Origin: an uncultured Verrucomicrobiota bacterium | Lineage (GTDB): Bacteria > Verrucomicrobiota > Kiritimatiellia > CAIVKH01 | Length of the DNA: 64,000 nucleotides | Assembly: GCA_964503335.1 (NCBI GenBank) | Contig: CAZCZZ010000003.1 | Location: forward strand, 41,384-105,383 | Direction: 5' to 3' | Part shown: in pieces, positions 1 to 64,000 of the stretch | Layout: every line of letters begins with the position of its first letter | Position numbering within the stretch: the first letter of the stretch is position 1 | Notes under the pieces: generated by a model | Database searches by the model: none | The model's input: only the letters and a program-made list of their open reading frames with translations | Told to the model about the DNA's origin: nothing | Translations under genes and position numbers: made by a program

Positions 1-91
1 GCTCATGGCGAGGCCCTTCGACTTCCACGCGCAACTTTCTTCTCGAAGTCGGCCGCAACACTTCGCAGCATACTGTTCCAGGAGTTTCCCT

Positions 92-1282
92 ATGAAGACT
101 TTGCTGTTCTTGATTCTACTGGCGGCGCTTTCGTGTGAAGCGAATTCGGTCACGGCAAGTGACGGGCAAAACGCGCCCGTATCCATTGGCGCGGGAGTCG
201 ACCCGTCGCTGGCAAACGAAGCCAGGGCGGCGATCTCCAGGGGCGTGAAGTGGTTGCTGGCCAAACAGAGCGAGGGCGGCTATTGGTCCAACGAGGATTT
301 CCCCGCGCTAACGGCTCTCCCCCTCTGGGCGCTGGTCAAGAGTGGCAGCGCCCCCGAGGATTCCATCGACAAGGCCGTTGCGTACATTCAGGGCGCCGTT
401 AACGACGACGGTTCCATCTGCCGTGTTCCCAAGGAAACAATCAAGGGCGGTGGACTCTGCAACTACAACACGGCGCTTTGCATGGTCGCACTGCATGCGA
501 CAGGGCGACCCGAACTGATCCCGGCGATTCAGAAGGCTCGCAGCTATGTCGCAGGTTCGCAGCACTTCGGAGACGATCTTTATCGCGGTGGAATGGGCTA
601 TGATCCGTCGACCGGTCGTCCCTACGCAGACCTATCGAATTCGTATCTCGCGTATGAAGCGATGCGACTGACTGAAAGCGTGGAAGACCTGCGCGCCGCC
701 GGTGACGCGCGCGCCGATCTCGACTGGGAAGCGGCGCAGCAGTTCGTCCAGCGCGTCCAGAATCTGCCGGGTCACAACGATCAAGCATGGGCTTCGGATG
801 CACCGGAGGAGAAGGGCGGCTTCGCCTACCGGCCCGATGCAAGCATGGCCGGCAGCGTAACCAACGAAGACGGAACCGTCCGCTTCCGTTCCTACGGCAG
901 CATGACCTACGCAGGACTGCTGAGCTTCATCTATGCGGAAGTTGACAGGGACGACCCGCGCGTTGCATCGGCTTTCGACTGGTCGCGCAACCACTGGACC
1001 GTTGCGGAAAATCCGGGCATGGGCAAACAGGGCCTCTACTACTTCTACAACGTCCTCTCGAAAGCCCTCGCTGCTTACGGACAGGATGTGATCGAGAAGG
1101 CAGACGGCACGAAAGTGAATTGGCGAGATGAGTTGATACGAACGTTGGTCGGGCTGCAGAAGACTGAGGCAGAAACAGGCCATGGATTCTGGGTCAACGA
1201 TGAAGGCCGCTGGTGGGAATCCGATCCCGTGCTGGTCACTTCGTATTCTCTCCTTGCTCTCGAAATCGCCCTTGGCGAATAG
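92..1282 (+). CDS. Secreted prenyltransferase / squalene-oxidase-repeat (terpenoid cyclase-like) protein. N-terminal signal peptide MKTLLFLILLAALSC. GGAG sits 9 nt upstream of the ATG at 92. The six-frame ORF begins upstream at 5.
   Basis: Signal peptide, then repeated Q/K-x-x-(D/E)GG-(W/F) motifs (KQSEGGYWSN, EKGGFAY) typical of PFTB/SQHop-cyclase repeats. The partial ORF at 63817 belongs to the same family. Family call is from motif recognition only. Confidence 0.5.
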   Translation: MKTLLFLILLAALSCEANSVTASDGQNAPVSIGAGVDPSLANEARAAISRGVKWLLAKQSEGGYWSNEDFPALTALPLWALVKSGSAPEDSIDKAVAYIQGAVNDDGSICRVPKETIKGGGLCNYNTALCMVALHATGRPELIPAIQKARSYVAGSQHFGDDLYRGGMGYDPSTGRPYADLSNSYLAYEAMRLTESVEDLRAAGDARADLDWEAAQQFVQRVQNLPGHNDQAWASDAPEEKGGFAYRPDASMAGSVTNEDGTVRFRSYGSMTYAGLLSFIYAEVDRDDPRVASAFDWSRNHWTVAENPGMGKQGLYYFYNVLSKALAAYGQDVIEKADGTKVNWRDELIRTLVGLQKTEAETGHGFWVNDEGRWWESDPVLVTSYSLLALEIALGE

Positions 1283-1303
1283 GCACCGGCCATCACGCGC
1301 CTC

Positions 1304-3130
1304 ATGAAACCACACTATTTCGGAACGTTTTCAGAACTGGGCATCGGCCAGGTCACGCCACGCGGCTGGATCCGGGAGTTGCTTGAGCGTCAACGCGACG
1401 GACTTGGACGAAACCACGCCGTATCCGGGTATCCATACGACACCCGTCTCTGGACTACAAAAATCCCTTCTCTGAATCCAAAGGGCAAGGGCTGGTGGCC
1501 CTACGAACAGACGGGCTATCTCGTCGATGGTTTACTGCGGCTCGGTCGCCTCGTCGGCGACGACTACCTCGCAAAGCTCGGGCACAAGAACATCGCTTAT
1601 GTGCTCGCCCGCCCTCACCCGAATGGTGCGCTGGGTCCACGTCACATCGGACCAACGCAATGGCCGAATGCGGTCTTCTTCCGGGCCATGATGGCGGAGT
1701 ACTCGGCAACGCGGGATCCAAGGATCCTCAAGGCGATGCAGCGCCACTTCCGCTCCCTACCCAAGGACTTCGGCCACGATCGCAACGTGTGTCTCGCGGA
1801 AGCCATGTGCTGGCTGTATTTCCAGACGGGTGACCGCAAGACGCTGGAAATCGCGAAGCGAGCCTATGCCACTTTCGAGGCCAAAAGGCCTCGCACCTGC
1901 ACGGTGAACCTGGTGTGCGACCATGCCATGGATGAGCATGGGGTCAGCTTCAATGAGATGGTGAAGATTCCCGTGCTGCTCTATCTGGCGACCGGAGAGC
2001 GCGCTTATCTCGAACCTGCACTTCATGCGTACCGGAAGGTGGATCGTTATCACATGACGGCGAGCGGACTCCACAGCGCCCGGGAGCGACTCGAATCGCG
2101 ATCCAGCCGGGAACTGCATGAGACATGCTGCGTGACCGACTATACGTGGAGCCTCGGCTACCTGCTCATGGCCACGGGCGACGCCGACTGGGCCGACCAT
2201 ATCGAGAAGGCCGTTTTTAATGCGGGCCTGGGTTCCATCACGAAGGATTTCAAAGCGCACCAGTATTTCTCGTCGCCGAACCAGATGATCGCCACCAGCA
2301 CAAGCAGCTGGGAAACGTTTCATCACAAGTCACGCTGCGCCTACAAGCCCGGGCACGAAGTCGAATGTTGCACGGGCAATGTACATCGATTCCTTCCGAA
2401 CTACGCGTCGCGCATGTGGATGAAGACATCGGATGGAGGCCTCGCCGCAACGCTATACGGACCATGCGAAGTCAGCCACGACGGCATCTGGATCGTCGAG
2501 TCGACGAACTATCCGTTCAGCGACGACATCTTGTTCCATGTCCATGTCACGAAACCGCGTCGCTTCCCCCTTCATCTTCGCATTCCGAAATGGTGTGATG
2601 CATCCGAAATTCTCGTGAATGGCCGGCCACTGCGTGCAAGGCCGAAACCAGGTTCATTCGAAGTTATCGAACGCACCTTTAGCGACGGCGACCTGATCAC
2701 GCTGCGACTTCCGGCTCATATCACTGCACACACTTGGCCGCGTCGAGGATTGTCGCTCGAACGCGGACCGCTTGTATTCAGCCTGCCTGTGGAGTCTACG
2801 ACGAGACGTTCCCGCGTCGCTCCGAAGCAGTCCAGGGAACTCCCCGCCTGGGAAATGACACCGAAGTCGGCCTGGAATTTCGGACTGCCTGTGGAACCGG
2901 CTGTTAAGGCGCGGCTCAAGCGGGTCAAGACGAATGGCTTCCCGTGGGAGGTGTCTCCCGTGGAGATTTCGGTTCCCGCCCGTTCGATCCCCAACTGGAA
3001 GTTGCCGGCCGACGGAACGGTTCCCGATCTGCCCGAGCGCCCCAAGGCGGCCAAGGCAAGAAAGCGCATCAGACTGATTCCTTACGGCGCAACGACGCTC
3101 CGCGTCACCGTGTTTCCCACGGCCACCTAG
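1304..3130 (+). CDS. DUF1680 / glycoside hydrolase family 127-like protein (beta-L-arabinofuranosidase-like).
   Basis: 608 aa ORF with Glu/Cys-rich motifs LHETCCVTDY and HEVECCTGNVHRF, resembling the Zn-binding Cys/Glu cluster of the GH127 family. Starts 22 nt after the upstream gene's stop. Confidence 0.5.
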   Translation: MKPHYFGTFSELGIGQVTPRGWIRELLERQRDGLGRNHAVSGYPYDTRLWTTKIPSLNPKGKGWWPYEQTGYLVDGLLRLGRLVGDDYLAKLGHKNIAYVLARPHPNGALGPRHIGPTQWPNAVFFRAMMAEYSATRDPRILKAMQRHFRSLPKDFGHDRNVCLAEAMCWLYFQTGDRKTLEIAKRAYATFEAKRPRTCTVNLVCDHAMDEHGVSFNEMVKIPVLLYLATGERAYLEPALHAYRKVDRYHMTASGLHSARERLESRSSRELHETCCVTDYTWSLGYLLMATGDADWADHIEKAVFNAGLGSITKDFKAHQYFSSPNQMIATSTSSWETFHHKSRCAYKPGHEVECCTGNVHRFLPNYASRMWMKTSDGGLAATLYGPCEVSHDGIWIVESTNYPFSDDILFHVHVTKPRRFPLHLRIPKWCDASEILVNGRPLRARPKPGSFEVIERTFSDGDLITLRLPAHITAHTWPRRGLSLERGPLVFSLPVESTTRRSRVAPKQSRELPAWEMTPKSAWNFGLPVEPAVKARLKRVKTNGFPWEVSPVEISVPARSIPNWKLPADGTVPDLPERPKAAKARKRIRLIPYGATTLRVTVFPTAT

Positions 3131-3134
3131 CAGC

Positions 3135-4070
3135 CTACTGGTCTCGCGGCCTCTTCGCATTCCAGCCGATGTCGACGTACTGCCAGTCGACACGGTCTTT
3201 GCGGAGCGTCAGTACGCCATAGCCCTCTTGCGTCCCATGCCACGGACCGCGCCAGTACTGCGCGCAGACTGCACCACCCGTGATGAATGTCGTCCTTCCC
3301 CACCGAAGCATTTCATCCACGTGGAGATGACCCTGCAGGACGAGCATAAGATTATGCTTTGCGAACAGGTTCAAGACCTCGCGATTGTTCACAACGACAC
3401 GGTTGGCGGGTGCCGGCTCCGTCGCAGCCTTCGTAGCCATGAAGAAGCCGGTCATCAGGGGAAGATGCGACATCAGGATGATGGGCGTCACTTCATCCGT
3501 GCGGCTGAGTTCGTCTTCGAGCCAGTCCACCTGCAGTTGGTTTATGTAGCCGCGGTATTTCAAGTCGTCGGACGTGATCTCGATCGAATCGAGGATGAAG
3601 ATGCGGTAGCCACCAGCGTCGACGCTTCGGTAAGTACGGTCGAGCTTCATACGAGAGAGGAAGCTGCCCCGGGGCTCGTCCGCCGGCTTCGATCCGTCAT
3701 CCGGCTGCACGGCGACAAGGTCATGATTCCCGAGCATCGCTTCGACACGCGGCTTGATCTGGTCGTGCAGCACACTCATGTAGGCATCCCATCGTGGCTC
3801 AACGATTGACGCGGACGACTGGTATCCGTCCGTAATGAGATCTCCACCCGCGAGAACCAGATCAGCAGACTGTTCATTGATCGAACGCGCCGTCATTTCC
3901 ATGGCAACCGGGGTGTCCCACTCCGTCCGGGCATGAACATCGGTGTAGAAGACCAAGCGCAGTGGCGAATCGACGCCGGACGTCGCGGCCCAGGTTGCAG
4001 ACACCGGCAAGGCGGCGTGGGCAGTCACAGCCAGGCCCGTTGAGTGGAGGAATCTACGTCTTGTCCACAT
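3135..4070 (-). CDS. Calcineurin-like metallophosphoesterase with twin-arginine (TAT) signal.
   Basis: MWTRRRFLHSTGLAV TAT motif. Phosphoesterase motifs include VFYTDVH, GGDLITDG, GNHD and GHLH. GAGG lies upstream of the ATG at 4070. The ORF track extends to 4151. Confidence 0.7.
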   Translation of the reverse strand: MWTRRRFLHSTGLAVTAHAALPVSATWAATSGVDSPLRLVFYTDVHARTEWDTPVAMEMTARSINEQSADLVLAGGDLITDGYQSSASIVEPRWDAYMSVLHDQIKPRVEAMLGNHDLVAVQPDDGSKPADEPRGSFLSRMKLDRTYRSVDAGGYRIFILDSIEITSDDLKYRGYINQLQVDWLEDELSRTDEVTPIILMSHLPLMTGFFMATKAATEPAPANRVVVNNREVLNLFAKHNLMLVLQGHLHVDEMLRWGRTTFITGGAVCAQYWRGPWHGTQEGYGVLTLRKDRVDWQYVDIGWNAKRPRDQ

Positions 4071-5316
4071 GGTGAAACCTCGTTCGCACCGCAGCGCGCT
4101 CCAACGCGAAGATAGCCGCGATAACGAGGAGCAACAAGGCCTGAAGTTCACGCTCGGAGAACGACGTGATCAGATGGCCGCTAACGGGACTTGTGTACTT
4201 CGAGGATGTATCCGCGAACGCTGTCACGGCGGATTGTATCTCGGGCTTCCAGGCGTAGGCGGTAGCTGCGGCGAAGGTCTGAGGCATGAAGGTGTCCACG
4301 ATCTGTTGCTCGCGGTAAGCGATCGTGGCGTGGTACTTCAGCGCTGCTGCATCGGCCATCGTGCGCTTTGCGCTCGCCACATGCATATCGCGGCGAAACA
4401 ACCTGACCCTCAGCTCGTAGAGAAACGGATCGCTGAGCGGCCCGTACCGGCTGAGCATAACGTCGTATCCCCGCCGGTTCTGGTGCTGGTTGAGAAGTTC
4501 ACCTCTCCACGCGGGTTCGCGTCCGTCTTCCTGCCGGATCTGCTCCAGGCTCAATCGTGATGAAAATGCAGCTCCATCGATGCGATGCCTGTAGCCATAT
4601 TCCGCCATCAAGTCGCCATCGGCGACCTTCAGCCACGCCGGAAGCCATTGGGTCTTCGCGCATTGATCCTGCCGTTGGAGGGTATTCGAACTGAACGCAA
4701 GGAGGATGGCGAAGAAGACCATGCCCAAGCGGGCCGTTGTACGGATTGACTGGACAGTCACAGGACTTCCCCCGCATTTCGGGCGGAGGCCCAGTGCGAG
4801 GGCAAGCTGCATGAGGACGCCTCCCGCGACATTGACCCAGATGTCCCGGAAGTCAAAGAACCGCCGCGGCACAAGCCACTGGATCATCTCATCGATCGCC
4901 CCAAGGCTGGCACATGCGAACGAAGCAGCAACGAAGACCAGCACATTTCGATTGCGGTGTATGAGTGCGCGATAGAGAAGCAGGCTCAACACGCCGTACT
5001 CTACGAAATGCACAGCTTCTTCCGGGTTATGTCGAAGGTGATACGTCCCCGCGCCGTACGCGCACGCGACGGCAGCCAGCGAAAGGATATTCCTGAAGTT
5101 TCCACCGCCGCCTGCACGCAACGACCTGAAGGCCAATGCAATCCCGGCCGCGATGCTGACGACAACGAAGATGAGAAACGCATCCCGGCCCCATGTCGCA
5201 TAGACAAAGCGCTGAATCTCGCGACCGAAGAATATCGTGACGTAAATGACCAGCGTCCAGATGGCAACGAATAGCCACGAGGCCGTCCTGTTCTCGCGCG
5301 GTGGAAGATCAAGCAT
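4054..5316 (-). CDS. Membrane protein with a VanZ-like N-terminal domain and a ~250-aa uncharacterised C-terminal domain (paralog 1).
   Basis: Multi-TM N-terminus with an HFVEYGVLSLLLY motif resembling the VanZ family. C-terminal TM helix. ~35% identity to the neighbouring ORF 5309..6562. Confidence 0.45.
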   Translation of the reverse strand: MLDLPPRENRTASWLFVAIWTLVIYVTIFFGREIQRFVYATWGRDAFLIFVVVSIAAGIALAFRSLRAGGGGNFRNILSLAAVACAYGAGTYHLRHNPEEAVHFVEYGVLSLLLYRALIHRNRNVLVFVAASFACASLGAIDEMIQWLVPRRFFDFRDIWVNVAGGVLMQLALALGLRPKCGGSPVTVQSIRTTARLGMVFFAILLAFSSNTLQRQDQCAKTQWLPAWLKVADGDLMAEYGYRHRIDGAAFSSRLSLEQIRQEDGREPAWRGELLNQHQNRRGYDVMLSRYGPLSDPFLYELRVRLFRRDMHVASAKRTMADAAALKYHATIAYREQQIVDTFMPQTFAAATAYAWKPEIQSAVTAFADTSSKYTSPVSGHLITSFSERELQALLLLVIAAIFALERAAVRTRFHHVDKT

Positions 5317-6562
5317 GGGCGGCGTGTGGCGGACGCAACTTCCACCATGCGGTGACTGACAGGACGAGGAGTGTGGCCAGCAATCCGACGAGGACTGCTT
5401 CCGACATCACCGTGATCAGGTGTTCCCCCACCGGGCTCACGTAGTGGTCATCGCTCTTCATGCCGTCCCGGATTTGCTTCCGCGAGTGAGGCGCGAATAC
5501 AGCGCCCGCAGCGGCCAGTGTGTTCGAGAAATACCGTTCAAGGATCTGGTTCTCCTTATAGGCCACCATCATGTGGAACTTGTACATCTCATTCGTCGCG
5601 CCGTGTTTGAACGACGCAAGGTAGTAGTGGTCCCTGCGGTAGAGGCGCACACGGCATTCGCGCGCAAATGCATCGACCGCCGGTGTATAGCGCCGGAGGA
5701 ACCCATCGTAATCCCTTGATTTGATGTTCTCCGCGAGCAGCAGTCCCACCTCCGCGGCGCGTGCCTGGTCCATCGCGATCACCTGGTCTCGCGTAAACCG
5801 GGAGTAGAAGGTGCCAATGTCATCGTCATGCAGCTTATAGCCGTACTCCGTCATGACGTTGTTGTTATCGGCGAGGTAATCCAGCGGCGGGAATTTCTGC
5901 GTATACCAGGCGATGGCTTGAGGCGTGTTCGAAAGGCAGGCCATGAAGAGCGCTGTGTGCAAGGCGATGAGACCGGCCAGGATCCGACACGATGCGCGAT
6001 CCGTCCGGAGTCGGATGAACGGAGGGCGCACACCGAGCGCGATGGCGAGCTGAGATAGGCACGCCGCCGTGGCGTTCCATCCGATGTCGCGCAGGTCATA
6101 GATGCGCGTCGCGTTCACCCACTGGAGGATTTCGTCGTACGTCCCGATGCATGAGCACAGCAGCACGGTGCAGGGATAGATGAGTACGTTGTGGATTCTG
6201 TGGCTGAACGCCCGGAAAGTCACGAGGCCAAGGAAGCCGTACTCAAGGAAATGAAGCGACTCCTGCGGCGACTTGATCTTGAACAGGCTGAAGTAGGCGA
6301 AAAGACCTACAATGAATACGAGAGCTGTCAGACGCGATTTGGACAATCGTCCTTGCTGGAGGACGTTCAGTCGGATGGCCACGGCCGCCGCGATGACGGT
6401 GACCACGACGGTGATATAGATCAGGACCCGCTTGTCCGTGGCGTCGGCCAGTTCACGCAGCAGCGGGCGCGTGAGCGGCGCGATAACGATGATGAATACG
6501 CTCCACAGCCCGAATACCAACCAGGCCAGCCATGGCTTTTCGCGTGGGTGCTCCTGAAACAC
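5309..6562 (-). CDS. Membrane protein with a VanZ-like N-terminal domain (paralog 2). Probably GTG-initiated.
   Basis: HFLEYGFLGLVTFRAF motif. Same architecture as 4054..5316. Its stop overlaps the next gene's start by 8 nt. Confidence 0.45.
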   Translation of the reverse strand: MFQEHPREKPWLAWLVFGLWSVFIIVIAPLTRPLLRELADATDKRVLIYITVVVTVIAAAVAIRLNVLQQGRLSKSRLTALVFIVGLFAYFSLFKIKSPQESLHFLEYGFLGLVTFRAFSHRIHNVLIYPCTVLLCSCIGTYDEILQWVNATRIYDLRDIGWNATAACLSQLAIALGVRPPFIRLRTDRASCRILAGLIALHTALFMACLSNTPQAIAWYTQKFPPLDYLADNNNVMTEYGYKLHDDDIGTFYSRFTRDQVIAMDQARAAEVGLLLAENIKSRDYDGFLRRYTPAVDAFARECRVRLYRRDHYYLASFKHGATNEMYKFHMMVAYKENQILERYFSNTLAAAGAVFAPHSRKQIRDGMKSDDHYVSPVGEHLITVMSEAVLVGLLATLLVLSVTAWWKLRPPHAAHA

Positions 6563-6611
6563 GACATCACTGTCGCCTCAGTCAACACACTTTGTAAAGC
6601 AAGGACGACTG

Positions 6612-8138
6612 CTAGACGCGTCGCGACTGTTCCGCGAGATGACGCATGAGCTTCACCATGTCGGGAGTCAACATGTCCCACGTGAAGCGCCAGCGCCAGT
6701 TGTTGCTGGTTGTCCCGGGAACATTCATGCGCGCTTCAGTACCAAGTCCCATGACATCCTGGAGCGGCACGACCGCCGTATTGGCGTTCGAGCGGAACGC
6801 CAGCGCGATCATGTCCCAGTGGATCTGCGATCCATCCGTGCCAAGATAATCGAGGATCTGGCGACGCTCCTTGTCGATGTCCGCTTGACTCCGCGTCGTC
6901 CCTGCCCCGGCCTGGCTGTTGAACCAGCCGACCGTTGTGTCGTTGTCATGGGTACCGGTGTAGACGCAGCAGTTGGTCGGGTAGCTCTCCGGTTTGTAGT
7001 CCGCCGCCTTTGCATCGTTTCCAAACGCGAACTGAAGGACGCGCATGCCCGGGAAGTGGAAATGGTCGCGCAGGGCCTCGACCGGAGGCGTAATGATGCC
7101 AAGGTCCTCGGCAATGATCGGCATCTTGCCGAGCGCCCTCTCAAGCGCCACGAACAGGTCGGCCTCCGGACCCTTGACCCACTTGCCGTTGATTGCCGTC
7201 TCCGCGTTACCGGGGATTTCCCAGTACGCTTCGAAACCGCGGAAATGGTCGATGCGAACAATGTCCACGCTGGCGAGGACATGGCGCATGCGGTCGATCC
7301 ACCACGCGTAGCCCGTTTCCTTGTGCTTGTTCCAGCGGTAGAGCGGATTGCCCCAAAGCTGGCCTGTGGCACTGAAGTAGTCCGGCGGCACACCCGCCAC
7401 GACGCTGCACGTTCCATCGGTCTCGATGTAGAAGAGTTCCGGCCGCGCCCAGACATCGGCGCTGTCGTGCGCGACAAAGATCGGAATGTCACCGACCAGC
7501 TTGACGCCCTTGCTGTTCGCATAGGCGCGAAGACGCTTCCACTGGCTGTCGAAAAGGTATTGCTGGATCTTGGTGTAACGAATCATCGTCGCATGACGCT
7601 CGCGAGCAAGGGCCATCGCATGCGGGTCACGGCGAACGAGGCCAGGCTCCCATGTGTGCCAGGGATGCAACTCGTGCGCTTCCTTCAACGCCATGAACAG
7701 GGCGAAGTCTTCCAGCCACGCCTTCTGGGCTTCGCAGAATGCCTCGAATTCCGCCTTCTGCTGCGCTGAGGCATGACTGTCGAAGGTGCGGCATACGGTC
7801 TTGAGGACTGCCTTGCGCGCCGGAATCACGTTGCCGTAGTCCACCAGGTAGTCGTCGAACTTCGGGAACCGCGCCAGGCGCGAGCGGTTCAACAGGCCAT
7901 CATCAACCAGCAGGTCGAAGCTGATCCAGAGCGGGTTGCCCGCAAATGTCGAGAAGCACTGGTACGGCGAATCCCCGTATCCCGTCACCCCGTTCGGCAG
8001 GATCTGCCAGAGATGCATGCCCATTTCGACGAGTTTATCGACCCAAGCATAGGCGTGAGGACCCATCTCCCCGATTCCATACGGGCCGGGGAGAGACGTG
8101 GTGTGACAAAGAACGCCGGCGGCGCGGGAGAAGTTCAT
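6612..8138 (-). CDS. malQ: 4-alpha-glucanotransferase (amylomaltase, GH77).
   Basis: 508 aa. N-terminal GVLCHTTSLPGPYGIGEMG, then GDIPIFVAHDSADVW and IDHFRGFEAYWEIP, all characteristic of the MalQ/disproportionating-enzyme family. Confidence 0.85.
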   Translation of the reverse strand: MNFSRAAGVLCHTTSLPGPYGIGEMGPHAYAWVDKLVEMGMHLWQILPNGVTGYGDSPYQCFSTFAGNPLWISFDLLVDDGLLNRSRLARFPKFDDYLVDYGNVIPARKAVLKTVCRTFDSHASAQQKAEFEAFCEAQKAWLEDFALFMALKEAHELHPWHTWEPGLVRRDPHAMALARERHATMIRYTKIQQYLFDSQWKRLRAYANSKGVKLVGDIPIFVAHDSADVWARPELFYIETDGTCSVVAGVPPDYFSATGQLWGNPLYRWNKHKETGYAWWIDRMRHVLASVDIVRIDHFRGFEAYWEIPGNAETAINGKWVKGPEADLFVALERALGKMPIIAEDLGIITPPVEALRDHFHFPGMRVLQFAFGNDAKAADYKPESYPTNCCVYTGTHDNDTTVGWFNSQAGAGTTRSQADIDKERRQILDYLGTDGSQIHWDMIALAFRSNANTAVVPLQDVMGLGTEARMNVPGTTSNNWRWRFTWDMLTPDMVKLMRHLAEQSRRV

Positions 8139-8255
8139 GCGAATGGGTACTCCTGGTTAAAAATGACCGCGTTTCGTACAAGGCTTTGCAGGCCTTGTCG
8201 ATACGATTTTTGGCATGCGGGAAAGCCTGATGGCGGTCGCTGGCACCCGTTCCAA

Positions 8256-9479
8256 CTAGTGCTCGAACGACAGGCGGACGCCCCGTCGCATGAATGTCGG
8301 TATGTCCAGGTCCTCGCCTTTGTAGACCGTGGGCTCGACGCCTTTGAAGCGGTCCTTGTCGAAGCGCTCAAAGACGAGTTCACCCTGCTCTCCTGAAGCC
8401 TTGCCACTTCGGGGCACGGCGGTTGCGATGCCGTCGAGCAGCGGCTCCGCAGGCTCGGAACCCTTGGTCTTCGGCGCTGCGGCACGCTTGTTTTCAAGCC
8501 AGTTCTCGGACACGAGCACGGTGACTGAGATGCGGTCGCGGAACGCCGGATCGATGATGGCGCCGAAAAAGAAGTGGCAGCCCGGCCGGACCATGCTCTG
8601 GATCTGGCCTGTGAGTCCTTGCATATCCGCAAGCGTCAGATCCGGTCCGCCCGTGATATTTACAAGCACACCGGATGCCTCCGCGAGGAGGCGTCCCTTC
8701 TCCAGTAATGGATTCTCGAGGAGCTGCTGCAGCACCACGGACCCGCGCGCGGAACCCGTCGCCTCGCTGTACGCATAAGCACACACGCCCCCGCTCCGCT
8801 CAGCAAGCGTGCGAACGTCGGCGAAGTCGAGGTTGATCACGCCGGCCTGTGACAGCAGCCGCCACAAGCCATGGATCCCCTTTCCCAGCATCTCATCGGC
8901 GGTGCGGAAGGCCTCTTCTACGCCAGCCTGCTGATCCACGACTTCGATCAATCGGGCATTCGGGAGACAAACCACGACATCTGCGACTTTCTGCAGGCTC
9001 TTGAGGCCTTCTTCTGCCACCCGCCTGCGGCGGTCGCCTTCAAACGGAAAGGGCATTGTCACAAAGCAAAGGGTCAGGATGCCCAGCTTCCGGGCGGCAT
9101 CCACCACGACAGGTCCCGCACCTGTTCCCGTTCCTCCGCCAAGCCCGGTGACGAGAAAGAGGAGATCCACCGAAGCGAGAAGCTCCTGGATTGCCTCAAG
9201 GCTCTCCTCGGCCGCCAAGCGACCCACCATGACTTCGCCGGCCGCACCAAGTCCGTGCGTGGTTTCCTTGCCGATCGGGATACACCGCTGTGCAGTGCAC
9301 GCGGAAAGGGCCTGCGAGTCCGTATTCATCGCGATGACGGGCGGGCCCTGCTTCCACGTCTCAGACATGCGCGCGACGGTATTGCAGCCCGCCCCGCCAA
9401 GGCCAAGCACAAGGATGCGGCAGCGCGGTGTGACACTGGAAACGTGGAACAGTCGATCAGGTGTTTCGGGACCGGGCAT
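8256..9479 (-). CDS. ftsZ: Cell division GTPase FtsZ.
   Basis: Tubulin signature GGGTGTGAGP. C-terminal conserved peptide DLDIPTFMRRG. AAGGAG Shine-Dalgarno 8 nt upstream of the ATG at 9479. The ORF track's 9500 is a TTG. Confidence 0.9.
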   Translation of the reverse strand: MPGPETPDRLFHVSSVTPRCRILVLGLGGAGCNTVARMSETWKQGPPVIAMNTDSQALSACTAQRCIPIGKETTHGLGAAGEVMVGRLAAEESLEAIQELLASVDLLFLVTGLGGGTGTGAGPVVVDAARKLGILTLCFVTMPFPFEGDRRRRVAEEGLKSLQKVADVVVCLPNARLIEVVDQQAGVEEAFRTADEMLGKGIHGLWRLLSQAGVINLDFADVRTLAERSGGVCAYAYSEATGSARGSVVLQQLLENPLLEKGRLLAEASGVLVNITGGPDLTLADMQGLTGQIQSMVRPGCHFFFGAIIDPAFRDRISVTVLVSENWLENKRAAAPKTKGSEPAEPLLDGIATAVPRSGKASGEQGELVFERFDKDRFKGVEPTVYKGEDLDIPTFMRRGVRLSFEH

Positions 9480-9489
9480 GGTCTTCTCC

Positions 9490-10716
9490 TTACCGTCCAA
9501 GCAACTTCCGGATCAGCGCGCCGATCGGCGTCTGGGGTTCATCCCTTTGCGCTGTACGTACCGCGTAGCGAAGCATGCCGATCGGTGCCGCATACTGGGC
9601 GCCTTCCGCGCCAAGGGTAAGGCCGCTGATATCACGCGGCTTGCCCAGCTCGCAGGGCAAGCCGAACGTCTTTTCACAGAGGACCGTCATCCCCTTGAGG
9701 TACGCTCCGCCTCCGGTCAGCACGATACCGGAGCCAAGGTGATGCAGCAGGTCGCGTTTTCCGGTCTGCTCAATCTGCTGGCGCACCATGTTCAGGATTT
9801 CTTCCGCGCGGTAGCTCGTGATGGTCTGCACATCACCGAGCCGAACCATGCGCCGGAGGGATCCGGTTTCGCCCAGCAACTCGATCTTCTGTCCCCGCGC
9901 TGCGGCGTCGAGGATGGCCGCCCCGTATTGCTCCTTCAGCGTCTCAGCTTGCGGCTGCGGTATCCGCAAGCCGCGCGCGAGGTCGTTTGTGACGTGATCA
10001 CCGCCAACGCCAAGGCAACCCGCCGCGGCGATTGCCCCGCCTGCGTATGCCAGATAGCTGACCGTGCCTCCGCCGAGGTCGATCACGAGGACGCCGTTTT
10101 CCTTCTGCTCAGGATCCAGGACGGCAAGACCGGAGCACAGGCCCGTAAAGGAGACATCGCGAACATCGACCGATACGCTGCTCGCCACGCGCACAAGGTT
10201 CTTCATCCGCGCACGAACGCCGTGCAGGATGAGCATGTCGAGCGAAAGGCGTGAGCCTTCGAGGCCGATCGGATTCACCACGCCGGCCTGGTCATCGACG
10301 TAATAGTGCTGGCAGATCGTGTGCAGGATGGCGCGGTCCGACGGCAGGTTGACCGTGCGCGCCGTGCTCATCACGTGGTCCATGTCCTCGCGGGCAATCT
10401 CGTGCGGCTCGTGGAGGATCGGAATGCTGCCGCGGTTCACCGTGCTCTGGAGATGACCACCCGAAACGAGAAGGTACACCTCGCTGATGGTCGTATTGCT
10501 GTTCTCCTCCGCGTTCTGGAGCGCGATTCGCACGCTGGCGACGGCATTTTCGAAATCGACAATCTCGCTTTTGCGGATGCCGCGCGAGGCACATTCGCCG
10601 AGGCCGGTGATAAAGAGGTGATTGTCGTCACGCGGCCGCGCCACCAGCGCCCTGACCTTCGTTGTGCCGATTTCCAGCGCGACGACGGGTTCGTCGTCCA
10701 TGTGTCGTTGGATCAT
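9490..10716 (-). CDS. ftsA: Cell division protein FtsA (actin-like ATPase).
   Basis: VALEIGTTKVRALVA N-terminus and DLGGGTVSYLAYAGG phosphate-binding motif. Its stop overlaps the ftsZ start. An alternative start lies at 10701. Confidence 0.85.
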   Translation of the reverse strand: MIQRHMDDEPVVALEIGTTKVRALVARPRDDNHLFITGLGECASRGIRKSEIVDFENAVASVRIALQNAEENSNTTISEVYLLVSGGHLQSTVNRGSIPILHEPHEIAREDMDHVMSTARTVNLPSDRAILHTICQHYYVDDQAGVVNPIGLEGSRLSLDMLILHGVRARMKNLVRVASSVSVDVRDVSFTGLCSGLAVLDPEQKENGVLVIDLGGGTVSYLAYAGGAIAAAGCLGVGGDHVTNDLARGLRIPQPQAETLKEQYGAAILDAAARGQKIELLGETGSLRRMVRLGDVQTITSYRAEEILNMVRQQIEQTGKRDLLHHLGSGIVLTGGGAYLKGMTVLCEKTFGLPCELGKPRDISGLTLGAEGAQYAAPIGMLRYAVRTAQRDEPQTPIGALIRKLLGR

Positions 10717-10728
10717 GGGAAGGATCTT

Positions 10729-11586
10729 CTACTGAACGGGAAAGTTTCGATCAACCGTGAGGTCCGCCACGGCCCAGGTCGTGCCCGAGTCGCGACGCTG
10801 TCGCGCGATCTCGGCAAGGGCCTCCAGCTTCACCCTCAAATTCTCTCGCGAGATCAGCGCGCGCTGTCCCGTGGAAAGCCGTGCCTCGATATACTCGGGA
10901 TGCGAAACATCGAGCGTCGCGAACTGGTAGATCTGCCCGATGCCGGGGCTCTGCGTAATCTCGATCGCCAGCAAGGCGTCGCCAACGGCGGGGTCCTTGA
11001 TCTGGCTGCCCGGTGACAAGCCCTTCTCGCGGATCCCGCTGATCGCAGGAAGCACCGTCGTGCGGGAAGCCACACCCAGGATGTAACCCTCGCGATCCAC
11101 CGAAAGATCCGCGGGCCAGTCCGGCTGCTTGATGCGCGCAATCGCGCTGCGCTCCGTCACACGTACCACCAGCGTGTCGGGCAGCTTCCGCCGCACCTCG
11201 GCATGCCGGACCAGCGGCACGCTCTCCAGGTCAGACCGGACCTGGTTGATATCGACAGCGAAAAGATTCAGGCCCTCGCTGAGCCGCGCGTACTCGCGGA
11301 TGTTCGAGGGCTGCAGGCGGCCGTTTGACTCGATGTCGAGATGCCTGATTTGGAAATACTCGTTCTCGGCGAACATCCAATTGTTCATCGCGTTCACGCC
11401 GACCATGCCGGCCCAGACGACGCCGGCGAGAGCGATGATGAGAAGGGCAATGGCCCCCAGCTTGTGGGCACGATCGCGGCCCGCTCCGGCAGAGCGAGCC
11501 TGTACGCGGAGGATTTCCTGACGGTCATGCGCGCGATACGCCTTGCGTCGTTTACCGGACATGGACTCGTCGTCTCGAAACCACAT
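10729..11586 (-). CDS. ftsQ: Cell division protein FtsQ/DivIB-like (POTRA domain). Start uncertain among 11610 (GTG), 11586 and 11562.
   Basis: Basic N-terminus, one TM helix (LGAIALLIIALAGVVWAG), then a periplasmic domain. Its position between ddl and ftsA matches the conserved division/cell-wall cluster order. Confidence 0.6.
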   Translation of the reverse strand: MWFRDDESMSGKRRKAYRAHDRQEILRVQARSAGAGRDRAHKLGAIALLIIALAGVVWAGMVGVNAMNNWMFAENEYFQIRHLDIESNGRLQPSNIREYARLSEGLNLFAVDINQVRSDLESVPLVRHAEVRRKLPDTLVVRVTERSAIARIKQPDWPADLSVDREGYILGVASRTTVLPAISGIREKGLSPGSQIKDPAVGDALLAIEITQSPGIGQIYQFATLDVSHPEYIEARLSTGQRALISRENLRVKLEALAEIARQRRDSGTTWAVADLTVDRNFPVQ

Positions 11587-11640
11587 GATCGAAGCAATCC
11601 TCCCCGCCACGGATTGTGTGCCGTGAAAGCACTTCGTCTA

Positions 11641-12552
11641 TCACACGCGTGCGTCGAGTCCAGCAAGATTTAGGATCATCTCACAAAGTTGCGGAAACTC
11701 GATGCCTGCCGCACGCGCGGCTTTCGGCAAAAGACTTGTCTCCGTGAACCCCGGAATCGTGTTGATCTCCAGCACAAACGGCTCACCGTCATCGGTCAGC
11801 CGGATATCCACGCGCCCCATCCCGCGACAGCCCAGGACCTCAAACGTGGCCCACGCGATCTCCTGGCAAAGCCTGGTCTCTTCGGGCGTCAGCGGCGCCG
11901 GCACGAGATACTCGGTCATGCCCTTCGTATATTTGGCTGTGTAACTATAGGAGCCGTCCGGGGCCCTGATCTCAATCACGGGAAGCACCTGGTTCCCCAC
12001 CACACCCACCGTCAACTCCCGTCCTTCGATGTACGCTTCAACGAGCGCCTCGTCGTTCAAGGCCAGCGCTGTCTCCAGTGCGGCAGGCCATTCTTCTTCC
12101 TTCGTGACTTTGCTGACGCCGACGCTCGAACCCTCGCGCGGCGGCTTCACGACCACTGGAAGCGATAGCGTGCGGGGTTCCCCCGCCTTCAAGACCTCGT
12201 AGCGTGCCGTCGGTATCCCATGCTTCTCAAAGAGCCGTTTGCTTGCCACCTTGTCAAAGGCCGTCCGGCTTCCCTCCACGCCGGAACCCGTGTACGGAAC
12301 GCCTCGCTCCTCCAGGATCTGCTGCAGTTCCCCGTCCTCCCCGAATGTGCCATGCAACGCAATGAACACGGCGTCGGTCTCCGTCGGTAGATCAAGCGTG
12401 CGCGAGGTCATATCCACTTCCGTGACGCTATACCCGATGGACCGGAGCCCGTTCGCTATGGCCGCGCCGGATCGCAGCGACACCTCGCGCTCCGAAGACG
12501 GCCCACCCTTCAACACCACCACCCGCTCAAACTTCTTTTGCATATGCGTCAT
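11641..12552 (-). CDS. ddl: D-alanine--D-alanine ligase.
   Basis: ATP-grasp protein whose N-terminus (VVVLKGGPSSEREVSLRSG) matches Ddl. Shares an ATGA overlap with the murC stop. Confidence 0.85.
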   Translation of the reverse strand: MTHMQKKFERVVVLKGGPSSEREVSLRSGAAIANGLRSIGYSVTEVDMTSRTLDLPTETDAVFIALHGTFGEDGELQQILEERGVPYTGSGVEGSRTAFDKVASKRLFEKHGIPTARYEVLKAGEPRTLSLPVVVKPPREGSSVGVSKVTKEEEWPAALETALALNDEALVEAYIEGRELTVGVVGNQVLPVIEIRAPDGSYSYTAKYTKGMTEYLVPAPLTPEETRLCQEIAWATFEVLGCRGMGRVDIRLTDDGEPFVLEINTIPGFTETSLLPKAARAAGIEFPQLCEMILNLAGLDARV

Positions 12553-13988
12553 CCCGAAAAAAGAGTTCCACTCGTCAAGGCAGCCTTTGCCCGGAAAGCC
12601 AGCTTCTCGACATCACCGGCGCCGACAATCAAAAGGACATCACCCGGCTCAACGGTAGACCTGATCCAATCCCATGCCTCGTCCAGCGAGTCCGCATACC
12701 GTGCGGGCGTCTCGCCAGCGCGTTCGAAGTATTTCATCAGGTCACGCGACGTTCCACCCTTTATCTCGGGTTCCGATGCGGCATAGACCGGCACAAGGAG
12801 GAGTTCCTGTACGCCGCGGAAAGAACGCGCAAAGGCATCGCCCAGCGCCAGTGTTCGAGAATATCGGTGGGGCTGAAATACGGCCACGAGCCGACGCCCG
12901 AGCAGGACGGCTTGTGTCATCAGGGCGCGGATCTCTGTGGGATGATGGGCGTAGTCGGAAATCACGAGTACACCGAACTGCTCCGCGATCTTCTCGAAGC
13001 GTCGCCTCGCGTTGGAGAATGACGCCAGGGCCGCGGCCATGGCATCGAACCGCAGTCCCAACTCCGTACCCACGACGAGCGCGGCAAGCGCATTGAGCAC
13101 GTTGTGACGGCCGGGCACAGGCAAGGAGACGGACCCCAGCACCGCGCCGCGGAACTGGACTTCAAACCGAATGCCCCCGGCATCCTCACTCCGGACCACT
13201 CCTCGCATATCGGATCGTTCGTCCATTCCGAACGTAAGCGCATGGTGAAGGCGGCGCGATAACGCAAAGGATTCCGGGTCATCCGCCCCGCAGATCACGC
13301 GGCGTCGCGTCTGGCCCGCGAACGTCGCAAAGCAATCGCGGAGCGCCTGCATGTCCCGGAAATAGTCGACATGGTCCAATTCCATGTTGGTGATGACGGC
13401 GATTTCCGGCTCGTACAGCGCCAGCGTGCCGTCGCTTTCGTCCGCTTCCACGACAAAGGCACGGTCCTTTCCAGCGACAGAAACGCCGCCCAAGGCGTCC
13501 GCTTCTCCGCCTACCGCGTAGGATGCATCGACACCGCACGTCCTCAGGAGGTGCGCGATCATCGTTGTCGTGGTGGTCTTGCCGTGGGTTCCGGACACGG
13601 CGACGGCATTTGCATCCCGTAACAAGGCAGGCAGGACCACGCCGCGACGAAAGACCCTGAGCCCCCGCCCCATCGCGGCCTTCACCTCCGGCTCATCGTT
13701 GCGAACCGCGGGACTTCGGACACACCAGGCCACGTCAGCGGCGAGATGGCTCGCATCGTGGCCGACAGCGACCGGAATCCCGCGCTCTCCGAGCCAATGG
13801 GTCACGCTCCCGAGCGTGGCGTCGCAGCCGGACACTTTGAAACCGCGACCCTGGAGGTGCACCGCGACACCGGCCATGCCGACACCGCCGATGCCAAGCA
13901 TGTGGATATGTCCATTGCGGGCTGACAGCAGGGCGTGGACCTCGCCCACCTCGGCGCGAAGCACCGCCAGATCAGACGACCCCTGCAT
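12549..13988 (-). CDS. murC: UDP-N-acetylmuramate--L-alanine ligase.
   Basis: HIHMLGIGGVGMAGVAVHL and SGTHGKTTTT Mur-ligase motifs. The ORF track extends to 14123. The ATG at 13988 overlaps the murG stop. Confidence 0.8.
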   Translation of the reverse strand: MQGSSDLAVLRAEVGEVHALLSARNGHIHMLGIGGVGMAGVAVHLQGRGFKVSGCDATLGSVTHWLGERGIPVAVGHDASHLAADVAWCVRSPAVRNDEPEVKAAMGRGLRVFRRGVVLPALLRDANAVAVSGTHGKTTTTTMIAHLLRTCGVDASYAVGGEADALGGVSVAGKDRAFVVEADESDGTLALYEPEIAVITNMELDHVDYFRDMQALRDCFATFAGQTRRRVICGADDPESFALSRRLHHALTFGMDERSDMRGVVRSEDAGGIRFEVQFRGAVLGSVSLPVPGRHNVLNALAALVVGTELGLRFDAMAAALASFSNARRRFEKIAEQFGVLVISDYAHHPTEIRALMTQAVLLGRRLVAVFQPHRYSRTLALGDAFARSFRGVQELLLVPVYAASEPEIKGGTSRDLMKYFERAGETPARYADSLDEAWDWIRSTVEPGDVLLIVGAGDVEKLAFRAKAALTSGTLFSG

Positions 13989-15072
13989 AGTGCTCCGCCC
14001 CTGTCTTCTCAACGAGCTCCGCCAAGGCATCCGCACCGCTCTTCGTGGCCCGCGCCCTGGCTGCGTCATGCAACCGCTGCAGTCGCGCACCAGAACGTGC
14101 ACTATTGGCGAGGTAACCGACAAGCCACTCAGCGTTCAAGTCGCGCTCCGGTATCACATCGGCCGCGCCGACTTTCTCCATCGCGCGGGCATTCAGCATC
14201 TGGTGATTGCGGACGGCAGACGGATACGGAACGAGAAGCGATGGAATTCCGAACGCCGACAGCTCGGCGCAGGTTGCCGCCCCCGCCCGGCAAATCGCTA
14301 CATCGGTTGTTTCGTAAACGGAGGCCATGTCATGCACAAAGCTAAACACCTCGTGCGGTACGCCAGCTTCGGAATAGACCTGCCGGACGTGGTCCACATC
14401 CCTGGTGCCCGCCAGGTGCTTCACCTTCAGGAGATGCCCGCGACGATGCGCCTCGCACACAGCCTTTGTGACGATCTCGTTCAATGCGTGGGCACCACGG
14501 CTACCGCCCATGACGAGGAGTGAAAGTGCGGGATCACGCGACGGATCCCATTGATGCTTCATCGCGCGTTCCTCGAGATCTCGGCGCAGGGGCATCCCGG
14601 TCAGTTCGATTCGGCGTCCGCGAAGGTAGAAGCGCGACTCATCGAAGCACACGCCCGTCGCCGCGGCCCAACGCGAGAACAGCGAGACGGCTCTTCCAGG
14701 AATTGCGTTCGATTCATGCAGGACGAACGGAATCTTCAGCTTCATCGCGGCGGAGACCGGCCCCACGGACGCATAGCTTCCCATCGCGAGCAGCACGTCC
14801 GGATTCTCCTTCCGCATGATCGCACGGCAGGCGCGGGATGCCTGGATCATGGAATACGTCGACGAAATCACCTTGATGCCCAGCCCTGTGGGCAGTCCTT
14901 GGGAGCGCACGGTGATGACAGGGCCTGACCAGCCCTTTACGGCCGACGCCTCAACGTCCTTGCCGGCCAGCCAGAGCGTCACGTCATGGCCGCGGCGAAC
15001 CAGGGCTTCTGCGGTGGCCAGCCCGGGGAAGATGTGTCCGCCGGTTCCACCACATGCGAGGGCGATCTTCAT
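13972..15072 (-). CDS. murG: Undecaprenyldiphospho-muramoylpentapeptide beta-N-acetylglucosaminyltransferase.
   Basis: MKIALACGGTGGHIFPGLA N-terminus and GT28 fold. Sits in the conserved cluster position. Confidence 0.85.
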   Translation of the reverse strand: MKIALACGGTGGHIFPGLATAEALVRRGHDVTLWLAGKDVEASAVKGWSGPVITVRSQGLPTGLGIKVISSTYSMIQASRACRAIMRKENPDVLLAMGSYASVGPVSAAMKLKIPFVLHESNAIPGRAVSLFSRWAAATGVCFDESRFYLRGRRIELTGMPLRRDLEERAMKHQWDPSRDPALSLLVMGGSRGAHALNEIVTKAVCEAHRRGHLLKVKHLAGTRDVDHVRQVYSEAGVPHEVFSFVHDMASVYETTDVAICRAGAATCAELSAFGIPSLLVPYPSAVRNHQMLNARAMEKVGAADVIPERDLNAEWLVGYLANSARSGARLQRLHDAARARATKSGADALAELVEKTGAEHYAGVV

Positions 15073-15099
15073 GGAGTTGCCTGCGGAAAGGCCATGGCA

Positions 15100-15639
15100 T
15101 CACATGATCGCGCGGAAAAGCATGAAGCCGATCAACAGGACGACGACGGCCATGATGATCGCCTTGTTTCGCTGGATCTTGCGCTCATGGGTCAGCGGGC
15201 GCGATTTTCCGAAGCTGCCGCTCGACAGGTAACTGGCGAAGCGCTCGGTGTTGGGAACAACGCGACGTTTCGTATCAACGGACAGTGGCCGCTGCGTCTC
15301 TGCTACCGTTCCCAACTCTTCGGGCGCAAACAGTTCGCCCGTCGGCGGCGGCGTGCGGTTTGTCCTGCCGGCAAACGTCTTCTCCAAGGCGCGGCGCGCG
15401 CTGTCGGTCGAAGCGGTCACATCACGACTCGCCGTCGCAGGCGTCGACTGAACTGCCGGCGGAGCGTCCGATGTCTTCGGCGCGTCATACGCTGACGACA
15501 CCAGCGTGGGCATTTCACCGGCGCCGGGCTTCTTCAGGACGCGCTGCAGGCTGCGAATATCCTTCTCGATCAGCGACGACTGCTCCTGCAGCTCGCGAAG
15601 CCTGCGCTCGTACAGCGGGTTCTTCTTGTTTTCCGGCAT
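15100..15639 (-). CDS. Hypothetical tail-anchored coiled-coil protein (N-terminal coiled coil, Pro/Thr/Ser-rich linker, single C-terminal TM helix).
   Basis: 179 aa. C-terminus AIIMAVVVLLIGFMLF. Located immediately upstream of murG on the same strand. No recognisable family. Confidence 0.5.
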   Translation of the reverse strand: MPENKKNPLYERRLRELQEQSSLIEKDIRSLQRVLKKPGAGEMPTLVSSAYDAPKTSDAPPAVQSTPATASRDVTASTDSARRALEKTFAGRTNRTPPPTGELFAPEELGTVAETQRPLSVDTKRRVVPNTERFASYLSSGSFGKSRPLTHERKIQRNKAIIMAVVVLLIGFMLFRAIM

Positions 15640-15654
15640 GCTTCTCCGTGCTCG

Positions 15655-16416
15655 CTAGATCAGGGCATTCACGTGCGCGACGTAGTACACGATCGCGATA
15701 AGGAGCAAGGTGATTACCAGCGGGAGCGTCACGCCAACACCAACCTTCAGCCAGTAGCCGAACGTCTTCTCGGACTCGTGCGCGTAGCCGTGATCTTCAA
15801 ACATAACCGTCGGGGCGGCGGCGCCGGACGGCGGGGCCGTCTTCGTCTCGCCTTTCACGGCTTCGATCTTGGCGAGCGACTTGTTGTACTCCATCCGCGT
15901 CTCTTCGATGATGCCGAGGCTGCGGACGAGGTTGTCGCGAATCTCCTCCTCGGGCCACTCATCTTCCTTGATCTCATCGATATCGGACAGCATCGACTTG
16001 AACCGCTTACGCGTGGAGCTGAGCATCTCGACCATGCGCTGGCTTTCGACTTCCTGGCGTTCCAGGGTCACAAGGCTGCGCTTCAGGTGTTCGACGATCT
16101 CACGCTTGCCGCGCTCGTAATCCTCGTGCTTCCGCTGCAGCTCTTCGAACTGGCGCTTCTCCTGCTCAAGCTGCTCCTGGCGCTTCTTCAGGCGGTCGAG
16201 TTCCTGCTGGGCCGCCGTGGTCTGCTCGGACGCCTCGGCTTTGTGTTTCGCCATGCGGGTCAGGTTGAAGTCCGACACGGGGCGGACAGGCACTTCGTCA
16301 CGCGCGCCCTGCTCGCCGAGCGTTTCCACCGGCTCGTCACCGGGAGCCATGCGAAGCCGCTTCGCATTGTCGCGCTGCCGCACCAGGTCATCGTCAAAGA
16401 AATCCGTACCGGACAT
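15655..16416 (-). CDS. Hypothetical tail-anchored coiled-coil protein (long charged heptad region, single C-terminal TM helix).
   Basis: 253 aa. E/K/R/Q-rich coiled coil. C-terminus VTLPLVITLLLIAIVYYVA. AGGAGG Shine-Dalgarno before the ATG at 16416. Confidence 0.5.
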   Translation of the reverse strand: MSGTDFFDDDLVRQRDNAKRLRMAPGDEPVETLGEQGARDEVPVRPVSDFNLTRMAKHKAEASEQTTAAQQELDRLKKRQEQLEQEKRQFEELQRKHEDYERGKREIVEHLKRSLVTLERQEVESQRMVEMLSSTRKRFKSMLSDIDEIKEDEWPEEEIRDNLVRSLGIIEETRMEYNKSLAKIEAVKGETKTAPPSGAAAPTVMFEDHGYAHESEKTFGYWLKVGVGVTLPLVITLLLIAIVYYVAHVNALI

Positions 16417-16434
16417 ATCAACCTCCTGTAATCG

Positions 16435-17178
16435 CTACGTCGAGGGAATGGTCAACGTCTGTCCCACTTTCAAACTTTGTGGGGTCGTCAGAATACCTCG
16501 ATTGGCCTTGTAAATCACTTCCCATTTTGACGCGTCGCCATAGACACGCGTGGCGACACGCGACAGCGTGTCGCCCGCCTGAACCACGTAGGTCTTCACA
16601 AGCACGGGCTCGGCAGGCTTCGGCGGCGGAAGCGTCGTATCGCGCTCGACGGCCGTTGTGGCGGGAGGCGCTGCCTGGGCCGAGGTTGCCGGAGGCACAG
16701 GCGGCGACACGGCGCGGGTTGCCTGCTGGTTCGTGAGCTGCTGCTGCAGCGTCTCGACTTCACGCTTCAGCAATGCGATCTGCTGCACGGCTTCGTTGGG
16801 ACGGTCCGGAAGCGACGCCGCAAAGGAGAGCCGCGCGTGCTGGATCAAGTCCTTGACGAGGGTCGCCTTCTCCGCCGTCGGCCTCATCTCAAGGTATCGC
16901 TGGTAGTGATAGATGGCCCGCACGTAGTCTTCCTTGTGCTCATCATAGATGAAACCAAGTTCGAGGTGGGCCATGGCAAGGCCGGGCTTCCGCTCCAGGG
17001 CCTTGTTGTAGAGCTCAATCGCGGCGTCGTAGTCCGTCTCGCGCAGGCGCTCCTGCGCCTTGCGATATATGGGGTCGCGCTCGTCCCGGTTGTCGAGCGC
17101 TCCGGCGCCGCCGCAGCCCGCCATCGTTCCGAGGGCGGCTGCACAGACGGTCAGGGCAAGAAAATGTTTGCAACGCAT
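16435..17178 (-). CDS. Lipoprotein with TPR repeats and a C-terminal LysM peptidoglycan-binding domain.
   Basis: Lipobox LGTMAGC. TPR-like AIELYNKALERKP...YHYQRYLEMRP. LysM motif YVVQAGDTLSRVATRVYGD...VGQTLTIP. ATG at 17178; the ORF track's 17187 is a TTG. Confidence 0.7.
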   Translation of the reverse strand: MRCKHFLALTVCAAALGTMAGCGGAGALDNRDERDPIYRKAQERLRETDYDAAIELYNKALERKPGLAMAHLELGFIYDEHKEDYVRAIYHYQRYLEMRPTAEKATLVKDLIQHARLSFAASLPDRPNEAVQQIALLKREVETLQQQLTNQQATRAVSPPVPPATSAQAAPPATTAVERDTTLPPPKPAEPVLVKTYVVQAGDTLSRVATRVYGDASKWEVIYKANRGILTTPQSLKVGQTLTIPST

Positions 17179-17209
17179 GCGTTCCAAGTATCACGCGACC
17201 GAGGACGCG

Positions 17210-17920
17210 TCAATCTTGGCCGAGCCCTTTCGGTGTCCTCGTCAGGAAGGAAAGAACCTTCCCCATGAGGCCGTTGATGGTGTTGTACTTATGCATGGAG
17301 GCGGAAAGGATGTCCGGCCCGGCCTGCACGTAAGTGTCCGGCACAAGTTCATGCCCGCAATGGCGCACAAGATCCGCGGCGGTTTGAGGCGTCGTTTCAA
17401 GGTGAAACTGAAGGCCGATGGCCGTGCCGCCAAGCTGGAAGGCCTGGTTCCGGCAGGCATCGTTTTCGGCCAGCAGAATTGCCCCATCGGGAAGGTCAAA
17501 GGTCTCACCATGCCAGTGGAAGACTTCAACGGATTCCGGGAAGGTGAATACGTCGCGGGAAGACGCATGAAGCCCGCGTACGGGAAACCAGCCGATCTCC
17601 TTCTTCACATTCGGATACACGCGCGCACCCATGGCGCTGGCGATGAGTTGGGCGCCAAGGCACACCCCAAGGACGGGCGTCCCTGCTTCAATGGCCTGCC
17701 GCACGAACCGCTTCTCGTCCACAAGCCAGGGCAACTCGACTTCGTCGTTCACGCTCATGGGACCGCCCATCGCGATCACGAGATCAACGTCGCGAAGTTC
17801 AGGAAGTTGCGGCCATTCAAAGAAGCGCGTGGCGGTGATGGTGTAACCGGCCTCCATCAGCCACGGGATCATGCTGCCCGGACCCTCGAAAGGCACATGT
17901 TGAAGGACGTGCGCTCTCAC
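17210..17920 (-). CDS. Class I (type 1) glutamine amidotransferase-like protein.
   Basis: VLQHVPFEGPG N-terminus, GVCLGAQL catalytic Cys motif and HWHGETF. Probably GTG-initiated. Its stop overlaps the kdsB start region. Confidence 0.7.
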   Translation of the reverse strand: MRAHVLQHVPFEGPGSMIPWLMEAGYTITATRFFEWPQLPELRDVDLVIAMGGPMSVNDEVELPWLVDEKRFVRQAIEAGTPVLGVCLGAQLIASAMGARVYPNVKKEIGWFPVRGLHASSRDVFTFPESVEVFHWHGETFDLPDGAILLAENDACRNQAFQLGGTAIGLQFHLETTPQTAADLVRHCGHELVPDTYVQAGPDILSASMHKYNTINGLMGKVLSFLTRTPKGLGQD

Positions 17921-18666
17921 GGTCCGACAAGGCCCGCGGCGCGGAGAGCAGCTTCCGCCTTGGGCACGTCATCCGGTGTATCGACGCCAAGCCCGAAATC
18001 CTTCGTCTGCGCCACGAACATGCGCGCACCCAGATAGAGGGCGCGGAGCTGCTCAAGCTTCTCCGCTTCTTCCAGCGGACACGGCGGCGTCTTCACCAGC
18101 GTGCGGAGGAAGGAGGCCCGGTAGGCATAAATGCCGATATGGCGCCAGTGCAGTCCACTCGCGTTCGCTCCCGGATCCCGCACGTGTGGAATCAACGAAC
18201 GCGAGAAGTACATCGCGCGACCGGATTGATCCCATACCACTTTGACGACCGCGGGATTCGCGAGGTCCTTCGGATCAGAAAGCGGCGTTGCCGCCGTGGC
18301 CATGTCCCACGACATGTCGCTCTTCATCTTCCTGCCGAGCGAATCGATCAGAGCGGGATCAATCAACGGCTCATCGCCCTGCACATTGATAACGACATCG
18401 GCGGGTACCTGCCCCAAGGCCTCGGCGATGCGATCGGTCCCCGTCGGATGATCCGACCGCGTCATCACCGCCTTGCCCCCGAATCCCTGAACGACAGACC
18501 GTATGCGTTCGTCATCGGTCGCCACGACCAGGTCGTCCAACACCGTTGCCTTGCGCGCCCGCTCATAGACCCACTGAATCAGCGGCTTGCCGCAGAGCGT
18601 GATGAGACTTTTCCCGGGAAGCCGCGTGGACCCGTATCGCGCTGGAATAATGCCGATGATGGACAT
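17917..18666 (-). CDS. kdsB: 3-deoxy-manno-octulosonate cytidylyltransferase (CMP-Kdo synthetase).
   Basis: IIPARYGSTRLPGKSL N-terminus, VINVQGDEP and other KdsB hallmarks. 249 aa. Confidence 0.85.
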   Translation of the reverse strand: MSIIGIIPARYGSTRLPGKSLITLCGKPLIQWVYERARKATVLDDLVVATDDERIRSVVQGFGGKAVMTRSDHPTGTDRIAEALGQVPADVVINVQGDEPLIDPALIDSLGRKMKSDMSWDMATAATPLSDPKDLANPAVVKVVWDQSGRAMYFSRSLIPHVRDPGANASGLHWRHIGIYAYRASFLRTLVKTPPCPLEEAEKLEQLRALYLGARMFVAQTKDFGLGVDTPDDVPKAEAALRAAGLVGP

Positions 18667-18672
18667 GGTGAC

Positions 18673-19677
18673 CTAGACCATGGACGCGATGTAGGCGATC
18701 AATTCTTCCTGCGTGCAGGTTGCGGTGCCGAGTTTGCCGACGACTACGCCGGCGGCGTAGTTTGCGATCTCGGCGGCTTCGACGTGGTCGGCCCCGGCGG
18801 CGAGGGCGAGGACACAGGTCGCGATGACGGTGTCCCCTGCTCCGCTGACATCGTACACCTCACGCGCCCGAGTTGGAACGTGGCGCGGCTTTTCTTTGTC
18901 GGAGACAAGCAGCATACCGTGGGGACCGAGCGTGATCGCGAGGAAGTCCGGCTTCCATCGCTTGAGGAGAATGCGCCCGACTTCAAGCAGCGCTTTGTCC
19001 TTAAGCGGATTCGCTTCGGGCCGCGTTTCATCGCGACCAGCGCCCACGAACGCTTCCTTGCGGTTCGGCGTGGCGACCGTGATGCCGCCGACGCGCAGCC
19101 GTTCGTTATCTTTCGGGTCGAGGCCGACAGGGATTCGCTTCCGGCGCGCAGCTTTCAGGACCGTGTCGACCACGAACTGTTGGACAACCCCTTTGCCATA
19201 GTCCTCGATGATCACGCCGGAGCACTTCCGCACCTCGGCATCGACCTTGCGCGCAAATGCCGCACGGGAAGCGCGGTTGAACGACCACGACTTCTCCCAG
19301 TCGATTCGGACGATCTGTTGCCGGTCGGCCAGCACCCGGGACTTCACGATCGTCGGAATGTCCTGGAGCACCGTCACGCCTGCCGTGCGGATGCCATTCT
19401 GCTTGAGGATGGAAGTGAGTTCCGTCCCCGCGTCATCGCGTCCGATCACGCCGCACACGGAGGCGCCGCCGCCGAGCGCGCGAAGGTTCAGCGCGACGTT
19501 GGAAGATCCGCCGGGAACGGCCCGTTCGCGATCGACATGGACCACCGGCACGGGTGCTTCGGGCGAGATGCGGCTGACCGACCCGTGGATGTAGCGGTCG
19601 AGCATGAGGTCGCCCACCACCAGAATGCGCTGCTTCCTGCAGCGGCGGAGTATGTCGCGTACGCGGTCAAGATTCAT
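18673..19677 (-). CDS. PfkB-family sugar kinase resembling D-glycero-beta-D-manno-heptose-7-phosphate kinase (HldE domain I / HldA-like), stand-alone.
   Basis: ILVVGDLMLDRYIHGSVSRISPEAPVPVV N-terminus, typical of RfaE/HldE domain I. C-terminal VSGAGDTV PfkB motif. No fused adenylyltransferase domain. Confidence 0.65.
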   Translation of the reverse strand: MNLDRVRDILRRCRKQRILVVGDLMLDRYIHGSVSRISPEAPVPVVHVDRERAVPGGSSNVALNLRALGGGASVCGVIGRDDAGTELTSILKQNGIRTAGVTVLQDIPTIVKSRVLADRQQIVRIDWEKSWSFNRASRAAFARKVDAEVRKCSGVIIEDYGKGVVQQFVVDTVLKAARRKRIPVGLDPKDNERLRVGGITVATPNRKEAFVGAGRDETRPEANPLKDKALLEVGRILLKRWKPDFLAITLGPHGMLLVSDKEKPRHVPTRAREVYDVSGAGDTVIATCVLALAAGADHVEAAEIANYAAGVVVGKLGTATCTQEELIAYIASMV

Positions 19678-19723
19678 AAGGACACCTGAATGGGCCTTAC
19701 TCTTGGATTCCCAGCCGCTTGCG

Positions 19724-20521
19724 TCAATCCCGATCCTTCACGGGCTTGACCCACAGGTCGTCGCCCGGACCGAGCACCTTGTTCAAGCTCAGGCGGATAT
19801 TGGCGACCGGCACCTCGGCCATCATGCGCGCACACAGGCGGCGCTCATCCTGGCTTACCCAGAACGTGACCTTGCCCTTGCGGACAAACAGGCCCTGAAA
19901 GGCCGCTTCGGGCTCAACGCGAATGGTCTCAATCTTGCCGAAGCGGTCGAGCTTCACCGTCTCGATCTTCTTCGGCTTCACGAACACCTCGTACAGTTTC
20001 TCGTCGGCCATGATGCGATGGACCGTCGTCCCGCCGACGTTAAAGCCATCCTTCCGGAGGTAGTACATGAGTGAAATGATGTCGCGCGTGTCCTCCGCGA
20101 TCGCAAATTCCTTCTTCTTGCCGCTCTTGTGGGATTCCCATTTCGCGATCTTGTTCGCGTGGTCAAAGAGCGTGACCTCGTCCGCCCTGTACTTTCCCTC
20201 ACTCAGCTTCTTCACAAACCGCAACGGTAGGAAGGTCTCTGGATCAACCAGGCTCTCGAGCAGGTCGTTCACGGGATAGATCGAATCCATGAGGCCGTAG
20301 GTCTTCGTGCGGAAGCGGATGGCGATGACCTTGCGGCCTTCGAATTCCTCCCACGACGTCGTGACGTGCGTTTGTCCGATGTCGAGGAAGCCCCACTCGA
20401 TGTCGTAAATCTGTTCCTCGCCGACCTGAAACCAGAGATTCGTCGGCTGCTCGCCCTCCGCACGTGCAGGCCCCGCGCTGGTGATGATCACGAGGACGAG
20501 GACCAGCCACCGCAGCTTCAT
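19724..20521 (-). CDS. DUF3108-like secreted protein.
   Basis: Signal peptide, then all-beta sequence whose size and pattern recall DUF3108 proteins. Family call is tentative. Confidence 0.4.
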   Translation of the reverse strand: MKLRWLVLVLVIITSAGPARAEGEQPTNLWFQVGEEQIYDIEWGFLDIGQTHVTTSWEEFEGRKVIAIRFRTKTYGLMDSIYPVNDLLESLVDPETFLPLRFVKKLSEGKYRADEVTLFDHANKIAKWESHKSGKKKEFAIAEDTRDIISLMYYLRKDGFNVGGTTVHRIMADEKLYEVFVKPKKIETVKLDRFGKIETIRVEPEAAFQGLFVRKGKVTFWVSQDERRLCARMMAEVPVANIRLSLNKVLGPGDDLWVKPVKDRD

Positions 20522-21654
20522 GCCGCCTCCGCCGATTTGCGCTGTGGCTTGAGCCAGCGAATGATCGCGAGTTCAAGGAGTAGCTCCGGCGGAACCGAGC
20601 TGGATCGCACCTGCTCTTGCAGTGACAGGATGTCGTTCTTGAGCGAGAGCAGTTCCTGCATCGAGAACTTTGCAGCGATCTCGGCGGCTTTCGTCACGCG
20701 GAATGGATGCATCTTGCGCGGATCGGGATCAAGCATCGACAGCATCCGATCCACCGCAGGGTCATCGCTCCACTCCGGGTTGCCGTAGCGCGCGGGCGGA
20801 CGCATCCAGCGCCGCTGGATGCAGTCCTTGATAATCAACCATTCGCGCGCGCTCTTCTCGAGGAATGTGAGCATCAGGATGGGATGCTGTCGCTGCGCCA
20901 GCAACAACCGCAACTGCTTCAAGGCTTCGCGCAGGTTTCGCTCGCCGACAAACTGCGCCAACTCCCACGGCGGAATCTCGCGCGTCGGGGCGACCATCGT
21001 GAGCACATCCTGCAGGGTCACGTCGCGGCGCTTCTGTACATACAGATCGAGCTTCTCGACCTCCTGTCGAAGCATCCTGATGTCCGGCCCAACCCGCGCC
21101 ACGAGCGCCTGACGGGCCGACTCCTCCATCCGCAAGCCGTGCTGCTGAATCAGGTCGGCCAGTGCTTCCCTCGTGAACGCGTCCGCCTCGCGAGCCTTGT
21201 CGGGCACACTGAATTCGCGCACCTCGGCAGCGGTCTGGCAGGCCTTGTAGAACGCGGAACGTTTGTCCACCGCGGGCGAACTGATGACGAGCTTCTGTCC
21301 ATCCATGACGCCGCGCTTGATCTCATCGACCAGCTCGCCGACCTTCTTTTTTACTTCCTCGTACTTTCCCGGCTCGCCGCTGCTGAGGAAGCTGGCGTCC
21401 TTCAGCCAGATCGTCTTGCCGGCGCCGAAGAAGCCGACGGTCTGGACGGCGAGAAGCGTCTTGGACACGGCATTGACGGCCTCGTCCACGGTGTCCACGG
21501 CCCCATCGATGACATCCAGGCTCAGCGACTGCTGGTCCTGCGGACACAGAGAATTCACAAGCTCCCGGCACGAGGTGGACACCTGGTCGGCATCGTCCCC
21601 GAAGACGAGAAAGACCGTCTTCGCTGTTTCCGCCTTCTTGCTACTTGTCGCCAT
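20518..21654 (-). CDS. holA: DNA polymerase III delta subunit-like protein.
   Basis: 378 aa. N-terminus VFLVFGDD..., then helical C-terminal domains with delta-subunit-like architecture. Moderate confidence from pattern only. Confidence 0.5.
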   Translation of the reverse strand: MATSSKKAETAKTVFLVFGDDADQVSTSCRELVNSLCPQDQQSLSLDVIDGAVDTVDEAVNAVSKTLLAVQTVGFFGAGKTIWLKDASFLSSGEPGKYEEVKKKVGELVDEIKRGVMDGQKLVISSPAVDKRSAFYKACQTAAEVREFSVPDKAREADAFTREALADLIQQHGLRMEESARQALVARVGPDIRMLRQEVEKLDLYVQKRRDVTLQDVLTMVAPTREIPPWELAQFVGERNLREALKQLRLLLAQRQHPILMLTFLEKSAREWLIIKDCIQRRWMRPPARYGNPEWSDDPAVDRMLSMLDPDPRKMHPFRVTKAAEIAAKFSMQELLSLKNDILSLQEQVRSSSVPPELLLELAIIRWLKPQRKSAEAA

Positions 21655-22543
21655 GATCGTTGCTTGCCCGCCTGTACGTCACCATGCCATCCAGCATGCG
21701 ATGCAGCTTTCGAGATTGCTCCGTTGTAACTCCGAAACGATCCGACAAAAGGCTCAAGAAATCAATGTCCCGTCCGTCGCAGGCCGCGCGAATCACGTCC
21801 GGGAACACTTCTTCGCCCAGTTGTTGAACGGTCCACGCCACGACGGCCTCGGTTGTCGCATAAAACGCCCGGGCCTGATACGTATCGGGTGGATACGCGT
21901 TCTGCCGCTCTGCCTGCTTGAGCGACATCGCCCGCACTTCACCGCGGCTGAACGACTTGTCCGCGTCCTCTCCCTGCTTCTCCAGGAACTCCCTCTCGAC
22001 CTCATTCCCCAGGTAGAGCGCTGTTCCTTCGTCCAGCCAAAGCGGCAGGTTGTCCGCGCACAACTCGCGCACGCGGACATGAACCAGCTCGTGCACCACG
22101 CGCCGCGCCATGTCCCCGTCTGCCCTGGCCGTCAATACGAAGAGCTCCCTGCCCAACTGCATCGCCAGCCCATCCGGACGAAACCCGTGCTTCTGAATCA
22201 ACTTCTCCCACTGCTTCTCGTCGTCGATGAGAAAGACGTGGATCTTCTGTGTGCGCGCCGGCAGGTAGAGCTTGCGGCCGATCTCGTCCACGGCGAATCC
22301 CGCTGCCTGCGCCGCGGCATCGACGCTCCGGATCGATGCGCCGTGACAGATCGTGCGGTCACCCTCCGCGTGAAACCACGCGGTGCCACCCGACTCGAGC
22401 ACCTGCCTGCCCAGGGCGGAGAGCTCACGGTCCGACACATCAAGCCACGCCTTCATCCGGTAGACCGGCGCATCTTCCCCGGCGCGCGCGATGCCAGCCG
22501 CGACGAGCAGGCCACAGAACATCCGGATGATGGGTCGAAGCAT
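21641..22543 (-). CDS. Secreted HExxH metallopeptidase-like protein.
   Basis: Signal peptide MLRPIIRMFCGLLVAAGIARA and HELVHV zinc-binding motif. The ORF track start at 22573 is a TTG. ATGs at 22543 and 22522. Confidence 0.45.
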   Translation of the reverse strand: MLRPIIRMFCGLLVAAGIARAGEDAPVYRMKAWLDVSDRELSALGRQVLESGGTAWFHAEGDRTICHGASIRSVDAAAQAAGFAVDEIGRKLYLPARTQKIHVFLIDDEKQWEKLIQKHGFRPDGLAMQLGRELFVLTARADGDMARRVVHELVHVRVRELCADNLPLWLDEGTALYLGNEVEREFLEKQGEDADKSFSRGEVRAMSLKQAERQNAYPPDTYQARAFYATTEAVVAWTVQQLGEEVFPDVIRAACDGRDIDFLSLLSDRFGVTTEQSRKLHRMLDGMVTYRRASNDHGDK

Positions 22544-22612
22544 TCTCACTCTTGCTGACGGTAGAGTCCGCAAGCTACCTTGTCACGAGTGAACCCGACC
22601 GCTTCCCATTCG

Positions 22613-23416
22613 ATGTTCCGAGAGCATGTCGTGCGTGCCCTGCGCGCCACGGGACTGCTGCAGCTTTACGACACCGCAAAGTTCGGCGCCTGCACGCTGT
22701 CGGCGCAAAATGCCAACCGTGCATTCATCGCGGAGCATCCCACCCTGGCCCTTCCGCCTCTGTCTCTTATGTATGACGCCTACGGCCACGTACAGTATTC
22801 GGTCTATCACGAAGGCGGCCAAGCCCACGCGGCATACATCCACGGGCTTGCAACGAAGGTCCTCGGGCAGCCCCCCACGAGCATCCTGGAGTGGGGCTGC
22901 GGACCGGCCCGCGTGATCCGTCACATGCCGCTTTCGCCCGGACACCGCGTCATCGGCACGGACTACAATCCCGACACGATCGCGTGGTGCCGAAAGGCCG
23001 TGCCCGGGATTGAGTTCATCGAGAATGGCCTTGAGCCCCCGCTCGCCATCGAAAGCGGAAGCGTCGCACTGGTCTACGCGCTATCCGTCTTCACGCATCT
23101 TTCCGAGGCGATGCACAAGGCATGGCGCGACGAATTATTCCGCGTCCTGCGTCCCGGCGGCATCCTCATCGCCACGTTGCACGGCGACTTCTACCGCGAA
23201 CGGCATCTACTGGATGACGAACGCACGACCTATGACGCCGGACGCCTTGTCGTCCGCGGCGGCGTCCGCGAAGGCCGCAAATGGTTCGCCGCCTTCCACA
23301 GCCCGAAATACGTGCGCGAATCCTTCGCCGGCCCCTTCGAAGTTATCGAACACCTCCCCAGCCCCCTCCCCAACAGCATCGAACAGGACATCTGGGTCCT
23401 CCGCCGCCCTGCATGA
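22613..23416 (+). CDS. Class I SAM-dependent methyltransferase.
   Basis: ILEWGCGPARV glycine-rich SAM-binding motif and VLRPGGILI. The ORF track start at 22580 is a TTG. Confidence 0.7.
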   Translation: MFREHVVRALRATGLLQLYDTAKFGACTLSAQNANRAFIAEHPTLALPPLSLMYDAYGHVQYSVYHEGGQAHAAYIHGLATKVLGQPPTSILEWGCGPARVIRHMPLSPGHRVIGTDYNPDTIAWCRKAVPGIEFIENGLEPPLAIESGSVALVYALSVFTHLSEAMHKAWRDELFRVLRPGGILIATLHGDFYRERHLLDDERTTYDAGRLVVRGGVREGRKWFAAFHSPKYVRESFAGPFEVIEHLPSPLPNSIEQDIWVLRRPA

Positions 23417-23691
23417 TCCTCGTCAAATTCTCAATCGTAATCGTAATCTCAATCATCCGCTCGTCATTATCCGTAGTCCTCTTTCCTATCTTTGGAACGT
23501 CGACCAGCGCCCTCCTGCCCTGTAGTCCGCCCCCGGCGTCAAGCCTTCCAACACGATCCCCCCTGTATCATTCACCGCAGGCTGCCACGTGAGAGTCGCT
23601 TGCCGCGCCTCACCGCGGTCGCGCAATGATGATGCGACACTGCCGCATCAAACGGGGCGTCACCACGTTCGAGCTGGCGCGCTGCAGCCGG

Positions 23692-25155
23692 TCATGCACC
23701 GGGCGCGTGGAACAAACCATCGGGATCATATTTCTGTCGCAGTTTCCCAAGCTGCTCCCAACTGGTATCGCTGAAGGAACGGCGCGTGCGCGACGCGTCG
23801 GCGTCAAGGTCTGCTTCTCCGACATAGTGTCCGATGGTCGCTCCCGCAAAGGCCGCGCTGGTCTTGCGAAGCCAGTCCAGGTTCGCGCCATCCGCCGTCT
23901 CGTCGTCCCAGATCGCATACGTATTAAGATAGACCGGGCCGACTACGGAGAACGCACAGTTCGGAAGAGGTGGCGCATCGGGAGGAGGCGGCGGCATGAC
24001 CACGCCAATCATGAGCGCTTTGCTCGACGGCGATTGCCGGTACTGCCCGGCGGCCGTCTTGAACAACTCGTCGGGATTGCCAGCCAGCCACAGCGTGTCC
24101 GATGCATAGCGCAGGCCCGGTTTGAAACTGCTGTCGATCAGGTCAAAGAGCGTGTCAAGGGGCGTGGCCTCATTCATCTTCTTTTGGAGAATTCCCTCCA
24201 CGGGACACGTAGCGAAAGCCCTGAGAGCTTCGACCGCTTCATCATGCGTCGTCGAAAAGGCCGTGGCCATAACCACGCACACCTGCGCGCCCTCCGGCCC
24301 GGCGGCAAAAGTCATGGTTGCCTCGACATTCGTGCGCAATGTCGCGACGGCGCCTGCCATCCAGCGCACAATTTCCTCCGTCTTTTCGAGCGGATAAACG
24401 AGCGTGGTCGTCTCGATCGCAGCCGGCAAATCGTATGCACGGAGGTGGTACGCGACCACAACGCCAAAGAAGCCGGGCCCGCCGCCACGCGCAGCCCAGA
24501 AGAGGTCTGCATTCTCCCGTTCGTCGGCATGGAGCAGTTGACCGTCGGCCGTCACGATATCCACTGCAGTCACGTTCCAGCAGGCCACGCCCCAAGCGCC
24601 GGCATTCCAGCCGAACCCACCCCCGAGGAGATAGCCCCCGATGGTCACCGTCGGGCAATGGCCGCATGGGAAAGCGAGCCCCTGCTCCGCCAGTTGTGCA
24701 GCCAGCTCTCGGTTCTGGATACCTGGCCCTGCGACAACGGACTTGACCGCGCTATCGATCTTCACGTCGCGCAATGCGCCTACGTCGATCAGCATGCCGC
24801 CGTTGCGCACGGCCGTGCCGCTCATGTGGTGCCCGCCGCTGCGCACCGACACCCTCATCCCCTCCTTGCGTGCATAGTCGACTGCGGCCCGCACGTCATC
24901 AACCGAACCCGCCTGCACAATGACGTCCGGGACACGCTTTGGCTTGCGCCCGTTCCACAAGAGTCGATCCAGCGCGGAGCCGAAGCGCGGGTTGTCTGGC
25001 AGGATCAGCTTTCCATCGAGACCACCGGCAAGCTCCGCAGCTTCCGCGCGCCCGTTCATCCTTGGCGCATTGGGAATGACCGCTGCGATGGCACCGAGCA
25101 AACGCGCCAGTGCTTCGCGGCGGGATAGAAGTGAAGTCCTGAATTCATGCAACAT
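23692..25155 (-). CDS. FAD-linked oxidase (PCMH-type FAD-binding, BBE/VAO-like) with TAT signal.
   Basis: SRREALARLLGAIA TAT motif. FAD-binding motifs include RSGGHH, GHCPTVTIGGYLLGGGFGW and ARGGGPGFFGVV. Confidence 0.75.
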   Translation of the reverse strand: MLHEFRTSLLSRREALARLLGAIAAVIPNAPRMNGRAEAAELAGGLDGKLILPDNPRFGSALDRLLWNGRKPKRVPDVIVQAGSVDDVRAAVDYARKEGMRVSVRSGGHHMSGTAVRNGGMLIDVGALRDVKIDSAVKSVVAGPGIQNRELAAQLAEQGLAFPCGHCPTVTIGGYLLGGGFGWNAGAWGVACWNVTAVDIVTADGQLLHADERENADLFWAARGGGPGFFGVVVAYHLRAYDLPAAIETTTLVYPLEKTEEIVRWMAGAVATLRTNVEATMTFAAGPEGAQVCVVMATAFSTTHDEAVEALRAFATCPVEGILQKKMNEATPLDTLFDLIDSSFKPGLRYASDTLWLAGNPDELFKTAAGQYRQSPSSKALMIGVVMPPPPPDAPPLPNCAFSVVGPVYLNTYAIWDDETADGANLDWLRKTSAAFAGATIGHYVGEADLDADASRTRRSFSDTSWEQLGKLRQKYDPDGLFHAPGA

Positions 25156-25379
25156 GCCAGCTTCCTTTCTCCAGTTTGCCCACGAGCCTCTTGAAGCGGT
25201 GAAGGACGAAAGCCGTGAACCGCCACCGCGGACTTTAGCAATCCGACGAACCAGAATTCAACGGCGATGAGGATGTCGGGGTCCGACCCACGCCCGTCAA
25301 GATCCCCGACAGGTCATGCGGCGTATGTCGTACTTCAAGACCTGACACCCTTCATGGCGCAGCGCGTTGTTGAAACGCT

Positions 25380-25796
25380 TCAGGTCCTTTTCTTCCTCCG
25401 AGCAAGCAAGAGTTGTTCTGCGAGATCGGTGATGAACCACTCCTCCACGATCAGGTTGTCTTTGAATCTACTCGTAATCATCTCCCGCCACACGACTCGG
25501 CGATTCGAAGGCGGGAACCCCTTGAACGGGCCACGGTGCGTGGCCCGGATCGTTCTCTGCCAGGCCACTCGGTCACCCAGTTCCACCAGAATGTCGAAGG
25601 TCATCGTGATGTTTGAGAAGGCGTTGTGGTACAGGGTGACCACCTGCCGAATCAACTCGTGTCCGCCCGACAAATCCTTTCCCGTCACATGCGCCACGTA
25701 TTCAGGGGAGAAGTAGTTCGGAATGGAGCCGGCCTCGCCACGCTCAAGCAGCGCCCTGCTCGCCCTCCTTATCCGCGAGACATTCGTGTTCTTCAT
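25380..25796 (-). CDS. SnoaL-like / predicted ester-cyclase family protein.
   Basis: 138 aa. TMTFDILVELGDRVAWQRTIRATHRGPFKGFPPSNRRVVW...IVEEWFITDL resembles NTF2-fold SnoaL-like cyclases. Confidence 0.5.
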   Translation of the reverse strand: MKNTNVSRIRRASRALLERGEAGSIPNYFSPEYVAHVTGKDLSGGHELIRQVVTLYHNAFSNITMTFDILVELGDRVAWQRTIRATHRGPFKGFPPSNRRVVWREMITSRFKDNLIVEEWFITDLAEQLLLARRKKRT

Positions 25797-25838
25797 GACA
25801 GGTGCTTCCCGACAGGTCGTTCGCCGTAGTTCATTGCA

Positions 25839-26084
25839 TCATCGGATTCGCAGCATGACGACCACCAACATCACAGCCGTTATGAGGTAAATGAACCCGA
25901 AGGCTCGAATGTAGTTGGGTGTCCATTTCTCCGTGTACCATTCGCGCGTGGGCTGCTCGTATTCCCAGTACCTTATCCACCACTCCATCAGCATGCGGAT
26001 CCGTAGAGGGAACAAGATCATCGCGACGGCTGAGCAGGCCAGAAGGATCGACAGAATCAAAATCGCTTGAGTGCTCATATGCAT
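25839..26084 (-). CDS. Small hypothetical two-TM membrane protein.
   Basis: Two hydrophobic helices. No family recognised. Start ambiguous (GTG or ATG). Confidence 0.3.
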   Translation of the reverse strand: MHMSTQAILILSILLACSAVAMILFPLRIRMLMEWWIRYWEYEQPTREWYTEKWTPNYIRAFGFIYLITAVMLVVVMLRIR

Positions 26085-26138
26085 CACCTCGCGGTCGAAC
26101 GTTCACGCTGTGGATGCGAGGTCCGCCGCGGACCGAAG

Positions 26139-26504
26139 CTATCCACCGGCGTGTGGTTGGCCATCCCCTGCCTTGTTTCCCAGAGTTCCCCAACCGTCCG
26201 AATAGCCTCCGAATGGTTTTGCCATCTCGTCGAGGTCATCTTGTGCCAAGATAATTGCCTCATACGCGGGGACCATTTGTTTCGAACAGTAGCATGTCCA
26301 GGTTTGCGATTCAGAGTCGCGTTCGACTTTGGGTTCGAATCCGAGTGTCCTAACCCGTTCAGCGAATTGTCGACCTGTCCTTTCATCTGGCACAGCAACC
26401 ATGAAGTCGACCAGCATCGGTTTGGTCATGTCGGACCCGTCACCCGCCACACGTCTGAGTGCATCTCCGTCCGCATTCTCAGGATAAGACATCATCGTAT
26501 CCAT
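26139..26504 (-). CDS. Hypothetical protein, RraB-like (regulator of ribonuclease activity B / DUF695-like).
   Basis: ~120 aa acidic protein with VDFMVAVPDERTGRQFAERVRTLGFEP pattern. Family call is tentative. Confidence 0.35.
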   Translation of the reverse strand: MDTMMSYPENADGDALRRVAGDGSDMTKPMLVDFMVAVPDERTGRQFAERVRTLGFEPKVERDSESQTWTCYCSKQMVPAYEAIILAQDDLDEMAKPFGGYSDGWGTLGNKAGDGQPHAGG

Positions 26505-26824
26505 TTCGGCCAACGTCTAATCTACCGCATGACACTTTTGCTGGCGACGCGCCTTGATTTGTCGAAAGTGAGCAAAAATTCGTCCGGTTCGTGGGCCCAA
26601 GCCTAGCAGGGCGATGCCTTTGGGTAAAGTGACCAGCGGGATGGATTAGCGTCGTGAGTTTCCGTGCGCGTGCTTGACCCACAGTTCCGTTCTGTGCGGT
26701 ATATCATGGGTCTTCGATTCAACTTTGCCTCCCAGATGCACAAGAAGATTGCGAAGCGGGTGGCGGACGATTGATGCGAACGGGTCCGGGGTCGGCGACC
26801 CCGGCCACAGACGAGGGCCAGGAG

Positions 26825-26875
26825 TTTCCAATCCTTGGAAAGGTGCGCGATGAGGGCTTCCAAGGATTGGAAAGG
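26825..26875. promoter_or_regulatory. Pair of 15-bp palindromic sites TTCCAA-N3-TTGGAA (TTCCAATCCTTGGAA and TTCCAAGGATTGGAA), centres 32 bp apart.
   Basis: Read directly from the sequence. The identical motif pair with the same 32-bp spacing recurs at 63640-63690. Confidence 0.6.
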
Positions 26876-26920
26876 ACGGTCGGAGTATCCGTTGCGGAAG
26901 GTTTCCTCCTCGCTGTTTTG

Positions 26921-27120
26921 TGTCATCTCACGGCTGTTCTGACCGGGGAGTCTGCTGTTCTGCGCGGGAACAGCCTGCTCCGGGCAAGAACAGTGCTGTT
27001 CCGGGACAGATCAGCGCTGTTCCGTGTCAGGACACGCTGCTTTTCGACAGAACAGCGTTGTTCCGGGTCGGAACAGCGCTGTTCCTGCTCATCGCAGCGA
27101 GTACTTTTGCAAGAACAGCG
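26921..27120. repeat. Array of about 7 imperfect copies of the palindrome GAACAG-N2-CTGTTC(CGGG) with 21-22 bp periodicity.
   Basis: Copies include agaacagtgctgttccggg, acagaacagcgttgttccggg, tcggaacagcgctgttcctg (perfect palindrome) and agaacagcgagctcccg. The array is non-coding. Confidence 0.6.
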
Positions 27121-27266
27121 AGCTCCCGACACACCGCAGCGTGTTCCCGGGTCACCGCGGTGAGGCATTTCAGAGCGTCGCTCGATGTTCTATCGAGAGC
27201 ACGAGATCACCCCACGGGGCATTTGACCGTGGGGCTGATCGCGCTATTGTTTGAGCCGGTTACTGT

Positions 27267-28232
27267 ATGACGGAAAAGACACTTCATTTCGACAATCCGC
27301 GCGAGGCGCAGGATATCTCCGGCAAGCGCGGCGATCTGCTTCCCCGCATTGAAAAGGCTTTCGGCATCCACATCACAGCCCGCGACACGTGGGTGCGCCT
27401 GGAAGGCGAGGCTGAGCCTGTGGAGAAGGCAAACCGGTTCTTCGACCTGCTCCGGCTGGCCCGAAACCAAGGCGTGGTGCTGCGCGAGCATGGGGTGCTT
27501 TTTGCACTGAGGGCGTTTCAGGATGGACGCGAGGACGCGCTCGAACGCCTGTATGCGGACCGGATTGAGGTGGGACAAGGCAAGCCGCCGATTTTCGCCC
27601 GTACCTTCGGCCAGCTCCTCTACCTCGAATCGATCCGGCAAAAGGATTTCGTTTTCGGCATCGGCCCGGCCGGCACCGGCAAGACCTACCTCGCCATGGC
27701 GATGGCGGTCGCTCACCTTCTCCGCGGCGACGTCAGTCGCATCATCCTGACCCGGCCGGCCGTCGAAGCCGGCGAAAAACTCGGCTACCTCCCCGGCGAC
27801 TTCCAGGACAAGGTGCTGCCTTACCTGCGTCCGCTCTACGACGCGATGTACGACATGATGGGACCCGACGACATCGAGCGTCACATGAGCCGTGGCGTCA
27901 TCGAGGTGGCCCCCCTCGCCTACATGCGCGGACGCACGCTGAACCACGCCTTCGTCGTTCTCGACGAGGCGCAGAACACGACGCCGGAGCAGATGAAGAT
28001 GTTCCTGACGCGCATGGGATTCGATTCCAAATGCGTCATCACCGGCGACCTGACACAAGTGGATCTGCCGCCGAACAAGCTCTCCGGCCTCCTCGAAGCC
28101 AAGCGCACGCTGGGCAACATCGAAGGCATCGCGATCATTGAGATGAGCGACGCCGACGTGGTGCGTCACCCGATGGTGCAGCGCATCATCCAGGCCTATC
28201 GCGTCGGACGCGACGAAGCGCAGCGGAAATGA
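27267..28232 (+). CDS. phoH: PhoH-like ATPase.
   Basis: Walker A GPAGTGKTYLAMAMAV and conserved VLDEAQN / ITGDLTQVDLP motifs. ATGA overlap with the ybeY start. Confidence 0.85.
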   Translation: MTEKTLHFDNPREAQDISGKRGDLLPRIEKAFGIHITARDTWVRLEGEAEPVEKANRFFDLLRLARNQGVVLREHGVLFALRAFQDGREDALERLYADRIEVGQGKPPIFARTFGQLLYLESIRQKDFVFGIGPAGTGKTYLAMAMAVAHLLRGDVSRIILTRPAVEAGEKLGYLPGDFQDKVLPYLRPLYDAMYDMMGPDDIERHMSRGVIEVAPLAYMRGRTLNHAFVVLDEAQNTTPEQMKMFLTRMGFDSKCVITGDLTQVDLPPNKLSGLLEAKRTLGNIEGIAIIEMSDADVVRHPMVQRIIQAYRVGRDEAQRK

Positions 28233-28675
28233 AGATCGTCGTCCGCAACGAGCAGCGCGCCTATCGCGCATCAAGCCGGGCCCTCGCGTCGCTCGCGCGC
28301 TGGCTAACCGAACGGGCATCGCTTCAGAAGGATCGCGCCTGGTCCAGCATCACCGTCACCCTCCTCGATGACGCCGCGATGACCGCAAAGAATCGCGAAG
28401 TGTTTGAGAAGGACCACACGACCGACGTCATCACGATGACCTACGCCCCCATTCCCGGCGATCCCCGCTGGCAAGGCGAAGTCTTCGTCAACGCCGACTG
28501 TGCTGTGCGGGAAGGAAAGCGCCGCAAGGGCACGGCCCCCGAACTCGCCCTCTACATCGCCCACGGCATCGATCACCTGACGGGAGCCGATGACACAAAG
28601 CGGACCAACCGCGACCGGATGCGCCGCCGGGAAATGAAGTGGCTTCGCGAAGCGAAGGCGGAAGGGAAGATTTGA
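28229..28675 (+). CDS. ybeY: Endoribonuclease YbeY (rRNA maturation factor).
   Basis: HGIDHLTGADD zinc-binding H3xH5xH motif. 148 aa. Co-directional with phoH, as is typical. Confidence 0.85.
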   Translation: MKIVVRNEQRAYRASSRALASLARWLTERASLQKDRAWSSITVTLLDDAAMTAKNREVFEKDHTTDVITMTYAPIPGDPRWQGEVFVNADCAVREGKRRKGTAPELALYIAHGIDHLTGADDTKRTNRDRMRRREMKWLREAKAEGKI

Positions 28676-28685
28676 GAAGATGCTT

Positions 28686-28810
28686 TGCCCACGGAACACA
28701 CGGAATACACGGAAGGACGAAGAGACTCTTGGGGGGCTGAAAGCTCAGGCAATCGCAAATCTAAAATCGGAAATCGGAAAGTTCCCTCGCTGTCCGTGTG
28801 TTCCGTGGGC
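28686..28810. other. Perfect 17-bp inverted repeat (gcccacggaacacacgg ... ccgtgtgttccgtgggc) flanking a 91-bp AT-richer spacer. The left arm is a triple 9-bp tandem CACGGAANN.
   Basis: Read directly from the sequence, between the ybeY stop and the recO start. Confidence 0.6.
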
Positions 28811-28832
28811 AGAAGCTCTTCATCGCTTATCC

Positions 28833-29639
28833 ATGATTGAAAAGACAGAGGCTATTGCGGTGCGGATGGAGGCGTTTTCGGAGACGTCGCGTATTGTCAC
28901 ATGGACTACGCCGTCGCACGGGCGCATTACCACGATCATCAAGGGGGCGCAGCGGCCCAAGAGCGCGTTTCTCGGCCAGTACGATCTTTTCTACACCTGC
29001 GAGTTGCTCTATTACGTTCGCGACCGGAGCGGCCTACGCATCGCGCGCGAGTGCGCCCCGATCACGATGAGGAACCGGCTGCGCTCCGATTGGAAAGCGT
29101 GCGCCATTGCTTCCTATGCATCCGATCTCACCCAGCGCGTCATGCACGAGGACTCACCGCAGGAAGAGGTCTACACGCATCTGGCGGACACGCTCGATTT
29201 CCTCCAAGCCAATGGATCGAAGAACGGACTCCTGCCGTGGTTTGAGATCCAGTTGCTCACCCTGCTCGGTCTCGCGCCTCGCTTGAAGACGTGCCTCGGC
29301 TGCGGGAAGGACCTTTTGCCGGCCACCGGGCGCGCTCGCTTCTCGCTGTCGCGTGGAGGCACTCTCTGCTCAGCCTGCGCCGGGAACTCCACCGTGGACT
29401 CCATCTCCATCGCGCCTGATGTGCTCGCCATTCTTGCCGGCTGGCAGCGATCAAAGACGGCGCGTGCCGCGGCGACGACCGTTGTCACGCCGCGCCAGGC
29501 GGACGAAATGAATGAGATCCTCGGCGCGTTTCTCGTCTATCACCTCGATATAGTCCTGCCCGGACGGAGCGCCTGTCTCGACATCCTTCGCAGGGCCTCG
29601 GCTGGGAAAAGTCTTGAGTCACCCCAACGCGGCTCGTAG
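28833..29639 (+). CDS. recO: DNA repair protein RecO.
   Basis: N-terminal OB-fold region (MIEKTEAIAVRMEAFSETSRIV...). Zinc-finger CLGCG...CSAC. The ORF track extends upstream to 28680 through the inverted repeat. Confidence 0.75.
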   Translation: MIEKTEAIAVRMEAFSETSRIVTWTTPSHGRITTIIKGAQRPKSAFLGQYDLFYTCELLYYVRDRSGLRIARECAPITMRNRLRSDWKACAIASYASDLTQRVMHEDSPQEEVYTHLADTLDFLQANGSKNGLLPWFEIQLLTLLGLAPRLKTCLGCGKDLLPATGRARFSLSRGGTLCSACAGNSTVDSISIAPDVLAILAGWQRSKTARAAATTVVTPRQADEMNEILGAFLVYHLDIVLPGRSACLDILRRASAGKSLESPQRGS

Positions 29640-29648
29640 CCTTTCAAC

Positions 29649-30902
29649 ATGTCCCCCACACCCGCTGTGTACCAGTTGCTGCGGTTCCTGCGTAACGCAG
29701 CCCGCGTTGTGGCGATTATTGTCATCGCGATGGTGCTGGTCGAATTCGTGCGCATCGGGCTCCTCCTCCACAGGGCAAATCCCGTTTTCGTCTACGTCTA
29801 TGCCGGAATGATGGCTGTTCTCGCCATCTATGTGGCGATCCGGCTTCTGGCTTACCTCGCGGATCGCAATACCCTCAAGGCGCCGTGGATGCCCGGGACA
29901 GCATGGGACTTCAGGGACTACAAGGCGCAGTGCAAGTACCTGGTTGCCGTCCTGAAGCGCATGTCGCGCCTGGATCACCTGGATTCGGAAGCGCGGAAGA
30001 GCCTTCGCCAGAGCGCGTACGACGTCGAAGAAACCCTCGGCCACCACCCATTGCGGGAGGACCTTGCACGTCTCGTTGAGAAGGCGGAAGACAAGTATAT
30101 CGGCGAAATCCATGATGTCCTGCGCGCGAATGCCCATCTCTACATTCGCGACAGGATGAAATCCGTGGTCGAATACGCCGTCGAACCACCGTTCCCCGTG
30201 ATCAATCCGTTCGTGGTGCTCTACTCGCAGGTGGTCATGGTCACCCGCATCGTGGACCTCTACGTGGCACGGCCCGCTCTCTTCGAGTACTACATCGTCC
30301 TGCGCGACGTATTCCGCGTCATCACCGAAGGCAACTTCTTCAAGCTCGGCCAGCGTCTTTTCGAGGGCGTCTATGCCAACAGTCCGCCGATGGGCAACGC
30401 GATCGACGATCTCGGCCAGGCGCTTACCTCGATCTGGCTGACCCGGACGGTCGGCGAGGCCGCGATCCAGCGTTGCGAAGCGTTGACCCCGTGGACCAGC
30501 GAAGGCGCCATTGCCGAACTGGAAGCGCAAGCCGTCCCCTGTCTTACCGAAACAAAGGAATGCCTCGTCAACGATGCCTTGCCGACGCTTCGCCTCCGCA
30601 TCCGCCATTCCGCGCCGATAGGCGTCCAGGACGTCGCCGGCTTCAGCGAATCGATCACCAGCGGAATCGCGAAGGCCGTGGATACCGTGGTGAAAGTCGT
30701 CGCCAGCCAGTCGCCGGAGACCGCCATTGCGACCGCGCGTCGTACGCATTCGGATTCCTCCCCGTCCTGGGCCAGCGAACACCACGGAGTCGTCAAGCGC
30801 GTACGCCGTCGCCGCCACTCCTCCGACTCGCGTGTCTTTCGTGTTTTCAAGACCTTCGGCCAGCGCGTGAAATACTCCGTGATGGGCCGGCCCAAAGAAT
30901 GA
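29649..30902 (+). CDS. Hypothetical membrane protein (two N-terminal TM helices, large cytoplasmic helical domain, C-terminal Arg/Ser-rich tail).
   Basis: TM helices VAIIVIAMVLVEFVRIGLLL and VYVYAGMMAVLAIYVAIRLL. No confident family; possibly DUF697/YcjF-like. Confidence 0.4.
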   Translation: MSPTPAVYQLLRFLRNAARVVAIIVIAMVLVEFVRIGLLLHRANPVFVYVYAGMMAVLAIYVAIRLLAYLADRNTLKAPWMPGTAWDFRDYKAQCKYLVAVLKRMSRLDHLDSEARKSLRQSAYDVEETLGHHPLREDLARLVEKAEDKYIGEIHDVLRANAHLYIRDRMKSVVEYAVEPPFPVINPFVVLYSQVVMVTRIVDLYVARPALFEYYIVLRDVFRVITEGNFFKLGQRLFEGVYANSPPMGNAIDDLGQALTSIWLTRTVGEAAIQRCEALTPWTSEGAIAELEAQAVPCLTETKECLVNDALPTLRLRIRHSAPIGVQDVAGFSESITSGIAKAVDTVVKVVASQSPETAIATARRTHSDSSPSWASEHHGVVKRVRRRRHSSDSRVFRVFKTFGQRVKYSVMGRPKE

Positions 30903-30924
30903 TTTGTTGTCCCCCTCCCCATCC

Positions 30925-33051
30925 ATGAATCAGCCCACTGCCCCGACCGAATCCCCATCCAGCGCCCAGCGCAACGGCCACCTTCGTCCAAGCGTACCGA
31001 TTCCTGTTCCTTACGGTGCGCATGTGGTGAAGGACGGCGTGCAGTTCACGCTCTTCTCGCGGTCCGCCACGCGCGTCTGGCTGATGATCTTTGACCAGGC
31101 GGACGCGGCCGCGCCGATTGAGGAATTCGAACTGACTCCGCGCCAGAACCGCATCGGCGATGTCTGGCACATCCATCTGCGGCGGGTGAAAGCCGGCCAG
31201 TTCTACCTGTACCGCCTCGAGGGCCAGGCGCCCAAGGGCCACAAGAACTACTTCGATCCCGACCAATGGGTGCTCGATCCGTATGCCCTCGCGGTCTCGC
31301 GTCCCGGAGGATGGGGCGACAATGCGGGCCTTGAACCCGGCTTCCACGTCAAGAGCGGCCCAGCCTTCCCCAAGGGCATCATCGTCAACGACGAGTTCGA
31401 CTGGACCGGCGATCACATGCCGAACATTCCGCTCAGCGAAACGGTGATCTATGAAGCGCATCTGCGCGGCTACACCGCCCACGCCTCGTCGCGCGTGAGT
31501 ATGCCGGGCACGTTCCGCGGCTTCCGCGACAAGATCCCCTACCTCGTGAAGCTCGGCGTCACGGCGGTGGAGCTGCTGCCGATCCAGGAGTTCAACGAGC
31601 TCGAGTACTACCAGGAGAACATCAAGCGGACACACCTGCGCAACTTCTGGGGCTACAGCACCCTCGCCTTCTTCGCGCCGAACGGACGCTATGCCGACAA
31701 TGCGCCGGGCCAGCAGGTGCGCGAGTTCAAGAAGCTCGTCATGGCGCTACACCGCGCAGGCATCGAAGTGATCATGGACGTCGTCTTCAACCACACCGCC
31801 GAGGGCGGCGATGGCGGGCCGACCTACTCCTTCCGCGGCATCGACAACTCCATCTACTACATGATGGACGAGAAGGGTAAGCACTACGTCAATTACTCCG
31901 GCTGCGGGAACACGGTGAACAGCAACCACCCGATTGTCCGCGACTTCATCCTCGACTGCCTGCGCTACTGGGTGCTTCACATGCATGTGGACGGATTCCG
32001 TTTCGACCTCGCCTCCGTCCTCACGCGCGGCCGGAATGGCGAGCTGCTGCCGAATCCGCCCATCGTCGAGCACATCGCCGAGGACCCCGCCTTGCGCCAC
32101 ACGAAGATCATCGCCGAGGCATGGGACGCCGCCGGCACGTACCAGGTGGGCTCCTTCCCCAGCGAGCGCTGGTCGGAATGGAACGGACGATTCCGCGACG
32201 ACGTGCGCCGGTTCTGGTCTGGCGAACGCGGCACGATGGGAGCCTTTGCGACACGCATCTGCGGCAGCTCCGATCTCTACAACAAGAACGGTCAAACGCC
32301 GCTGAAGAGCATCAATTTCGTCACCAGCCACGATGGCTTCACGCTCAACGACCTCGTCTCCTACGCCGTGAAGCACAACGAGGCGAACAACGAGGGCAAT
32401 CGCGACGGCGACAACCAGAACTTCAGCGCGAACCACGGCGCGGAAGGGGTCACGAACGACCATGCGATCAACACCATCCGGTATCGCCAGCAGAAGAATC
32501 TCCTGGCCACGCTCTTCCTCGCGCAGGGCGTTCCGATGCTGCTGGCAGGTGATGAATTTTCGCGCTCACAGGGCGGGAACAACAATGCGTACTGCCAGGA
32601 CAACGAGACGTCATGGGTCGATTGGTCGCTCGCGCTGAAGCACAACAACCTGCTCGAATTCACGCGGTTCCTTATCGCATTCCGGCGCCAGCACCCCACC
32701 CTGCGCCGTCATTTGTTCTTCACCGGCAATAGTCAGGGCTCCGGTGGCAAAGCAGACATCCGCTGGTTCGGCCCGCACGGCAACGATCCGGACTGGAATG
32801 GCGGACTTTCACTCGCCTGCTTCATTGACGGTCATGCCAGCCTCTCCGGCGCGACGCATGACGCCCCGAGCCTGTTCCTGATTTTCAACGCAGACCAGAA
32901 CACGGAAAAGTTCAACCTGCCGGATCACCCCGGCAAACCCTGGCATCTGGAATTTGTGACACAGGACGAGAAGCTAACCTGGGAAAAGGGCCACCGCTCC
33001 GTCCAGGTGCTGGGCCGCACCGTCGCCGTCTTCTCTTCCGAGGTCCTATAG
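30925..33051 (+). CDS. glgX: Glycogen debranching enzyme (isoamylase, GH13).
   Basis: GH13 catalytic regions DVVFNHTAEGG, GFRFDLASVL and EAWD. GlgX-like N-terminal CBM48 region. The ORF track start at 30904 is an alternative. Confidence 0.85.
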   Translation: MNQPTAPTESPSSAQRNGHLRPSVPIPVPYGAHVVKDGVQFTLFSRSATRVWLMIFDQADAAAPIEEFELTPRQNRIGDVWHIHLRRVKAGQFYLYRLEGQAPKGHKNYFDPDQWVLDPYALAVSRPGGWGDNAGLEPGFHVKSGPAFPKGIIVNDEFDWTGDHMPNIPLSETVIYEAHLRGYTAHASSRVSMPGTFRGFRDKIPYLVKLGVTAVELLPIQEFNELEYYQENIKRTHLRNFWGYSTLAFFAPNGRYADNAPGQQVREFKKLVMALHRAGIEVIMDVVFNHTAEGGDGGPTYSFRGIDNSIYYMMDEKGKHYVNYSGCGNTVNSNHPIVRDFILDCLRYWVLHMHVDGFRFDLASVLTRGRNGELLPNPPIVEHIAEDPALRHTKIIAEAWDAAGTYQVGSFPSERWSEWNGRFRDDVRRFWSGERGTMGAFATRICGSSDLYNKNGQTPLKSINFVTSHDGFTLNDLVSYAVKHNEANNEGNRDGDNQNFSANHGAEGVTNDHAINTIRYRQQKNLLATLFLAQGVPMLLAGDEFSRSQGGNNNAYCQDNETSWVDWSLALKHNNLLEFTRFLIAFRRQHPTLRRHLFFTGNSQGSGGKADIRWFGPHGNDPDWNGGLSLACFIDGHASLSGATHDAPSLFLIFNADQNTEKFNLPDHPGKPWHLEFVTQDEKLTWEKGHRSVQVLGRTVAVFSSEVL

Positions 33052-33235
33052 GGGCGTCGCTTGCAACGCCTCTACGCCGGACATTGAACTAACCGCAGAG
33101 TCGCAGAGGACGCGGTGAAGAAGCTTTTCAGGAACTCACGAAATCAGAAGAGGCCGGATTCGTTTCCGGTTCCCGAGTCCATGAGTTCCAAATTGAATCT
33201 GTCTTCTCCGGGTCCTATGCGGTGAATCCTTCGGC

Positions 33236-35728
33236 CTAGACTGCCCGCCGGCGCTGGCCTGCGATCCCGACGAGGGCGAAGAGGCAGGCTGTAAGGCCTG
33301 CGGCTTGCGGAATCAGGGACACCCGGCTCGGCGCGTAGTGGAGAATGACTTCGTGGAGACCGGCGTCCACGTAGACCCCTTGGAAGAGATAATCGCAGCG
33401 ACGCACGGCCGTTTCCACGCCATCCACCCTTGCTTTCCAATCCGGGCTGAACTTGTCGGCGATGCGCAGCATGGCCGGGCGGTCGGCAGAAACGCCGAGC
33501 ACCACACGGCCCGGCCGATAGGCTTTGACGGTTACCGTGCCCGCAGGTCCCAAGCCGTTCCCGACCGGAAGTCCCTCGCTGGTGGTCGGGGACACAGTGA
33601 CCTTCTCGAAAAGCGGCATGGTAGCGTCGGTGAGTCGTCGCAACGCCTCTGAGTCCTCCGCGACATCCCAACCCGCGATCAACCGGAAGCGGCCCGGCGG
33701 CGCAGCGCTGCGGAGGATGCCGTGCTGGCCTGGCTGACGCTCCGTCGCGGGGATTACGTTCACACCCCCGCCGGGCGTACCGGTGACATTAAACGCGAGG
33801 ACAGGCGTATAGAGTCCCTTGAAGCGCGGGTCCGCACCAACCTGCTGGAGAATCTGGCCGGGGCCGACAAGGTGGCTCACGGCGCAGAGCGGCCACATAC
33901 GTTCGGGCTGATTCTGCATCGCGCCGAGGAACTGCTTATAGTCATCCGGCATGCGCATCTGCGTCACATTGAAAGCCGGCAATTGGTGATACGGGAATAG
34001 ATAGGTCAGCCAGAGATTGTAGAAGCCGCTCTGCTGCAGCAGATAGGGGCGTCCGTGATCACGCTGGGCCGCGAGGGTCTTCACCACCTCGTTCTCGTCG
34101 ATGAACCCCTTCGCCTCCATCGTCTTCACGTAGTGGCGGCTCACCACGAGCAGGTCCAACGCCATCACCACGGCACAGACCCAGGGCGCAAAGGTGCGGA
34201 CGCTACCGCTGCGGCTGCCAAGCGAGAGCATGATCACGATGAAAGCGCCGGCGAACAGCGTCAACACAGCCCCGTGGGTGAGCCCACCCACCATGTTGCT
34301 GACGATGACAGGAGCTGCCTGCCCCCAGCCCTCGCGGTTGAAGCGACCGACCGCCTCGGGCGTCGATGAAGCGAGTCCTGCGGCCCAGAGCGCGAGGAGG
34401 AGTCCGAAGCCGAGCACAGCGTAGGCGTACTTGCGGAGCGCGCGCTTCGTTTCATCAGTCGCCGCGAGGAACAGGGCGTGGACGCCATACGCCGCGAGGA
34501 TCGCCCACGCCATCTGCGCCACCTGCATGAACTTCACGGGATTGCGGATCGAGCTCATGCCGGGCAGATAGTAGAAGAGCCTGTAGAGCGGGAAGAATTT
34601 ACCGAGGGCCAGCAGGTAGGTCACAAGGGCCACGGCTCCCCAGAACAGGATCTCGCGGCGCGGCAATCGGGCGTCACGCTGCGAGGAGAACGCGGCAAAC
34701 AGTGCGAGGAAACCGAGCACCATCGGGATGGCGCCCATGTAGAGCGTCTCCAACTTGAAGTTCTGGAAACCCTGCTTCGTCCTGTCCCACTCCGCCGAAC
34801 GGCCCATGCGGCCCCAATAGGGCCCTTCGGGTTCACCTGATCGCCAGCCCATGTATCCGGGTGCAATGAACTCGATCGACTCCTCCGGCGGCCAACTCCA
34901 CTGCGTACAGTAGTCCCAGTTGGCATCCCCGCCTTCCTCGACAATCCCCGCATCGCTCCGGTCGAGGGCGTAAATGGACTGCGCCATCAGGATGGGCCGG
35001 GCTGCAAGGGCACCCGCAACGAGTCCCATGGGCACAAGTATCCTCAGGTATGTGCCGAAATCCTTCCCGTGGTCCCGCCATAGCGCGAAGAGGACATAAG
35101 GCCCGATACCGAGCGCAAAGAACAGCCCCACATCCGCCTGCTCAATGATCATCGAGCCCACGGCAGCGCCGGCGAGAATCGCATAGGCTACACTCCTGCG
35201 CTGAACAGCCAGCTCGATAAGCGGAAGTGCCAAGCCGGCGAACGCCACCACACCAAACTTCCCCAGATGCCCCGCATAGATAAGGAAGAACGTGCTGCCG
35301 AACCAGCAGAAGGTCATCCCCGCAATGATCGAGGTGGTCGTGGAAAGCCCGCGCATTCGGAGAAAAGAAAACAGACCCAGGCTCGCAATAAAGAGATCTA
35401 TGGCATGAATCCAATTCGAGTAGAACCGAAGAGGCAGGATCCAGAGCAGCACATTCGACCAGGAGATGTTGACGATCTCTGGAGTTCCCACCAGCACGGT
35501 GTCGAACCACCACCCCAGGAACGAAAACGGCAATGCACTTTCACGGTAGGCAAGAGCACCGATATTGTCATCCGTCGTCAGGAGCAGTTGCCCTGGTACA
35601 AGGACCGCGCGAAAGACCAGCAGAGCCAACACGGTGAAGAATACGACAACCTTCAGTGTACTCCGCTGTTCGTCAGGCTCCACGGCCTGTTTCGCAGTCA
35701 AAGAAGAAACGCTTGAAGCTAGCTTCAT
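33236..35728 (-). CDS. Large polytopic membrane protein, YfhO-like / GT-C-fold-like (~830 aa).
   Basis: More than 10 N-terminal TM helices, a large C-terminal soluble domain and a final C-terminal TM helix (LTACLFALVGIAG), which is YfhO-family architecture. ATG at 35728; the ORF track extends to 35836. Confidence 0.45.
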   Translation of the reverse strand: MKLASSVSSLTAKQAVEPDEQRSTLKVVVFFTVLALLVFRAVLVPGQLLLTTDDNIGALAYRESALPFSFLGWWFDTVLVGTPEIVNISWSNVLLWILPLRFYSNWIHAIDLFIASLGLFSFLRMRGLSTTTSIIAGMTFCWFGSTFFLIYAGHLGKFGVVAFAGLALPLIELAVQRRSVAYAILAGAAVGSMIIEQADVGLFFALGIGPYVLFALWRDHGKDFGTYLRILVPMGLVAGALAARPILMAQSIYALDRSDAGIVEEGGDANWDYCTQWSWPPEESIEFIAPGYMGWRSGEPEGPYWGRMGRSAEWDRTKQGFQNFKLETLYMGAIPMVLGFLALFAAFSSQRDARLPRREILFWGAVALVTYLLALGKFFPLYRLFYYLPGMSSIRNPVKFMQVAQMAWAILAAYGVHALFLAATDETKRALRKYAYAVLGFGLLLALWAAGLASSTPEAVGRFNREGWGQAAPVIVSNMVGGLTHGAVLTLFAGAFIVIMLSLGSRSGSVRTFAPWVCAVVMALDLLVVSRHYVKTMEAKGFIDENEVVKTLAAQRDHGRPYLLQQSGFYNLWLTYLFPYHQLPAFNVTQMRMPDDYKQFLGAMQNQPERMWPLCAVSHLVGPGQILQQVGADPRFKGLYTPVLAFNVTGTPGGGVNVIPATERQPGQHGILRSAAPPGRFRLIAGWDVAEDSEALRRLTDATMPLFEKVTVSPTTSEGLPVGNGLGPAGTVTVKAYRPGRVVLGVSADRPAMLRIADKFSPDWKARVDGVETAVRRCDYLFQGVYVDAGLHEVILHYAPSRVSLIPQAAGLTACLFALVGIAGQRRRAV

Positions 35729-35809
35729 ATGGCTGCGAAGCGTAGAGGCGCGCTCCTCAAGGGGCAAAAACAATTTACACTGAATGTCACAACCAGATAG
35801 GCTCGCAAA

Positions 35810-38128
35810 ATGCGAACCTTCATCAACGCCTTCCATCGTCTTGCCGCGTCTGTGATTGTCGCGACCGCGCTATGCAGTTGCGCGGGCAAACCGTCGACAT
35901 CAGCCCGCCCGTGGAGAGACTTCGTTCGGGAACTTGCTGACAAGGGAAACTTCCCCCGGCTTGATGTACCTGGCACCCAGCTGATTTCCTCCTATGACCG
36001 GAAGGGTGGCAACGACGACTTCAACAACTTCCAGGGACCGGGCTCGGAGCCAGGATGGGTTACGCTGGCTGACCTCAAGGGACCCGGCGTAGTTCGTCGC
36101 TTCTGGACCACGGGCGCGGATCCAGGGCACGAATGCCGGTTCTTTTTCGACGGCGAGAAGAAGCCCCGCATCCAGGGCGCAGTCGATCAAGTCTTCGGGA
36201 ATCAAGAGCCTTTTGTGGAACCTCTCGCCCGCTACATGAATCTCTGCATCTCGAGCTTTGTGCCCCTCACGTACCAGAAATCGCTCCGCATCGAGATGAG
36301 GTCCCCCACCACACACCCGTTCTGGGGACCGCGCCGACTGTTCTTCCAGATCAACTATGAGAGCATGCCGTCCTCGACGGAGCTTGAGACATTTCCTGCA
36401 GTCCGTTCAGCGGAGGATTCACAAGTCGTCGCCGAGGTTTCAGCGGCGTGGCGCGATTCGGTGAAGTGGCCTGAGGCAGCCTTTGACAGACCCCATATGT
36501 CCATCCCTGCGGGGACGTCCGCCGTTGTGCTCGAAGAGGCTGGTCCAGGTGTGTTAACTCGACTGGCACTTCGCGTCCAACCGGCCGATACGAACGTATT
36601 GCAGTCAGACCGGGAAAGCCTGCTGCAATCCGTTCTGCTGAGGGTTCGCTACAATGGGAATAGCTTCGCAAGCATGGAAGTGCCTCTCGGAAGCCTCTTC
36701 TGCAATGCTTGGAGAGAGCGACATTTCGCAGCACTGGCAGTCGGATCGGGCACCAATGGATATGTGCTTTCGATGCCAATGCCTTTCCAGACTTCGGTCC
36801 AGATCGAACTGCAGAACGATTCACCGCTGGACATTGCAGCATCGGTCCAAGGCGTGACAGAAAAGTCATGGGACGACAGGTGGGGGTATCTCCATGCGGA
36901 ATGGAGGCGATCCGGTCCACAGCCGGGCATTCCACACACCTTCTGTGACGTCAAAGGTGACGGGAAGCTGGTGGGAACCTATTTGGGTGTCACGGGGATG
37001 GGACAGGACTGGTGGATTCTTGAAGGAGATGAATCCTGCTACGTAGACGGGAGTGCAACGCCCTTTTGGCGCGGTACGGGCCTGGAGGACTACTTCAACG
37101 CCGGTTGGTATTATAGAGGCGCTGCCTTTGCGGCCATGCATGGGATCTTCGACCGTGCTCCCTTCCGTGTCGGGCAGTATCGATTTCACCTCGTTGACCC
37201 GCTTCGCTTCACCAAATCGCTCCGCATGACCATCGAACGCGGTGACCAGAACGTAAGCCCGGGCTACTTCGAGAGTGTCTCCTACCTGTATCTGCGCGAG
37301 CCCGCGAAGGTCGCCGCAGTGCCAGCCGAACCGGGGGCACGCGCCGCCGTGGAAATGACCTACTTCCGACAGACCTTCATGCTGCAGCTGGTCGAACTCG
37401 AGCGCATGAACAACTTCAGCAAGGCTGCAGACCTCATCAAGGAGTATCTTGAGAGGTTTCCGGATGCGACGGAATGCGGCGTCTACCGTTTACGATGGAT
37501 CGAGTATCAGCGTTTGCTGGGACGGGAATACGCATCATCGGACTACGAGCCGTTCCTTCGTGGTGACCACGGTCCGGAAGCCCAGGAGCAAGCCAAGCTG
37601 TTGGTCTGGTTCCAGGAAAGGCCCGGCAGAGCCCTTGTCGGTCTGAACGCCAATGCCAAGGCGTCGCTTGTTCTAGACGGCAAACAGATACTCGCCGGTG
37701 ACCACCCCTATCAGCTCTTCGTGACCGGCGTCGAGTTGTCAGATGGCCCGCACGTCCTGTCGTGTACCGCAGAGATGGTCAGGCAGGAACCCTGGATTCA
37801 AATCGGCGTGCGTACGCGCGACGGATTTGCCGGCACGGGAATCGGTACATCCTTCTCCCGCGTCGCCTCACCAGGGTGGGATCAGCCTGGTCCAATGAAT
37901 CCAGCGTGGGAAGTAACGCTCCCCATGAACGTGCTGCGCGGAACACCGGATGCACCGATGATCGGTGGTGTGCCGAACGCCTTCATTCTCCTACAGTCCA
38001 AGGCGTATTCCATCCGCTCCATGGACTGGGGATACTATCGCGGCACGGCGTATTTCCGCCTGCCCTTCGAGACGCCCCTGCAAGGCTGGCCATCGTTTTC
38101 TTCCGGCCTTACAGGTCTGCCGCGTTAA
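35810..38128 (+). CDS. DUF2961 (GH172-like) lipoprotein.
   Basis: Lipobox ALCSCAG. Central region WRRSGP...WWILEGDESCYVDGSATPFWRGTGLEDYFNAGWYY resembles the DUF2961 signature. The C-terminal half is unassigned. Confidence 0.45.
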   Translation: MRTFINAFHRLAASVIVATALCSCAGKPSTSARPWRDFVRELADKGNFPRLDVPGTQLISSYDRKGGNDDFNNFQGPGSEPGWVTLADLKGPGVVRRFWTTGADPGHECRFFFDGEKKPRIQGAVDQVFGNQEPFVEPLARYMNLCISSFVPLTYQKSLRIEMRSPTTHPFWGPRRLFFQINYESMPSSTELETFPAVRSAEDSQVVAEVSAAWRDSVKWPEAAFDRPHMSIPAGTSAVVLEEAGPGVLTRLALRVQPADTNVLQSDRESLLQSVLLRVRYNGNSFASMEVPLGSLFCNAWRERHFAALAVGSGTNGYVLSMPMPFQTSVQIELQNDSPLDIAASVQGVTEKSWDDRWGYLHAEWRRSGPQPGIPHTFCDVKGDGKLVGTYLGVTGMGQDWWILEGDESCYVDGSATPFWRGTGLEDYFNAGWYYRGAAFAAMHGIFDRAPFRVGQYRFHLVDPLRFTKSLRMTIERGDQNVSPGYFESVSYLYLREPAKVAAVPAEPGARAAVEMTYFRQTFMLQLVELERMNNFSKAADLIKEYLERFPDATECGVYRLRWIEYQRLLGREYASSDYEPFLRGDHGPEAQEQAKLLVWFQERPGRALVGLNANAKASLVLDGKQILAGDHPYQLFVTGVELSDGPHVLSCTAEMVRQEPWIQIGVRTRDGFAGTGIGTSFSRVASPGWDQPGPMNPAWEVTLPMNVLRGTPDAPMIGGVPNAFILLQSKAYSIRSMDWGYYRGTAYFRLPFETPLQGWPSFSSGLTGLPR

Positions 38129-38131
38129 GGG

Positions 38132-38800
38132 CTAGAGCTTGGATGAGATAACGATCATCTCTTTCGAGAAGCCGGGTCGGATGGATGCGGCGATGCACTG
38201 CAGCCAGAAGAAGATTTTCGCGGCGATGCGAGCGCCGAAGGTTGTGTGAATTGGCAGGTTCGTGGTGTCCTGAATCAGCCAGATAAACTCCTCCACCTTC
38301 AAGCCACTCTTTCGCATGAGCCAATGCATGTTCTTGCGTGAGAATGTCAACGTGTGATCGTCGTTGATGTGTTCTTCACCCCACACAAGCACTTCGAGGA
38401 AAAAACCAAAGCCGTACGCGTGCGGAGTTGTTATCAGGACGCGCCCGCCTGGGGCGAGGTGCCTTGCGGCCGAACTGAGGAATCCGCCCGGGTTGATGAG
38501 GTGCTCAATAACCTCTGATGCAAGGATTACGTCAAAACCCTCGGGCTGCTTCTCCCGAATGTCAAACGTCTGGCAGTCTGCCGACACGATATCCCAGCCC
38601 TCTTTGTTCAGCTGGTCCACTACATCCTTCTCGTAATCCAAACCGACTAGCTTTGAGGCAACCTTCTTCAACTGCGCATGCCGCCAGTCCGGCAAGCGCG
38701 CCGCGTCAAGGTTGTGATTTACGCATCCGACATCGAGAACGCGTTTTCCACGGCAGAAATCGAGAATGAACTGGTCTTTTTCCGTTCTAAAGCGTGCCAT
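38132..38800 (-). CDS. Class I SAM-dependent methyltransferase.
   Basis: VLDVGCVNHN SAM motif and LAPGGRVLITTP. Confidence 0.7.
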   Translation of the reverse strand: MARFRTEKDQFILDFCRGKRVLDVGCVNHNLDAARLPDWRHAQLKKVASKLVGLDYEKDVVDQLNKEGWDIVSADCQTFDIREKQPEGFDVILASEVIEHLINPGGFLSSAARHLAPGGRVLITTPHAYGFGFFLEVLVWGEEHINDDHTLTFSRKNMHWLMRKSGLKVEEFIWLIQDTTNLPIHTTFGARIAAKIFFWLQCIAASIRPGFSKEMIVISSKL

Positions 38801-38985
38801 GCGTTTCCTTCCGAGACGTCGTATATGCGGGCGTTCCTGCCCGCGACAGGGTTCCGAATCGCCTCCAAGGCGATGACAAGCCGGTCATACTGCGCAGACG
38901 TCCGCGTAGTTTCAAGTCTGTAGCCTCATGCTACCAGACCACTCACGACGTAGCGGGCCGCGAATCGTCTTTGCATGGCGGGTGG

Positions 38986-41900
38986 TCAGGGCTTTTTCGT
39001 GGCCCTGATTCGGAGATAGAGCTGTCTCTCTTCGCCGAACCCGTTCGTGTAGCCCATGGTCACCCCTGTGCCGGGGACATTCTGGAACGCCGGGCTGGGT
39101 GTCCACGTCGCAAGATTCGTGGAGGTCTCGGCGGAGTAGACGCTGTCTACGCCGCTCTGCCACGAGATGACCGAGCCCGACAGTTCAGAGTTCAGGGTCC
39201 CCAAGTGACGGGCACCCAAGCCGGGGCCACCGCTTGTCGTGCTCGAGAGCCCCATACTCAGGAAACTGTCCGCGCTGTTCGGATCCGTGCCTGCAAGCTC
39301 TTCGTCCCTGTTCGAGACGCTGTCCCCATCGCTATCCAGAGCACCCTCATCGACAATTTCAGCAGGCGGCGGAAGGTCGCTTGACTCCTCGCTATCAACC
39401 GCGACGCCGCCCACGCGGAGCACCACGGTCTTCGGCCCCAACGTTGTATTGAAGAAGCTTTCGCGATTCGCCTGCGCGACACCGGAGCCGCTCTCGTTGG
39501 TCGAACCAACGACTTCCCAGATAAACGCGACATCGTTCGAAAGAGGGTTTCGCACCTTCCAATAACCGTTCCACATTGCGACGAGGCGAAGGGAATTGCC
39601 CTGTCCGTAGTTGACGACTTGTTTCGCGTAGTTGCCCATGCTGTCGAAGGCCATGATCGTTAGCACGTTGTATGTGCCGCGCACGCCGGTCACGGTGTAG
39701 TGGTATGTGTTTCCGCCACTGTGCGTAGCCGCCTTGCCATTGACCGTGACGCTGACGACAGCGACGTCATCCGTGGCAATGATCGTCATTGGAATCTGAT
39801 TTCCGTTGCTAACATGGCCGTCCGGCGGTGCGATGTGCACGATCACGGGGGGTGTGGCGTCGGAAGCCGTCGGGATGTACGTGCCAGTGACGATGACGTT
39901 TGATCCTGAGCCTAGCAGGACCGCGATATCCGCTGGTTCGCTCCAGGCGGGTATGTCTGCAAATGCGACCGAGTACTCGCCTGTCGGCAAGTAGACCGTC
40001 TTTCCGCTCTCAAGCCAGTCCGTCTCTCCCGCGATGCGCCACTTCGCACCGACCTCGCGCGCTTTTGCGGGCTCGAGGTGACAGGTCACGCTGGCCTTCG
40101 AAATAGGAATGGCATTTGTTTGCAGCTCGAAGCAGCCCATATCGACGAGGCTGTCAACGATCCGCGAGTTCCCGTCAAGATCGGTGTCCGTCGCCATCCA
40201 CTCCTGATTCGTTCCAGCGTTCGCGCACGTGGAACCCGGCTGCAGGTGATAGTCGGCGCCGCCCACGAACGAAGGATCATTCGTCAGATTCCCGTCGAGC
40301 CAATGGACAGGGCCTAGACCGGAAGTCAGAATTCCATTCGTACCACCTTTGACATCCGAGTATGAAACGGTCAGCGCCATGCCAAACCAACTCGTGTTGA
40401 AGGCCACCTCTTCGCTTCCATTGCCCCAGACGATCGAGTTCAGCAACTTCGGGTGACTGCTATAGGAGACGGCAAGACCCGCGCCCTTTGTTGCAGGCGC
40501 GATATTCCCGACGATCGTTACACTCTCAAGCAATGGACTTGAGGCATCGAAGAAGAGGCCGCCACCCTCGCCCGATGTCTCATTCGCCCTGATGAGCGAG
40601 TTCCGGATACTTGCGTCGCTGTGATAAAGAAGCAGTCCGCCTCCGCCGTCGGGGCCGTTATTCTCTTCAACGCGGATGTTGGCGATTTCAGGTGCCCCAT
40701 AAGACACGCGAATTCCTCCGCCATTCGCTGCGAGATTGCCGCGGACAGACACATTGCGCAGGGTCGGCGAGGAATGAGCCATATAGATTCCTCCGCCCTC
40801 CTGATCGGCGCGGTTGCCTGCGATCACGAGATCCTGCAAGCGCGGTTCAGCCGAGAAGCACCCGATACCGCCGCCGTGCCCGCCAGGCGCGGCGCCTTGC
40901 GCATAACCGTTCGTAATCGTAAAGCCAGCAAGCAGGGTATCGGGGCCCTCGCCGCCCGAGAAAGTCACCACACGGCCCAGATCACCGCCGTCGATGATCG
41001 TCTGGGAGACGTGTGACGCGTCCCCGTCAAGAGCAAGACGCGAAGCCAAACTGATCGTCTTGCCCAGGAAGTTGATGCGTTCGGCATAAATCCCATCGTC
41101 GACATATATGCTGTCGCCACTCGAACTGATCGCTATTGCATCCTGGATGTTAAGGGCAGCCGTGGCCCAGTTGGTATAGGGCGGGACTGCTGTTCCCGTC
41201 TTGGCCACATAGCGAACCGTGGGAACGGACGGAGGTTGAACCGTGACCAGGGTTATCGTGTCGGACCAAGCCGACAATGCCGCGGCATTTGTCACGCAAC
41301 GCGCCTGTGCGCTAATCGCAAAGATTCCAGGCTCCGTCCAAGTGTTTGAGCGAATGGCGCTGCCCCAATCCGACAGCGAACCATCGCCCCAGTCGAAACG
41401 GTACTCGACATCACACCCATCACTGCTCGTCGCGCCGCTTGATGCAAAGGCGAGGGTTTGATACACCAGTCCCGTGGCGGGACCGGATGGGACCTGCGGA
41501 GGGGTTATCGTGACCGGATATCCGGCAAACTCGTAGGCCCCCATGTCCACGATTCCATTGAGAATGCGGCTATTCCCGTCGAGGTCGGTGGGCTCCGTCG
41601 CCAGCCCGTTGTTTCCTGCGTTAATGCATGGAGAGCCTCCCGCCAGCCTGTACTGCGAGTCACCAAACAGGGGATCTGTGGAGATGTTGCCGACGCCGGC
41701 AGGAAGAGGTGTCGTATCGCAATACGTATAGTTGCCACCGCTCCAATTCCCTCCGTTGTTGCCGAAGATGATCGAGTTGCGAACCGACGCACCGTTGATC
41801 ACGTAACCCAGTCCCCCATAGACGGGCGCACTGTTTCCCGCGATCGTGCAGTTCTCGATAAACGCTCCCTGACTGCCCCAGTCTACAAATACGCCACCCG

Positions 41901-44900
41901 TATTCTGCGATCCGGTATTGTCGGCAATCAGACAGTTCTGCAGTCGGCCCGAGTGGTAGATATGCACCCCACCTGCGTTCGGCGAGGTGTTCCCCACAAT
42001 CCGACTGTTCCGAACCGCGCTGGCACCTGCATCCGTGAACCGCACACCGCCGCCACCCGCGCTCGCATAGTTGCTCTCAATCGCGGAGTTAAAGGTGTAG
42101 CCGCTGTACAGAATGTAGATGCCACCGCCTTCATAGGCGCTGTTGTTCTTCACTACGCAGTTGCTGATCGATGCGCCACCCGTCAGGTAAACGCCGCCGC
42201 CGTTGCGCTCATAGGGGAACGTACCGCTGAGGAACGTGCCACCGCCTGCGATCGTAAAGCCTTCGAGCCTTGCCCCACCCGCAAGGTAGACGCCGCGCAC
42301 AGCCGATGCGCCCTCGGGCCCCTGCCCCTCGATGACTGTCGAGGCTGGCCCATTGACACTGCGAATAGAAATTGAATTCGTGGCAACGACTCTGTTGGGC
42401 AACCCATAACCGGGCGTCAGCGCCGCACCCACTGAATAGACGCCATCCGTTACCACGACCGCGTCCCCGCTGATGGACACATTGATGGCAGCCTGGATGT
42501 TCGTCGCCGCCGTGGCCCAGTTGGTGTACGGAGGCACAGACGACCCTGTGAGTGACACATAGTGTGTCTGGATCACCGGTGGCGGAGACGTAACCGTTAC
42601 CAAACGATTGTCCGACCACGATGACATCGCGAAGACATTTGTGACGCAGCGGGCCTGAGCGCGCACAGAATAGCTCCCGGAGCTCAACCACGCATGCGAG
42701 TTGGTGGAGGAACCCCACGACGAATAGCCCCCATCACCCCAATCGAATCGGTACTCCACAGCGCTGCCGTCACTGGCTGACGATCCGCCTGACGAGTACT
42801 CTTCAATGGCAAACACGAGACTGGTTGTAGCACCCGATGGAACAGCCGGCGTACTCACCGTGGGACCGCCTCCCCCGACTTCGTATGCACCCATGTCCAC
42901 AACGCCGGATACGATTCTGCTGTTTCCATCGAGATCGGCATCACCGATCACATAGCTGTTCTGACCGGCATTGGCGCACGGCGAAAGCGCCGATATCCGG
43001 TATGCGCCATCGGCAAAGAGCGGGTCACCGGAAATGTTGCCTGCGCCTGACGGGAGCGGTGTCGTGTCGCTGTAGGAAAATGAACCAGCACTCCAATTCC
43101 CGCCGGAGTTCCCATAGATGATCGAATTGCGAACCGTCGGACCATTGACCACGTGGCCAATGCCGCCGTAGACCGGCGCGCTGTTTCCAGCAATAGTGCA
43201 GTTCTCGATAAACGCACCCTGGCTGCCCCAGTCGACGAAAACGCCACCCGTATTCTGTGATCCGACATTGTCGGCAATCAGACAGTTCTGCAGTCGGCCC
43301 GAGTGGTAGATATGCACCCCACCTGCGTTCGGCGAGGTGTTCCCCACAATCCGACTGTTCCGAACCGCGCTGGCACCTGCATCCGTGAACCGCACACCGC
43401 CGCCACCCGCGCTCGCATAGTTGCTCTCAATCGCGGAGTTAAAGGTGTAGCCGCTGTACAGAATGTAGATGCCACCGCCTTCATAGGCGCTGTTGTTCTT
43501 CACTACGCAGTTGCTGATCGATGCGCCACCCGTCAGGTAAACGCCGCCGCCGTTGCGCTCATAGGGGAACGTACCGCTGAGGAACGTGCCACCGCCCGCG
43601 ATCGTAAAGCCTTCGAGCCTTGCCCCACCCGCAAGATAGACACCGCGCACCGCCGACGAGCCTTCGGGCCCCTGCCCCTCAATCACAGTCGACGCCGGGC
43701 CGTTTACGCTTCGAATCACGACACCGTTGGTCGCGCGTACGCGGTTCGGCAGCGTGTAGCCGGGCGTTACGGACATGCCGACATTGTAAACACCATCAGT
43801 AACAATTACGGACTCACCAGGATTTGCTGCATTGACCGCAGCCTGGATATTCGTCGCCGCAGTAACCCAATTTGTGAAGGGATAGGCATGAGCACCCGAC
43901 AGTGATACGTAGCGATCCCCAGATACGGGAGGAAGGCTCGTGATCGACACCGTCAAGGCAGCAGACCAGCTCGAAACCGCGGCTAGATTCGTGATGCACC
44001 GAGCCTGGGCCTTGACTACGTACGACCCCGCTTCGGTCCATGCATGTGAATCTGTGCCGGAACCCCACGTCGAGTAGCTGCCATCGCCCCAGTCAAAGCG
44101 GTATTCCGGAGCACCACCATCCGAGCAGATCGACCCGCCCGTCGCGAACGACAGCACCGACCCCACCAACCCCGTGACAGGTCCCGAGGGCGAATCCGGC
44201 GCACTCACTGTAACACTGCCGCTAGCCGCAAACTCATAGGCCCCGATGTCCACGGTATCATAGAGGATGCGATCGTTACCATCCAGGTCGGCCGTTCCCA
44301 CTGCCAGGCCGTTGGAGCCTGCGTTCACACAGGGAGAGCTCGCACCGATACGGTAGTCTGCGTCGGCAAAAAGTGGATCATTGGTCGAATTTCCCGCTCC
44401 AGTCGGCTCTGGTGTGGTTACACAGTACAAGAAGGAACCTGCGCTCCAGTTTCCGCTCGAGTTGCCAAAGATTATCGAGTTGCGAACCGTCGGACCGTTG
44501 ATCACGTGGCCAATGCCGCCGTTGATCGGCGAGCTGTTTCCCGCAATTGTGCAGTTCTCGATGAATGCACCCTGGCTGCCCCAGTCGATGAAAACGCCAC
44601 CCGTATCCTGTGATCCGACATTGTCGGCAATCAGGCAGTTCTGGAGTCGCCCTGAATGATAGATATGCACACCACCAGCGTTGGGGGAAGTGTTCCTGAT
44701 GATACGACTGTTGCGAACCGCGCTGTTCCCCGCATCCGAGAAGCGAACTCCGCCACCGCCAGCCGTAGCATGGTTGCTCTGGATCAGGCAGTTGTCGGCG
44801 TAACCGCTAGTGAGAATATACAATCCCCCGCCCTCCAGCCCCGTATTGCTCTCCAGAACGCAGTTGCTGATCGATGCGCCACCCGTCAGGTAAACGCCGC

Positions 44901-45939
44901 CGCCGTTGCGATCATGCGGGAAGGTTCCACCCGTCATCGTGGCGCCATCGGAAACTGTGAAGCCTTCCAGCCGCGCTGCACCGGTCAGATACACGCCCCG
45001 AACGCTGCCAAGACCATCGATGGTCGTCACGGCTGGACCGTTCACACTTCGAATCACAACCGCATTGCTGGCCACAACCCGGTTCGACAACGCATAGCCA
45101 GGCGTCAGCTTCGTGCCCGCGCTGTAAACACCATCGGTCACGATCACCGTATCGCCAGCCGCTGCCGCATCAACCGCATCTTGTATCCTCAATGCCGCCA
45201 TCGCCCAGTTCGTGTAGGGAGGAACATTGCCGCCCGTGGGTGATACGTAGCGAGAACTTCCATCCGTATAGCTGGCAAGGGAAAACACCTCATTCGAAGA
45301 CAACGCACGATTGTATACCCGGACATCGTCGAGCCTGATTTTCGTAGGATCTCCCAATGTCCTTGAATTAGATAAAACCATTCTGACTGGCGATATCAAT
45401 GGCCAGCTCATTGTTGCTGTTGATACCGCAACTCCATCCGCGTACGTTTTGGTGCTACTATTCGAGATGACCGCAACTACATGTCGCCAACGTCCGATCA
45501 GATTCGAAACGCTGCTCATGATCTGATTGGAATTCACAGGACTACCGCAGCTGTGAAAATAGATATTCGAGTAAACTTGCGCCATTTGCGGGCCACCGCA
45601 AGTTGTACCAATGGACAACTCCCCAATTGCTGCACCTACGTCATATCGCTCCAAGTACATCCAGAAAGCGAGCGTGTACATTTGGGCGCTATTCACGGGT
45701 AAGTTGCTCACAACAAGCGCGCCACCGTCAAATGCATATGCCGATACCGCATCGCCGAACCTGTTAGACGTAGGAGAGTAGACCCCAGCAAGGACACCAT
45801 TTAAGGCATTTCCGCTGACATCGTTGGCATTGCCATCAAGTGGGTAGCTTGCGACAAGGCCGTCATTCAATTCTCCTCGCGCATTGAACAGCCCTGTTGC
45901 GGCGATACAGAACATGAAAACCGATGTCATCTTCTTCAT
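38986..45939 (-). CDS. Giant secreted multidomain protein (2317 aa). Signal peptide, LamG/ConA-like lectin domain, then 4 tandem modules, then Ig-like and calcium-binding-like C-terminal regions. Each module is a right-handed parallel beta-helix (PbH1) ending in DLDGNxRI...VD(M/I)GAYEF, followed by a PKD-like domain (EYRFDWGDG).
   Basis: GGAGG Shine-Dalgarno 8 nt upstream of the ATG at 45939. LamG hallmark LDDVRVYNRALSSNEVFSL. Repeated NCxIxxN / GGGV beta-helix rungs. Module starts at RYVSPTGGNVPPYTNW, RYVSLSGAHAYPFTNW, HYVSLTGSSVPPYTNW and RYVAKTGTAVPPYTNW. C-terminal DSDGDSVSNRDEELAGTDPNSADS (thrombospondin type 3-like motif). Confidence 0.8.
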   Translation of the reverse strand: MKKMTSVFMFCIAATGLFNARGELNDGLVASYPLDGNANDVSGNALNGVLAGVYSPTSNRFGDAVSAYAFDGGALVVSNLPVNSAQMYTLAFWMYLERYDVGAAIGELSIGTTCGGPQMAQVYSNIYFHSCGSPVNSNQIMSSVSNLIGRWRHVVAVISNSSTKTYADGVAVSTATMSWPLISPVRMVLSNSRTLGDPTKIRLDDVRVYNRALSSNEVFSLASYTDGSSRYVSPTGGNVPPYTNWAMAALRIQDAVDAAAAGDTVIVTDGVYSAGTKLTPGYALSNRVVASNAVVIRSVNGPAVTTIDGLGSVRGVYLTGAARLEGFTVSDGATMTGGTFPHDRNGGGVYLTGGASISNCVLESNTGLEGGGLYILTSGYADNCLIQSNHATAGGGGVRFSDAGNSAVRNSRIIRNTSPNAGGVHIYHSGRLQNCLIADNVGSQDTGGVFIDWGSQGAFIENCTIAGNSSPINGGIGHVINGPTVRNSIIFGNSSGNWSAGSFLYCVTTPEPTGAGNSTNDPLFADADYRIGASSPCVNAGSNGLAVGTADLDGNDRILYDTVDIGAYEFAASGSVTVSAPDSPSGPVTGLVGSVLSFATGGSICSDGGAPEYRFDWGDGSYSTWGSGTDSHAWTEAGSYVVKAQARCITNLAAVSSWSAALTVSITSLPPVSGDRYVSLSGAHAYPFTNWVTAATNIQAAVNAANPGESVIVTDGVYNVGMSVTPGYTLPNRVRATNGVVIRSVNGPASTVIEGQGPEGSSAVRGVYLAGGARLEGFTIAGGGTFLSGTFPYERNGGGVYLTGGASISNCVVKNNSAYEGGGIYILYSGYTFNSAIESNYASAGGGGVRFTDAGASAVRNSRIVGNTSPNAGGVHIYHSGRLQNCLIADNVGSQNTGGVFVDWGSQGAFIENCTIAGNSAPVYGGIGHVVNGPTVRNSIIYGNSGGNWSAGSFSYSDTTPLPSGAGNISGDPLFADGAYRISALSPCANAGQNSYVIGDADLDGNSRIVSGVVDMGAYEVGGGGPTVSTPAVPSGATTSLVFAIEEYSSGGSSASDGSAVEYRFDWGDGGYSSWGSSTNSHAWLSSGSYSVRAQARCVTNVFAMSSWSDNRLVTVTSPPPVIQTHYVSLTGSSVPPYTNWATAATNIQAAINVSISGDAVVVTDGVYSVGAALTPGYGLPNRVVATNSISIRSVNGPASTVIEGQGPEGASAVRGVYLAGGARLEGFTIAGGGTFLSGTFPYERNGGGVYLTGGASISNCVVKNNSAYEGGGIYILYSGYTFNSAIESNYASAGGGGVRFTDAGASAVRNSRIVGNTSPNAGGVHIYHSGRLQNCLIADNTGSQNTGGVFVDWGSQGAFIENCTIAGNSAPVYGGLGYVINGASVRNSIIFGNNGGNWSGGNYTYCDTTPLPAGVGNISTDPLFGDSQYRLAGGSPCINAGNNGLATEPTDLDGNSRILNGIVDMGAYEFAGYPVTITPPQVPSGPATGLVYQTLAFASSGATSSDGCDVEYRFDWGDGSLSDWGSAIRSNTWTEPGIFAISAQARCVTNAAALSAWSDTITLVTVQPPSVPTVRYVAKTGTAVPPYTNWATAALNIQDAIAISSSGDSIYVDDGIYAERINFLGKTISLASRLALDGDASHVSQTIIDGGDLGRVVTFSGGEGPDTLLAGFTITNGYAQGAAPGGHGGGIGCFSAEPRLQDLVIAGNRADQEGGGIYMAHSSPTLRNVSVRGNLAANGGGIRVSYGAPEIANIRVEENNGPDGGGGLLLYHSDASIRNSLIRANETSGEGGGLFFDASSPLLESVTIVGNIAPATKGAGLAVSYSSHPKLLNSIVWGNGSEEVAFNTSWFGMALTVSYSDVKGGTNGILTSGLGPVHWLDGNLTNDPSFVGGADYHLQPGSTCANAGTNQEWMATDTDLDGNSRIVDSLVDMGCFELQTNAIPISKASVTCHLEPAKAREVGAKWRIAGETDWLESGKTVYLPTGEYSVAFADIPAWSEPADIAVLLGSGSNVIVTGTYIPTASDATPPVIVHIAPPDGHVSNGNQIPMTIIATDDVAVVSVTVNGKAATHSGGNTYHYTVTGVRGTYNVLTIMAFDSMGNYAKQVVNYGQGNSLRLVAMWNGYWKVRNPLSNDVAFIWEVVGSTNESGSGVAQANRESFFNTTLGPKTVVLRVGGVAVDSEESSDLPPPAEIVDEGALDSDGDSVSNRDEELAGTDPNSADSFLSMGLSSTTSGGPGLGARHLGTLNSELSGSVISWQSGVDSVYSAETSTNLATWTPSPAFQNVPGTGVTMGYTNGFGEERQLYLRIRATKKP
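41921..42293. repeat. Internal direct repeat copy B (~373 bp). About 99.7% identical to 43271..43643 (period 1350 bp = 450 aa), within the giant adhesin gene.
   Basis: Identical 68-aa antisense ORFs at 41928..42134 and 43278..43484. Direct base-by-base comparison shows one mismatch in ~373 bp, with flanks ~80-85% identical. Confidence 0.85.
43271..43643. repeat. Internal direct repeat copy A, partner of 41921..42293. A third, more diverged copy lies around 44620.
   Basis: Same comparison as for copy B. Confidence 0.85.
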
Positions 45940-46232
45940 TTGGCTACCTCCAACTTGCCTTTCGGCCCGACCACATCATCAACCGGCTTGCCAGATTACA
46001 CACGCAAGGTATCAAAGGGAACAACGACCACGCCCACACTCATTACTCAAGCGCACAAAGCAGGCTACCACCATCACCGAGTGTCTCATTTCATAGATAA
46101 GTCTACATCCCGTAGATGCTTCGGGACACTCCTTTTTTGTAAGTATTGATCCCCTACCGGACTATAGGGGATCGCACTACGCTAAGCACAGCAGACCGGC
46201 CAGAAACATCGCGTGCGAGTCCCGTGGACAAG

Positions 46233-47189
46233 TTAAATCAGAGGGTGACTTTGCCCTTGGAATCCTACCGATTCCCACACGACATACAGGGGGCGCTTCT
46301 TCGATTCTTCGTAGATCCGGCTGACGTACTGGCCTAGTAATCCGAGTGAGACGAGTTGGATGCCGCCGAGGAAGAGCATGAAGGCCATAATGGAGGTCCA
46401 GCCTGGCACAGACTCGCCCCAGCCGAACATCTTACCGAGCACGACCCGAAGCGCAAAAAGCATGCCGGCGGCGCTTATGAGCAATCCAATGCCCATCATC
46501 CAGCGCAGCGGCGCGCCGGAGAATGATGTCAGCGCGTCCCAGGAGAGCCGGATGAGTTGCCACATCGGATATTTCGTGCGGCCTGAATGACGTGCAGCCC
46601 GATCATAGAGCACGGGGCACTGGCTGAACCCTGTCCAGCACGTGAGCCCGCGCAGGAACCGGTGAAGCTCCCTTATGCCGCGCAGGGCATCGACCACCTT
46701 GCGATCGATCAGGCGGAACTCCCCTGCGTTCATCGGAACCTTGACCCCGGCAAGATGATGGAACAGTCGATAGAACGCAGCGGCCGACGCCTTTTTCAGC
46801 CACGTCTCCCCTGCCCGGCTCCTGCGGACAGCGTAGACGATCTCGTAACCTTCCCGCCATTTCGCGAGTAGTTCGGCGATGACTTCGGGCGGATCCTGCA
46901 GGTCGGAGTCGATGATCACGGCAGCGTCGCCGGATGCATGATCGAGCCCGGCGGTGATACCCATCTGATGTCCGAAGTCGCGTGACAGCCGGATCAATTT
47001 TACGCGCGGGTCTTCCTTGGCCTTGCTCTTGACCCATGGCACGGATCCGTCCGAGCTGCCGTCATCCACAAAAATCAGTTCGAAGTCCTCGGGCTGGGCC
47101 TCCATGACCTTTACGATCCGCTCATACATAAGCGGAAGGTTCTGCTCCTCGTCCAGGAACGGCGATACGATCGTAAGAAGCTTGGCCAT
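46233..47189 (-). CDS. Family 2 glycosyltransferase, polyprenol-phosphate sugar synthase type (Dpm1/ArnC/GtrB-like).
   Basis: LTIVSPFLDEEQNL N-terminus, FVDDGSSDGS and DSDLQDPPE motifs. Two C-terminal TM helices as in ArnC/GtrB. Confidence 0.75.
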   Translation of the reverse strand: MAKLLTIVSPFLDEEQNLPLMYERIVKVMEAQPEDFELIFVDDGSSDGSVPWVKSKAKEDPRVKLIRLSRDFGHQMGITAGLDHASGDAAVIIDSDLQDPPEVIAELLAKWREGYEIVYAVRRSRAGETWLKKASAAAFYRLFHHLAGVKVPMNAGEFRLIDRKVVDALRGIRELHRFLRGLTCWTGFSQCPVLYDRAARHSGRTKYPMWQLIRLSWDALTSFSGAPLRWMMGIGLLISAAGMLFALRVVLGKMFGWGESVPGWTSIMAFMLFLGGIQLVSLGLLGQYVSRIYEESKKRPLYVVWESVGFQGQSHPLI

Positions 47190-47309
47190 AGAGTCCTATA
47201 CCACGTCGGCCGCGACGCTACCAAGCGTGCCGCGAGACGCCAAGCGTGGAGTCACGACGGCTTCCGGCGCTCTTGACCGGACGCGTGAGGCTGGCCATTC
47301 TCTGCCGCC

Positions 47310-48347
47310 ATGTCGAACAGCGTACCTAACGCAAATCCAAGCGTGTCTGTTGTCATTCCCGCCTACGGTTGCGCGCGAACCATCGCAGCAGTCCTGGATG
47401 CCGTGCTCGCACAGACGGTTCAGCCGTTGCAGGTTATCGTGGTCAACGACAGGTCCCCCGACAGCCTTGACGAGGCTGTGAAGCCCTATCTGGACCGGAT
47501 CGAATATGTGACCAATCCGCGCAACTTCGGGCTCGCGAAGACCTGCAACGAGGGCCTGCGCCGGACGAAGGCACCCGTCGTGATGACGCTCCACTCGGAC
47601 TGCATCCTCGATTCGGACTACATCGAGAAACTGCTCAGGCATCTCGACTCCGACCCGAATCTCGGCGCGGCCACCGGACAGTACCTCTTTGAGAACTACG
47701 AATCGCTGGCCCTGAGCGACCGCCTGTTTGCATCCCTCAACCTTCTGCCCGTGGAGACCGACCGGAGCGATTGCTCCGTTCATTATCTGTCCTTCATCGA
47801 AGGGAAGGCCGATGTATTCCGGCGGGAGGCGATCGAGCAATTTGGATTCTTCTCCGAAAACCTTACCCTCACGGCGGAGGATCAGGATCTGTCGGCCAAG
47901 ATGCGACAGAAGGGCTACAAGATCCTCCAGGACGCCAGTTGCAGGTTCCGCGTCATGTTTACGGGAACCAGCGATTCCCTTTGGAAGGTTCTCCGAAAGC
48001 AGAGAACCTATGCCCGCGGGCAAACGTATGTCGTAATCCGTTACGGCCTGGGCATCCTGGGCGACACGACACCGAACCGGAAGTTTCGCGCACGTCACCG
48101 CTTCGGGCAGTTGCTCTTCGCGGCGGTGCTTCCACTCACCATGATCGCTCCCCCTCTCAACCCGTTCTTGTGGTGGCTTCCGCTCGCATGGATCGGACTG
48201 CGGATGATCACGTACGGATTCCTGGCGCACAGGTTCGCGCGATCCGATGTCTTGCTGACGGCTCTATTGGGTCCTGTTGCCGATGTGCTCTATTTCGCTG
48301 GCGCCATTGAAGGCACCGTCAAGACGCTGCTATTCAAGAAGACCTGA
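47310..48347 (+). CDS. Family 2 glycosyltransferase with C-terminal TM helices.
   Basis: VSVVIPAYGCARTI N-terminus, VVNDRSPD DxD-like region. C-terminal hydrophobic segments. Confidence 0.65.
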   Translation: MSNSVPNANPSVSVVIPAYGCARTIAAVLDAVLAQTVQPLQVIVVNDRSPDSLDEAVKPYLDRIEYVTNPRNFGLAKTCNEGLRRTKAPVVMTLHSDCILDSDYIEKLLRHLDSDPNLGAATGQYLFENYESLALSDRLFASLNLLPVETDRSDCSVHYLSFIEGKADVFRREAIEQFGFFSENLTLTAEDQDLSAKMRQKGYKILQDASCRFRVMFTGTSDSLWKVLRKQRTYARGQTYVVIRYGLGILGDTTPNRKFRARHRFGQLLFAAVLPLTMIAPPLNPFLWWLPLAWIGLRMITYGFLAHRFARSDVLLTALLGPVADVLYFAGAIEGTVKTLLFKKT

Positions 48348-48352
48348 AGCGG

Positions 48353-49345
48353 TCAGCCGCCCCAGGACGGCGGCAGCTTCTTTCGGATTTCGATGTTCTT
48401 GAATTCTACTGGTGTCGTCGACCCTACACGCTTCGCCCATTCCGCCATGCGTCCGATGCCTGTTCGCAGATCAACCGGTTGCTGCGCCCCGAAGACCTGC
48501 TTCACCCGCTCGTGGCTGGCGAAGGCATGGACGACTTCGTTGCGCGCGGGAAGATGCGTAATATTCGGCGTCACGCCAAACGCGCGGGCCACTTCCTGCG
48601 CCAGCTCCAGGACGCTGTGCGCCTTGTCCGCACCAACGTTGAAGACATTTTGATAAGACGCTTCGACCAGCGGCGCCCGGGCGATCACCGGCGCGACATC
48701 GTCGACGTGGCTGAAGGCGCGGGTCTGGGCGCCATCCCCGAATACGGACATGGCTTCGCCCTTCATCACCTGGTTCATGAAGATGCCAATCACATTGCGA
48801 TACCGGTCCGCGAGATTCTGTCGCTCGCCATACACGTTGTGCGGACGGAAGATCACGTGGTTCAGGCCGAACATGTGATGTGCCGCCTTGAGATCGAGTT
48901 CGACGGAGTATTTTGCGATTCCGTACGGATCCTCGGGTTGCGGAACAAGCGACTCCGTCATCGGCAACTGGTTTGTGCCGTACACCGCGATGGAACTCGT
49001 GAACACGAAGCATTTCACATCGTGCAGGACGCTCTGATTGATGAGGAGAATCGACCCGAGGACATTGTTCTCGTAGTTGAAGTGCCGGATAAAGTGGCTC
49101 AAGCCTTCCGCGGCATACGCGGCGAGATGGTACACGTAGTCGAAGCGACCGTCGGCCCACAGCGATGCGACGAAGCCTTTGTCGGCCACGGATCCTTGAC
49201 GAAAATCCACGCCGGCTGGCACGTTGCGAGCAAAGCCGCCGGACAGGTCGTCGACACCGACCACTGCGAAGCCCTGCTTCAGGCAGTGCTCCGCCACGTG
49301 CGACCCGATAAAGCCACCGACTCCAGTCACCAATACACGCTTCAT
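48353..49345 (-). CDS. NAD-dependent sugar epimerase/dehydratase (SDR family, GalE-like).
   Basis: VLVTGVGGFIGSHV Rossmann motif and YGIAK catalytic YxxxK. Confidence 0.75.
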   Translation of the reverse strand: MKRVLVTGVGGFIGSHVAEHCLKQGFAVVGVDDLSGGFARNVPAGVDFRQGSVADKGFVASLWADGRFDYVYHLAAYAAEGLSHFIRHFNYENNVLGSILLINQSVLHDVKCFVFTSSIAVYGTNQLPMTESLVPQPEDPYGIAKYSVELDLKAAHHMFGLNHVIFRPHNVYGERQNLADRYRNVIGIFMNQVMKGEAMSVFGDGAQTRAFSHVDDVAPVIARAPLVEASYQNVFNVGADKAHSVLELAQEVARAFGVTPNITHLPARNEVVHAFASHERVKQVFGAQQPVDLRTGIGRMAEWAKRVGSTTPVEFKNIEIRKKLPPSWGG

Positions 49346-49349
49346 GTTG

Positions 49350-51386
49350 CTAATCCTTCGCGGCGGGCAAGAGCTCCGCCGATTCGACCATCAAGGCCGT
49401 CTGTTCGTTCCTGACAAGATCCCTGAGCGTGAATTCCCGTTCGCCGGGTTCGAGGCGAAAAGGGCCGACGGTGTGTTCCATCGGGCGACCCGCGGTAAAT
49501 TCCACGGTCTGCTGTCCGTCCAGGTTTACGATCTTGTTGCCACCCACCGCGACGGCGCGGAGACGAAGCTGCACGTCCCTGGCCACACCGGTTGTATTGA
49601 TCAGCCGCAAGACGCCGACGTCCTCCAGCTGGCGGTAGTCGTCGAAGCGACCGGTTTGCCGCCACGGCTTCCAGTAGCCCCAGCCCGAGCCATAGAGCAC
49701 GGGCATGGGACGACCGCTAGCGACTGCATTTCGCATGGCGTTCGATGCTGAATTGAAGTGAATGTTCACAAGGAGGCGATTCGTCGTCGCCGTGAAATAG
49801 TCCTCGCGATTGGCCAGTCCGTAGTCGCGCAACTTGATGCCCGCGGTGTTCGATATGACGATATGCTGGTCGAAGAATTCGTTCGGCCAATCCCATCGCC
49901 CTACCCCGGGCTTCTCCCAGTAGTTGCGCGCAATCTCCATGTAGGCCGCATCCGGGTACTTTGTGAAGAAGGCTTTCGCCGTATCGCGCCACTTGTTGGC
50001 CACGAATTGGTCGTAGGGTTCGTCGGGTACGGTGAATGTGACAAAGACATTCGTAGGAGGATAGAGAGCGAACTCATTCCACGGCTCGTACCAGCGATCA
50101 ACGAGAACCAGCGTGCCTTTCGGGAGGTTCCTGTCGAGCCACGACACGATGTCCTTGTATGGCGTCGGCTTGCCCCGAAGCTGCGTGGACAACCATGCGG
50201 GATACGTCAACAAACCCGCGATGACAGCCACCATCGAGGCTTGCAGCATGACGGGCGAACGCGAAACGCGGCGGGAAACGGCAAGCGAAAGCTCCCCCAG
50301 CCCTACGACGATCAGGCAAAGGTAGAGCGGAAGATACGCCAGCACATAGCGCGAATAGAATCCCGCGCCGGTCGCTTCGCGCGACAGCAGGAACGAACCC
50401 ATGCCGAGGGCCATGACAACGGGCACGACCAGAAGCCATGGACGCTCTCGACGCTGCCGTATGACGCCGACAAGGCCGAGCACCAGGAGCGCGGCGGCGA
50501 GTCCCCCGCGCAGCCAGCCCTTGCCAAGGAAGAACGCCGTCCCGGCCGTCTTGAGCATCTCGACAAGCGTGGGTCCTCCGCCGAAGACGCGGCTGGCCCA
50601 CGCCCTCATTTCAGCGGAAGAACTCTTCATCAGCTGGGATACGCCCCAGTCCGCAAAGAGCACCGGCAGTCCGATGATGGCGGTCGCAGCGATCATCCCG
50701 ACCACCCGTCCCCTGACGACCGGGACCTTCATGGCCTGCCAGAGCGAAGCGCCTGCACTGACGGTCACAAGTACAAAGGCACAGAACCAGCCGGACGGCT
50801 GGCTGTAGATCATCAGGAACATGCCGGCGAGATGCGCGGCGATCCGTGTCCCCGAAATCCGGTCTTCGCGCAGCCACGCCCCCCGCAACGCATCAAGCGC
50901 GGCGATCGGCAGCAGGAAGGAGCCCAAGACCATGGGTGGATAGAAATAGGCCTCGCGCGCTGTCATGATGAGGTAAGGACCGAAGGCGGCGAGTGCCGCC
51001 AGGGTGAACGCGCCGCGAAAGCCGGATAGTCTCCGACCCAGGCACCATGCGGCAGCAACCGACGCGATGCCCCAGCACGCCGCGGGAAGTCGCATCGAGA
51101 GATGCCCGGGCTCCATGCCCGTCACCTGGACAAAGAGTTTGGTGAACGCGAGCGGGAAAGGCAGCTGGGCCGATATGCCCATGAGCTCGAGCCAGTGTCC
51201 GAAAATATACGTCCAGTTCGGCGTCGATTTGCAGATGTTGAGGAACAGGTATGTATCCGCGCGGAAGGCGGGCTCGGCAAGATGGTACAGCCGGAAGAAT
51301 GCCGCCACGGCAAGCAGAACTGCAAGCACACCCCACTCCATGCGGGTGGACATCTGTTCTTCACTTTTCGACAACTCAGGTGGCAT
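49350..51386 (-). CDS. GT-C fold glycosyltransferase, ArnT/PMT (GT39/GT83)-like polytopic membrane protein.
   Basis: 678 aa with more than 11 TM helices. N-terminal loop FRADTYLF....PPM region typical of family-39/83 enzymes. C-terminal soluble domain. Its ATG overlaps the stop of the upstream methyltransferase (ATGA). Confidence 0.6.
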   Translation of the reverse strand: MPPELSKSEEQMSTRMEWGVLAVLLAVAAFFRLYHLAEPAFRADTYLFLNICKSTPNWTYIFGHWLELMGISAQLPFPLAFTKLFVQVTGMEPGHLSMRLPAACWGIASVAAAWCLGRRLSGFRGAFTLAALAAFGPYLIMTAREAYFYPPMVLGSFLLPIAALDALRGAWLREDRISGTRIAAHLAGMFLMIYSQPSGWFCAFVLVTVSAGASLWQAMKVPVVRGRVVGMIAATAIIGLPVLFADWGVSQLMKSSSAEMRAWASRVFGGGPTLVEMLKTAGTAFFLGKGWLRGGLAAALLVLGLVGVIRQRRERPWLLVVPVVMALGMGSFLLSREATGAGFYSRYVLAYLPLYLCLIVVGLGELSLAVSRRVSRSPVMLQASMVAVIAGLLTYPAWLSTQLRGKPTPYKDIVSWLDRNLPKGTLVLVDRWYEPWNEFALYPPTNVFVTFTVPDEPYDQFVANKWRDTAKAFFTKYPDAAYMEIARNYWEKPGVGRWDWPNEFFDQHIVISNTAGIKLRDYGLANREDYFTATTNRLLVNIHFNSASNAMRNAVASGRPMPVLYGSGWGYWKPWRQTGRFDDYRQLEDVGVLRLINTTGVARDVQLRLRAVAVGGNKIVNLDGQQTVEFTAGRPMEHTVGPFRLEPGEREFTLRDLVRNEQTALMVESAELLPAAKD

Positions 51387-52267
51387 CAGGTTTTCCGGAG
51401 GATGAGGCTGCGTGTGCCGTCAGGATACAGATGCGACCAGATCATCGCCAATGGTAGAAACGCGAGAAAGAGAGGGTGACGATATCGGCCCGTCCAGCGG
51501 ATGGAGATGCTGGCCGACATCGTATTGGGAAAGGGCACAAACGAAACCTTATCAAGTCTCAGCCCGGCTTTCACCATGAGGGGTGCGAGCTGGCTTTCCG
51601 TCGGGAAGCTGATGTGCCGCGGTGCATCGAAGCCGTGCCACTTTCCGCCGAAAATCCGGAACTCCCTGCTGTCAAGGTTCGGCAGCACAGCGTAGAGCAT
51701 TCCGCCCGGCTTCAGGAGATCGCCGACAAGCCGTAGCGTTCCAGCCAAATCAGTCAAGTGCTCCATGACAAAGTGCATGGTAATCACATCCAGCTTCCCA
51801 TAAAGGTCCGCGCGCAAGTCCTCGAAGCGGTGATAAACAGGAAACCGGACCCTGCCCGCGACAGCTTTCGCAAGTTCCTCGGTGGGTTCATAGCCATAGG
51901 CTCTGCCCACGCGACCCCGCGCGTGGTCGAGGAACCAGCCATCCCCGCACCCGTAGTCGAGAATCGCCATGTCCGGCCGCAGTCGATCGAGATCGAAGTA
52001 GACCGGCCGCAAAACAATCCGCCGGGTGAATTCATGCAACCACGACTTTGAGGCATGCACCGGATATGCCGCGTAGAAGGGACTCACATCCAAAGGCAGC
52101 GGGTGCTGCTGGACCAGACCGCAGCTATCGCATTTCGCATAGCTCGCCAGCAAACCCGTGGCCAGATAGTAGTCCGCTACGGTGGAGAGGAACGAAACGC
52201 CGGCGTTTGAACCGCAGCAGAGACATCGAAACTCGACTCCTGAAGGATTTGAAACTACCGCAGCCAT
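51386..52267 (-). CDS. Class I SAM-dependent methyltransferase with N-terminal CxxC...CxxC zinc-ribbon.
   Basis: FRCLCCGS...CDSCG, then ILDYGCGDGWF SAM motif and LKPGGMLYAV. The ORF track extends to 52366; ATG candidates at 52291 and 52267. Confidence 0.65.
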   Translation of the reverse strand: MAAVVSNPSGVEFRCLCCGSNAGVSFLSTVADYYLATGLLASYAKCDSCGLVQQHPLPLDVSPFYAAYPVHASKSWLHEFTRRIVLRPVYFDLDRLRPDMAILDYGCGDGWFLDHARGRVGRAYGYEPTEELAKAVAGRVRFPVYHRFEDLRADLYGKLDVITMHFVMEHLTDLAGTLRLVGDLLKPGGMLYAVLPNLDSREFRIFGGKWHGFDAPRHISFPTESQLAPLMVKAGLRLDKVSFVPFPNTMSASISIRWTGRYRHPLFLAFLPLAMIWSHLYPDGTRSLILRKT

Positions 52268-52313
52268 TGTTGACAGATCCCCATATCGCATTCTCCTGTA
52301 GCAAGATGCGGTG

Positions 52314-52853
52314 TCAATTGGCAAGCGACTGCGCGACAACGCAGGCACCCATTTCGCGGCGAGCAATGGTCTCAGCCCTCACTCGAGCAATGTCAATGAC
52401 TCGACCCGGGTGCGCGTAGGACTCGATCAGGGTTCTCCGAAAGACTGTGACGCCCAGATAGAGACAATTGGCCAGCCTATTGTCCAAGTCCCCGGCGTGG
52501 CGAACAACGAGGCGGCCTTCGATACAGGTGCGGCTGCGTCCAGGATCTCGATCACGTGGTGCGACAGCCATGAGGGCTTGGACACCAAGATCGCGAAACT
52601 TCCTGACGATGGGATACGGGTCGATATCCCCTGCCCATTCATCATCCAGCACGACGAACTCGTGGTACAGGAACGGCAATGCCTCTATCAGGTCTCGCGC
52701 AACTGCGGTCGAGCCGAAGCCGCGACCGACATGCAGGATATCACTTGAAGCTGCTGGGATTGAGGCCCGGCGACGAATCATGTGCCGAGAAGAAGACTCC
52801 AAGCCATCTGAGAGCGTGTGCAGGATGACAATCTGTATGGGCTCGTCGGTCAT
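52314..52853 (-). CDS. Hypothetical protein (~180 aa), no family assigned.
   Basis: ORF with ATG at 52853. Sits within the glycosylation island. May be partly artefactual given the GC content. Confidence 0.3.
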   Translation of the reverse strand: MTDEPIQIVILHTLSDGLESSSRHMIRRRASIPAASSDILHVGRGFGSTAVARDLIEALPFLYHEFVVLDDEWAGDIDPYPIVRKFRDLGVQALMAVAPRDRDPGRSRTCIEGRLVVRHAGDLDNRLANCLYLGVTVFRRTLIESYAHPGRVIDIARVRAETIARREMGACVVAQSLAN

Positions 52854-52952
52854 TTGGAGTCGTGAGAATAGCGACAAACTGAATTGTCTCAACGTGGATG
52901 TTCATGGCATCGTTTAGCTGCTATTCCACACCAAGACGGGGCAAGCAATTAA

Positions 52953-54587
52953 ATGGCCGATGCGACCACACCGAAAGCAAGTGTTTTCAAGAAGTTGACT
53001 TTCTCGCTCGTTCCGTTGGTTCTCCTGTTGGGCTTAGGCGAAGTGACTGCACGCCTCTTCCTGCGCGGTGACCTGCAGAGCCAGCGACTCTTCTACGTTG
53101 CGGGAGGGCACGAGGAGTACTACGGAACCCGCAAGATCTTCATGCCTTACAGGACGCTTCCTCCGTACTACTGGACAGGTGTCCCGGGCGCAGGCTTCTA
53201 CAACAGCGCTGGATTCCGGGGACCCGACTTCCCAACTGGCAAAGCATCCGGCGTCACGCGAATCGTAACCATGGGCTGTTCCTGCACGGCCTGCGGTCAG
53301 GAGGCCTACGCAGAACGCCTGGATCGGACGCTGCGTCAAGCGATCCCGGGAGCCGGCTACGAGGTCATCAACGGTGGCATCGGCTCCTTCAGTACCTACC
53401 AGGGCATCCAAGTCCTTGAGCAGACGCTTCTCCCTCTCAAGCCGGATGTCGTGACGATCTTCTTCGGCTGGAACGACATCTGGGTGCACGACGGCAGGCG
53501 CGATTCCACGCACCGGCTTCCCGGCGCATCCAGCACGAAGATGCGGGAATGGCTGTCCGGTTCGCGCCTCTTCAAGGCGATGGTCGTCTTCGCGGAGCGG
53601 ATGCAGGGCGACCGCAAGTCGCACCGCGTTCCGCCGGATGAGTACGAGAAGAACCTGCGACGGATCGTCAGGATGTGCCGCGACGCGGGGGCTCGACCGA
53701 TCCTGCTTGTCACGCCGGACGGTCTTCCAGAGAGCAGTATCAAGGCGCGCTTCACCCTCGACAAGAACCCGCGAGACTGGGATGCCGACCTCTACTCGAT
53801 CTATGCCGACAAGTACCCTGACGCCCTGTCCTTCTGGGCCGCCATGCGCAAGACGTATAACGACATCGTATGTAAAGTCGCCCGGGAGGAGAAGGCGGAC
53901 ATCGTCGACCTCGACGGCCTTGTCAAGGAGCGGCGATCGCTGTACGAGCCCGACCTGCAGCTCTTCAAGGATGGTGTCCATTTCACGGAACTAGGACTCC
54001 AGGAAGTGGCATCGATCCTTGCCACGACCGTCGTCGCGCAGGCCGACCAGGCCGCCGTGACGGCCTATATGAATTCGGCACCGTACTTCGTCGACAATGC
54101 GGCCCGGCTCGCGGCGCAATTCCAGTACGGCGCCGCCGAACGCTATCTGAACGAGGCCGGTAAGCGGGATCCCGGTTCCCTGGCGGGTCAAGAGCAGCTG
54201 CTTGCCACGATCCAGAGCGAGCGGCCGTTCTTCGACCGTTACGATTTCGGACGCATTCAGCTGTCGAACCACGGCGACAAACAGAAAGTGCTGCAGGCAT
54301 GGCAGGAATGCCTGGCCCTGAAGCCCGAGAACGAAGATGTGCGTCTGGATATTGCCAATCTCCTGAAGGATCTGGGCCGGCATAACGAGGCCCTGCAGTT
54401 TGCGCTCTCATTTAAGGATTACACGCCCAACGCGCTTCACCGCGCGCTTTGGATCGGGGTTGAAAGCGCGGGCGCAACCGGGCAGCGCGATCTCTTCATT
54501 CAGTTGCTGCGCGATCTGGATCGCCTCTTTCCGCAAGACCCGCGCGCCCGGCAAACGCTGCTCCAGATGCAGGGAGGCCGACGCTAG
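52953..54587 (+). CDS. SGNH/GDSL-family hydrolase with C-terminal TPR-like helical domain. N-terminal signal anchor.
   Basis: VTMGCSCTA catalytic Ser block, GWNDIW block II and DGVHFT block V. C-terminal helical repeats. Confidence 0.6.
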   Translation: MADATTPKASVFKKLTFSLVPLVLLLGLGEVTARLFLRGDLQSQRLFYVAGGHEEYYGTRKIFMPYRTLPPYYWTGVPGAGFYNSAGFRGPDFPTGKASGVTRIVTMGCSCTACGQEAYAERLDRTLRQAIPGAGYEVINGGIGSFSTYQGIQVLEQTLLPLKPDVVTIFFGWNDIWVHDGRRDSTHRLPGASSTKMREWLSGSRLFKAMVVFAERMQGDRKSHRVPPDEYEKNLRRIVRMCRDAGARPILLVTPDGLPESSIKARFTLDKNPRDWDADLYSIYADKYPDALSFWAAMRKTYNDIVCKVAREEKADIVDLDGLVKERRSLYEPDLQLFKDGVHFTELGLQEVASILATTVVAQADQAAVTAYMNSAPYFVDNAARLAAQFQYGAAERYLNEAGKRDPGSLAGQEQLLATIQSERPFFDRYDFGRIQLSNHGDKQKVLQAWQECLALKPENEDVRLDIANLLKDLGRHNEALQFALSFKDYTPNALHRALWIGVESAGATGQRDLFIQLLRDLDRLFPQDPRARQTLLQMQGGRR

Positions 54588-54593
54588 CAGCCG

Positions 54594-56651
54594 TCAGCGG
54601 ATCGGCTGTGCTTCGGCGGAGTAAGCAAAGAACTGCGCCCCCATCGCATTGGGATTCGGCAGGACGTCGAGGGTCAATTCGATCGTGCCCGGAGCGAGGT
54701 TCGGGATGTCGAAGCCGAACTCCGTGAGACCCGCGGGAATCTGCATACTGTCCAGCAACTTCACGCCGTTCTGCAGGTACACATTCAGCCTGCATCCGGA
54801 CGGGGGCGACATGCCCTTCATCGTCACACGAATGCTCTGCGGCCGCGCATCGATATTCCCGACGAACAGCCTTGCTGACTGCGCCGTGGCCAGCCAGTCG
54901 TTCATCTGCTGGTCCTTCACGTAAGCCCAGTCATTGCCAAAGTAGTGGAAGACGGTGCGTCCCTGCTGCTTTGCAAGGGCGGGCATATCCTCCGGTCTGT
55001 TGAACGAGATATGGTACTTGTCCATTACCGGGGACTCCCACTGTGCCTCGCCCAGGGGCAACGTTTTCAACTGCACCATGCGTTGATACACGGGGTCGGA
55101 AAGCCAGATCCGGTTCCGGAAGAGTTCGGAGCGCGAGATCGCCTGCACGTTTGCCCGTTCAGGAGCCACAAGATCGGCCGGAGCGGTCTCGACGAAATAG
55201 GCGGTCGGGAATCGGGTGAAGAACGAGGTCAACCGCTCCCGGATCTGCATGTTCCTGTAGTCCTCCGCCGTGCTCCACGCTGCGGGATAGGACAGGTATC
55301 GACCCGGCGTCGGATACACCACGGGTACTCCGCGGGCATCGTAGACATTCCAGTAGCTATAGATTCCGTTCTCCGGAATGTTCTGCGTGATCCACTTCGC
55401 CACGCCCTTGTAGTTGGCGCCCCTTGCTTCGAGCCGCATGACAAGCCATGCATTGTAGCCAAGCCAGCCGCAGAGAAGTGTGCCCGCGATGGCAAAATAG
55501 GCCACTGCAGTCCGCGCCAGATTCCTTCCCTGCAGCATCGTCCAGATCGCATGGAGACCGAGCGCCGCAACGAGGATGAGGCAGGGCATCAAAGGCGAGT
55601 AGTAGCGAACTTCAAATCGACTAACCCGAAGCAACCAAGACTGCAGCGCGAGGTAGGCAAGGGTTTGAAGTACAATCCAGACCACCTTGTTGCGATGCGC
55701 ACGGTCAGCGCTGGAAATGCCGAACCACGCTCCTGCGAAGACGAACAGCGTGAAGGGCGCGACACACCAGAAGGACTCACCCCACCCCATACGACCGAGA
55801 AGCGCAACAAGACTTGGTGTGGTATTCGCCAGCGGATTCTCCTGGTTCACCCATCCACCGCCGAGCAACTTGAACACAAAGGGCAGGAAGCAGAAGAACG
55901 GGGCAGCAAGGACGGGAATCCAGACCATCCCGCGTTTCGCATCAAACAGGCCCTTCAGGCTGTGCCGACGTAATACCGCGACGCCAATGATCACGCTCCA
56001 CGTGGTCAGAAAGAGCAAGCCAGACAGATGACTATGCAGCAGGCCAATGGCCGAGACGACATAGGCCAGTCCCATCGGCCAACTGCGAACACCGCTGTGC
56101 TCGCGGCGCTGCCAGTATTCAAGCGCGCAGCCGATGGTGGCCATCGCAAAGAACATCGTGGTTGAGTAGTCGTATGCTTCTCTAGAATAGAAGATGTGAA
56201 AGGGGCTCAACGCGACGAGCAGCATGGCCCAGAGGCCCAGCCTTGCACCACCAAGCGATCGACCTATCCAGAAGCACAAAGGAAGGGTCAGGGTACCGAA
56301 CAGCGCAAAGGGAATACGCGTTATCCACTCGCTGGGGAAACCTTCCGGCGAGCCAAACCATGTGATCGCCGCCTTGATCAGGATCACAAGAAGCGGGAGC
56401 CGATGCCAGAACAGGAAGCGGTCAAGCTCGGTCGAGTATGCAGTCAGTAGCCCCTTTTCCTGGATGGCCGACTGGATCATGTTGATTTCGTCAATGTGAT
56501 ACGAGGCCCGGTCCAGGAACATGACGCGGAGCAGGAAACCGGCGATCAAAAGAATCCAGAAGATGCCCTTTTGCGCACTGGTCATGACGTCACCGGGTAC
56601 CGCCCGGATCGTCGGTTGTTCGTTGGTATTCATCGACTGAAAGCTGCGCAT
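54594..56651 (-). CDS. GT-C fold glycosyltransferase, ArnT/PMT-like polytopic membrane protein (second copy).
   Basis: More than 11 TM helices with YSREAYDYS loop motif and a C-terminal soluble domain. The first ~170 codons of the ORF track (to 57161) overlap the divergent methyltransferase and are rejected. Start candidates at 56651, 56633 and 56585. Confidence 0.6.
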   Translation of the reverse strand: MRSFQSMNTNEQPTIRAVPGDVMTSAQKGIFWILLIAGFLLRVMFLDRASYHIDEINMIQSAIQEKGLLTAYSTELDRFLFWHRLPLLVILIKAAITWFGSPEGFPSEWITRIPFALFGTLTLPLCFWIGRSLGGARLGLWAMLLVALSPFHIFYSREAYDYSTTMFFAMATIGCALEYWQRREHSGVRSWPMGLAYVVSAIGLLHSHLSGLLFLTTWSVIIGVAVLRRHSLKGLFDAKRGMVWIPVLAAPFFCFLPFVFKLLGGGWVNQENPLANTTPSLVALLGRMGWGESFWCVAPFTLFVFAGAWFGISSADRAHRNKVVWIVLQTLAYLALQSWLLRVSRFEVRYYSPLMPCLILVAALGLHAIWTMLQGRNLARTAVAYFAIAGTLLCGWLGYNAWLVMRLEARGANYKGVAKWITQNIPENGIYSYWNVYDARGVPVVYPTPGRYLSYPAAWSTAEDYRNMQIRERLTSFFTRFPTAYFVETAPADLVAPERANVQAISRSELFRNRIWLSDPVYQRMVQLKTLPLGEAQWESPVMDKYHISFNRPEDMPALAKQQGRTVFHYFGNDWAYVKDQQMNDWLATAQSARLFVGNIDARPQSIRVTMKGMSPPSGCRLNVYLQNGVKLLDSMQIPAGLTEFGFDIPNLAPGTIELTLDVLPNPNAMGAQFFAYSAEAQPIR

Positions 56652-56738
56652 CGTGGGGAGACGGCCAAGCCGTGTCAATGTAGGTTTGTCATCGAAAGAG
56701 ATTGCGTCAATCGCAAGCCCGCCTATTCTCCCACGTCG

Positions 56739-57461
56739 ATGAATGCCCCCAACGTTTGGCCCAAGACATTTCCTCCGCTTACGGACGAGCAGAAACGCAT
56801 CAGCGACGACTTCATGAAGCACTGGCATGAAGTCCTGCCGAAGAGCTACAGCGCGGCCGACCACTTCAATCACACCTACGCAATACGCAATGCCCCCCGC
56901 ACTTTCCTCAGCACGCTGGAGATCGGCGCCGGCCTTGGCGAACACATCACGTATGAGAACCTGAGCGCCGAGCAGGCGAAGAACTACTATGCGGTCGACA
57001 TACGCGCCAACATGATCGAAGAGCTGAAGCGCCGGCACCCTCATGTCAACGCGACGCTGGCGGATTGCCAGGCGCGGATGCCATTCCCCGACGGACACTT
57101 CGACAGGGTGCTCGCCATCCATGTGCTGGAGCATCTCCCGAACCTGCCCCTTGCGATTCAAGAAGCTTATCGCCTCTGCAGGAAGGACGGCGGGGTCTTT
57201 TCAGTTGTCATACCCTGCGAAGGCGGGCTCGCGTATGGCATCGCGCGCAGGATTTCGGCGCAGAGGATTTTTGAGAAACGCTACAAACAACCCTACAAAT
57301 GGTTCATCGAGCGCGAACATTTGAGCAGGCCGGATGAGATCATTACGGAACTTGAGAAGTACTTTGAGATCACCCACAAGGCGCTGTTCCCTCTGGTGGT
57401 CCCGATCATCACGCTGAACCTCTTCATCGGTTTGACGCTGAAGCCTAAGAAACTCGACTAG
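56739..57461 (+). CDS. Class I SAM-dependent methyltransferase.
   Basis: LEIGAGLGEH SAM motif, VLAIHVLEHLP and KDGGVF. ATG at 56739 (81 codons into the ORF track entry). Confidence 0.7.
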   Translation: MNAPNVWPKTFPPLTDEQKRISDDFMKHWHEVLPKSYSAADHFNHTYAIRNAPRTFLSTLEIGAGLGEHITYENLSAEQAKNYYAVDIRANMIEELKRRHPHVNATLADCQARMPFPDGHFDRVLAIHVLEHLPNLPLAIQEAYRLCRKDGGVFSVVIPCEGGLAYGIARRISAQRIFEKRYKQPYKWFIEREHLSRPDEIITELEKYFEITHKALFPLVVPIITLNLFIGLTLKPKKLD

Positions 57462-58216
57462 AGCTGGATCGGACGTATTCGCGCCGGCAGCAGGAGCCGC
57501 TGTCGCCACTTGATGGCCAGCAGCTCCATGAAGATTCGCAGCGTTCTCGCGAAATTGTAGGTGATTCGGGAATCCTCATCGTGCGTCCAGCGCACCGGCA
57601 CTTCCGCAACACGCAACCCTGACTTCACTGCAAGGACAAGCATCTCGACGTCGAAGATCGCGGTGAACCCCGTCATGGGCCTGAACACCTGCTCCGCGGC
57701 CACAGCCGTCACCGCCTTGAACCCGCATTGCGTATCGGCGATTCCCGTCAAGACCAGCAGCCGGCTGCACAGTCCGAATAGGTCACCAGCCATGCGTCGG
57801 GCACCGCTCTGGGCGGCCTCGATCTTCGCACCACCGATCTTCCGGGAGCCGATCACCACATCAGCCCTTCCCTCCTTCATCAAAGCCCAGAATCGATCCG
57901 CTTCCTCGATGGGTGTCGCGCTGTCGGCGTCCATGAAAATGCGGTACCTGCCCGAGGCCGCGAGCATACCTTCGCGAACCGCAAAGCCCTTCCCCTGATT
58001 CGTTCTGCAGTCGATCACGCGGAGGTACGGCATCGCCTTCGCCTGCCCGCGTGCCCAGTCCCCGGTGCCATCCGTACTGCCGTTGTCAGCCACGATCACT
58101 TCGGCCTGCACACCCCTCTCCGCAAGGTAGGCCTTGATCGAGTCGAGCGTGCCCGGAAGCCGCTGACGCTCGTTAAAGCAGGGTATGACGATCGAGTATT
58201 CGGGAGTATCAGGCAT
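57458..58216 (-). CDS. Family 2 glycosyltransferase, Dpm1/GtrB-like (soluble, no C-terminal TM).
   Basis: YSIVIPCFNE N-terminus, VADNGSTDGT and DADSATP DxD motifs. Confidence 0.75.
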   Translation of the reverse strand: MPDTPEYSIVIPCFNERQRLPGTLDSIKAYLAERGVQAEVIVADNGSTDGTGDWARGQAKAMPYLRVIDCRTNQGKGFAVREGMLAASGRYRIFMDADSATPIEEADRFWALMKEGRADVVIGSRKIGGAKIEAAQSGARRMAGDLFGLCSRLLVLTGIADTQCGFKAVTAVAAEQVFRPMTGFTAIFDVEMLVLAVKSGLRVAEVPVRWTHDEDSRITYNFARTLRIFMELLAIKWRQRLLLPARIRPIQL

Positions 58217-58241
58217 GCAATCCCTCGGGAGGCGATAGCGG

Positions 58242-58823
58242 TCAGGGCCTCGTTGGCGTAGAGGGATGCCAGCGTCGTCGCAGCGCCTCCGTCACGACGT
58301 GCATGAGCATGGCGTGGACAGCTTCCGACTGGCACATATCGTTGAGCGGAACGTTCACGCCGATGTGCGCCATCTTGTGTAAAGCGCCGCCACCGAAACC
58401 TGTGATGCCCGCCAGCACAAGGCCCTGATCAAGGGCGTATTGTGCCGCCCGGATTACGTTGGGACTATTCCCCGAGCCGCTGATAGCAATGAGCACATCG
58501 CCGGGGCGGGAGAACTGGCGCAACTGGAATTCAAAAATGCGATCATAACCCAGGTCATTCGCAATGGCGGTAATGAACGATGTGTTGTCGGTGAGGCTCA
58601 ACACGCGAAAGCGTTTGCGATCCGTGTCCTCCAGGCATCCTTTGCAGAGATCTTCGGCAAAGTGCGATGAGTTCGACGCGCTTCCGCCATTTCCGATCAC
58701 AAAGACAAACCGATCCTCACGATAGGCCTTGTCGAGCGCATCGATCAATTTGACCAGAGGCTCTACCGGTGTCGCCCTCGCCGCGGCGGATATGCCATCG
58801 AGATACTGCCGAATCATTTCCAT
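58242..58823 (-). CDS. gmhA: D-sedoheptulose-7-phosphate isomerase (SIS domain).
   Basis: FVIGNGGSASNSSHFAEDL and AISGSGNSPNV motifs typical of GmhA. ATG at 58823. Confidence 0.8.
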   Translation of the reverse strand: MEMIRQYLDGISAAARATPVEPLVKLIDALDKAYREDRFVFVIGNGGSASNSSHFAEDLCKGCLEDTDRKRFRVLSLTDNTSFITAIANDLGYDRIFEFQLRQFSRPGDVLIAISGSGNSPNVIRAAQYALDQGLVLAGITGFGGGALHKMAHIGVNVPLNDMCQSEAVHAMLMHVVTEALRRRWHPSTPTRP

Positions 58824-59824
58824 TCGTAACCCTCCACATTGAAAATCACCCTGCTGCCGAAACGTTCCAGGAAGAAGGGCATCTCTCGATACTCCGCCAT
58901 GGCCTTGCGCAAGTCCGATTTCCTGTTCCGCGCACAATACGTCATGAGAAATCCGCCGCCGCCCGCGCCGCAGATCTTGCAGCCCAGTGCGCCTCCACTG
59001 GCAGCCTGATCCACCATCGTGTCGATTTCGGGCCTGGAAATGCCTCCAGCGAGGCCCTTCTTCAACTCCCAGCTCCGGCGTAACACCAGGCCGATCGTAT
59101 CCAGGTCACCTCGCCTCACGGCGTCGCGAACTTCGTTGGCCATGGCTTTCAACTGGTCGAGTTCGGCGCGTTTCTCGTCCGACCGCCGAGTTTGTTCCTT
59201 CAGGATCACATCCGCCTGGCGGGTGATGTTCGTATAGAAGAGGAGGAGCCGCGCCCCGAGTTCCTGACGCTTGGCCCCGGTGAGCGGAAGCTCTTCGTTC
59301 GTCACACTTCCATCGGGCAGGAACTGGTAGTACCTCAGGCCGCCATAGGCTGCGATATACTGGTCCTGCTTCCCTATCGGTTTGCCGCAAACCTCAATTT
59401 CGATCTTGCACGCCTCTGCCGCCAATTGCTCCGCCGGTGCCTGCACGCCACGGTAGGTGTAGAAGGCATTCAACAGCCCGACGGTCAGGCTGCTCGATGA
59501 GCCGAGGCCTGATCCTTCGGATGGGATGTCAGCCATGATTGCGATCTCAACACCGCGTTCCACACCCGTCATGCGCATCGATTCCCGCACGAGCGCATGT
59601 TGGATTTCGTCCACGCTGTCGACGATCTCCTTGCTCGAATAGCTGATATAGATCTTCTCGTCGAAGCGCCGGTTCAGGATGACGTAGACATACTTGTCGA
59701 TTGCCGATCCCACGACGGCTCCGCCTGCCTGGTTGTAGTATGCTGCGAGATCCGTGCCGCCGCCCGCCAGGCTGACGCGCAAGGGTGTTTGTGTGATCAA
59801 CATGTCGTTCCCAATCCAGGCCAT
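58814..59824 (-). CDS. GHMP-family sugar kinase, HddA-like (D-glycero-alpha-D-manno-heptose-7-phosphate kinase candidate).
   Basis: PLRVSLAGGGTD N-terminus and GHMP motif PSEGSGLGSSSSLTV. Sits between gmhA and a nucleotidyltransferase. Alternative start at 59803. Confidence 0.65.
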   Translation of the reverse strand: MAWIGNDMLITQTPLRVSLAGGGTDLAAYYNQAGGAVVGSAIDKYVYVILNRRFDEKIYISYSSKEIVDSVDEIQHALVRESMRMTGVERGVEIAIMADIPSEGSGLGSSSSLTVGLLNAFYTYRGVQAPAEQLAAEACKIEIEVCGKPIGKQDQYIAAYGGLRYYQFLPDGSVTNEELPLTGAKRQELGARLLLFYTNITRQADVILKEQTRRSDEKRAELDQLKAMANEVRDAVRRGDLDTIGLVLRRSWELKKGLAGGISRPEIDTMVDQAASGGALGCKICGAGGGGFLMTYCARNRKSDLRKAMAEYREMPFFLERFGSRVIFNVEGYEWK

Positions 59825-60504
59825 TCACGCTGGGCCTTTTCCAGACGCTCCGGCGTGCCGATATCCGTGTAAAATGACCGGATAGGATAGCCAAACATGC
59901 GACCTGCGAGCAAGGGGAGAACATCGAAGCCGAAATCGAGGAAGTCGCGCTGCGGTGTGACATCAAAGAGTCCCTGATTCGCAACGTACAGCCCCCCGTT
60001 CGCCAACCGCCCCTTCGGCTTCGCAGGCTTCTCGACGAAGGAGAGGACGCGACCATCCGCGTCGACCTCCGCGATGCCGCATTGCTCCGGATACTCTGCT
60101 TCGAACAGTCCCATCGTAAAGAAGGCGTCCTTTGCGCGATGAAACCGGATCAAGCCGCCGAGATCCATGTCGGTCAGGTTGTCGGCATAGGCCACGAGGA
60201 AGTCGGGTTCGCCCCTCACAAAATCGCGATTCGCCCAGACTGTGCCCGCGCTTCCAATCAAGGTTTCTTCGTGAAAGAGCGTCACGCGAACGCCCGGAAC
60301 CGGGTCCGCTTTAACGAAAGCGCGAACGGCTTGGGGCAAGTGATGCGTATTGATAAGGACGTCCGTGATTCCCGCGCGCCGCATCAACTCGAGCCAGATC
60401 CCCAACAGAGGTACACCTTTGAACGGAACGAGGCATTTGGGTGTGTGGTCGGTGAGCGGCCGCAGCCGGGAACCCACCCCCGCGGCTAGCAGGTAGGCCT
60501 TCAT
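59797..60504 (-). CDS. Sugar-phosphate nucleotidyltransferase, HddC-like (heptose-1-phosphate guanylyltransferase candidate).
   Basis: MKAYLLAAGVGSRLRPLT nucleotidyltransferase motif. 235 aa. Operon context with gmhA, hddA-like and gmhB. Confidence 0.65.
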   Translation of the reverse strand: MKAYLLAAGVGSRLRPLTDHTPKCLVPFKGVPLLGIWLELMRRAGITDVLINTHHLPQAVRAFVKADPVPGVRVTLFHEETLIGSAGTVWANRDFVRGEPDFLVAYADNLTDMDLGGLIRFHRAKDAFFTMGLFEAEYPEQCGIAEVDADGRVLSFVEKPAKPKGRLANGGLYVANQGLFDVTPQRDFLDFGFDVLPLLAGRMFGYPIRSFYTDIGTPERLEKAQREWPGLGTTC

Positions 60505-61613
60505 GGCGATCCGACGCTGCGCACCACGTTCAGGGCCTTCATGCGCTGTTCGGCATAGGCCAGGATGTCTTCCACGTCCGTTTGCGCACGCAGGTACTCC
60601 GCGTATTCCCGGACGCTATCGACCGGAGTCCGCGTCGGTTTCCAGCCCAGCGACTCCAGCGCTGAAATGTCAGAAACAATATGCCGCGTGTCACCAAAGC
60701 GGTAGGCACCGGGCAGGCTGGGCTCGCCCTTCCGCTCAAAAACCTCCATGACGATGCGAGCGAACTCCATGACGGTCCATGGCTTGCCACCGCCCACGTT
60801 GAAAGCCCGATAGTCAGCTCGATCGTCCTCGAGCACTCGCAGATTCGCGTCCACGACATCATGAATGTTCACGAAGTCGCGGATCTGTCGTCCGTCTTCA
60901 TAGACGACAGGGAGGCGGTCGAAAAAGCAGCTCAAGCTGAAGATGCGGCACGCACCCGAGTAGGCATTGTAGAAGGACTGTCGCGGCCCCTGAACAATCG
61001 AATAGCGCATGGCCACGCTGGGGATGCTGTACCGACGACCGATGTTCAGCGTGATCAACTCCTGACTGACCTTGCTAAGCCCGTACTGGTTCTGAGGGTT
61101 GCTCACGGACTCGGGCGTCGGTTGCCATTGGGCAGGAAGCCCCGTCTCATCGCATATCTCCCACTTCCCCTCGCGCAATTGCCGCTCGCTGCGAATATTC
61201 GGGGTGAAATACCCACCGTTCGCGCCGCGATACAGTCCCTCTCCAGCCACGGCCTGTGAAGATGCCACGATCACTTTGCGTATCGGCAGCTTGTCCTCAA
61301 CAATCAGCTCGTAAAGCAGCGCCGTACCCACCGCATTGACGTGAAAGAACGTGCTGAAGTCCGGGAGGTAATCCTGGTATGCGGCGAAATTGTACACGGC
61401 ATCGACACCGTGCAGCATCCGGCGCAGCGTGTCCTTGTCGCGAATGTCCCCCTCAACGAACTCGACATCTTTCGGCAGGTAGGTGGGCTTGCCCTTTAAG
61501 TGGACGGGCTTCTGCAGGCAATCGAGGATGCGAACCGCGTGACCGCGGCGCATGAGCGCGTCTGTGGTGTGCGATCCGATGAAGCCGGCTCCGCCTATAA
61601 CAAGTACCTTCAC
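60501..61613 (-). CDS. NAD-dependent epimerase/dehydratase (SDR family). Candidate nucleotide-heptose modifying enzyme.
   Basis: VLVIGGAGFIGSH Rossmann motif and YGLSK YxxxK motif. 370 aa. Confidence 0.7.
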   Translation of the reverse strand: MKVLVIGGAGFIGSHTTDALMRRGHAVRILDCLQKPVHLKGKPTYLPKDVEFVEGDIRDKDTLRRMLHGVDAVYNFAAYQDYLPDFSTFFHVNAVGTALLYELIVEDKLPIRKVIVASSQAVAGEGLYRGANGGYFTPNIRSERQLREGKWEICDETGLPAQWQPTPESVSNPQNQYGLSKVSQELITLNIGRRYSIPSVAMRYSIVQGPRQSFYNAYSGACRIFSLSCFFDRLPVVYEDGRQIRDFVNIHDVVDANLRVLEDDRADYRAFNVGGGKPWTVMEFARIVMEVFERKGEPSLPGAYRFGDTRHIVSDISALESLGWKPTRTPVDSVREYAEYLRAQTDVEDILAYAEQRMKALNVVRSVGSP

Positions 61614-61624
61614 GAGTCACTCCT

Positions 61625-62149
61625 CTAAAGTTGCCGCCGAAGTAGTTCGGGTAGATCGTCCATCGATTCAATCCGGAATTCAGCTGTACTTTCCGGATGC
61701 CCAGTATTCACCAGAACAGTCCTGCAGCCCGCGCGTTTCCCCGCCAGCACATCGGTTTCATGGTCGCCGATCATCCACGACTTCGACAAGTCGAGGTGAT
61801 GCTTCTGGGCGGCTTTGAGGATCATGCCGGGATTTGGCTTGCGATCCGGGTGATCCTTTTCGTCCACGGTGCAGGAGTAGATATCGAGGAGGAGCAGGTC
61901 GTGACGCGCCAGCTCCGCGAGCAGGTTGCTGTGGATCAGGTCCAGCGTCGCCATTGTCATGATTCCACGGCCGACGCCGCGCTGGTTGGTAATGATCGCC
62001 GCGGCATAGCCCTTCTCGTTGGCGACGCGGAGCGACTCCAGGAACGCGGGGATGAGGTGGAAGTCTTCCCAACGTTCCACATAGCCCGGACCGGGTGAAA
62101 CATTGACGATTCCGTCGCGATCAAAAAAGACACACGGCCTCTTGTGCAT
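61625..62149 (-). CDS. gmhB: D-glycero-D-manno-heptose-1,7-bisphosphate 7-phosphatase (HAD-IIIA).
   Basis: VFFDRDGIVN HAD motif I, ITNQ motif II and MIGD motif. 174 aa. Confidence 0.75.
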   Translation of the reverse strand: MHKRPCVFFDRDGIVNVSPGPGYVERWEDFHLIPAFLESLRVANEKGYAAAIITNQRGVGRGIMTMATLDLIHSNLLAELARHDLLLLDIYSCTVDEKDHPDRKPNPGMILKAAQKHHLDLSKSWMIGDHETDVLAGKRAGCRTVLVNTGHPESTAEFRIESMDDLPELLRRQL

Positions 62150-62166
62150 GGCAATACGCCGCCGGA

Positions 62167-62766
62167 CTAGGGAGGACCACCCGCGGTTGTCGAAGCCGCG
62201 TCATTGAGTTTCCGGTATTTCCAGAATCGACCTACGCCGACAGTAGCGCCGATCCAGAAGCCCTTGTCGGTCAAGGTATAGGTCCCGTCGCTCTGCGTGT
62301 AACCCATGTCATGCTTCGCACTCCCGTCTTCCTTCGTCTTCGCGGCGAGACCGATGCCGCCCCCGCAACCCCATCCCGAATCGAGGAACTGCTGCATGCT
62401 CTCCACGGTATTGAAGATGATCAGGTTCCGGTACACTTGGAAACCAAGGGCCAATCCGATGTCGAATTCAAACATCTTCATGTACGTGCTCTTGCCGGTC
62501 TTGTTGTTCACGACCACGCCGTAACCCTTGCGCGTGCTGATGTTGAGCGATAGTTGTCGCGACCGGAACACCGCGTAGCCCGGTGCCTTCGCGATGAGCT
62601 TCTCCAGCTCCGGATTGTCGCGCTTGATCGAGACCAGCGTGTTGTTCCGCATCGAATCCACAAATGCCCGCTTGGCTTCCGGCGTCCCCCCCTTCGGCGC
62701 CATACACCCCGTTGTAAGACTCACGAGCGCCACGACCATCACCAGCGAACGAATGACCTTCTTCAT
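62167..62766 (-). CDS. Lipoprotein, possibly SYLF/DUF500 (Ysc84-like lipid-binding) domain.
   Basis: Lipobox LTTGC. Gly-rich core IGLALGFQVY...GWGCGGGIGLAAK resembles SYLF domain proteins. Tentative. Confidence 0.4.
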   Translation of the reverse strand: MKKVIRSLVMVVALVSLTTGCMAPKGGTPEAKRAFVDSMRNNTLVSIKRDNPELEKLIAKAPGYAVFRSRQLSLNISTRKGYGVVVNNKTGKSTYMKMFEFDIGLALGFQVYRNLIIFNTVESMQQFLDSGWGCGGGIGLAAKTKEDGSAKHDMGYTQSDGTYTLTDKGFWIGATVGVGRFWKYRKLNDAASTTAGGPP

Positions 62767-62908
62767 GCCCCTCCATCTACCACAGATACTCCCACGTGGG
62801 AACTCCCTCGTGCGTCAATCTCAAATTGGAAATCCAAAATCCAAAATCTCACACGCCCCTTGACTCCGCCGCCGCTTCACGGTGAGCTATCGCATTTCCT
62901 CAAGGGGC

Positions 62909-63616
62909 ATGAAAACAAGCATCGTCATACCGCTGTACAACGAAGCCGGCAATGTCGCGCCGCTCGCGCAGGAACTGTCTGCCGTGCTTCCGCAGCTCGG
63001 CGAGGCCGAGGCCATCCTGGTGGACGATGGAAGCCGCGACACAACTTGGGCCGAGATCGAAAAGGCGGCGCAAAAGCATCCTGGCATCCGCGGCATCCGG
63101 TGCGAGCAGAACGGCGGACAATCCTCCGCCATGCTGATCGGCCTGCGCGCCGCCACAGGCGATGTGCTTGTGACCATGGACGGCGACCTGCAGAACAATC
63201 CGGCCGATATCCCGAAAGTCGTCGCCCTCCTCGACCACGTGGATGTCGCCTGCGGCTACCGCGCAAAGCGACGCGATACCTGGTCACGCCGCGTGGCCTC
63301 GCGGATCGGCAACGGCATCCGCAACGTGGTCACAAACGACGGCCTCCGCGACACGGGCTGCAGCCTCAAGGCCTTTCATCGGAAATGCCTCGACGATCTC
63401 CCCTCGCTGAACGGAACCCACCGCTTCATGGGTGCCTACTTCCGCCTGAACGGACGCAGCATCGAGCAGATCGCCGTCGACCACCGCGCGCGGACGCACG
63501 GCGTCTCCAAATACACCAACCTCAAACGCCTCCCCCGCACCGCCTTCGACCTCATCGGCTTCCTCTGGTACCGCAGCCGCGTCCTGAAGCCGATCAAGAC
63601 CACCACGACGCGCTGA
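62909..63616 (+). CDS. Family 2 glycosyltransferase, polyprenol-phosphate glycosyltransferase type (GtrB/Dpm1-like).
   Basis: TSIVIPLYNEAGNV N-terminus, LVDDGSRD and DGDLQNNP motifs. The ORF track starts at 62882. Confidence 0.75.
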   Translation: MKTSIVIPLYNEAGNVAPLAQELSAVLPQLGEAEAILVDDGSRDTTWAEIEKAAQKHPGIRGIRCEQNGGQSSAMLIGLRAATGDVLVTMDGDLQNNPADIPKVVALLDHVDVACGYRAKRRDTWSRRVASRIGNGIRNVVTNDGLRDTGCSLKAFHRKCLDDLPSLNGTHRFMGAYFRLNGRSIEQIAVDHRARTHGVSKYTNLKRLPRTAFDLIGFLWYRSRVLKPIKTTTTR

Positions 63617-63639
63617 TCCCGGTTCGCGCACTCGCAAGT

Positions 63640-63690
63640 TCTTCCAACCATTGGAAGTCTCGCTGGGAGAAGTTCCAAGGATTGGAAATC
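63640..63690. promoter_or_regulatory. Second pair of TTCCAA-N3-TTGGAA palindromes (TTCCAACCATTGGAA and TTCCAAGGATTGGAA), centres 32 bp apart, ~130 bp upstream of the ATG at 63817.
   Basis: Read directly from the sequence. Same motif, spacing and orientation as at 26825-26875. Confidence 0.6.
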
Positions 63691-63816
63691 GATCTCCTCC
63701 TTCCGCCATGACAACTCTTTGACATCGGCGATACCGGATGCTGACACCTCGCGCAGCGCTTCGGCGCAGGATCACACCAACAAGACCACACATGGTGTGT
63801 GGAATGGGAGATCATC

Positions 63817-64000
63817 ATGAAGAGCATATCGCAAGTAAGTCTGTCCGCACTCGTCGTTGTTGCAACAACCCTGAGTGCACAGGCCAGAGACGAAGCCAAG
63901 TGGCGGCCCGCCGTCGACCCGAAGCCGCTCACGGAGCAGGTGAACAAAGGCCTCGCCTGGATCATCGAGCACCAGAACGGTGATGGCGGCTGGAACCAGG
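63817..64000 (+). CDS. Secreted prenyltransferase/squalene-oxidase-repeat protein (partial; continues past the window end). Paralog of 92..1282.
   Basis: MKSISQVSLSALVVVATTLSAQA signal peptide, then GLAWIIEHQNGDGGWNQ. Compare GVKWLLAKQSEGGYWSN in the first gene. Confidence 0.5.
   Translation, partial: MKSISQVSLSALVVVATTLSAQARDEAKWRPAVDPKPLTEQVNKGLAWIIEHQNGDGGWNQ

Follow-up and report, generated by a model that had tools for sequence, protein, structure and literature searches.

A conserved module of a predicted lipoprotein and two tail-anchored proteins, often found upstream of murG, in Kiritimatiellia-type bacteria

Directly 5' of a murG-to-ftsZ block in the 64,000-nucleotide stretch of DNA analysed here (the window) lie three consecutive minus-strand genes, C, B and A, which encode a predicted lipoprotein and two tail-anchored proteins. 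A first-pass annotation had them standing in the place of ftsW and murD, which raises the question of whether they make up for missing division proteins or serve the cell in some other way. All three ORFs were found where that annotation had put them, C also having a longer form that begins at a TTG and extends to 17187; the alternative start is an ATG at 17178 (16435–17178, 247 aa), and this ATG form is the one called by gene callers on identical contigs. The ATG of B is preceded by AGGAGG. The genes of the trio and of the block that follows it are:

16435–17187, minus strand, gene C, TTG start, 250 aa, predicted lipoprotein with TPR and LysM
15655–16416, minus strand, gene B, ATG start, 253 aa, tail-anchored coiled-coil protein
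15100–15639, minus strand, gene A, ATG start, 179 aa, tail-anchored protein immediately downstream of B
8256–15072, minus strand, downstream co-directional block, murG to ftsZ
13972–15072, minus strand, murG (Pfam)
12549–14123, minus strand, murC, probable true start at the ATG at 13988 (Pfam)
11641–12552, minus strand, ddl (tblastn, 58–71% identity to genes of related loci with a Dala_Dala_lig domain)
10729–11610, minus strand, ftsQ (Pfam)
9490–10716, minus strand, ftsA (tblastn, 46–67% identity to genes of related loci with an FtsA domain)
8256–9500, minus strand, ftsZ (Pfam)

The canonical murG-murC-ddl-ftsQ-ftsA-ftsZ order was thus confirmed by Pfam for four genes and by tblastn for ddl and ftsA, and FtsZ does end (...GEDLDIPTFMRRGVRLSFEH) in the canonical C-terminal peptide, DLDIPTFMRR, that had been picked out at first reading. 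None of ftsW, murD and mraY is among the 38 window ORFs that were scanned against Pfam. In a published survey, dcw genes are highly conserved in Kiritimatiellota reference genomes (PMC12283558). The trio does not take the place of ftsW or murD here; the dcw cluster is split, and the three genes stand first in its latter half. We read them as neither a substitute for FtsW or MurD nor an equivalent of FtsB/FtsL.

Spacing within the locus is tight, with 18 nt between C and B, 15 nt between B and A and 27 nt between A and murG, and the corresponding gaps in relatives are mostly 4–30 nt (widest 104 nt), with a 4-nt overlap of ogt and murG. These short gaps fit with co-transcription of C-B-A-murG. 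A promoter and terminator scan of positions 8000–22800 was uninformative on the limits of the operon: sites resembling sigma-70 promoters were absent, and those resembling terminators were as numerous as in shuffled sequence, with none prominent between C and ftsZ. The GC3 of the trio (0.76–0.83) is similar to that of adjacent genes. Upstream, on the same strand, lie kdsB and a PfkB kinase gene.

In the product of gene C, a signal peptide with lipobox is followed by a TPR-like helical domain and a long helix, and a spacer rich in proline then leads to the LysM domain at the C-terminus:

17113–17187, minus strand, C residues 1–25, signal peptide and lipobox (..LGTMAG-C25), the only hydrophobic stretch in C
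16813–17073, minus strand, C residues 39–125, TPR-like helical repeats (Pfam and NCBIfam TPR matches, AF2)
16444–16599, minus strand, C residues 197–248, LysM peptidoglycan-binding domain (PF01476)

The first description of C as a LysM–TPR lipoprotein was borne out for the lipobox and the LysM domain. Cys25 is invariant in 51 orthologues, within a conserved [AG]-G-C or [AS]-G-C, and by the lipobox criterion C is a bacterial lipoprotein whose lipidation is predicted. The LysM match (PF01476, residues 200–248) scored 31.9 bits against a gathering cut-off of 20.9, and the single-sequence AF2 model of this region displays a beta-alpha-alpha-beta arrangement (strand 197–201, helices 208–216 and 219–228, strand 244–248), with pLDDT of 77–90, as means of 10-residue blocks, over residues 201–250. 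The TPR assignment lies close to threshold: TPR_1 was just above its Pfam cut-off (28.2 versus 27.8 bits), TPR_16 just under (32.6 versus 32.7 bits), and TPR_11 and TPR_2 slightly under theirs. The helices over residues 39–125 were modelled from the single sequence at low to moderate confidence, and conserved columns in this region read AHLELA..YD..DY.RAIYHYQRYLELRP. Among NCBIfam models, C reached 39.5 bits (E = 4e-10) with the BamD-like TIGR03302, under its cut-off of 81.4, and 15.6 bits with YbgF (TIGR02795), under its cut-off of 90.1. The spacer before LysM (residues 159–196) is 29% proline. The mean pLDDT over the whole single-sequence model, 62.6, was too low for a fold search.

Gene B encodes a protein with conserved peptides, a coiled-coil rod and a C-terminal membrane helix:

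16369–16407, minus strand, B residues 4–16, acidic-hydrophobic N-terminal peptide TDFFDDDLVRQRD, family hallmark (TDFFDDDL)
16243–16284, minus strand, B residues 45–58, second conserved peptide, RPVSDFNLTRMAKH, where the long helix begins
15841–16278, minus strand, B residues 47–192, helix of about 100 residues and 37-residue return helix, a coiled-coil rod with a helical-hairpin base
15670–15762, minus strand, B residues 219–249, C-terminal membrane helix (hydropathy, AF2, conserved columns)

Homologues with 49–100% identity (n = 277) are all about 250 aa long, and an exhaustive profile search retrieved 751 cluster representatives at E ≤ 1e-3. Mean column identity over 120 sequences is 64%, which points to strong constraint, and in all 120 the residues F6, D8, D10, L11 and R15 of the first peptide, N51, L52, T53 and R54 of the second, and W222, G226 and P232 at the membrane helix are invariant; K224 is present in at least 90%. 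The two peptides differ in reach. The N-terminal motif or near variants of it lie at the extreme N-terminus in distant representatives (77 of 150 with the strict pattern), whereas the second does not extend beyond the closer members of the family (22 of 150); a C-terminal hydrophobic helix is present in 147 of the 150. AF2 places helices at 47–147, 156–192 (the return helix) and 219–249 with a mean pLDDT of 79, and the pLDDT below 50 at the N-terminal peptide means that this region is modelled as flexible or disordered. The heptad (3.5-residue) periodicity of residues 55–147 exceeded that of all 2000 shuffles.

In the protein encoded by A, by contrast with the initial claim of an N-terminal coiled coil in both proteins, only about 30 residues at the N-terminus resemble one. 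Most of A is a proline-rich disordered linker whose length varies widely among orthologues:

15526–15618, minus strand, A residues 8–38, conserved N-terminal coiled-coil helix (..ERRLRELQEQ..IRSLQRVLKK)
15160–15246, minus strand, A residues 132–160, membrane-adjacent conserved motif ERFASYLSSGSFGKSRPLTHERKIQRNKA, 3' of the linker
15109–15159, minus strand, A residues 161–177, C-terminal membrane helix (hydropathy, C-termini of 75 orthologues)

The heptad periodicity of residues 8–38 was reached by 0.55% of 2000 shuffles. The hallmark of the family is ERFASYLSSGSFG...QRNKA near the membrane; Y137, S140, G141, S142, F143, R157 and A160 are invariant in the nearer alignment, and a set of greater diversity shows an invariant Q156, with R157, A160 and Y137 retained in at least 90%. 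Profile searching revealed at least 158 homologues of A, all unnamed, of 148–194 aa among the matches listed. The possibility that A is a truncated paralogue of B was rejected (hhalign probability 7.9%).

Both proteins have no signal peptide and, as first proposed, a single C-terminal membrane helix, the only hydrophobic stretch in Kyte–Doolittle plots (about 155 to the end in A, about 221–253 in B) and, for B, also modelled by AF2; they are tail-anchored by this measure. A ends 0–3 residues past the helix in 75 orthologues, and four to seven residues follow it in B. Basic residues precede the helix in both (RKIQRNK in A, K224 in B), and from these sequence features we infer that the bulk of A and B is probably cytoplasmic. 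With essentially no periplasmic residues in A or B, any coupling to C would need other membrane proteins.

Neither protein could be assigned to a known unrelated family. A and B matched no family in Pfam, NCBIfam, PADLOC, PHROGs or the PDB, and none in Pfam even at E ≤ 0.1; B gave only coiled-coil noise (SMC, Rad50 and JetC at E of about 1e-3), and 21 B homologues contained no match to a division family. The four family collections also led us to reject a defence-system or phage origin of the trio. Thus, the earlier statement that A and B lack detectable homology is correct for described families, the searches having found no homology to any protein of described function, but not otherwise, as both have many unnamed homologues. 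No publications mentioning A, B or C proteins were found in literature searches. The homologues are labelled as deriving from Kiritimatiellia and other PVC-group metagenome genomes, which points to a host among these rather than in Verrucomicrobia proper, as 'Verrucomicrobia-like' had suggested. A and B constitute two large, strongly conserved families without described relatives.

These topologies bear directly on the proposal that A and B are equivalents of FtsB/FtsL or ZapA, or FtsZ tethers, and replace missing divisome parts. Their genes share a block with ftsQAZ, they combine a coiled coil with a membrane helix, and the second B motif, (S)DFNLTRMA(K/R)H, bears by eye a loose likeness to the FtsZ peptide DLDIPTFMRR. 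In FtsB and FtsL the membrane helix is N-terminal, and the leucine zipper or coiled coil that comes after it is periplasmic. They are, like A and B, small bitopic coiled-coil proteins encoded with division genes, and FtsQ is present in the block here; in A and B, however, the coiled coils are predicted to be cytoplasmic, the helix is C-terminal and only 0–7 residues lie outside, so that the topology is reversed and leaves no periplasmic coiled coil for the periplasmic domain of FtsQ. Neither the FtsB/FtsL topology nor a match to the corresponding profiles (PF04977, PF04999) was found in A or B. Lacking any Pfam family, the two have no DivIC, FtsL, ZapA, ZapB, ZipA or EzrA match, and neither sequence nor fold linked them to a described family, ZipA, EzrA, ZapA and ZapB included. 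A tether for FtsZ already exists, since FtsA and the canonical FtsZ C-terminal peptide are both present, and a further one is, on the face of it, not needed. In addition, half of the species keep the trio apart from fts genes, and conservation of ftsB is implied in Kiritimatiellota reference genomes (PMC12283558). We consider replacement of divisome parts by A and B highly improbable.

Gene order was surveyed in 80 species-level loci (denominators below are evaluable loci). C lies upstream of B in 68 of 71 and A downstream of B in 69 of 76; in near-clade loci, the stop of C and the start of the B ORF are a median of 24 nt apart. The expectation that relatives would keep the trio with the division genes held for one half of the sample: all three genes, in the same order, are followed by murG, with the same murG-to-ftsZ order, in 35/66 species loci, whereas in the other 31 murG is not adjacent and the trio is followed by gatCAB, a T2SSE ATPase gene or other genes. 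With the B tree rooted at its midpoint, clades that show the trio–murG linkage fall on either side of the root. The closest long contigs keep C-B-A upstream of murG (B identity 66% and 58%), and the C-to-ftsZ block stays intact as both flanks vary, the upstream genes of the close relatives L090 and L091 being unrelated. The GATase gene and kdsB of the window are common to no other surveyed locus. C-B-A is hence a conserved module of Kiritimatiellia-type bacteria that is often but not always beside division genes. Neighbourhoods unlinked to the dcw genes still consist partly of envelope genes, in line with an envelope role; in one such clade, a co-directional GT9 heptosyltransferase gene and a convergent gene for an LpoB-family lipoprotein lie beside the trio.

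This variable placement could mean that the three genes serve the envelope or outer membrane in general (membrane–wall tethering, integrity, or lipoprotein or LPS assembly) with no specific division role, the site before murG being one of several tolerated positions. The near-constant C-B-A order set against murG adjacency in barely half of the loci is what such a module would produce, two unrelated contexts (kdsB/PfkB and GT9) have co-directional LPS genes immediately upstream of the trio, and the TPR region of C scores best, though under the cut-off, with BamD-type lipoproteins. This explanation accounts neither for the survival of an intact C-to-ftsZ block in many lineages whose flanks were rearranged nor for linkage on both sides of the B tree, and predominantly cytoplasmic proteins such as A and B would be odd for an outer-membrane function. 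On balance, we regard it as possible but somewhat unlikely.

A second complication is ogt, a DNA-repair gene unrelated to the cluster, which comes after A in 34 of 66 loci, separates A from murG in about half of the loci, stays with A in six loci without murG and is also found in the distant locus L088; mutL follows in L085. Conserved order can evidently persist without shared function, and the dcw-unlinked half of the loci together with the inserted ogt make gene order weaker functional evidence than the first-pass annotation assumed. Distant B homologues keep an A-like tail-anchored partner in the four contexts examined, with C in only two and murG or dcw genes in none of the four. B-A, the evolutionary core, might accordingly have a membrane-associated cytoplasmic function unrelated to the wall, such as membrane tethering of the chromosome, of DNA-repair factors or of ribosomes, with C and the dcw genes as neighbours by inherited order; the frequent position of ogt, and mutL in L085, would agree with this. 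The acidic tip of SSB is DFDDDIPF, to which TDFFDDDL of B bears an apparent likeness, and the E. coli tail-anchored proteins ElaB and YqjD associate with ribosomes. However, the SSB tip acts as a free C-terminus and the B motif is N-terminal; the absence of any Pfam family, DUF883 (ElaB-YqjD-YgaM) included, leaves A and B without a tie to ElaB or to a DNA-binding domain; C accompanies B too regularly and too closely in near-clade loci; and the ogt and mutL neighbours may be coincidence. A function of B-A outside the wall appears improbable.

The reading that we prefer, at a probability of roughly 40%, is that the trio, a module specific to Kiritimatiellia and related PVC-group bacteria, is an accessory scaffold for the cell envelope, peptidoglycan synthesis or division that is here co-expressed with murG-ftsZ. 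Given its production alongside FtsQAZ and the final enzymes of lipid II synthesis, it would most likely be an accessory scaffold or regulator of peptidoglycan synthesis or division at the membrane. The anatomy, conservation and gene order are results of the analysis, and the mechanism that follows is proposed. C would be exported, lipid-anchored and bound to peptidoglycan through its LysM domain, its TPR surface and long helix being available to periplasmic protein partners. B would be inserted tail-first into the inner membrane and, conjecturally, project its helical rod of about 100 residues into the cytoplasm, probably as a dimer, with TDFFDDDL on the flexible N-terminal arm bringing a cytoplasmic partner to the membrane. 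A, again by conjecture, would pair with B by way of either its motif beside the membrane or the membrane helix itself, and present its short coiled coil on the flexible linker. The invariant motifs of B, the membrane-adjacent motif of A and the lipobox and LysM domain of C are in keeping with such an arrangement. A bolder version, in which B and A form a new PVC-specific class of tail-anchored scaffolds, TDFFDDDL docks FtsA, FtsZ or MurG, and the two act with C as a divisome sub-complex, is doubtful. As a whole, the first-pass interpretation is partly supported, and it is plausible, judged from sequence, that the trio serves division or peptidoglycan synthesis as a lineage-specific accessory.

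There is a precedent for a C-terminally anchored protein with a small membrane partner at the septum in SteA/SteB, cell-separation factors of the RipC–FtsEX pathway in Corynebacterium glutamicum (PMC6705760). The two are lineage-specific, encoded by adjacent genes and localized to the septum; SteA has a cytoplasmic domain on a C-terminal membrane helix that is needed beyond anchoring, and its partner is a small membrane protein (PMC6705760). The extracellular domain of SteB binds the hydrolase RipC (PMC6705760), whereas A and B have no such domain. B is SteA-like in having a membrane helix with invariant residues, and the likeness to SteA/SteB is architectural only.

Other known systems share single elements with the trio. 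ZipA and EzrA are lineage-restricted Z-ring accessories; as in A and B, a single membrane helix is joined to a cytoplasmic part that is long and either flexible or coiled-coil, with an element for partner binding (putative in A and B) at its distal end, but they have an N-terminal anchor and defined FtsZ-binding domains or spectrin-like repeats. The building blocks of C (TPR-like repeats, long helix, peptidoglycan-binding domain) recur in TPR and wall-binding lipoproteins of the envelope such as LpoA and BamD, in CpoB/YbgF, which is a TPR protein of the periplasm, and in NlpD and DipM, which are LysM lipoproteins; from such parts are built proteins that link the outer membrane to the making or cleavage of peptidoglycan as cells constrict. 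C differs from NlpD and DipM in having no LytM domain, and its order of TPR, helix, proline spacer and LysM corresponds to no named family. The polar landmark proteins FimV/HubP/TspA bring together LysM, a membrane anchor, TPR-like repeats and a cytoplasmic region that is long, acidic and coiled-coil, ingredients that the trio has on separate polypeptides; FimV/HubP is, however, a single chain with a cytoplasmic TPR, whereas TPR and LysM are here both on C, which is predicted to be exported, and no homology of FimV/HubP/TspA to the trio was detected.

For this module, the synteny survey serves as a caution that inference from neighbouring genes is insufficient. Members of the PVC superphylum divide in unusually varied ways, and to our knowledge hardly any accessory divisome protein is known from beyond the model phyla. 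Conserved families, sharp peptide motifs and frequent linkage to murG-ftsZ make these proteins testable candidates for lineage-specific regulators of the wall or of division. If the doubtful sub-complex of B, A and C were real, it would do what ZipA, FtsN or Zap-type accessories do in model bacteria.

The three small genes ahead of murG, here C, B and A (together, the trio), lie where the first-pass annotation had read them, all on the minus strand, and its downstream order murG-murC-ddl-ftsQ-ftsA-ftsZ was likewise borne out, by Pfam for murG, murC, ftsQ and ftsZ, and by tblastn identity to related-locus genes bearing the corresponding domains for ddl and ftsA.

16435–17187, minus strand: C, TPR/LysM lipoprotein, 250 aa (ORF, TTG start)
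16435–17178, minus strand: C, alternative 247-aa form (ATG start), the first-pass choice and that of gene callers on identical contigs
15655–16416, minus strand: B, tail-anchored coiled-coil protein, 253 aa (ORF, AGGAGG ahead of the start)
15100–15639, minus strand: A, tail-anchored coiled-coil protein, 179 aa (ORF)

The intergenic gaps (18 nt for C–B, 15 nt for B–A and 27 nt for A–murG) are compatible with co-transcription of the trio with murG–ftsZ in the source genome, and its GC3 (0.76–0.83) is similar to that of adjoining genes. The longest murC ORF (12549–14123) has a TTG start at 14123 and runs ~150 nt into murG; as called on identical contigs, murC encodes 479 aa from an ATG at 13988, with a 17-nt murG overlap. 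FtsZ ends in GEDLDIPTFMRRGVRLSFEH. Among 24 FtsZ sequences (window C terminus, 8256–8300, and L001–L057 of the numbered loci around B homologues), most carry an extra conserved tail, (I/V)KLSFE(R/K), beyond the canonical C-terminal peptide GEDLDIPT(F/Y)(I/L)RRG; this tail might serve as a second motif for binding or for contact with the membrane.

The trio had been proposed to occupy the position of ftsW and murD. Because Pfam scans of 38 window ORFs gave no FtsW, MurD or MraY domain, and genes for division and the cell wall (dcw genes), by implication including ftsB, are reported to be highly conserved in Kiritimatiellota reference genomes (PMC12283558), the trio is better described as heading the second half of a split dcw cluster, replacing neither gene.

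A and B have no family match in Pfam, NCBIfam, PADLOC or PHROGs, and no PDB sequence or fold match beyond generic coiled-coil noise. The earlier statement that they lack detectable homology thus holds for described families, but unnamed homologues are many. For B, a word-index search returned 277 at 49–100% identity, nearly all of ~250 aa, and an exhaustive profile search 751 cluster representatives at E ≤ 1e-3 (512 at E ≤ 1e-10); a C-terminal hydrophobic helix is present in 147 of the top 150 representatives, and the family hallmark is a (T)DFFDDDL peptide at the extreme N terminus. A profile search with A gave at least 158 unnamed homologues (148–194 aa among the matches listed). Where an organism is named, homologues come from Kiritimatiellia, Kiritimatiellae, Verrucomicrobia, Lentisphaerae or the ‘PVC group’, all as metagenome-assembled genomes. 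A and B are members of large undescribed protein families; comparison of the two ruled out their being paralogues.

By hydropathy, A and B each contain a single hydrophobic helix, at the extreme C terminus, and ‘tail-anchored’ is the only class, a topological one, to which they could be assigned. Heptad periodicity is well over that of shuffled sequences in A (8–38) and B (55–147). The AlphaFold2 model of B (120 homologues, mean pLDDT 79) predicts:

residues 1–46: disordered arm
residues 47–147: helix of ~100 residues
residues 156–192: return helix
between 156–192 and 219–249: linker
residues 219–249: membrane helix

Within the membrane helix, W222, G226 and P232 are invariant and K224 occurs in at least 90% of 120 sequences. 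A is largely a proline-rich linker of variable length joining a short coiled coil to a conserved membrane-proximal motif that includes QRNKA. Because of this conservation, the B helix residues and QRNKA suggest specific contacts inside the membrane rather than plain anchoring. A second conserved B peptide, (S)DFNLTRMA(K/R)H (residues 45–58; window 16243–16284), bears by eye a loose likeness to the FtsZ C-terminal peptide DLDIPTFMRR (FtsZ tail, 8265–8300), the shared pattern being acid, hydrophobic, D/N, hydrophobic, x, x, hydrophobic, x, R, basic. TDFFDDDL resembles, again by eye, the SSB tip DFDDDIPF, yet is N-terminal in B.

The first-pass annotation had cast A and B as FtsB/FtsL-like, Zap-like or FtsZ-tethering proteins. 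This is improbable: neither has a periplasmic part, so the topology is mismatched to FtsB/FtsL, and since FtsA and the canonical FtsZ C-terminal peptide are both present in the window, a dedicated tether is not obviously needed. The closest functional analogy, in design only, is with SteA/SteB of Corynebacterium, where a cytoplasmic domain on a C-terminal helix required for septal function is partnered by a small membrane protein (PMC6705760).

In C, the signal peptide is the sole hydrophobic stretch, the lipobox Cys25 is invariant in 51 orthologues, LysM scores over its Pfam cut-off and TPR matches lie at theirs. C resembles in design both TPR envelope proteins (LpoA and BamD, which are lipoproteins, and periplasmic CpoB) and the wall-binding lipoproteins NlpD and DipM; its score falls under the cut-offs for BamD and YbgF. 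That the trio is a general envelope or outer-membrane module seems doubtful.

Gene order was compared by scanning species-representative genomes (123 genomes; 80 loci kept), placing window proteins by tblastn and clustering all neighbouring ORFs. The C–B–A order is kept in relatives, C standing ahead of B in 68 of the 71 loci that could be evaluated and A after it in 69 of 76, but murG follows the trio in only 35 of 66 loci with at least 3.5 kb downstream. Independent assemblies repeat the order seen in the window: kdsB, GATase, C, B, A, murG, murC, ddl. In two close relatives, L090 (B identity 66%) and L091 (58%), the order is C-B-A-ogt-murG-murC-ddl-ftsQ-ftsA-ftsZ, with gaps of 3–104 nt, a 4-nt ogt/murG overlap and unrelated genes upstream of the trio. 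In 34 of 66 evaluable loci, A and murG are separated by this MGMT-type ogt (PF01035), a DNA-repair gene whose presence among cell-wall and division genes is odd. The gene still follows A in six loci without murG and in the distant locus L088; its PCHR active site is intact in one representative (L057). The window has cleanly lost it, leaving the 27-nt gap (15073–15099). Locus coordinates of ogt are:

L001, 11175–11687
L090, 11301–11804
L091, 11248–11772
L088, 9028–9447

In a neighbour-joining tree of B, dcw-linked clades are found to either side of the midpoint root and unlinked clades lie between them, a pattern compatible with ancestral dcw linkage and repeated loss; repeated gain may instead account for it. 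In one unlinked group the trio precedes gatC-gatA-gatB (assigned by eye) and T2SSE-type ATPases (Pfam); in another it has on one side a GT9 heptosyltransferase, co-directional with it, and on the other an LpoB-family lipoprotein that is convergent. The latter clade (L058–L069, L076, L077 and L083, around locus coordinate 10000) has genes for a Ser/Thr kinase, an RF-1-domain (ArfB-like) protein, a holin-4-family membrane protein and the heptosyltransferase upstream on the same strand, and an unknown lipoprotein beside the LpoB-family one (PF13036) converging after the trio.

Around four distant B homologues (204–279 aa), a small ORF directly follows B in all four contexts, a C-like TPR protein lies upstream in two, murG is absent from all, and mutL, pheA, ogt and gatC are the genes found downstream. 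Together with the near-clade counts, these contexts therefore indicate layered evolution: B–A is the core pair, joined by C in the Kiritimatiellia-type clade and, as a further layer that is often present, by ogt and the murG–ftsZ block. It is unlikely that B–A has a cytoplasmic, membrane-associated job unrelated to the wall, with gene order merely inherited.

Elsewhere in the window, ftsZ is followed by malQ (6612–8138), and malQ directly by two tandem, overlapping paralogues (4054–5316 and 5309–6562; ~420 aa each) that both contain a VanZ-like domain; in relatives, the genes after ftsZ are instead metallo-beta-lactamase-fold, DUF5989 and yggS-type (Ala_racemase_N) genes. A 2317-aa giant ORF (38986–45939; LamG-like, right-handed beta-helix and PKD domains) probably encodes a secreted polysaccharide-active or adhesin-type protein. 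A DUF2961 gene (~770 aa) recurs in at least 12 related loci, dcw-linked and unlinked alike, at 2–3 kb upstream of C (cluster 26; L010, L018, L020, L024, L026, L027 and others); the window copy (35810–38128, plus strand) lies ~19 kb from C. A search of all 64 kb gave no tRNA or tmRNA gene.

Our preferred reading, a tentative one with a probability of about 0.4, is that the trio serves wall synthesis or division as an accessory scaffold. C would be lipid-anchored in the periplasm, its LysM domain binding peptidoglycan and its TPR and helix surface presented for protein contacts. B would form a rod pointing into the cytoplasm, probably dimeric, whose flexible N-terminal arm may catch a partner through TDFFDDDL, and A and B may pair via the membrane-proximal motif of A or its membrane helix. 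The trio might thereby act as scaffold or regulator in late peptidoglycan-precursor synthesis or division. The putative link of A and B to division is half-conserved and comes from gene order. As coiled-coil accessories anchored in the membrane, specific to a lineage and encoded with division genes, A and B would be a variant of a kind already known; their families are well defined and open to testing.

Follow-up and report, generated by a model that had tools for sequence, protein, structure and literature searches.

The window, by which we mean the whole 64-kb stretch of DNA analyzed here, comes from an uncultured Verrucomicrobiota bacterium and contains four exact matches to the pattern TTCCAANNNTTGGAA (TTCCAA-N3-TTGGAA), arranged as two pairs. 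Pair 1 lies in a 753-bp gap between two divergent genes, one RraB-like and the other phoH, 312 nt from the start codon of the former and 394 nt from that of the latter. Pfam confirmed both neighbors, as a sequence-only reading of the window had named them. Pair 2 starts 25 nt past the stop codon of a GT2 glycosyltransferase gene and its end lies 129 nt short of the ATG at which a gene encoding a secreted prenyltransferase-repeat-like protein begins, in keeping with the roughly 130 bp given by the sequence-only reading, which made no mention of the GT2 stop codon just 5' of the pair. The genes and sites, numbered from the first base of the window, are as follows.

23483-23497: possible decayed site, TTCCTATCTTTGGAA, one mismatch; 66 nt past the stop of a methyltransferase gene, in the convergent gap 23417-23691
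26139-26513, minus strand: RraB-like gene
26664-26774, plus strand: candidate small ORF, ending just upstream of pair 1
26786-26805: candidate GC hairpin, also ending just upstream of pair 1
26826-26840: site 1a, TTCCAATCCTTGGAA, exact match, also written TTCCAATCC TTGGAA
26825-26841: extended palindrome of site 1a, TTTCCAA-TCC-TTGGAAA
26841-26857: spacer of pair 1, 17 nt, AGGTGCGCGATGAGGGC, with a G+C-rich middle as in spacers elsewhere
26858-26872: site 1b, TTCCAAGGATTGGAA, exact reverse complement of site 1a
27267-28232, plus strand: phoH
62882-63616, plus strand: GT2 glycosyltransferase gene, stop codon at 63614-63616
63642-63656: site 2a, TTCCAACCATTGGAA, exact match
63657-63672: spacer of pair 2, 16 nt, GTCTCGCTGGGAGAAG
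63673-63687: site 2b, TTCCAAGGATTGGAA, exact match
63817: ATG of the gene for the secreted prenyltransferase-repeat-like protein

All four sites had been found by the sequence-only reading, and none is expected by chance: 100 dinucleotide-preserving shuffles of the window gave no exact palindrome. Its start coordinate of 63642 was right; those of 26827, 26859 and 63674 were each one base off. It had also put both pairs at an identical 32-bp spacing. Measured start to start, pair 1 is spaced at 32 bp and pair 2 at 31 bp. Within pair 1, each site is the exact reverse complement of the other across 16 nt, a relationship that the sites of pair 2 do not share. The motif is sparse in this genome, two pairs being all that 64 kb contain. 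A search tolerant of up to two mismatches finds a single further site in the window, 23483-23497, where chance would provide 1.45 such sites; it is a possible, if weak, candidate for a decayed site or relic. A lone TTCCAA lies at 23546, 63 bp beyond this near-match.

A 107-aa ORF (26603-26926, minus strand) runs over pair 1. We rejected it as a gene: its product would be arginine-rich and of low complexity, the reading frame differs between the two sites, and our codon-score gene caller made no call there. Rfam returned no family at its gathering score anywhere in the 64-kb window, and a permissive scan of 26400-27400 gave only a sub-threshold match of the mir-362 hairpin to pair 1 (25 vs 80 bits). 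The RraB-like protein and PhoH have no database record of their own, and searching metagenomes with PhoH found only relatives at 55% identity or less. As for the gene at 92-1282, which the sequence-only reading had placed in one family with the gene after pair 2 as a hint of a shared regulon, the likeness of the two products is slight (33 residues, E = 0.006), and the 91 bp available upstream of 92-1282 contain no palindrome site. The hint is not borne out.

Distribution and helical phasing of the motif

We scanned 185,579 species-representative genomes for two exact sites separated by 5-35 bp. The paired pattern occurs in at least 120 stretches from at least 47 MAGs; by our own arithmetic, chance would give about 0.07 such pairs in the entire collection. 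Taxon labels, which are the depositors' own, almost all read Kiritimatiellia, Kiritimatiellales, Pontiella or Tichowtungia among the listed matches, or else the older and broader Lentisphaerae or Verrucomicrobia. The 860 kb taken from the 120 listed stretches hold 394 exact sites. Our negative control, 80 PhoH-bearing metagenome loci of unrelated organisms amounting to 420 kb, holds none. Because the loci were chosen for exact paired sites, with arms fixed by the pattern, variant arms and the true taxonomic range lie outside their view. The listed loci carry one extra array per ~12 kb. Abundance is, for the most part, genome-wide and REP-like (high-copy in at least 47 genomes), which counts against the sequence-only reading, and pairing is the rule across the listed loci, which counts for it. 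A search of the literature outside subscription journals, covering Kiritimatiellae terminators and palindromes, the arm sequences and the exact 15-mer, returned nothing relevant; the motif is apparently undescribed so far.

The window's own genome lies outside the 120 listed loci. Its nearest relative among the listed matches is L025, a locus of the MAG bin-1020, which has three genes in synteny with the window at 37-57% protein identity. The positions of the sites differ between the two, evidence of turnover. Viral contigs also matched the pattern in 16 stretches, several of them off-phase repeats in low-GC contigs, and tell us little about its distribution.

The core of the motif is a palindrome of 15-19 bp, (TT)TTCCAA-N3-TTGGAA(AA), with an extended consensus in the listed loci of TTTTCCAA-N3-TTGGAAAA, or AAA(S)TTCCAA...TTGGAA(S)TTT. 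Its specificity is sharp. Alongside the 394 exact sites in the listed loci are 83 with one mismatch and 44 with two, and full palindromes account for 63% of all TTCCAA/TTGGAA hexamers. Isolated hexamers (231 and 229) are not enriched over hexamers of similar composition (112-361). Each genome has its own "dialect" of the central trinucleotide: TCA/TGA at 76 of 77 sites in bin-1020, GCC/GGC at 25 of 39 in CAISWQ, ACC at all 4 sites of DAOLCW and CCC/GGG at 6 of 10 in JAOSKE. Spacers are not conserved in sequence. What they do share is composition, with A/T edges and a G+C middle that in bin-1020 reaches ~90% G+C over the central nine positions. Arrays grow partly by tandem duplication: identity is 48% for spacers next to each other, compared with 35% for spacers of different arrays, and rises to 81-88% in two loci, L040 and L085.

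Spacing between neighboring sites proved to be quantized. Start-to-start distances of 20-50 bp form the range that our scan leaves unbiased, and within it the 196 neighboring pairs of the 120 listed loci fall only at 21-22 bp (15 pairs), 30-33 bp (171 pairs, with 91 at 31 bp and 72 at 32 bp) and 42-44 bp (10 pairs). These are two, three and four turns of B-DNA (~21.5, 31.5 and 42.5 bp). Larger gaps in the listed loci, of 53, 62-64, 73-74, 82 and 95 bp, mostly have a decayed, in-phase site between. The 42-43 bp class is genuine, with at least eight cases free of any internal decayed site. Arrays reach six sites, and two rumen MAGs have in common a symmetric six-site layout of 22-31-31-31-22 bp whose spacers and centers have diverged. 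The pattern also turns up in unrelated viral contigs of low GC, there at the off-phase spacings of 28, 36, 45 and 60 bp, so the search method does not force the phasing. By analogy with NrdR, the three spacing classes back the geometry that the sequence-only reading had proposed, of a dimeric protein that would bind cooperatively along one face of the helix.

Gene ends, coding sequence and the spread of copies

Genes in the listed loci were called with a home-made, self-trained codon-score caller, and ~30 of its calls were checked by Pfam. Coding sequence makes up 85% of the DNA but only ~40% of array midpoints, and many of these coding midpoints are artifacts of over-extended starts. Nearly half of the intergenic multi-site arrays (43 of 88, 49%) begin 0-40 bp past a stop codon; for random intergenic spans the share is 10%. 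Nearness to the 5' ends of genes shows no enrichment among intergenic arrays of the listed loci (17% vs 12% random). Arrays are densest in convergent gaps (1.36 per kb), less so in co-directional gaps (0.95) and least in divergent gaps (0.57). Some convergent gaps of 80-130 bp (L060, L100 and L023) contain the array alone. This preference may express avoidance of promoter and coding constraints, or else a function at gene ends such as a boundary, a roadblock or a topological barrier. Seen against this background, pair 2 is a typical member, 25 nt past a stop with 31-bp spacing and a G+C-rich spacer, and pair 1, in its divergent gap, is of the minority type.

What kinds of genes flank the arrays? 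Pfam verified ten that border convergent-gap arrays, among them Wzy/MurJ, UxaE/FAD oxidoreductase, MntP/beta-CASP RNase and SBF/GH57. Elsewhere an array precedes alaS, purM, mreC, a sulfatase gene or a gene encoding a giant secreted protein, and a kinase also features among the neighbors. Clustering 726 nearby proteins by blastp, a minority of them also scanned against Pfam, found no recurrent family beside the arrays. The sequence-only reading had seen the pairs as operators of a local repressor with a regulon of secreted glycan-active proteins. The place of pair 2 ahead of a secreted prenyltransferase-repeat-like gene suits such a model, as do the arrays upstream of sulfatase and large secreted protein genes, and paired whole-turn geometry would fit a tetramerizing repressor (PMC12051234). 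Against it stand the many copies per genome, the location of arrays past stop codons and in convergent gaps, where no promoter is needed, and the sites inside housekeeping genes. The neighbors, moreover, are functionally unrelated (MurJ, UxaE, MntP, alaS, purM, mreC and a kinase are among them), and pair 1 itself is flanked by RraB and PhoH rather than by glycan-related genes. We ruled out a coherent regulon because of the array positions and the unrelated flanking genes with no recurrent family, and we give hardly any credence to local operators.

In 390 kb of confident interior coding sequence we counted 22 exact sites; 100 codon-order shuffles gave none. Neighbors within genes are spaced at 31-33 and 42 bp. 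Pfam domains that span sites include MnmE, AroB, SufBD, TrpF, NamZ and a Mur ligase, and depending on frame the sites read F-Q-x-L-E, S-K/N-x-W-K or P-x-x-G-K. Alignment to solved structures puts the sites of the MnmE pair, and those of AroB, in the place of native residues, with nothing inserted. They were written in by substitution. From the sites inside genes we conclude that the motif is a signal at the level of DNA, subject to selection or drive throughout the genome. Only one segment, 66 nt long and bearing a GC hairpin, is presumably an insertion by comparison with MurF sequences; it lies in the Mur ligase gene. That hairpin is partly conserved, and a related spacer occurs at another locus of the same MAG.

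An insertion of this kind is what one would look for if the motif were a selfish repeat of the REP/REPIN or MITE type, copied by a dedicated transposase (a RAYT-like Y1 enzyme, for example) or by local duplication and kept wherever it is tolerated. High copy number, a mostly extragenic location at gene 3' ends and in convergent gaps, the arrays themselves, near-uniform centers within each genome, the tandem duplication of spacers and the turnover of positions between the window and its syntenic relative would all follow. Transposition gives no reason to expect strict whole-turn spacing in three classes, however, or substitution rather than insertion in MnmE and AroB. The arms are the same across at least 47 species-level genomes, whereas REP sequences are species-specific. 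Among the loci of one genome, spacers and flanks are unconserved, composition aside, and no transposase is linked to the arrays among the 726 flanking and nearby proteins compared by blastp. On balance we think a selfish repeat unlikely.

Molecular drive offers another route to many copies. A receptor, or a repair or defense protein, might favor DNA that bears the motif, making it a tag of self-DNA comparable to the uptake sequences DUS and USS. The genome-specific center dialects are what such a tag would show, along with sites in conserved genes in tolerated reading frames, enrichment in permissive intergenic DNA, inverted pairs at gene ends and rapid turnover of individual positions. Yet the unit here is the whole palindrome with its fixed 3-nt center, isolated half-sites being unenriched. 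The intergenic enrichment, ~50-fold, is far above that of DUS or USS, and whole-turn pairing is left unexplained. An uptake tag is, to our minds, distinctly improbable.

RNA-level or DNA-level function

Palindromes just past stop codons invite a reading at the level of RNA. The sites would fold as hairpins, singly or site to site, and act as unconventional, often bidirectional terminators or as stabilizers of mRNA 3' ends, like REP hairpins. The post-stop preference, the peak of density in convergent gaps and the gaps filled by an array alone all speak for an RNA 3'-end element. Many sites also have an A-run before and a T-run after; one such site, AAAGTTCCAA...TTGGAACTTT, folds at -9.3 kcal/mol. 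As RNA, pair 1 folds into a 16-bp hairpin of -33.9 kcal/mol (z = -4.8), a score that it owes solely to arms that chance to be perfectly complementary; the fold of pair 2 does not improve on shuffles (z = -0.64). A single site makes a hairpin of only -5.1 kcal/mol.

Several comparisons bear on the choice between RNA and DNA. With sites oriented by the upstream gene, the centers TCA and TGA are balanced (26 vs 24 within a 60-nt limit, 27 vs 28 within 80 nt). Flanks oriented by transcription give a symmetric logo with no consistent downstream T-run, and single-mismatch sites show no sense-strand wobble bias (9 G-U vs 15 A-C). Spacers do not covary. We rejected a hairpin centered on the spacer because self-complementarity there (2.87 pairs) equals that of composition-matched chimeric controls (3.09). 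Of 326 gene ends, 39 (12%) have a terminator of the hairpin-plus-T-run type, and arrays are neither associated with these canonical terminators nor exclusive of them (odds ratio 0.79, p = 0.68), which disposes of arrays as their substitutes. At 7 of 69 array-bearing gene ends a site hairpin is followed by a T-run and could pass as a terminator. With so few qualifying ends, so weak a single hairpin and no consistent T-run, we also set aside Rho-independent termination. Nor is this a CRISPR-like array: the units are 31 bp, with 2-6 repeats per locus at many loci per genome, and sites lie inside genes as well.

Centers ACC and CCA are the exception to this symmetry. With respect to the upstream gene they favor one orientation, in 18 arrays against 4, a bias that a purely symmetric DNA function does not predict; it is a point in favor of RNA. 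An RNA element would have no rationale, on the other hand, for spacings quantized at 21-22, 30-33 and 42-44 bp, and sites also occur in divergent 5' gaps (pair 1, and L035 upstream of purM), just upstream of start codons and in coding sequence. Taken together, we consider an RNA 3'-end element unlikely, though it deserves to be kept in mind.

The reading toward which we lean, with modest confidence, has the two pairs in the window as local copies of a lineage-wide, high-copy motif that would provide phased sites for a putative dimeric, oligomerizing, genome-wide DNA-binding protein. Each palindrome would be bound by a dimer of this sequence-specific protein. Dimers on neighboring sites would touch on the same face of the helix, which is the proposed reason why sites lie two, three or four turns apart, and these contacts would assemble tetramers or short filaments on arrays of up to six sites. 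We infer the dimeric binder and its alignment along one helix face from four observations: sites are helically phased, the dyad motif is sharp, RNA signatures are absent and copies occur within genes; the distribution of sites argues for action across the genome rather than at particular promoters. The sites would then be a genome-wide signal, not gene-specific operators, accumulating where coding and promoter constraints are absent (0-40 bp past stops and in convergent gaps) and also entering conserved genes by substitution. The role of binding, in so far as positions in DNA can indicate it, is likely architectural or boundary-forming. The binder may be a nucleoid-associated protein, or it may act as an insulator, as a roadblock to transcription or as a topological barrier at gene ends.

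Some observations pull against a DNA-bound protein. The post-stop preference (49% vs 10%) could reflect an RNA 3'-end function, the ACC/CCA bias is awkward, and near-uniform centers and tandem duplication fit copy-driven spread as well. Our sample was biased toward exact paired sites with fixed arms and relied on home-made gene calls. The window's genome, in addition, has few copies and is distant from the sampled MAGs (37-57% identity to L025).

A bolder version of this protein-binding idea, one we hold only tentatively and with some doubt, is that Kiritimatiellia possess a chromosome-wide protein-DNA system that has so far gone unrecognized. A putative conserved protein would tetramerize or form filaments on phased arrays that punctuate gene ends, serving as boundaries made of protein, as roadblock terminators or as topological barriers in genomes with few canonical intrinsic terminators. 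Selection would in that case be strong enough to write sites into conserved genes, and the center dialects would record co-evolution of protein and site.

If our reading proves true, an entire bacterial class would have a sharply defined, high-copy and hitherto undescribed DNA signal, one that combines features so far separate: the whole-turn, dimer-of-dimers geometry of NrdR, the gene-end arrays of REP/BIME elements, and the dialects of uptake sequences together with their copies inside genes. The binder could turn out to be a nucleoid-associated or boundary protein of a new kind, and it could shed light on how operons are set apart in the GC-rich genomes of the PVC (Planctomycetes-Verrucomicrobia-Chlamydiae) group, in which hairpin-plus-U terminators are rare (12% of ends here). 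There are practical consequences too. For binning, the motif offers a simple marker of contigs from the Kiritimatiellia lineage, and annotators should be wary of labeling such palindrome pairs as local operators. Pontiella, Tichowtungia and Kiritimatiella are in culture, which makes the question directly testable.

Comparison with known systems

The closest geometric parallel is NrdR. Experiments on NrdR tetramers established that integer turns are needed between two 16-bp palindromic boxes, with linkers of 15-16 or 25-26 bp (PMC12051234). Our pairs likewise comprise palindromes of ~16 bp with centers whole turns apart, on spacers of 16-17 or 27-28 bp plus a 6-7 bp class, and the implied binder would likewise be a tetramer, a dimer of dimers. 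There the likeness stops. The NrdR consensus is unrelated to the TTCCAA/TTGGAA arms. NrdR boxes are found only upstream of nrd operons and are few per genome, whereas the motif here is high-copy, mostly post-stop, arrayed up to six sites and present in coding DNA; the flanking genes checked by Pfam are not nrd genes.

In distribution, the nearest relatives are the REP and BIME (REPIN) elements of Enterobacteria and Pseudomonas. These too are high-copy palindromes that form arrays at the 3' ends of genes and in convergent gaps, more rarely in divergent ones, and REP elements are docking sites for the architectural proteins IHF and gyrase. REP sequences, however, are species-specific, 20-40 nt long and imperfect, with conserved linkers and ties to RAYT transposases. 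Ours has a 12-16-nt core identical across at least 47 species, variable spacers and whole-turn spacing. Strictly extragenic it is not, with its 22 sites in confident interior coding sequence. No conserved linker is copied as a unit, local tandem duplicates and the GC-hairpin spacer at two loci of one MAG being the exceptions.

DUS have species dialects, occur within genes in tolerated frames and form inverted pairs at gene ends (PMC3630211), and the motif described here shares all three traits. DUS and USS differ in being oriented single 9-12-mers that are abundant alone; here only the complete 6-3-6 palindrome is enriched, and in phased pairs.

Two further comparisons can be made. Lrp/AsnC proteins and ComK recognize dyad sites of 13-15 bp about three turns apart, bound by oligomers that wrap or bridge DNA, and ComK boxes come in discrete classes one, two or three turns apart. 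Both are promoter-proximal regulators with degenerate, A/T-rich sites, unlike the sharply defined, genome-wide motif at gene ends that we describe. HIP1 of cyanobacteria is a highly iterated palindrome of 8 bp, GCGATCGC, common in coding DNA and of unsettled function. Like our motif, it is over-represented across a phylum or class in both coding and non-coding DNA; unlike ours, it forms no phased pairs or arrays. In geometry the Kiritimatiellia motif matches NrdR boxes, and in distribution it resembles REP or uptake sequences, but it is a member of none of these families.

Site pairs inside conserved genes

Exact pairs of the palindrome TTCCAA-N3-TTGGAA are found within conserved genes at the following loci of the genome scan:
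L102:260-1762, MnmE gene
L110:603-1712, AroB gene
L055:2031-3320, SufBD gene
L096:4599-5228, TrpF gene
L119:5852-7012, NamZ gene

These intragenic pairs translate as F-Q-x-L-E, S-K-x-W-K or P-N-x-G-K, and alignment to solved structures showed that the sites in MnmE and AroB originated by substitution, without insertion.

Gene ends and the surroundings of pair 1

Across the 120 listed Kiritimatiellia loci and the window, 326 gene ends are followed by a gap of 45 bp or more, and just 39 of these have a canonical hairpin-plus-T-run terminator. In these genomes, most termination must work by other mechanisms. Around pair 1 (26826-26840 and 26858-26872), and in a convergent gap of the window, we noted:
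26664-26774, + strand, putative small ORF of 36 aa
26786-26805, putative GC-rich hairpin ccggggtc-ggc-gaccccgg, 3' of the 36-aa ORF
23483-23552 region, one-mismatch site TTCCTATCTTTGGAA, between methyltransferase and FAD-oxidase genes

The hairpin stops 20 nt short of pair 1; should the ORF prove genuine, pair 1 too would follow the end of a gene. The one-mismatch site is followed, at a distance of exactly 63 bp or two units of 31.5 bp, by a single TTCCAA, and the 23483-23552 stretch may be a decayed array.

Layouts, centres and viral repeats

The same symmetric array of six sites, spaced 22-31-31-31-22 bp, occurs in two rumen MAG species (L029:7580-7730 and L084:5852-6002), and the persistence of this layout despite diverged spacers and centres hints at a defined higher-order complex. 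In the 42-43-bp class the spacers contain a partly conserved GC hairpin, CCGGCTGAGCCGG or GCAGGCTGAGCCTGC (L006:1848-1928, L006:4506-4562 and L020:6885-7025), and one such unit resembles an in-frame insertion of 66 nt within a Mur ligase gene; these units may represent a sub-type of the element that is composite and possibly mobile. The trinucleotide centres have a strand bias: ACC/CCA faces the upstream gene in 18 arrays of the 120 listed loci and the complements GGT/TGG in 4, a preference at odds with the symmetry of the element in other respects.

TTCCAA-N3-TTGGAA repeats also occur in unrelated low-GC viral contigs (L203, L205, L206, L210 and L214). Their spacings are off-phase, at 28, 36, 45 and 60 bp, and they are probably different repeat families.

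A second phased array before phoH

Between pair 1 and phoH lies another helically phased array (26912-27160), with about 11 units of GAACAGC|GCTGTTC palindromes at a 21-bp period, one of them perfect:
27070-27085, palindrome GGAACAGCGCTGTTCC

Among the 120 listed Kiritimatiellia loci and 80 control loci (PhoH-bearing, from unrelated organisms) the exact 14-mer had no match and the relaxed form GAACA-N4-TGTTC a single one, so the motif is essentially absent there. The window itself holds 8 matches with at most two mismatches, against 0.3 expected, and the array may serve as the operator array of a phoH-ybeY operon or else be a tandem repeat.

What the first reader, a model, noticed from the sequence alone, without database searches (positions are those of the whole stretch)
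26921..27120. 21-22 bp periodic array of about 7 GAACAG-N2-CTGTTC palindromes upstream of phoH
About 200 bp of non-coding DNA carry roughly seven imperfect copies of GAACAGCGCTGTTCCGGG, including one perfect 14-bp palindrome at about 27061-27074. They repeat with a two-helical-turn periodicity (21-22 bp), which would place all sites on one DNA face. The array is neither CRISPR-like (no unique spacers; the unit is only about 21 bp) nor coding. The GAAC..GTTC half-sites resemble LexA/Cheo-type SOS boxes (GAAC-N4-GTTC), but seven phased copies are atypical for LexA. A periodic palindrome array suggests iteron-like cooperative binding, a nucleoprotein filament or a strong roadblock/silencer upstream of the phoH-ybeY-recO operon. 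recO is a DNA-repair gene, so a DNA-damage-linked regulator is conceivable (inference).
Basis: partly seen in the sequence, partly recalled or inferred. Interest (0 to 1): 0.55.

Follow-up and report, generated by a model that had tools for sequence, protein, structure and literature searches.

The report
Strain-variable 21-bp palindrome repeat module
The periodic palindrome array upstream of phoH is real, but it belongs to a young, lineage-specific ~380-bp repeat module that also sits next to unrelated genes, so it is not a conserved SOS/LexA or phoH control element.

Summary
The array is real and larger than reported. It has 12 units of 21 bp (two are 20 bp) at 26905-27155, with consensus GAACAGCGCTGTTCCGGGNCA. 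It is the strongest periodic signal in the window.

It lies 68 bp upstream of a sigma70-like phoH promoter in a probable Kiritimatiellota (PVC) genome.

- **Unit number varies.** Close strains carry 12 or 13 units.
- **Relatives lack it.** In eight of nine PhoH relatives (72-84% identity) another gene ends 0-57 bp before phoH, leaving no room for an array.
- **It is part of a repeated module.** The array plus a REP-like double palindrome (TTCCAA-N3-TTGGAA, twice) forms a ~380-bp module. Two other contigs carry this module with a completely different right flank. There it lies ~320 bp upstream of a conserved sigma54-like promoter.
- **No selection detected.** Substitutions hit half-sites and linkers equally, and diversity is near the synonymous rate.
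- **LexA spacing does not fit.** The half-site TGTTC matches the Verrucomicrobia LexA half-site, but the spacing (N7, or everted N4) fits no known LexA box.

Best reading: a decaying minisatellite made from an operator-like dyad and carried on a duplicated non-coding module. A cooperative protein-binding or enhancer role remains possible but is unproven.

The parts
26785..27162 (.). Repeated non-coding module of ~380 bp (double palindrome plus 21-bp array). This is the unit of homology shared with contigs that have other flanks.
   Evidence: blastn of L140 and L141 against the window: 26785-27162 at 85% and 26797-27164 at 96.5%, with flanks absent from the window. Alignment A2 shows homology ending at GGTCACC. 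Alignment A1 shows strains diverging to the left of ~26785-26819.
26826..26872 (.). Two 15-bp palindromes TTCCAA-N3-TTGGAA (26826-26840 and 26858-26872). Together they form a perfect 16-bp inverted repeat. REP-like dispersed element.
   Evidence: the repeat finder I7/I2. A second pair at 63642-63656 and 63673-63687, 5 matches against 0.05 expected. Flanks of the two pairs are unrelated.
26905..27155 (+). Tandem array of 12 units (10 of 21 bp, 2 of 20 bp), consensus GAACAGCGCTGTTCCGGGNCA. The linker gives it a direction.
   Evidence: Register and per-column information content. TRF and the repeat finder give spacings of 21/41/42. 13 units in L083, L085, L086 and L140.
26988..27084 (.). Best-preserved core. 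Dyads are at 26988-27001, 27009-27022, 27050-27063 and 27071-27084. The unit deletions seen between strains fall here.
27223..27250 (+). sigma70-like phoH promoter, TTGACC-N16-TATTGT, 68 bp to the right of the array.
   Evidence: Promoter scan found 1 site against 0.2 expected. It is conserved in all strain contigs. Relatives use TTGACA-N17-TAGACT upstream of HIT-phoH.
27267..28232 (+). phoH (PhoH-like ATPase), followed by ybeY at 28229-28675 and recO.
   Evidence: Pfam PF02562 at 1e-91, PF02130, RecO_N/RecO_C.
26697..26708 (-). Putative extended -10 (TGATATAC) that starts a conserved ~200-nt leader (26504-26709) for the divergent, strain-variable genes. This is inference.
   Evidence: The motif TG-N-TATAC and the leader are conserved between the window, L083 and L141, although the downstream genes differ.
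26139..26513 (-). RraB-like gene, the first gene of the strain-variable region to the left of the module.
   Evidence: Pfam PF06877 at 8e-24.

Best explanation
The array is a lineage-specific 21-bp minisatellite. It arose by tandem amplification of one unit: an operator-like 14-bp dyad (GAACAG-CG-CTGTTC) plus a 7-bp directional linker. It now decays by point mutation and by loss or gain of whole units through recombination or slippage between similar units. With a REP-like double palindrome it forms a ~380-bp non-coding module. That module has been copied as a block to at least two places in this population: upstream of phoH, and ~320 bp upstream of a sigma54-type promoter of an unknown 141-aa gene next to fdxA. 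It is not an ancestral or dedicated regulator of phoH-ybeY-recO, and it is not a LexA operator of a known type. Unit changes alter the distance between the two divergent promoters in steps of two helical turns. Any present activity would most plausibly be cooperative loading of a dimeric helix-turn-helix protein on one DNA face. That last step is inference and is not shown.
For: Tandem structure, with degenerate edges and a better-preserved centre. Unit-number polymorphism in near-identical strains: a 13-unit allele, and two different 12-unit alleles that each lack a different unit. Absent in relatives: in 8 of 9 PhoH relatives (72-84% identity) a gene ends 0-57 bp before phoH. The same module has a different right flank in L141 (same sequencing project as L084, L086 and L087) and in L140 (a ~92% relative from another study). 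Homology ends at the last unit. Nucleotide diversity among 7 strains: array 0.024 (core 0.011), promoter region 0.022, phoH third codon positions 0.013. Of the 25 substitutions between the L083 and L140 arrays, my count from the unit rows printed puts about 15-16 in the 14 dyad columns (about 16.7 expected), so dyad and linker are hit about equally; several destroy half-sites. Array identity between L141 and L140 is 0.90, against 0.85-0.87 for flanking non-coding DNA. No further good dyads at promoters elsewhere in the 64 kb. The accompanying double palindrome is itself a dispersed element.
Against: A founder unit with 6+6 perfect dyad symmetry and a central CG looks like a real operator. The half-site TGTTC equals the Verrucomicrobia LexA half-site (PMC4951493). 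The geometry TGTTCC-N5-GGAACAG-NN-CTGTTCC recurs as the likely enhancer of an AcoR-like sigma54 activator in other bacteria. The array kept 12-13 units across ~8-10% divergence and is slightly better conserved than neighbouring non-coding DNA. With 12 redundant sites, weak selection per site would be invisible in these small samples. Some of the different left/right flank combinations could be assembly chimeras across a 380-bp repeat.
Confidence: 0.5

Rival explanations
1. The array is an active cooperative protein-binding platform or enhancer. Dimers of a helix-turn-helix protein bind the 12-13 dyads on one DNA face and act on the flanking promoters. Candidates are a sigma54 enhancer-binding protein that recognises TGTTCC-N5-GGAACA, or a LacI-like or other repressor that recognises AACAGC|GCTGTT. 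The module would be a portable regulatory cassette.
For: A 21-bp period is two helical turns. The dyad has typical operator geometry. In L125, L098, L100 and L129 the same 1.5-unit arrangement lies between a GAF-Sigma54_activat-HTH_8 gene and a perfect TGGCAC-N5-TTGCA promoter. In L140 and L141 the module lies 311-325 bp upstream of TGGCAC-N5-GTGC, inside a ~75-nt block that is 100% conserved in otherwise 85%-identical DNA. No sigma70-like promoter was found there. At both loci the array end faces a gene that is transcribed away from it.
Against: Near the window copy, sigma54-like matches are no better than background: 229 matches with 4 or fewer mismatches in the window. phoH has a sigma70-like promoter. 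No regulator gene was found among the ORFs scanned by Pfam or recognised among the N-termini listed; the window was not fully annotated. No excess conservation of half-sites. No single sites at other promoters in the window. Arrays of 12 operators are unprecedented for such regulators.
Confidence: 0.28
2. The array is a relic or working cis site of a mobile element. It could be origin iterons, a centromere-like parC/parS array, or multiple transposase or recombinase binding sites at the end of an element whose cargo is the strain-variable DNA on the left.
For: The 21-bp phased repeats resemble iterons. Phage contigs L090 and L094 carry CTGTTC-N7/8-GAACAG arrays inside O-like replication-initiator genes next to AT-rich DNA. 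The right boundary of the module is sharp, at least two right contexts exist, and the DNA on the left is hypervariable. Diversity rises to 0.117 at 26800-26904.
Against: No rep, par, transposase or integrase gene in 22580-27266. No AT-rich unwinding region, no DnaA-box cluster and no GC-skew switch. No inverted copy of the terminal 20 bp in the window. No blastn match in the plasmid or phage collections. The left junctions fall at different positions (26785, 26797, 26819), which does not fit site-specific recombination.
Confidence: 0.12
3. The array is a LexA (SOS) operator array that represses phoH-ybeY-recO.
For: The TGTTC/GAACA pentamer is the monomer site of Verrucomicrobia LexA, which binds tandem sites cooperatively (PMC4951493). 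Kiritimatiellota belong to the same PVC superphylum. recO is a repair gene.
Against: The spacing is wrong for both described motif types: N7 instead of N4, or everted N4 which equals GAAC-N6-GTTC. Matches to TGTTC-N4-GAACA in the window are at chance level, 31 against 22.6. The array ends 68 bp upstream of the -35 rather than overlapping the promoter. It is absent in relatives. The same module sits next to non-repair genes.
Confidence: 0.04
4. The array acts as RNA (tandem hairpins in a 5' leader or small RNA) or encodes a heptad-repeat peptide.
For: The transcript of either strand folds strongly, with z-scores of -5.7 and -6.3. The 21-bp unit equals 7 codons, and three reading frames stay open through the array. 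Gene callers have called ORFs across it: P0121, P0122 and P0123.
Against: Strong folding is automatic for any palindrome array. The phoH promoter lies downstream of the array. No Rfam family matches. The two 20-bp units shift the reading frame relative to the repeat. The minus-strand ORF is truncated in some strains and its changes are non-synonymous. The translated ORFs have no homologues beyond the same module.
Confidence: 0.03

Closest known systems
Bacterial minisatellites/VNTRs and REP/BIME-type intergenic palindromic repeats
   Same: Head-to-tail units and unit-number polymorphism between close strains. Degenerate edges. Extragenic location. Palindromic units able to form hairpins. Association with a short dispersed palindromic element, the TTCCAA-N3-TTGGAA pairs found at two places in the window.
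   Different: The units all point the same way, whereas BIMEs alternate orientation. The 14-bp dyad is not dispersed as single copies in the 64 kb. The whole 380-bp block is what recurs. No RAYT-type transposase is known here.
Iteron arrays of phage and plasmid origins (lambda ori within gene O; RK2, R6K, pPS10) and centromere arrays (R1/pSK41 parC, F sopC)
   Same: 17-22-bp protein-binding repeats with a 20-22-bp period, which puts all sites on one face. Phage contigs L090 and L094 even use CTGTTC-N7/8-GAACAG units inside O-like initiator genes.
   Different: No initiator or partition gene, no AT-rich unwinding element and no DnaA boxes. The array lies in a chromosome with no GC-skew switch. 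No sequence match in the plasmid or phage collections.
Enhancer (UAS) sites of sigma54 activators, e.g. the AcoR-like loci L125, L098, L100 and L129, and NtrC-type 17-bp dyads
   Same: The TGTTCC-N5-GGAACA 17-bp dyad followed 2 bp later by another CTGTTCC, which is the same 21-bp frame. The second module copy lies ~320 bp upstream of a conserved TGGCAC-N5-GTGC.
   Different: 12-13 sites instead of 2-3. No convincing sigma54 promoter at the phoH copy. No activator gene nearby.
LexA operators (Verrucomicrobia TGTTC-N4-GAACA; Firmicutes/Actinobacteria GAAC-N4-GTTC)
   Same: The same TGTTC/GAACA pentamer half-site. Tandem cooperative sites are known for LexA.
   Different: The half-site spacing or orientation does not fit either motif. 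The period is 21 bp against 15-16 bp. The array is not at lexA, recA or imuA. It does not overlap the promoter. It is not conserved in relatives.

Membership tests
LexA/SOS operator | Dyad with the clade's spacing: GAAC-N4-GTTC, or TGTTC-N4-GAACA (PMC4951493). | tested here: not met
   The array dyads are GAAC-N6-GTTC (= GAACA-N4-TGTTC) and TGTTC-N7-GAACA. The TGTTC-N4-GAACA search is at chance level, 31 against 22.6 expected.
LexA/SOS operator | Located at or overlapping promoters of core SOS genes (lexA, recA, imuA-imuB-dnaE2), and conserved across relatives. | tested here: not met
   The array ends 68 bp upstream of the phoH -35. It is absent upstream of phoH in 8 of 9 relatives. A second copy lies next to fdxA and HAD genes.
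LexA/SOS operator | The same motif is present at this clade's own lexA and recA promoters. | not testable with these tools
   No lexA or recA was recognised in the 64-kb window (not fully annotated).
Iteron-type replication origin | Three or more phased direct repeats of 17-22 bp. | tested here: met
   12 units at 21 bp.
Iteron-type replication origin | An adjacent or enclosing initiator gene, an AT-rich unwinding element, DnaA boxes and a strand-skew switch. | tested here: not met
   The neighbouring genes are RraB-like, SnoaL-like, FAD oxidase, a methyltransferase and PhoH. The lowest GC in 40-bp windows within and next to the array is 0.50. No DnaA-box cluster. Cumulative GC skew is monotonic.
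Plasmid/phage centromere (parC/parS/sopC) | A repeat array immediately upstream of, or beside, a partition NTPase plus a DNA-binding adaptor gene pair. | tested here: not met
   The downstream genes are the housekeeping pair phoH-ybeY, which relatives have without any array. No ParA, ParM, TubZ or adaptor gene was found near the array.
sigma54 enhancer (bEBP UAS) | Inverted-repeat sites of ~17 bp, phased on one face. | tested here: met
   TGTTCC-N5-GGAACA, for example at 27059-27075 and 26956-26972. The same geometry occurs at an AcoR-like activator locus.
sigma54 enhancer (bEBP UAS) | A GG-N10-GC (TGGCAC-N5-TTGCW) promoter about 80-400 bp downstream. | tested here: inconclusive
   Window copy: only matches with 3-4 mismatches, which occur at background frequency. 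L140/L141 copy: TGGCAC-N5-GTGC lies 311-325 bp downstream and is perfectly conserved.
sigma54 enhancer (bEBP UAS) | A cognate activator and rpoN are present in the genome. | not testable with these tools
   Neither was seen among the window ORFs examined (the window was not fully annotated). The rest of the genome is not available.
Minisatellite/VNTR | Head-to-tail units, with unit-number polymorphism among close strains. | tested here: met
   12 versus 13 units, and two different single-unit deletions.
REP/BIME | A short palindromic unit dispersed in many extragenic copies; clusters with alternating orientation. | tested here: not met
   Outside the array the window holds only isolated near-matches (1-2 mismatches) to the dyad, and all of them lie inside ORFs rather than at promoters. 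The array units are all in direct orientation. Only the separate TTCCAA-N3-TTGGAA pair is dispersed.
CRISPR | Repeats separated by unique spacers of similar length. | tested here: not met
   The 14-bp dyads are separated by a conserved 7-bp linker, CGGGNCA.

The most novel reading that the evidence does not exclude
The ~380-bp module is a portable bacterial enhancer or landing pad. Its 12-13 phased TGTTCC-N5-GGAACA dyads would load multiple dimers or hexamers of one regulator, possibly a sigma54 activator. The block has been copied in front of different genes (phoH, and a sigma54-driven unknown gene), so that the duplicated cis-module rewires them to one signal. Unit number would tune the output.
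Probability: 0.13. Interest if true: 0.6.

Novelty: new member of a known kind. Interest (0 to 1): 0.3.

Why it matters
If the array is only a decaying repeat, the lesson is a cautionary one. A striking phased palindrome array next to a repair-related operon need not be a regulator, and translated-ORF searches can expose hidden copies of non-coding repeats. If it does bind a protein, it would be an unusually large operator or enhancer array in the little-studied Kiritimatiellota. It would also be an example of a regulatory DNA block being duplicated between loci.

Tried and rejected
- **Chromosomal origin or terminus:** rejected. There is no GC-skew switch, no DnaA-box cluster and no AT-rich stretch.
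- **CRISPR:** rejected, because the linker between dyads is conserved rather than unique.
- **Coding heptad repeat:** rejected.
- **Known RNA family:** none at the gathering threshold. At E<1 only meaningless miRNA hairpin hits appear.
- **Integron-like attI/attC reading of the variable region:** no integrase was found, no repeated attC-like modules turned up between the genes, and no attC core sites were apparent on inspection.
- **Transposon end:** no inverted copy of the terminal 20-mer in the window.
- **sigma54 promoter at the phoH copy:** candidate matches are at background frequency.
- **Plasmid and phage blastn with the module:** no match.
- **Metagenome pattern scan:** did not find this species, but gave analogues.
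- **Protein search with the minus-strand ORF**, intended to count left contexts: found nothing.
- **DNA for relatives P0004, P0005 and P0010:** not retrievable. P0010 has a 435-bp gap before phoH that could not be inspected.

Full report
**Observation**

The sequence at 26905-27155 is a tandem array of 12 units. Ten units are 21 bp and two are 20 bp. The consensus is GAACAGCGCTGTTCCGGGNCA.

- The four central dyads are at 26988, 27009, 27050 and 27071. They are perfect or have one mismatch.
- The three left-most units keep only GCTGTTC. The right-most units keep mainly CAGCG.
- Self-identity at lag 21 is 0.51, against a window mean of 0.283 (sd 0.034). This is the strongest periodicity in the 64 kb.
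- Motif counts exceed all shuffles.
- Per-column information is highest for C4 A5, G8, T10 G11 T12 T13 C14, and lowest in the linker.

The array is longer than reported, and the perfect palindrome is at 27071-27084.

**Setting**

The best named PhoH homologues come from Kiritimatiellota and other PVC bacteria. The array lies in a ~750-bp divergent intergenic region. On the left is an RraB-like gene (26139-26513, minus strand). On the right is phoH (27267, plus strand), followed by ybeY and recO.

A sigma70-like promoter, TTGACC-N16-TATTGT, sits at 27223-27250, which is 68 bp to the right of the array. Relatives use a similar TTGACA-N17-TAGACT promoter. There is no GC-skew switch, DnaA-box cluster or AT-rich segment. 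No Rfam family or tRNA was found. The ORFs that run through the array are not genes.

**Close strains**

Seven metagenome contigs encode a 99%-identical PhoH, and six of them reach into the array.

- L083, L085 and L086 have 13 units.
- The window lacks one unit relative to these. L081, L082 and L084 lack a different one. This shows in-register unit turnover.
- To the right of ~26790 the strains are nearly identical. To the left of 26785-26819 they carry unrelated DNA.
- Nucleotide diversity is 0.024 in the array (0.011 in its core) and 0.022 in the promoter segment. It is 0.013 at phoH third codon positions and 0.117 at 26800-26904.

So the array evolves at about the neutral rate.

**Relatives**

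In eight of nine PhoH relatives (72-84% identity), a gene ends 0-57 bp before phoH. Usually that gene is HIT; once it is a divergent peptidase-like gene. The ninth relative has a 435-bp gap, but no DNA could be fetched for it. No relative shows lag-21 periodicity near phoH. The window has 4.7 kb of extra DNA (22580-27266) where relatives have HIT. The array is therefore not an ancestral phoH control region.

**A second context**

I translated the array and searched the protein collection. This found three ORFs that gene callers had placed across the same repeat. I fetched the contigs of two of them, L141 and L140.

- L141 comes from the same project as L084, L086 and L087. L140 comes from another study and is ~92% identical to L141.
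- Both carry window 26785/26797-27162 at 96.5% and 85% identity.
- Homology stops at the last unit (GGTCACC). The right flank is different and is not in the window.
- That flank consists of ~320 bp of non-coding DNA, then a 100%-conserved block with TGGCAC-N5-GTGC, then a 141-aa unknown gene. Beyond it, on the opposite strand, are an fdxA-like ferredoxin gene and a HAD hydrolase gene.

So the array belongs to a ~380-bp module found in at least two contexts, each seen in independent assemblies. Some left/right flank combinations may be assembly chimeras across the repeat.

The left part of the module is a pair of TTCCAA-N3-TTGGAA palindromes. The same pair also occurs at 63642-63687, downstream of an unrelated gene, which fits a REP-like element.

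**Selection test**

The 13-unit arrays of L083 and L140 differ at 25 of 273 positions. By my count from the unit rows printed, these are spread over dyad and linker columns in proportion to their size. Several destroy half-sites. Identity between L141 and L140 is 0.90 in the array, 0.87 in the palindrome region and 0.85 in the right non-coding flank. At most there is weak constraint. However, 12 redundant sites could hide selection on individual sites.

**Comparison with known systems**

- **LexA.** The Verrucomicrobia box is TGTTC-N4-GAACA, with tandem sites 1-2 bp apart. The Firmicutes box is GAAC-N4-GTTC (PMC4951493). The array shares the pentamer but has N7, or everted N4, spacing.
- **Iterons.** Phage contigs carry CTGTTC-N7/8-GAACAG arrays with ~21-bp spacing inside O-like initiator genes (L090, L094), next to AT-rich DNA in L094. 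The window copy has no initiator gene and no unwinding element.
- **sigma54 enhancers.** In L125, L098, L100 and L129, the arrangement TGTTCC-N5-GGAACAG-NN-CTGTTCC lies between a GAF-sigma54-activator gene and a perfect TGGCAC-N5-TTGCA promoter. This matches the array's frame and fits the L140/L141 locus. At phoH, though, sigma54-like matches are at background level.
- **Plasmid and phage collections.** No match.

**Verdict**

The feature is real and architecturally striking. The evidence favours a lineage-specific, decaying minisatellite built from an operator-like dyad and carried on a duplicated non-coding module (confidence about 0.5). An active cooperative binding or enhancer role is the main rival (about 0.28). 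A mobile-element cis site follows (about 0.12). LexA and RNA or peptide readings are unlikely.

Noticed in passing
window 28676-28839: The ybeY-recO gap holds a perfect 17-bp inverted repeat, CCCACGGAACACACGGA (28689-28705 and 28794-28810), plus two small tandem repeats (periods 9 and 7). recO probably starts at 28840, not 28680.
   Followed up: no
window 63642-63687 (also 26826-26872; degenerate copy at 23483-23497): A pair of TTCCAA-N3-TTGGAA palindromes recurs downstream of an unrelated gene. There are 5 matches against 0.05 expected, and the flanks are not homologous. It looks like a short REP-like dispersed element.
   Followed up: partly
window 26504-26709 (minus strand); L083 275-489; L141 104-310: A ~200-nt non-coding leader is conserved at ~72-74% upstream of different genes in different strains. 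It starts with TG-N-TATAC (extended -10-like) and, in the window and L083, ends with ATTARACGTTGGCCGAAA at the first ORF (the start codon ATG follows directly in the window). It may be a promoter plus 5' UTR or an RNA element. No Rfam hit.
   Followed up: partly
window 22580-26800: A strain-variable region replaces the HIT gene that relatives have upstream of phoH. Here it holds a methyltransferase, an FAD-binding oxidase, a SnoaL-like protein, a small membrane protein and an RraB-like protein. Other strains carry unrelated DNA, for example a lipoprotein gene in L081. DUF502, found between ybeY and recO in relatives, is also missing.
   Followed up: partly
L140 829-843; L141 1134-1148: A conserved sigma54-like promoter, TGGCAC-N5-GTGC, lies ~40 nt upstream of a 141-aa gene with no family match. 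It sits in a ~75-nt block that is 100% conserved between contigs which are otherwise 85% identical in non-coding DNA.
   Followed up: partly
L090 about 2560-2700; L094 about 600-760; L093/L124; L088, L091, L092: Phage contigs carry CTGTTC-N7/8-GAACAG repeats at ~21-bp spacing. In L090 and L094 they lie inside replication-initiator (O-like) genes, and in L094 and L088/L091/L092 they are followed by AT-rich DNA. They are probably origin iterons.
   Followed up: partly
L125 2780-2905 (also L098, L100, L129): TGTTCC-N5-GGAACAG-NN-CTGTTCC lies ~100 bp upstream of a perfect TGGCAC-N5-TTGCA promoter of a zinc alcohol dehydrogenase gene. It is divergent from a GAF-sigma54-activator-HTH_8 gene and is probably that activator's enhancer.
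   Followed up: partly
window 38986-45939 (minus strand): A giant 2317-aa ORF with a signal peptide. It contains two chance-level near-matches to the dyad, at 44715 and 45886.
   Followed up: no

Follow-up and report, generated by a model that had tools for sequence, protein, structure and literature searches.

A giant, probably surface-displayed multi-beta-helix protein of a deep-branching Kiritimatiellia bacterium and the homogenisation of its modules by gene conversion

Gene organization and modular architecture

The minus strand of the window, that is, the whole stretch of 64,000 nucleotides that was analysed, encodes a protein of 2317 residues in one complete open reading frame (Table 1). 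This reading frame, its strong Shine-Dalgarno sequence, its signal peptide and its N-terminal LamG domain had all been described in a first-pass annotation, and each of these features is retained here. The N-terminus, MKK followed by a hydrophobic stretch of 15 residues, has the appearance of a typical Sec signal, and the LamG assignment is based on a Laminin_G_3 (PF13385) match of 56 bits (cut-off 27.6; E 6.6e-15) that spans aa 75-218. An FtsZ adjoining a dcw cluster has its nearest relatives in Kiritimatiellia, and the window also encodes GH172 and alpha-glucan enzymes near the gene. Rfam and tRNA scans of the entire window were empty, and a scan for promoters and terminators produced no more matches than shuffled sequence did. 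That genes for a glycosyltransferase, an epimerase and a methyltransferase adjoin this gene is probably a coincidence; a conserved neighbourhood was considered as a clue to function and rejected, because genomic context differs among orthologues and two of them, P0002 and P0004, lie in unrelated surroundings.

Table 1. Positions of the gene, its encoded domains and its internal repeats in the window.
Feature	Residues (aa)	Position	Strand	Basis or remark
CDS, complete	2317 + stop	38986..45939	minus	P0001 in NCBI is the identical protein, on a 119-kb contig
Shine-Dalgarno GGAGG		45947..45951	minus	7 nt 5' of ATG at 45939; read from sequence
Sec signal peptide, probable	1-~22	45874..45939	minus	Sequence reading; same beginning in orthologues
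LamG / concanavalin-A-like lectin domain	~25-225	45265..45867	minus	Pfam Laminin_G_3
Module A: type I beta-helix, choice-of-anchor Q cap, PKD	230-675	43915..45252	minus	Motifs and HMM matches
Module B: type I beta-helix, choice-of-anchor Q cap, PKD	676-1125	42565..43914	minus	Motifs, AF2 model, fold matches
Module C: type I beta-helix, choice-of-anchor Q cap, PKD	1126-1575	41215..42564	minus	74% aa identity with module B
Module D: divergent type II NosD-like beta-helix, choice-of-anchor Q cap, without PKD	1576-1938	40126..41214	minus	
Conserved cassette: three beta-sandwich domains, TSP3-like Ca loop, disordered linker, terminal beta-sandwich	1939-2317	38989..40125	minus	Alignment A2
TSP3-like calcium-binding motif DSDGDSVSNRDEELAGTDPN	2202-2221	39277..39336	minus	Pfam TSP3_bac, 17 bits
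Terminal ~62-aa beta-sandwich ending …YLRIRATKKP		38989..39174	minus	Almost confined to protein C-termini
330-bp exact repeat, copy 1, module B	782-891	43267..43596		To 43635 with one mismatch
330-bp exact repeat, copy 2, module C	1232-1341	41917..42246		To 42285 with one mismatch
Older conversion tract, module A side	419-488	44476..44685		90% nt identity to module B 43123-43332; 48/63 codons identical
53-nt exact repeat, module A copy		44858..44910		Also B 43505-43557 and C 42155-42207

The LamG domain is followed by four modules, as proposed earlier from their boundary motifs: the start motif [RH]YV..G…P[YF]TNW occurs at aa 230, 676, 1126 and 1576, and the end motif DLDGN.RI…VD[IM]G[AC][YF]E at aa 551, 1002, 1452 and 1920. 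The beta-helix rungs noted in each module likewise find support in four stretches matching Pfam Beta_helix (PF13229; E 1.2e-37), and a right-handed beta-helix fold is also predicted. The module end previously written as DLDGNxR…GAYEF is the curated choice-of-anchor Q domain (NF041518; 104.4 bits against a curated cut-off of 25), with one matching stretch at the end of every module. Domains of the 'choice-of-anchor' type are named for their occurrence in surface proteins whose C-terminal anchoring signals differ; the NF041518 model itself spans just a cap motif of ~58 aa and is silent on function, on the tandem module array and on the C-terminal cassette. In the literature, no description was found of the function of choice-of-anchor Q, of this protein family or of the source samples.

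The architecture had been summarized as four repeats of a beta-helix plus a PKD-like domain, of which the four beta-helices stand, while the PKD domain follows modules A to C only and module D is divergent, giving a 3 + 1 arrangement. The motif EYRFDWGDG is present three times (aa 612, 1062 and 1512), the PKD models PF18911/PF00801 reach 47.7 and 35.5 bits, both over the cut-off, and downstream of module D lie beta-sandwich domains of another type without such a PKD. Module D shares 35-38% identity with modules A to C, compared with 48-57% with the type II modules of orthologues. It is also the only module matched by TIGR04247 (NosD), at 52 bits against a subfamily cut-off of 300, a score that reflects generic beta-helix similarity and does not place the module in NosD. 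A structure prediction of one module, suggested in the first-pass annotation, was obtained for module B: its AF2 model (pLDDT 94) comprises a beta-helix over residues 1-~345 and a PKD domain over ~360-445, the latter matching ColG/ColH and other solved PKD domains by Foldseek with a target-normalised TM score (TMt) of 0.64-0.77.

Gene conversion and possible length variation

Modules B and C share a repeat which is exact over 330 bp and extends to 369 bp when one mismatch is allowed, and the period between the two copies is exactly 1350 bp (450 codons), as had been reported. The near-identity previously assigned to a 373-bp tract with one mismatch (41921-42293) is real, although that interval contains three mismatches (42247, 42286 and 42292). 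The flanks, on the other hand, had been put at ~80-85% identity, a level that is not maintained: beyond short shoulders (~88-94% over ~90 bp on one side, ~80% over ~50 bp on the other) the identity of B and C drops to 55-65%. TRF reported no arrays, the period being greater than 500.

Within the tract, B and C use the same codon at 110/110 positions, compared with 55/148 (37%) elsewhere where the amino acid is conserved, and under this background 110 identical codons have a probability of P ~5e-48; synonymous sites have reached saturation outside the tract, and inside it none of them differs. This points to gene conversion rather than selection on the protein. An older tract of this kind links modules A and B (Table 1), and the module identity matrix shows grouping by protein and not by position. 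The locus thus combines a zero-difference tract in old paralogues, a mosaic profile and paralogues that group together, and the earlier proposal of recent gene conversion is upheld: modules A to C are old duplicates being homogenised by intragenic gene conversion. Some relatives have perfect internal repeats of their own; for example, orthologue P0002 contains one of 1097 bp, seen in two independent assemblies.

The identical tract could instead have arisen by one very recent partial-module duplication, given that a single unequal exchange can also yield an identical segment and that the orthologues P0002 and P0003 contain whole-module identical copies resembling recent duplications. This explanation is improbable, because both copies sit in full-length, in-register modules whose other ~1000 bp are just 55-65% identical with saturated synonymous sites, local identity between old paralogues being characteristic of conversion, and because the partly decayed A/B tract (90%), together with a different tract end in one short-read contig (L090, in which the tract is ~30 nt longer), argues for repeated events.

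The first-pass annotation had predicted that the gene would be a hotspot of assembly trouble. This prediction is confirmed by independent short-read (Logan) contigs of the same organism, as 11/11 of them end within the gene, three at exact repeats (L085, L090 and L092) and two skipping one unit. L085 stops 30 nt into the 53-nt repeat common to modules A, B and C, L092 begins 30 nt (k-1) inside tract copy 2 and L090 begins at the tract edge. L088 and L089 join the left part of B to the right part of C via the tract and lack exactly one 1350-bp unit; their diagnostic sites are B-type before the tract (164/164) and C-type after it (220/220). Among the retrieved independent contigs, none covers the passage from the right part of B to the left part of C (43266-42247). 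The three-module form of L088 and L089 may reflect a genuine allele with a deletion, or the repeat may have collapsed during assembly.

These observations also bear on the view that the near-identical tract is itself an assembly or polishing artefact, with B and C truly diverged there or the fourth module over-expanded. In its favour, the full-length protein is recorded from one assembly only, short-read assemblers demonstrably fail at the gene, and bubble-popping could wipe out a few real differences between near-identical copies. Such an artefact is nevertheless most improbable: Logan contigs break exactly at the tract, as a true exact repeat in the reads would cause, L088 and L089 cross it with a clean switch from B to C, identity at third codon positions decays gradually on both flanks, the stretch from the right part of B to the left part of C is unique and codes in frame, which no assembler could invent, and the perfect repeat of the orthologue is even longer and occurs in two assemblies.

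With a repeat period of 450 codons, recombination alters the length of the protein in frame, and modules are probably gained and lost through recombination inside the gene. Unequal crossing-over in the tract would add or remove whole modules, which may generate length and surface variation in the population. Of the length and phase variation suggested earlier, the former is plausible, relatives having 2-4 beta-helix modules or altogether different passenger domains on the same cassette, while for the latter no on/off mechanism is visible. Moreover, short-read metagenome assemblies break or collapse at this gene, so that the number of modules given for such genes in MAG annotations should not be relied upon.

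The C-terminal cassette and its relatives

The C-terminal 379 aa form a cassette whose AF2 model (pLDDT 87) consists of four beta-sandwich domains and a linker, and which matches tandem Ig/FN3 strings by Foldseek. The TSP3-like motif first noted from the sequence is indeed present at aa 2202; its 17 bits with bacterial TSP3 (PF18884) lie below the cut-off of 25, a family member (P0134) reaches 29.4 bits, and D264, D266, D268 and N272 of the motif are invariant in alignment A2 of 25 family members. The last ~62 residues constitute a separate domain with the consensus …W.S..g..Y.le.StnL..W…GtG..m.YTn…F[LY]R[IV]…, which is found in 82/120 of the best giant homologues and lies no more than 8 residues from the protein C-terminus in 115 of the 122 detected copies. 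Across the last 66-378 aa, Pfam and NCBIfam models gave no match at a threshold as loose as E <= 10, and no curated sorting-signal model, including those for the T9SS C-terminal sorting domain, PEP-CTERM and LPXTG, matches the C-terminus.

Homologues of the cassette were collected by an exhaustive search of representatives, and several short family members (405-979 aa), which are fragments at contig ends, were not scored as zero-module forms. The cassette is common to about two dozen protein clusters, in which it carries passengers as different as 3-5 LamG domains, beta-helix modules or RCC1 plus FN3. A scan of genome contigs gave 79 loci, none of them from the source genome and most matching via the PKD motif EYRFDWGD alone, and a degenerate 44-mer taken from the tract had 0 matches in JGI metagenomes.

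The conservation and position of the cassette suggest an anchoring role, in which it would act as a stalk and as the end for envelope attachment or sorting. A bolder proposal is that the terminal domain serves as the signal recognised by an as yet undescribed pathway for secretion or cell-surface attachment in Kiritimatiellia and Verrucomicrobiota, comparable in its logic to the T9SS C-terminal domain, and that the cassette is a dedicated stalk and anchor for shuffled passengers; this is speculative and on balance rather unlikely.

It had also been stated that the protein is not a classical autotransporter, and this agrees with the absence of a C-terminal beta-barrel and the modelling of this region as beta-sandwiches. 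Chlamydial Pmps and other type Va autotransporters resemble it in having a beta-helix passenger with GG[AG][ILV]-type rungs within the PVC superphylum, but they possess a C-terminal beta-barrel translocator; autotransporter models of Pfam and NCBIfam gave no match to the window protein, which therefore does not belong to type Va with its 12-stranded barrel. Faint Chlam_PMP matches occur in some homologues, and the window protein has no PF02415 match.

Probable surface display, possible enzymatic activity and biological meaning

Polysaccharide degradation had been considered as one function of this protein, and only the fold speaks for it; no catalytic residue cluster is conserved. In its full form this alternative describes a multi-catalytic, surface-tethered polysaccharide lyase or hydrolase, whose beta-helices are PL9-type or related enzymes and whose LamG and PKD domains serve as carbohydrate-binding or spacer units, in a lineage known for polysaccharide degradation. 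The nearest solved beta-helix folds are RbtA (PDB 9CDV/9CDU) and the pectate lyase Pel9A (PDB 1RU4), and next to RbtA in structural ranking come carbohydrate-active enzymes (PL9, PL6, GH families and C5-epimerases). Faint Pel9A-like or NosD Pfam matches in some homologues, the nearby GH172 and alpha-glucan enzymes, and the polar motifs IYH.GR and D.G…GA.I.NCTI, which are common to the type I modules of the nearest orthologues and could form an active site, also fit an enzyme. However, the window protein has no CAZyme-type Pfam or NCBIfam match at E <= 0.01, including PF22842 of PL9, and no solved beta-helix enzyme was matched at the sequence level, PDB searches with the module profile or a single helix returning PKD matches only. 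Pel9A and other right-handed beta-helix enzymes share the fold with the window protein and have no sequence-level relationship to it, and its modules show no conserved calcium-binding or catalytic cluster on the rungs. In an alignment of 33 modules of the family, rung conservation is limited to Asn, Cys and Gly ladders with no conserved acidic or basic cluster, and conserved charged residues are confined to the N-terminal part (R58 and R90) and the choice-of-anchor Q motif. In addition, the adhesin beta-helices PfbA and Vag8 score in the range of many enzymes, and RbtA, which gave the best structural match, is located at the cell surface and has no known enzymatic activity (PMC12643943). An enzymatic role is consequently regarded as unlikely.

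The likeness to RbtA of Acinetobacter baumannii has its own limits, since RbtA consists of a single beta-helix with a GlyGly-CTERM/rhombosortase tail, while the window protein combines four helices with PKD and LamG domains and ends in a cassette of a quite different kind. It scores 31 bits with TIGR04212 (rhombotarget A) against an equivalog cut-off of 295, which leaves it outside that family, and its C-terminus follows a beta-strand and lacks a hydrophobic helix, so that there is no GlyGly-CTERM tail.

The protein, whose beta-helices show no conserved catalytic residues, is read here as an adhesin or as a display protein of the cell surface. It is probably a giant, Sec-exported display protein, on the surface or extracellular, of a deep-branching member of the Kiritimatiellia (PVC), built from a conserved cassette and a variable passenger with modules homogenised by conversion. 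The N-terminal passenger comprises one LamG domain, three type I beta-helix plus PKD modules and one type II beta-helix, and these modules may act as ligand-binding units and not as enzymes; the LamG domain and the fold suggest polysaccharide binding, making glycans the most likely ligands. Export across the outer membrane might follow a type II-like or unknown route and not autotransport.

Repeat-bearing surface adhesins that evolve by intragenic recombination include the alpha C/Rib family, Bap/Esp and SasG/Aap, with which the window protein shares tandem in-frame modules and near-identical DNA repeats in an otherwise diverged array. A copy number that differs among relatives and may differ between strains, and probable secretion to the surface, are further points in common. 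In those adhesins the repeated unit is usually small and Ig-like and belongs to a Gram-positive LPXTG protein, whereas the unit described here is a 450-aa beta-helix plus PKD in a diderm PVC bacterium and is only partly homogenised. Repetitive adhesin-like proteins with gene-conversion tracts are well known in other bacteria, and an adhesin-like secreted protein with recombining repeats is typical of bacterial surface proteins and not a new kind of system.

In conclusion, there has been almost no work on the surface proteins of Kiritimatiellia or of other free-living PVC bacteria, and this locus provides a well-resolved example of how such a protein is built, with a constant C-terminal cassette and swappable passengers, and of a likely route by which it diversifies, namely in-frame recombination among modules of 450 codons. 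The domain restricted to the C-terminus represents a concrete and testable candidate sorting signal.

Architecture and setting of the giant gene

As the first-pass annotation had proposed, the giant gene is a single open reading frame that carries GGAGG 7 nt upstream of its ATG and encodes an N-terminus that looks like a Sec signal, and a protein identical to its product is on record in NCBI, on a 119-kb contig. Pfam recovered the expected N-terminal LamG domain as Laminin_G_3, together with four Beta_helix stretches and PKD domains, and the DLDGNxR…GAYEF motif described as the module end is present four times and corresponds to the curated choice-of-anchor Q domain of NCBIfam (104 bits, four stretches). 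Of the four beta-helix and PKD modules that had been claimed, however, a motif scan confirmed four starts and as many ends but found the EYRFDWGDG PKD domain just three times, never in module D. Modules A, B and C (type I) show 66-74% pairwise identity, whereas the divergent module D (type II) is 35-38% identical to them. These motif counts and the lack of a PKD domain in D define the protein as LamG, three beta-helix and PKD modules, one beta-helix module and a C-terminal region. Apart from the fourth PKD domain, a mismatch count and phase variation, the earlier description is correct.

Features of the giant gene, its neighbourhood and a relative
Feature	Position	Strand	Remarks
Giant ORF	38986-45939	minus	2317 codons
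Laminin_G_3	aa 75-218
Module A	aa 230-675
Module B	aa 676-1125
Module C	aa 1126-1575
Module D	aa 1576-1938		NosD-like type, without PKD
B/C tract, copy in B	43267-43596
B/C tract, copy in C	41917-42246
A/B tract	aa 419-488 and 870-939
53-nt exact repeat	44858-44910, 43505-43557, 42155-42207		in A, B and C
Cassette	aa 1939-2317
First cassette beta-sandwich	39871-40098 (aa ~1948-2023)	minus
Terminal domain	38989-39174 (aa ~2256-2317)	minus
murG, murC, ddl, ftsQ, ftsA, ftsZ	8256-15072	minus	dcw-type cell-division/peptidoglycan cluster
866-aa ORF	33236-35836	minus	no family match; adjoins GH172 gene; called as 830 aa on independent contig
DUF2961/GH172 protein	35810-38128	plus	772 aa; GH172 in newer Pfam version; downstream of giant gene
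Glycan-type cluster	46233-52892		adjoins giant gene
344-aa ORF	47196-48230	minus	no Pfam match
GT2-family glycosyltransferase	47310-48347	plus	345 aa; called on independent contigs
P0002 internal repeat	L080:11447-12543 and 12863-13959		same in L081

The presence of the dcw-type genes indicates that the window is chromosomal. Its FtsZ shares at most 69% identity with any other among 5.8 billion protein clusters, the closest named matches being from Kiritimatiellia (50-53%), and this lack of a closer relative points to a deep, poorly sampled Kiritimatiellia lineage. The cluster adjoining the giant gene resembles polysaccharide or glycoconjugate biosynthesis, with two GT2 glycosyltransferases, an NAD-dependent epimerase/dehydratase, a methyltransferase and a 678-aa protein that is hydrophobic over an N-terminal stretch and lacks a Pfam match; it is not conserved beside orthologues of the giant gene. 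The 344-aa ORF is probably spurious, and gene calls on independent contigs place a glycosyltransferase on the opposite strand.

Exchange between modules

Modules B and C have in common a 330-bp tract without any difference, its two copies lying exactly 1350 bp apart, and it lengthens to 369 bp when one mismatch is allowed; the period reported earlier was exact, but the interval then described holds three mismatches rather than one. All codons in the tract are identical (110/110), whereas farther out in B and C the codon is the same at just 55 of 148 positions (37%) with a conserved amino acid, so that synonymous sites are saturated there, and under this background the tract has a probability of ~5e-48. 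Judged from these codons, selection at the protein level cannot explain the identity. On both flanks identity decays via third-position differences, and a second tract, already decayed in part, is shared by A and B (90% nucleotide identity, 48/63 codons identical). Such a patch within old paralogues, together with a mosaic profile, is the signature of repeated gene conversion, in agreement with the original proposal; the gene itself is real, and so is the conversion tract, which is highly significant. A 53-nt exact repeat is also found in all three type I modules. Because the period equals 450 codons, any unequal exchange stays in frame; it would alter length but could not turn the gene on or off, and the suggested phase variation is not supported.

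Through exact copies of two flanking proteins, 16 short-read metagenome contigs (ENA, Logan) were found, of which 11 were examined (98.8-100% identity to the window). The giant gene contains an end of each (11/11), and none of the retrieved independent contigs covers B-right to C-left. Breaks fall at exact repeats in three Logan contigs, where L092 begins 30 nt (k-1) into the C copy of the tract, L090 begins at the edge of that copy and L085 ends 30 nt into the 53-nt repeat, which bears out the predicted hotspot of assembly trouble. Two assemblies distinguished by SNPs (L088, L089) both pass from module B through the tract into module C, and since diagnostic sites are B-type before it (164/164) and C-type after it (220/220), exactly one 1350-bp unit is missing. 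In the population of L090 the tract extends ~30 nt farther, as shown by B-type states at the four closest diagnostic sites past it. These ends and switches in independent assemblies imply that the reads of several samples truly contain the repeat. The three-module form represents either an assembly collapse or a genuine allele produced by unequal crossing-over, between which short reads cannot decide.

Relatives, function and the C-terminal cassette

Of the 8000 candidates scored in a whole-protein search, 696 matched at E <= 1e-10; the best are mostly proteins of 1600-3900 aa with one to nine modules detectable by a module A-C profile, and those with names come mostly from Kiritimatiellae. 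The closest relatives (P0002-P0005 and L001; 39-53% identity) carry two to four type I and/or type II modules without LamG, in genomic contexts unrelated to that of the giant gene. Modules are more alike within proteins (70-82% in the giant protein, 100% in P0003 and P0002, 88% in L001) than between them (51-65%), and in the P0002 gene a 1097-bp, 100% identical internal direct repeat at 1416-bp spacing, which was assembled in the same form from two different ENA samples, gives rise to a pair of identical type II modules; homogenisation or duplication within the gene is therefore recurrent in the family.

No sequence-level link of the module to a solved beta-helix was found. In an alignment of 33 modules, conservation on the rungs is limited to ladders of Asn, Cys and Gly, and the charged residues that are conserved belong to the N-terminal part (R58, R90) and the C-terminal choice-of-anchor Q motif; for these reasons binding or display is favoured over catalysis. 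Polar motifs common to the closest type I modules keep alive the reading of the modules as enzymes, though as an unlikely one. Of the polysaccharide-binding or -degrading adhesin first envisaged, binding is the likelier half and degradation, with no conserved charged residues on the rungs, is disfavoured. The protein has no beta-barrel and is hence not autotransported, as anticipated; we infer its outer-membrane route and anchoring mechanism.

An exhaustive search with the cassette found it complete in about two dozen clusters, several short matches being contig-end fragments, and the passengers of complete members vary (3-5 LamG domains, beta-helix modules, or RCC1 and FN3). In its AF2 model (pLDDT 87), three beta-sandwich domains are followed by a TSP3-type loop, whose Asp and Asn residues are invariant, after which a disordered linker leads to the terminal beta-sandwich; Foldseek matched the model to tandem Ig/FN3 stalks only. 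The first beta-sandwich (motif 'G..W….W..SG…l..G.Y.v.F…..W..P') has no Pfam match at E <= 10 and occurs in tandem, in up to 27 copies, in other giant proteins. Of 122 copies of the terminal domain (~62-65 aa, in the giant protein ending …YLRIRATKKP) in the fetched proteins, 115 end no more than 8 residues from the C-terminus. The domain is present in 82 of the 120 best whole-protein-search homologues, also closes P0002-P0005, and as a '…FYRV' type occurs widely in giant PVC proteins; no Pfam or NCBIfam model matches its ~62 aa, and it can be regarded as a candidate signal for sorting or attachment. The conserved cassette and this C-terminal-only domain are useful by-products of the analysis. 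As a repetitive surface protein of the adhesin-like sort that evolves through recombination within its gene, the giant protein itself is of an ordinary kind; its lineage is unusual and poorly studied.
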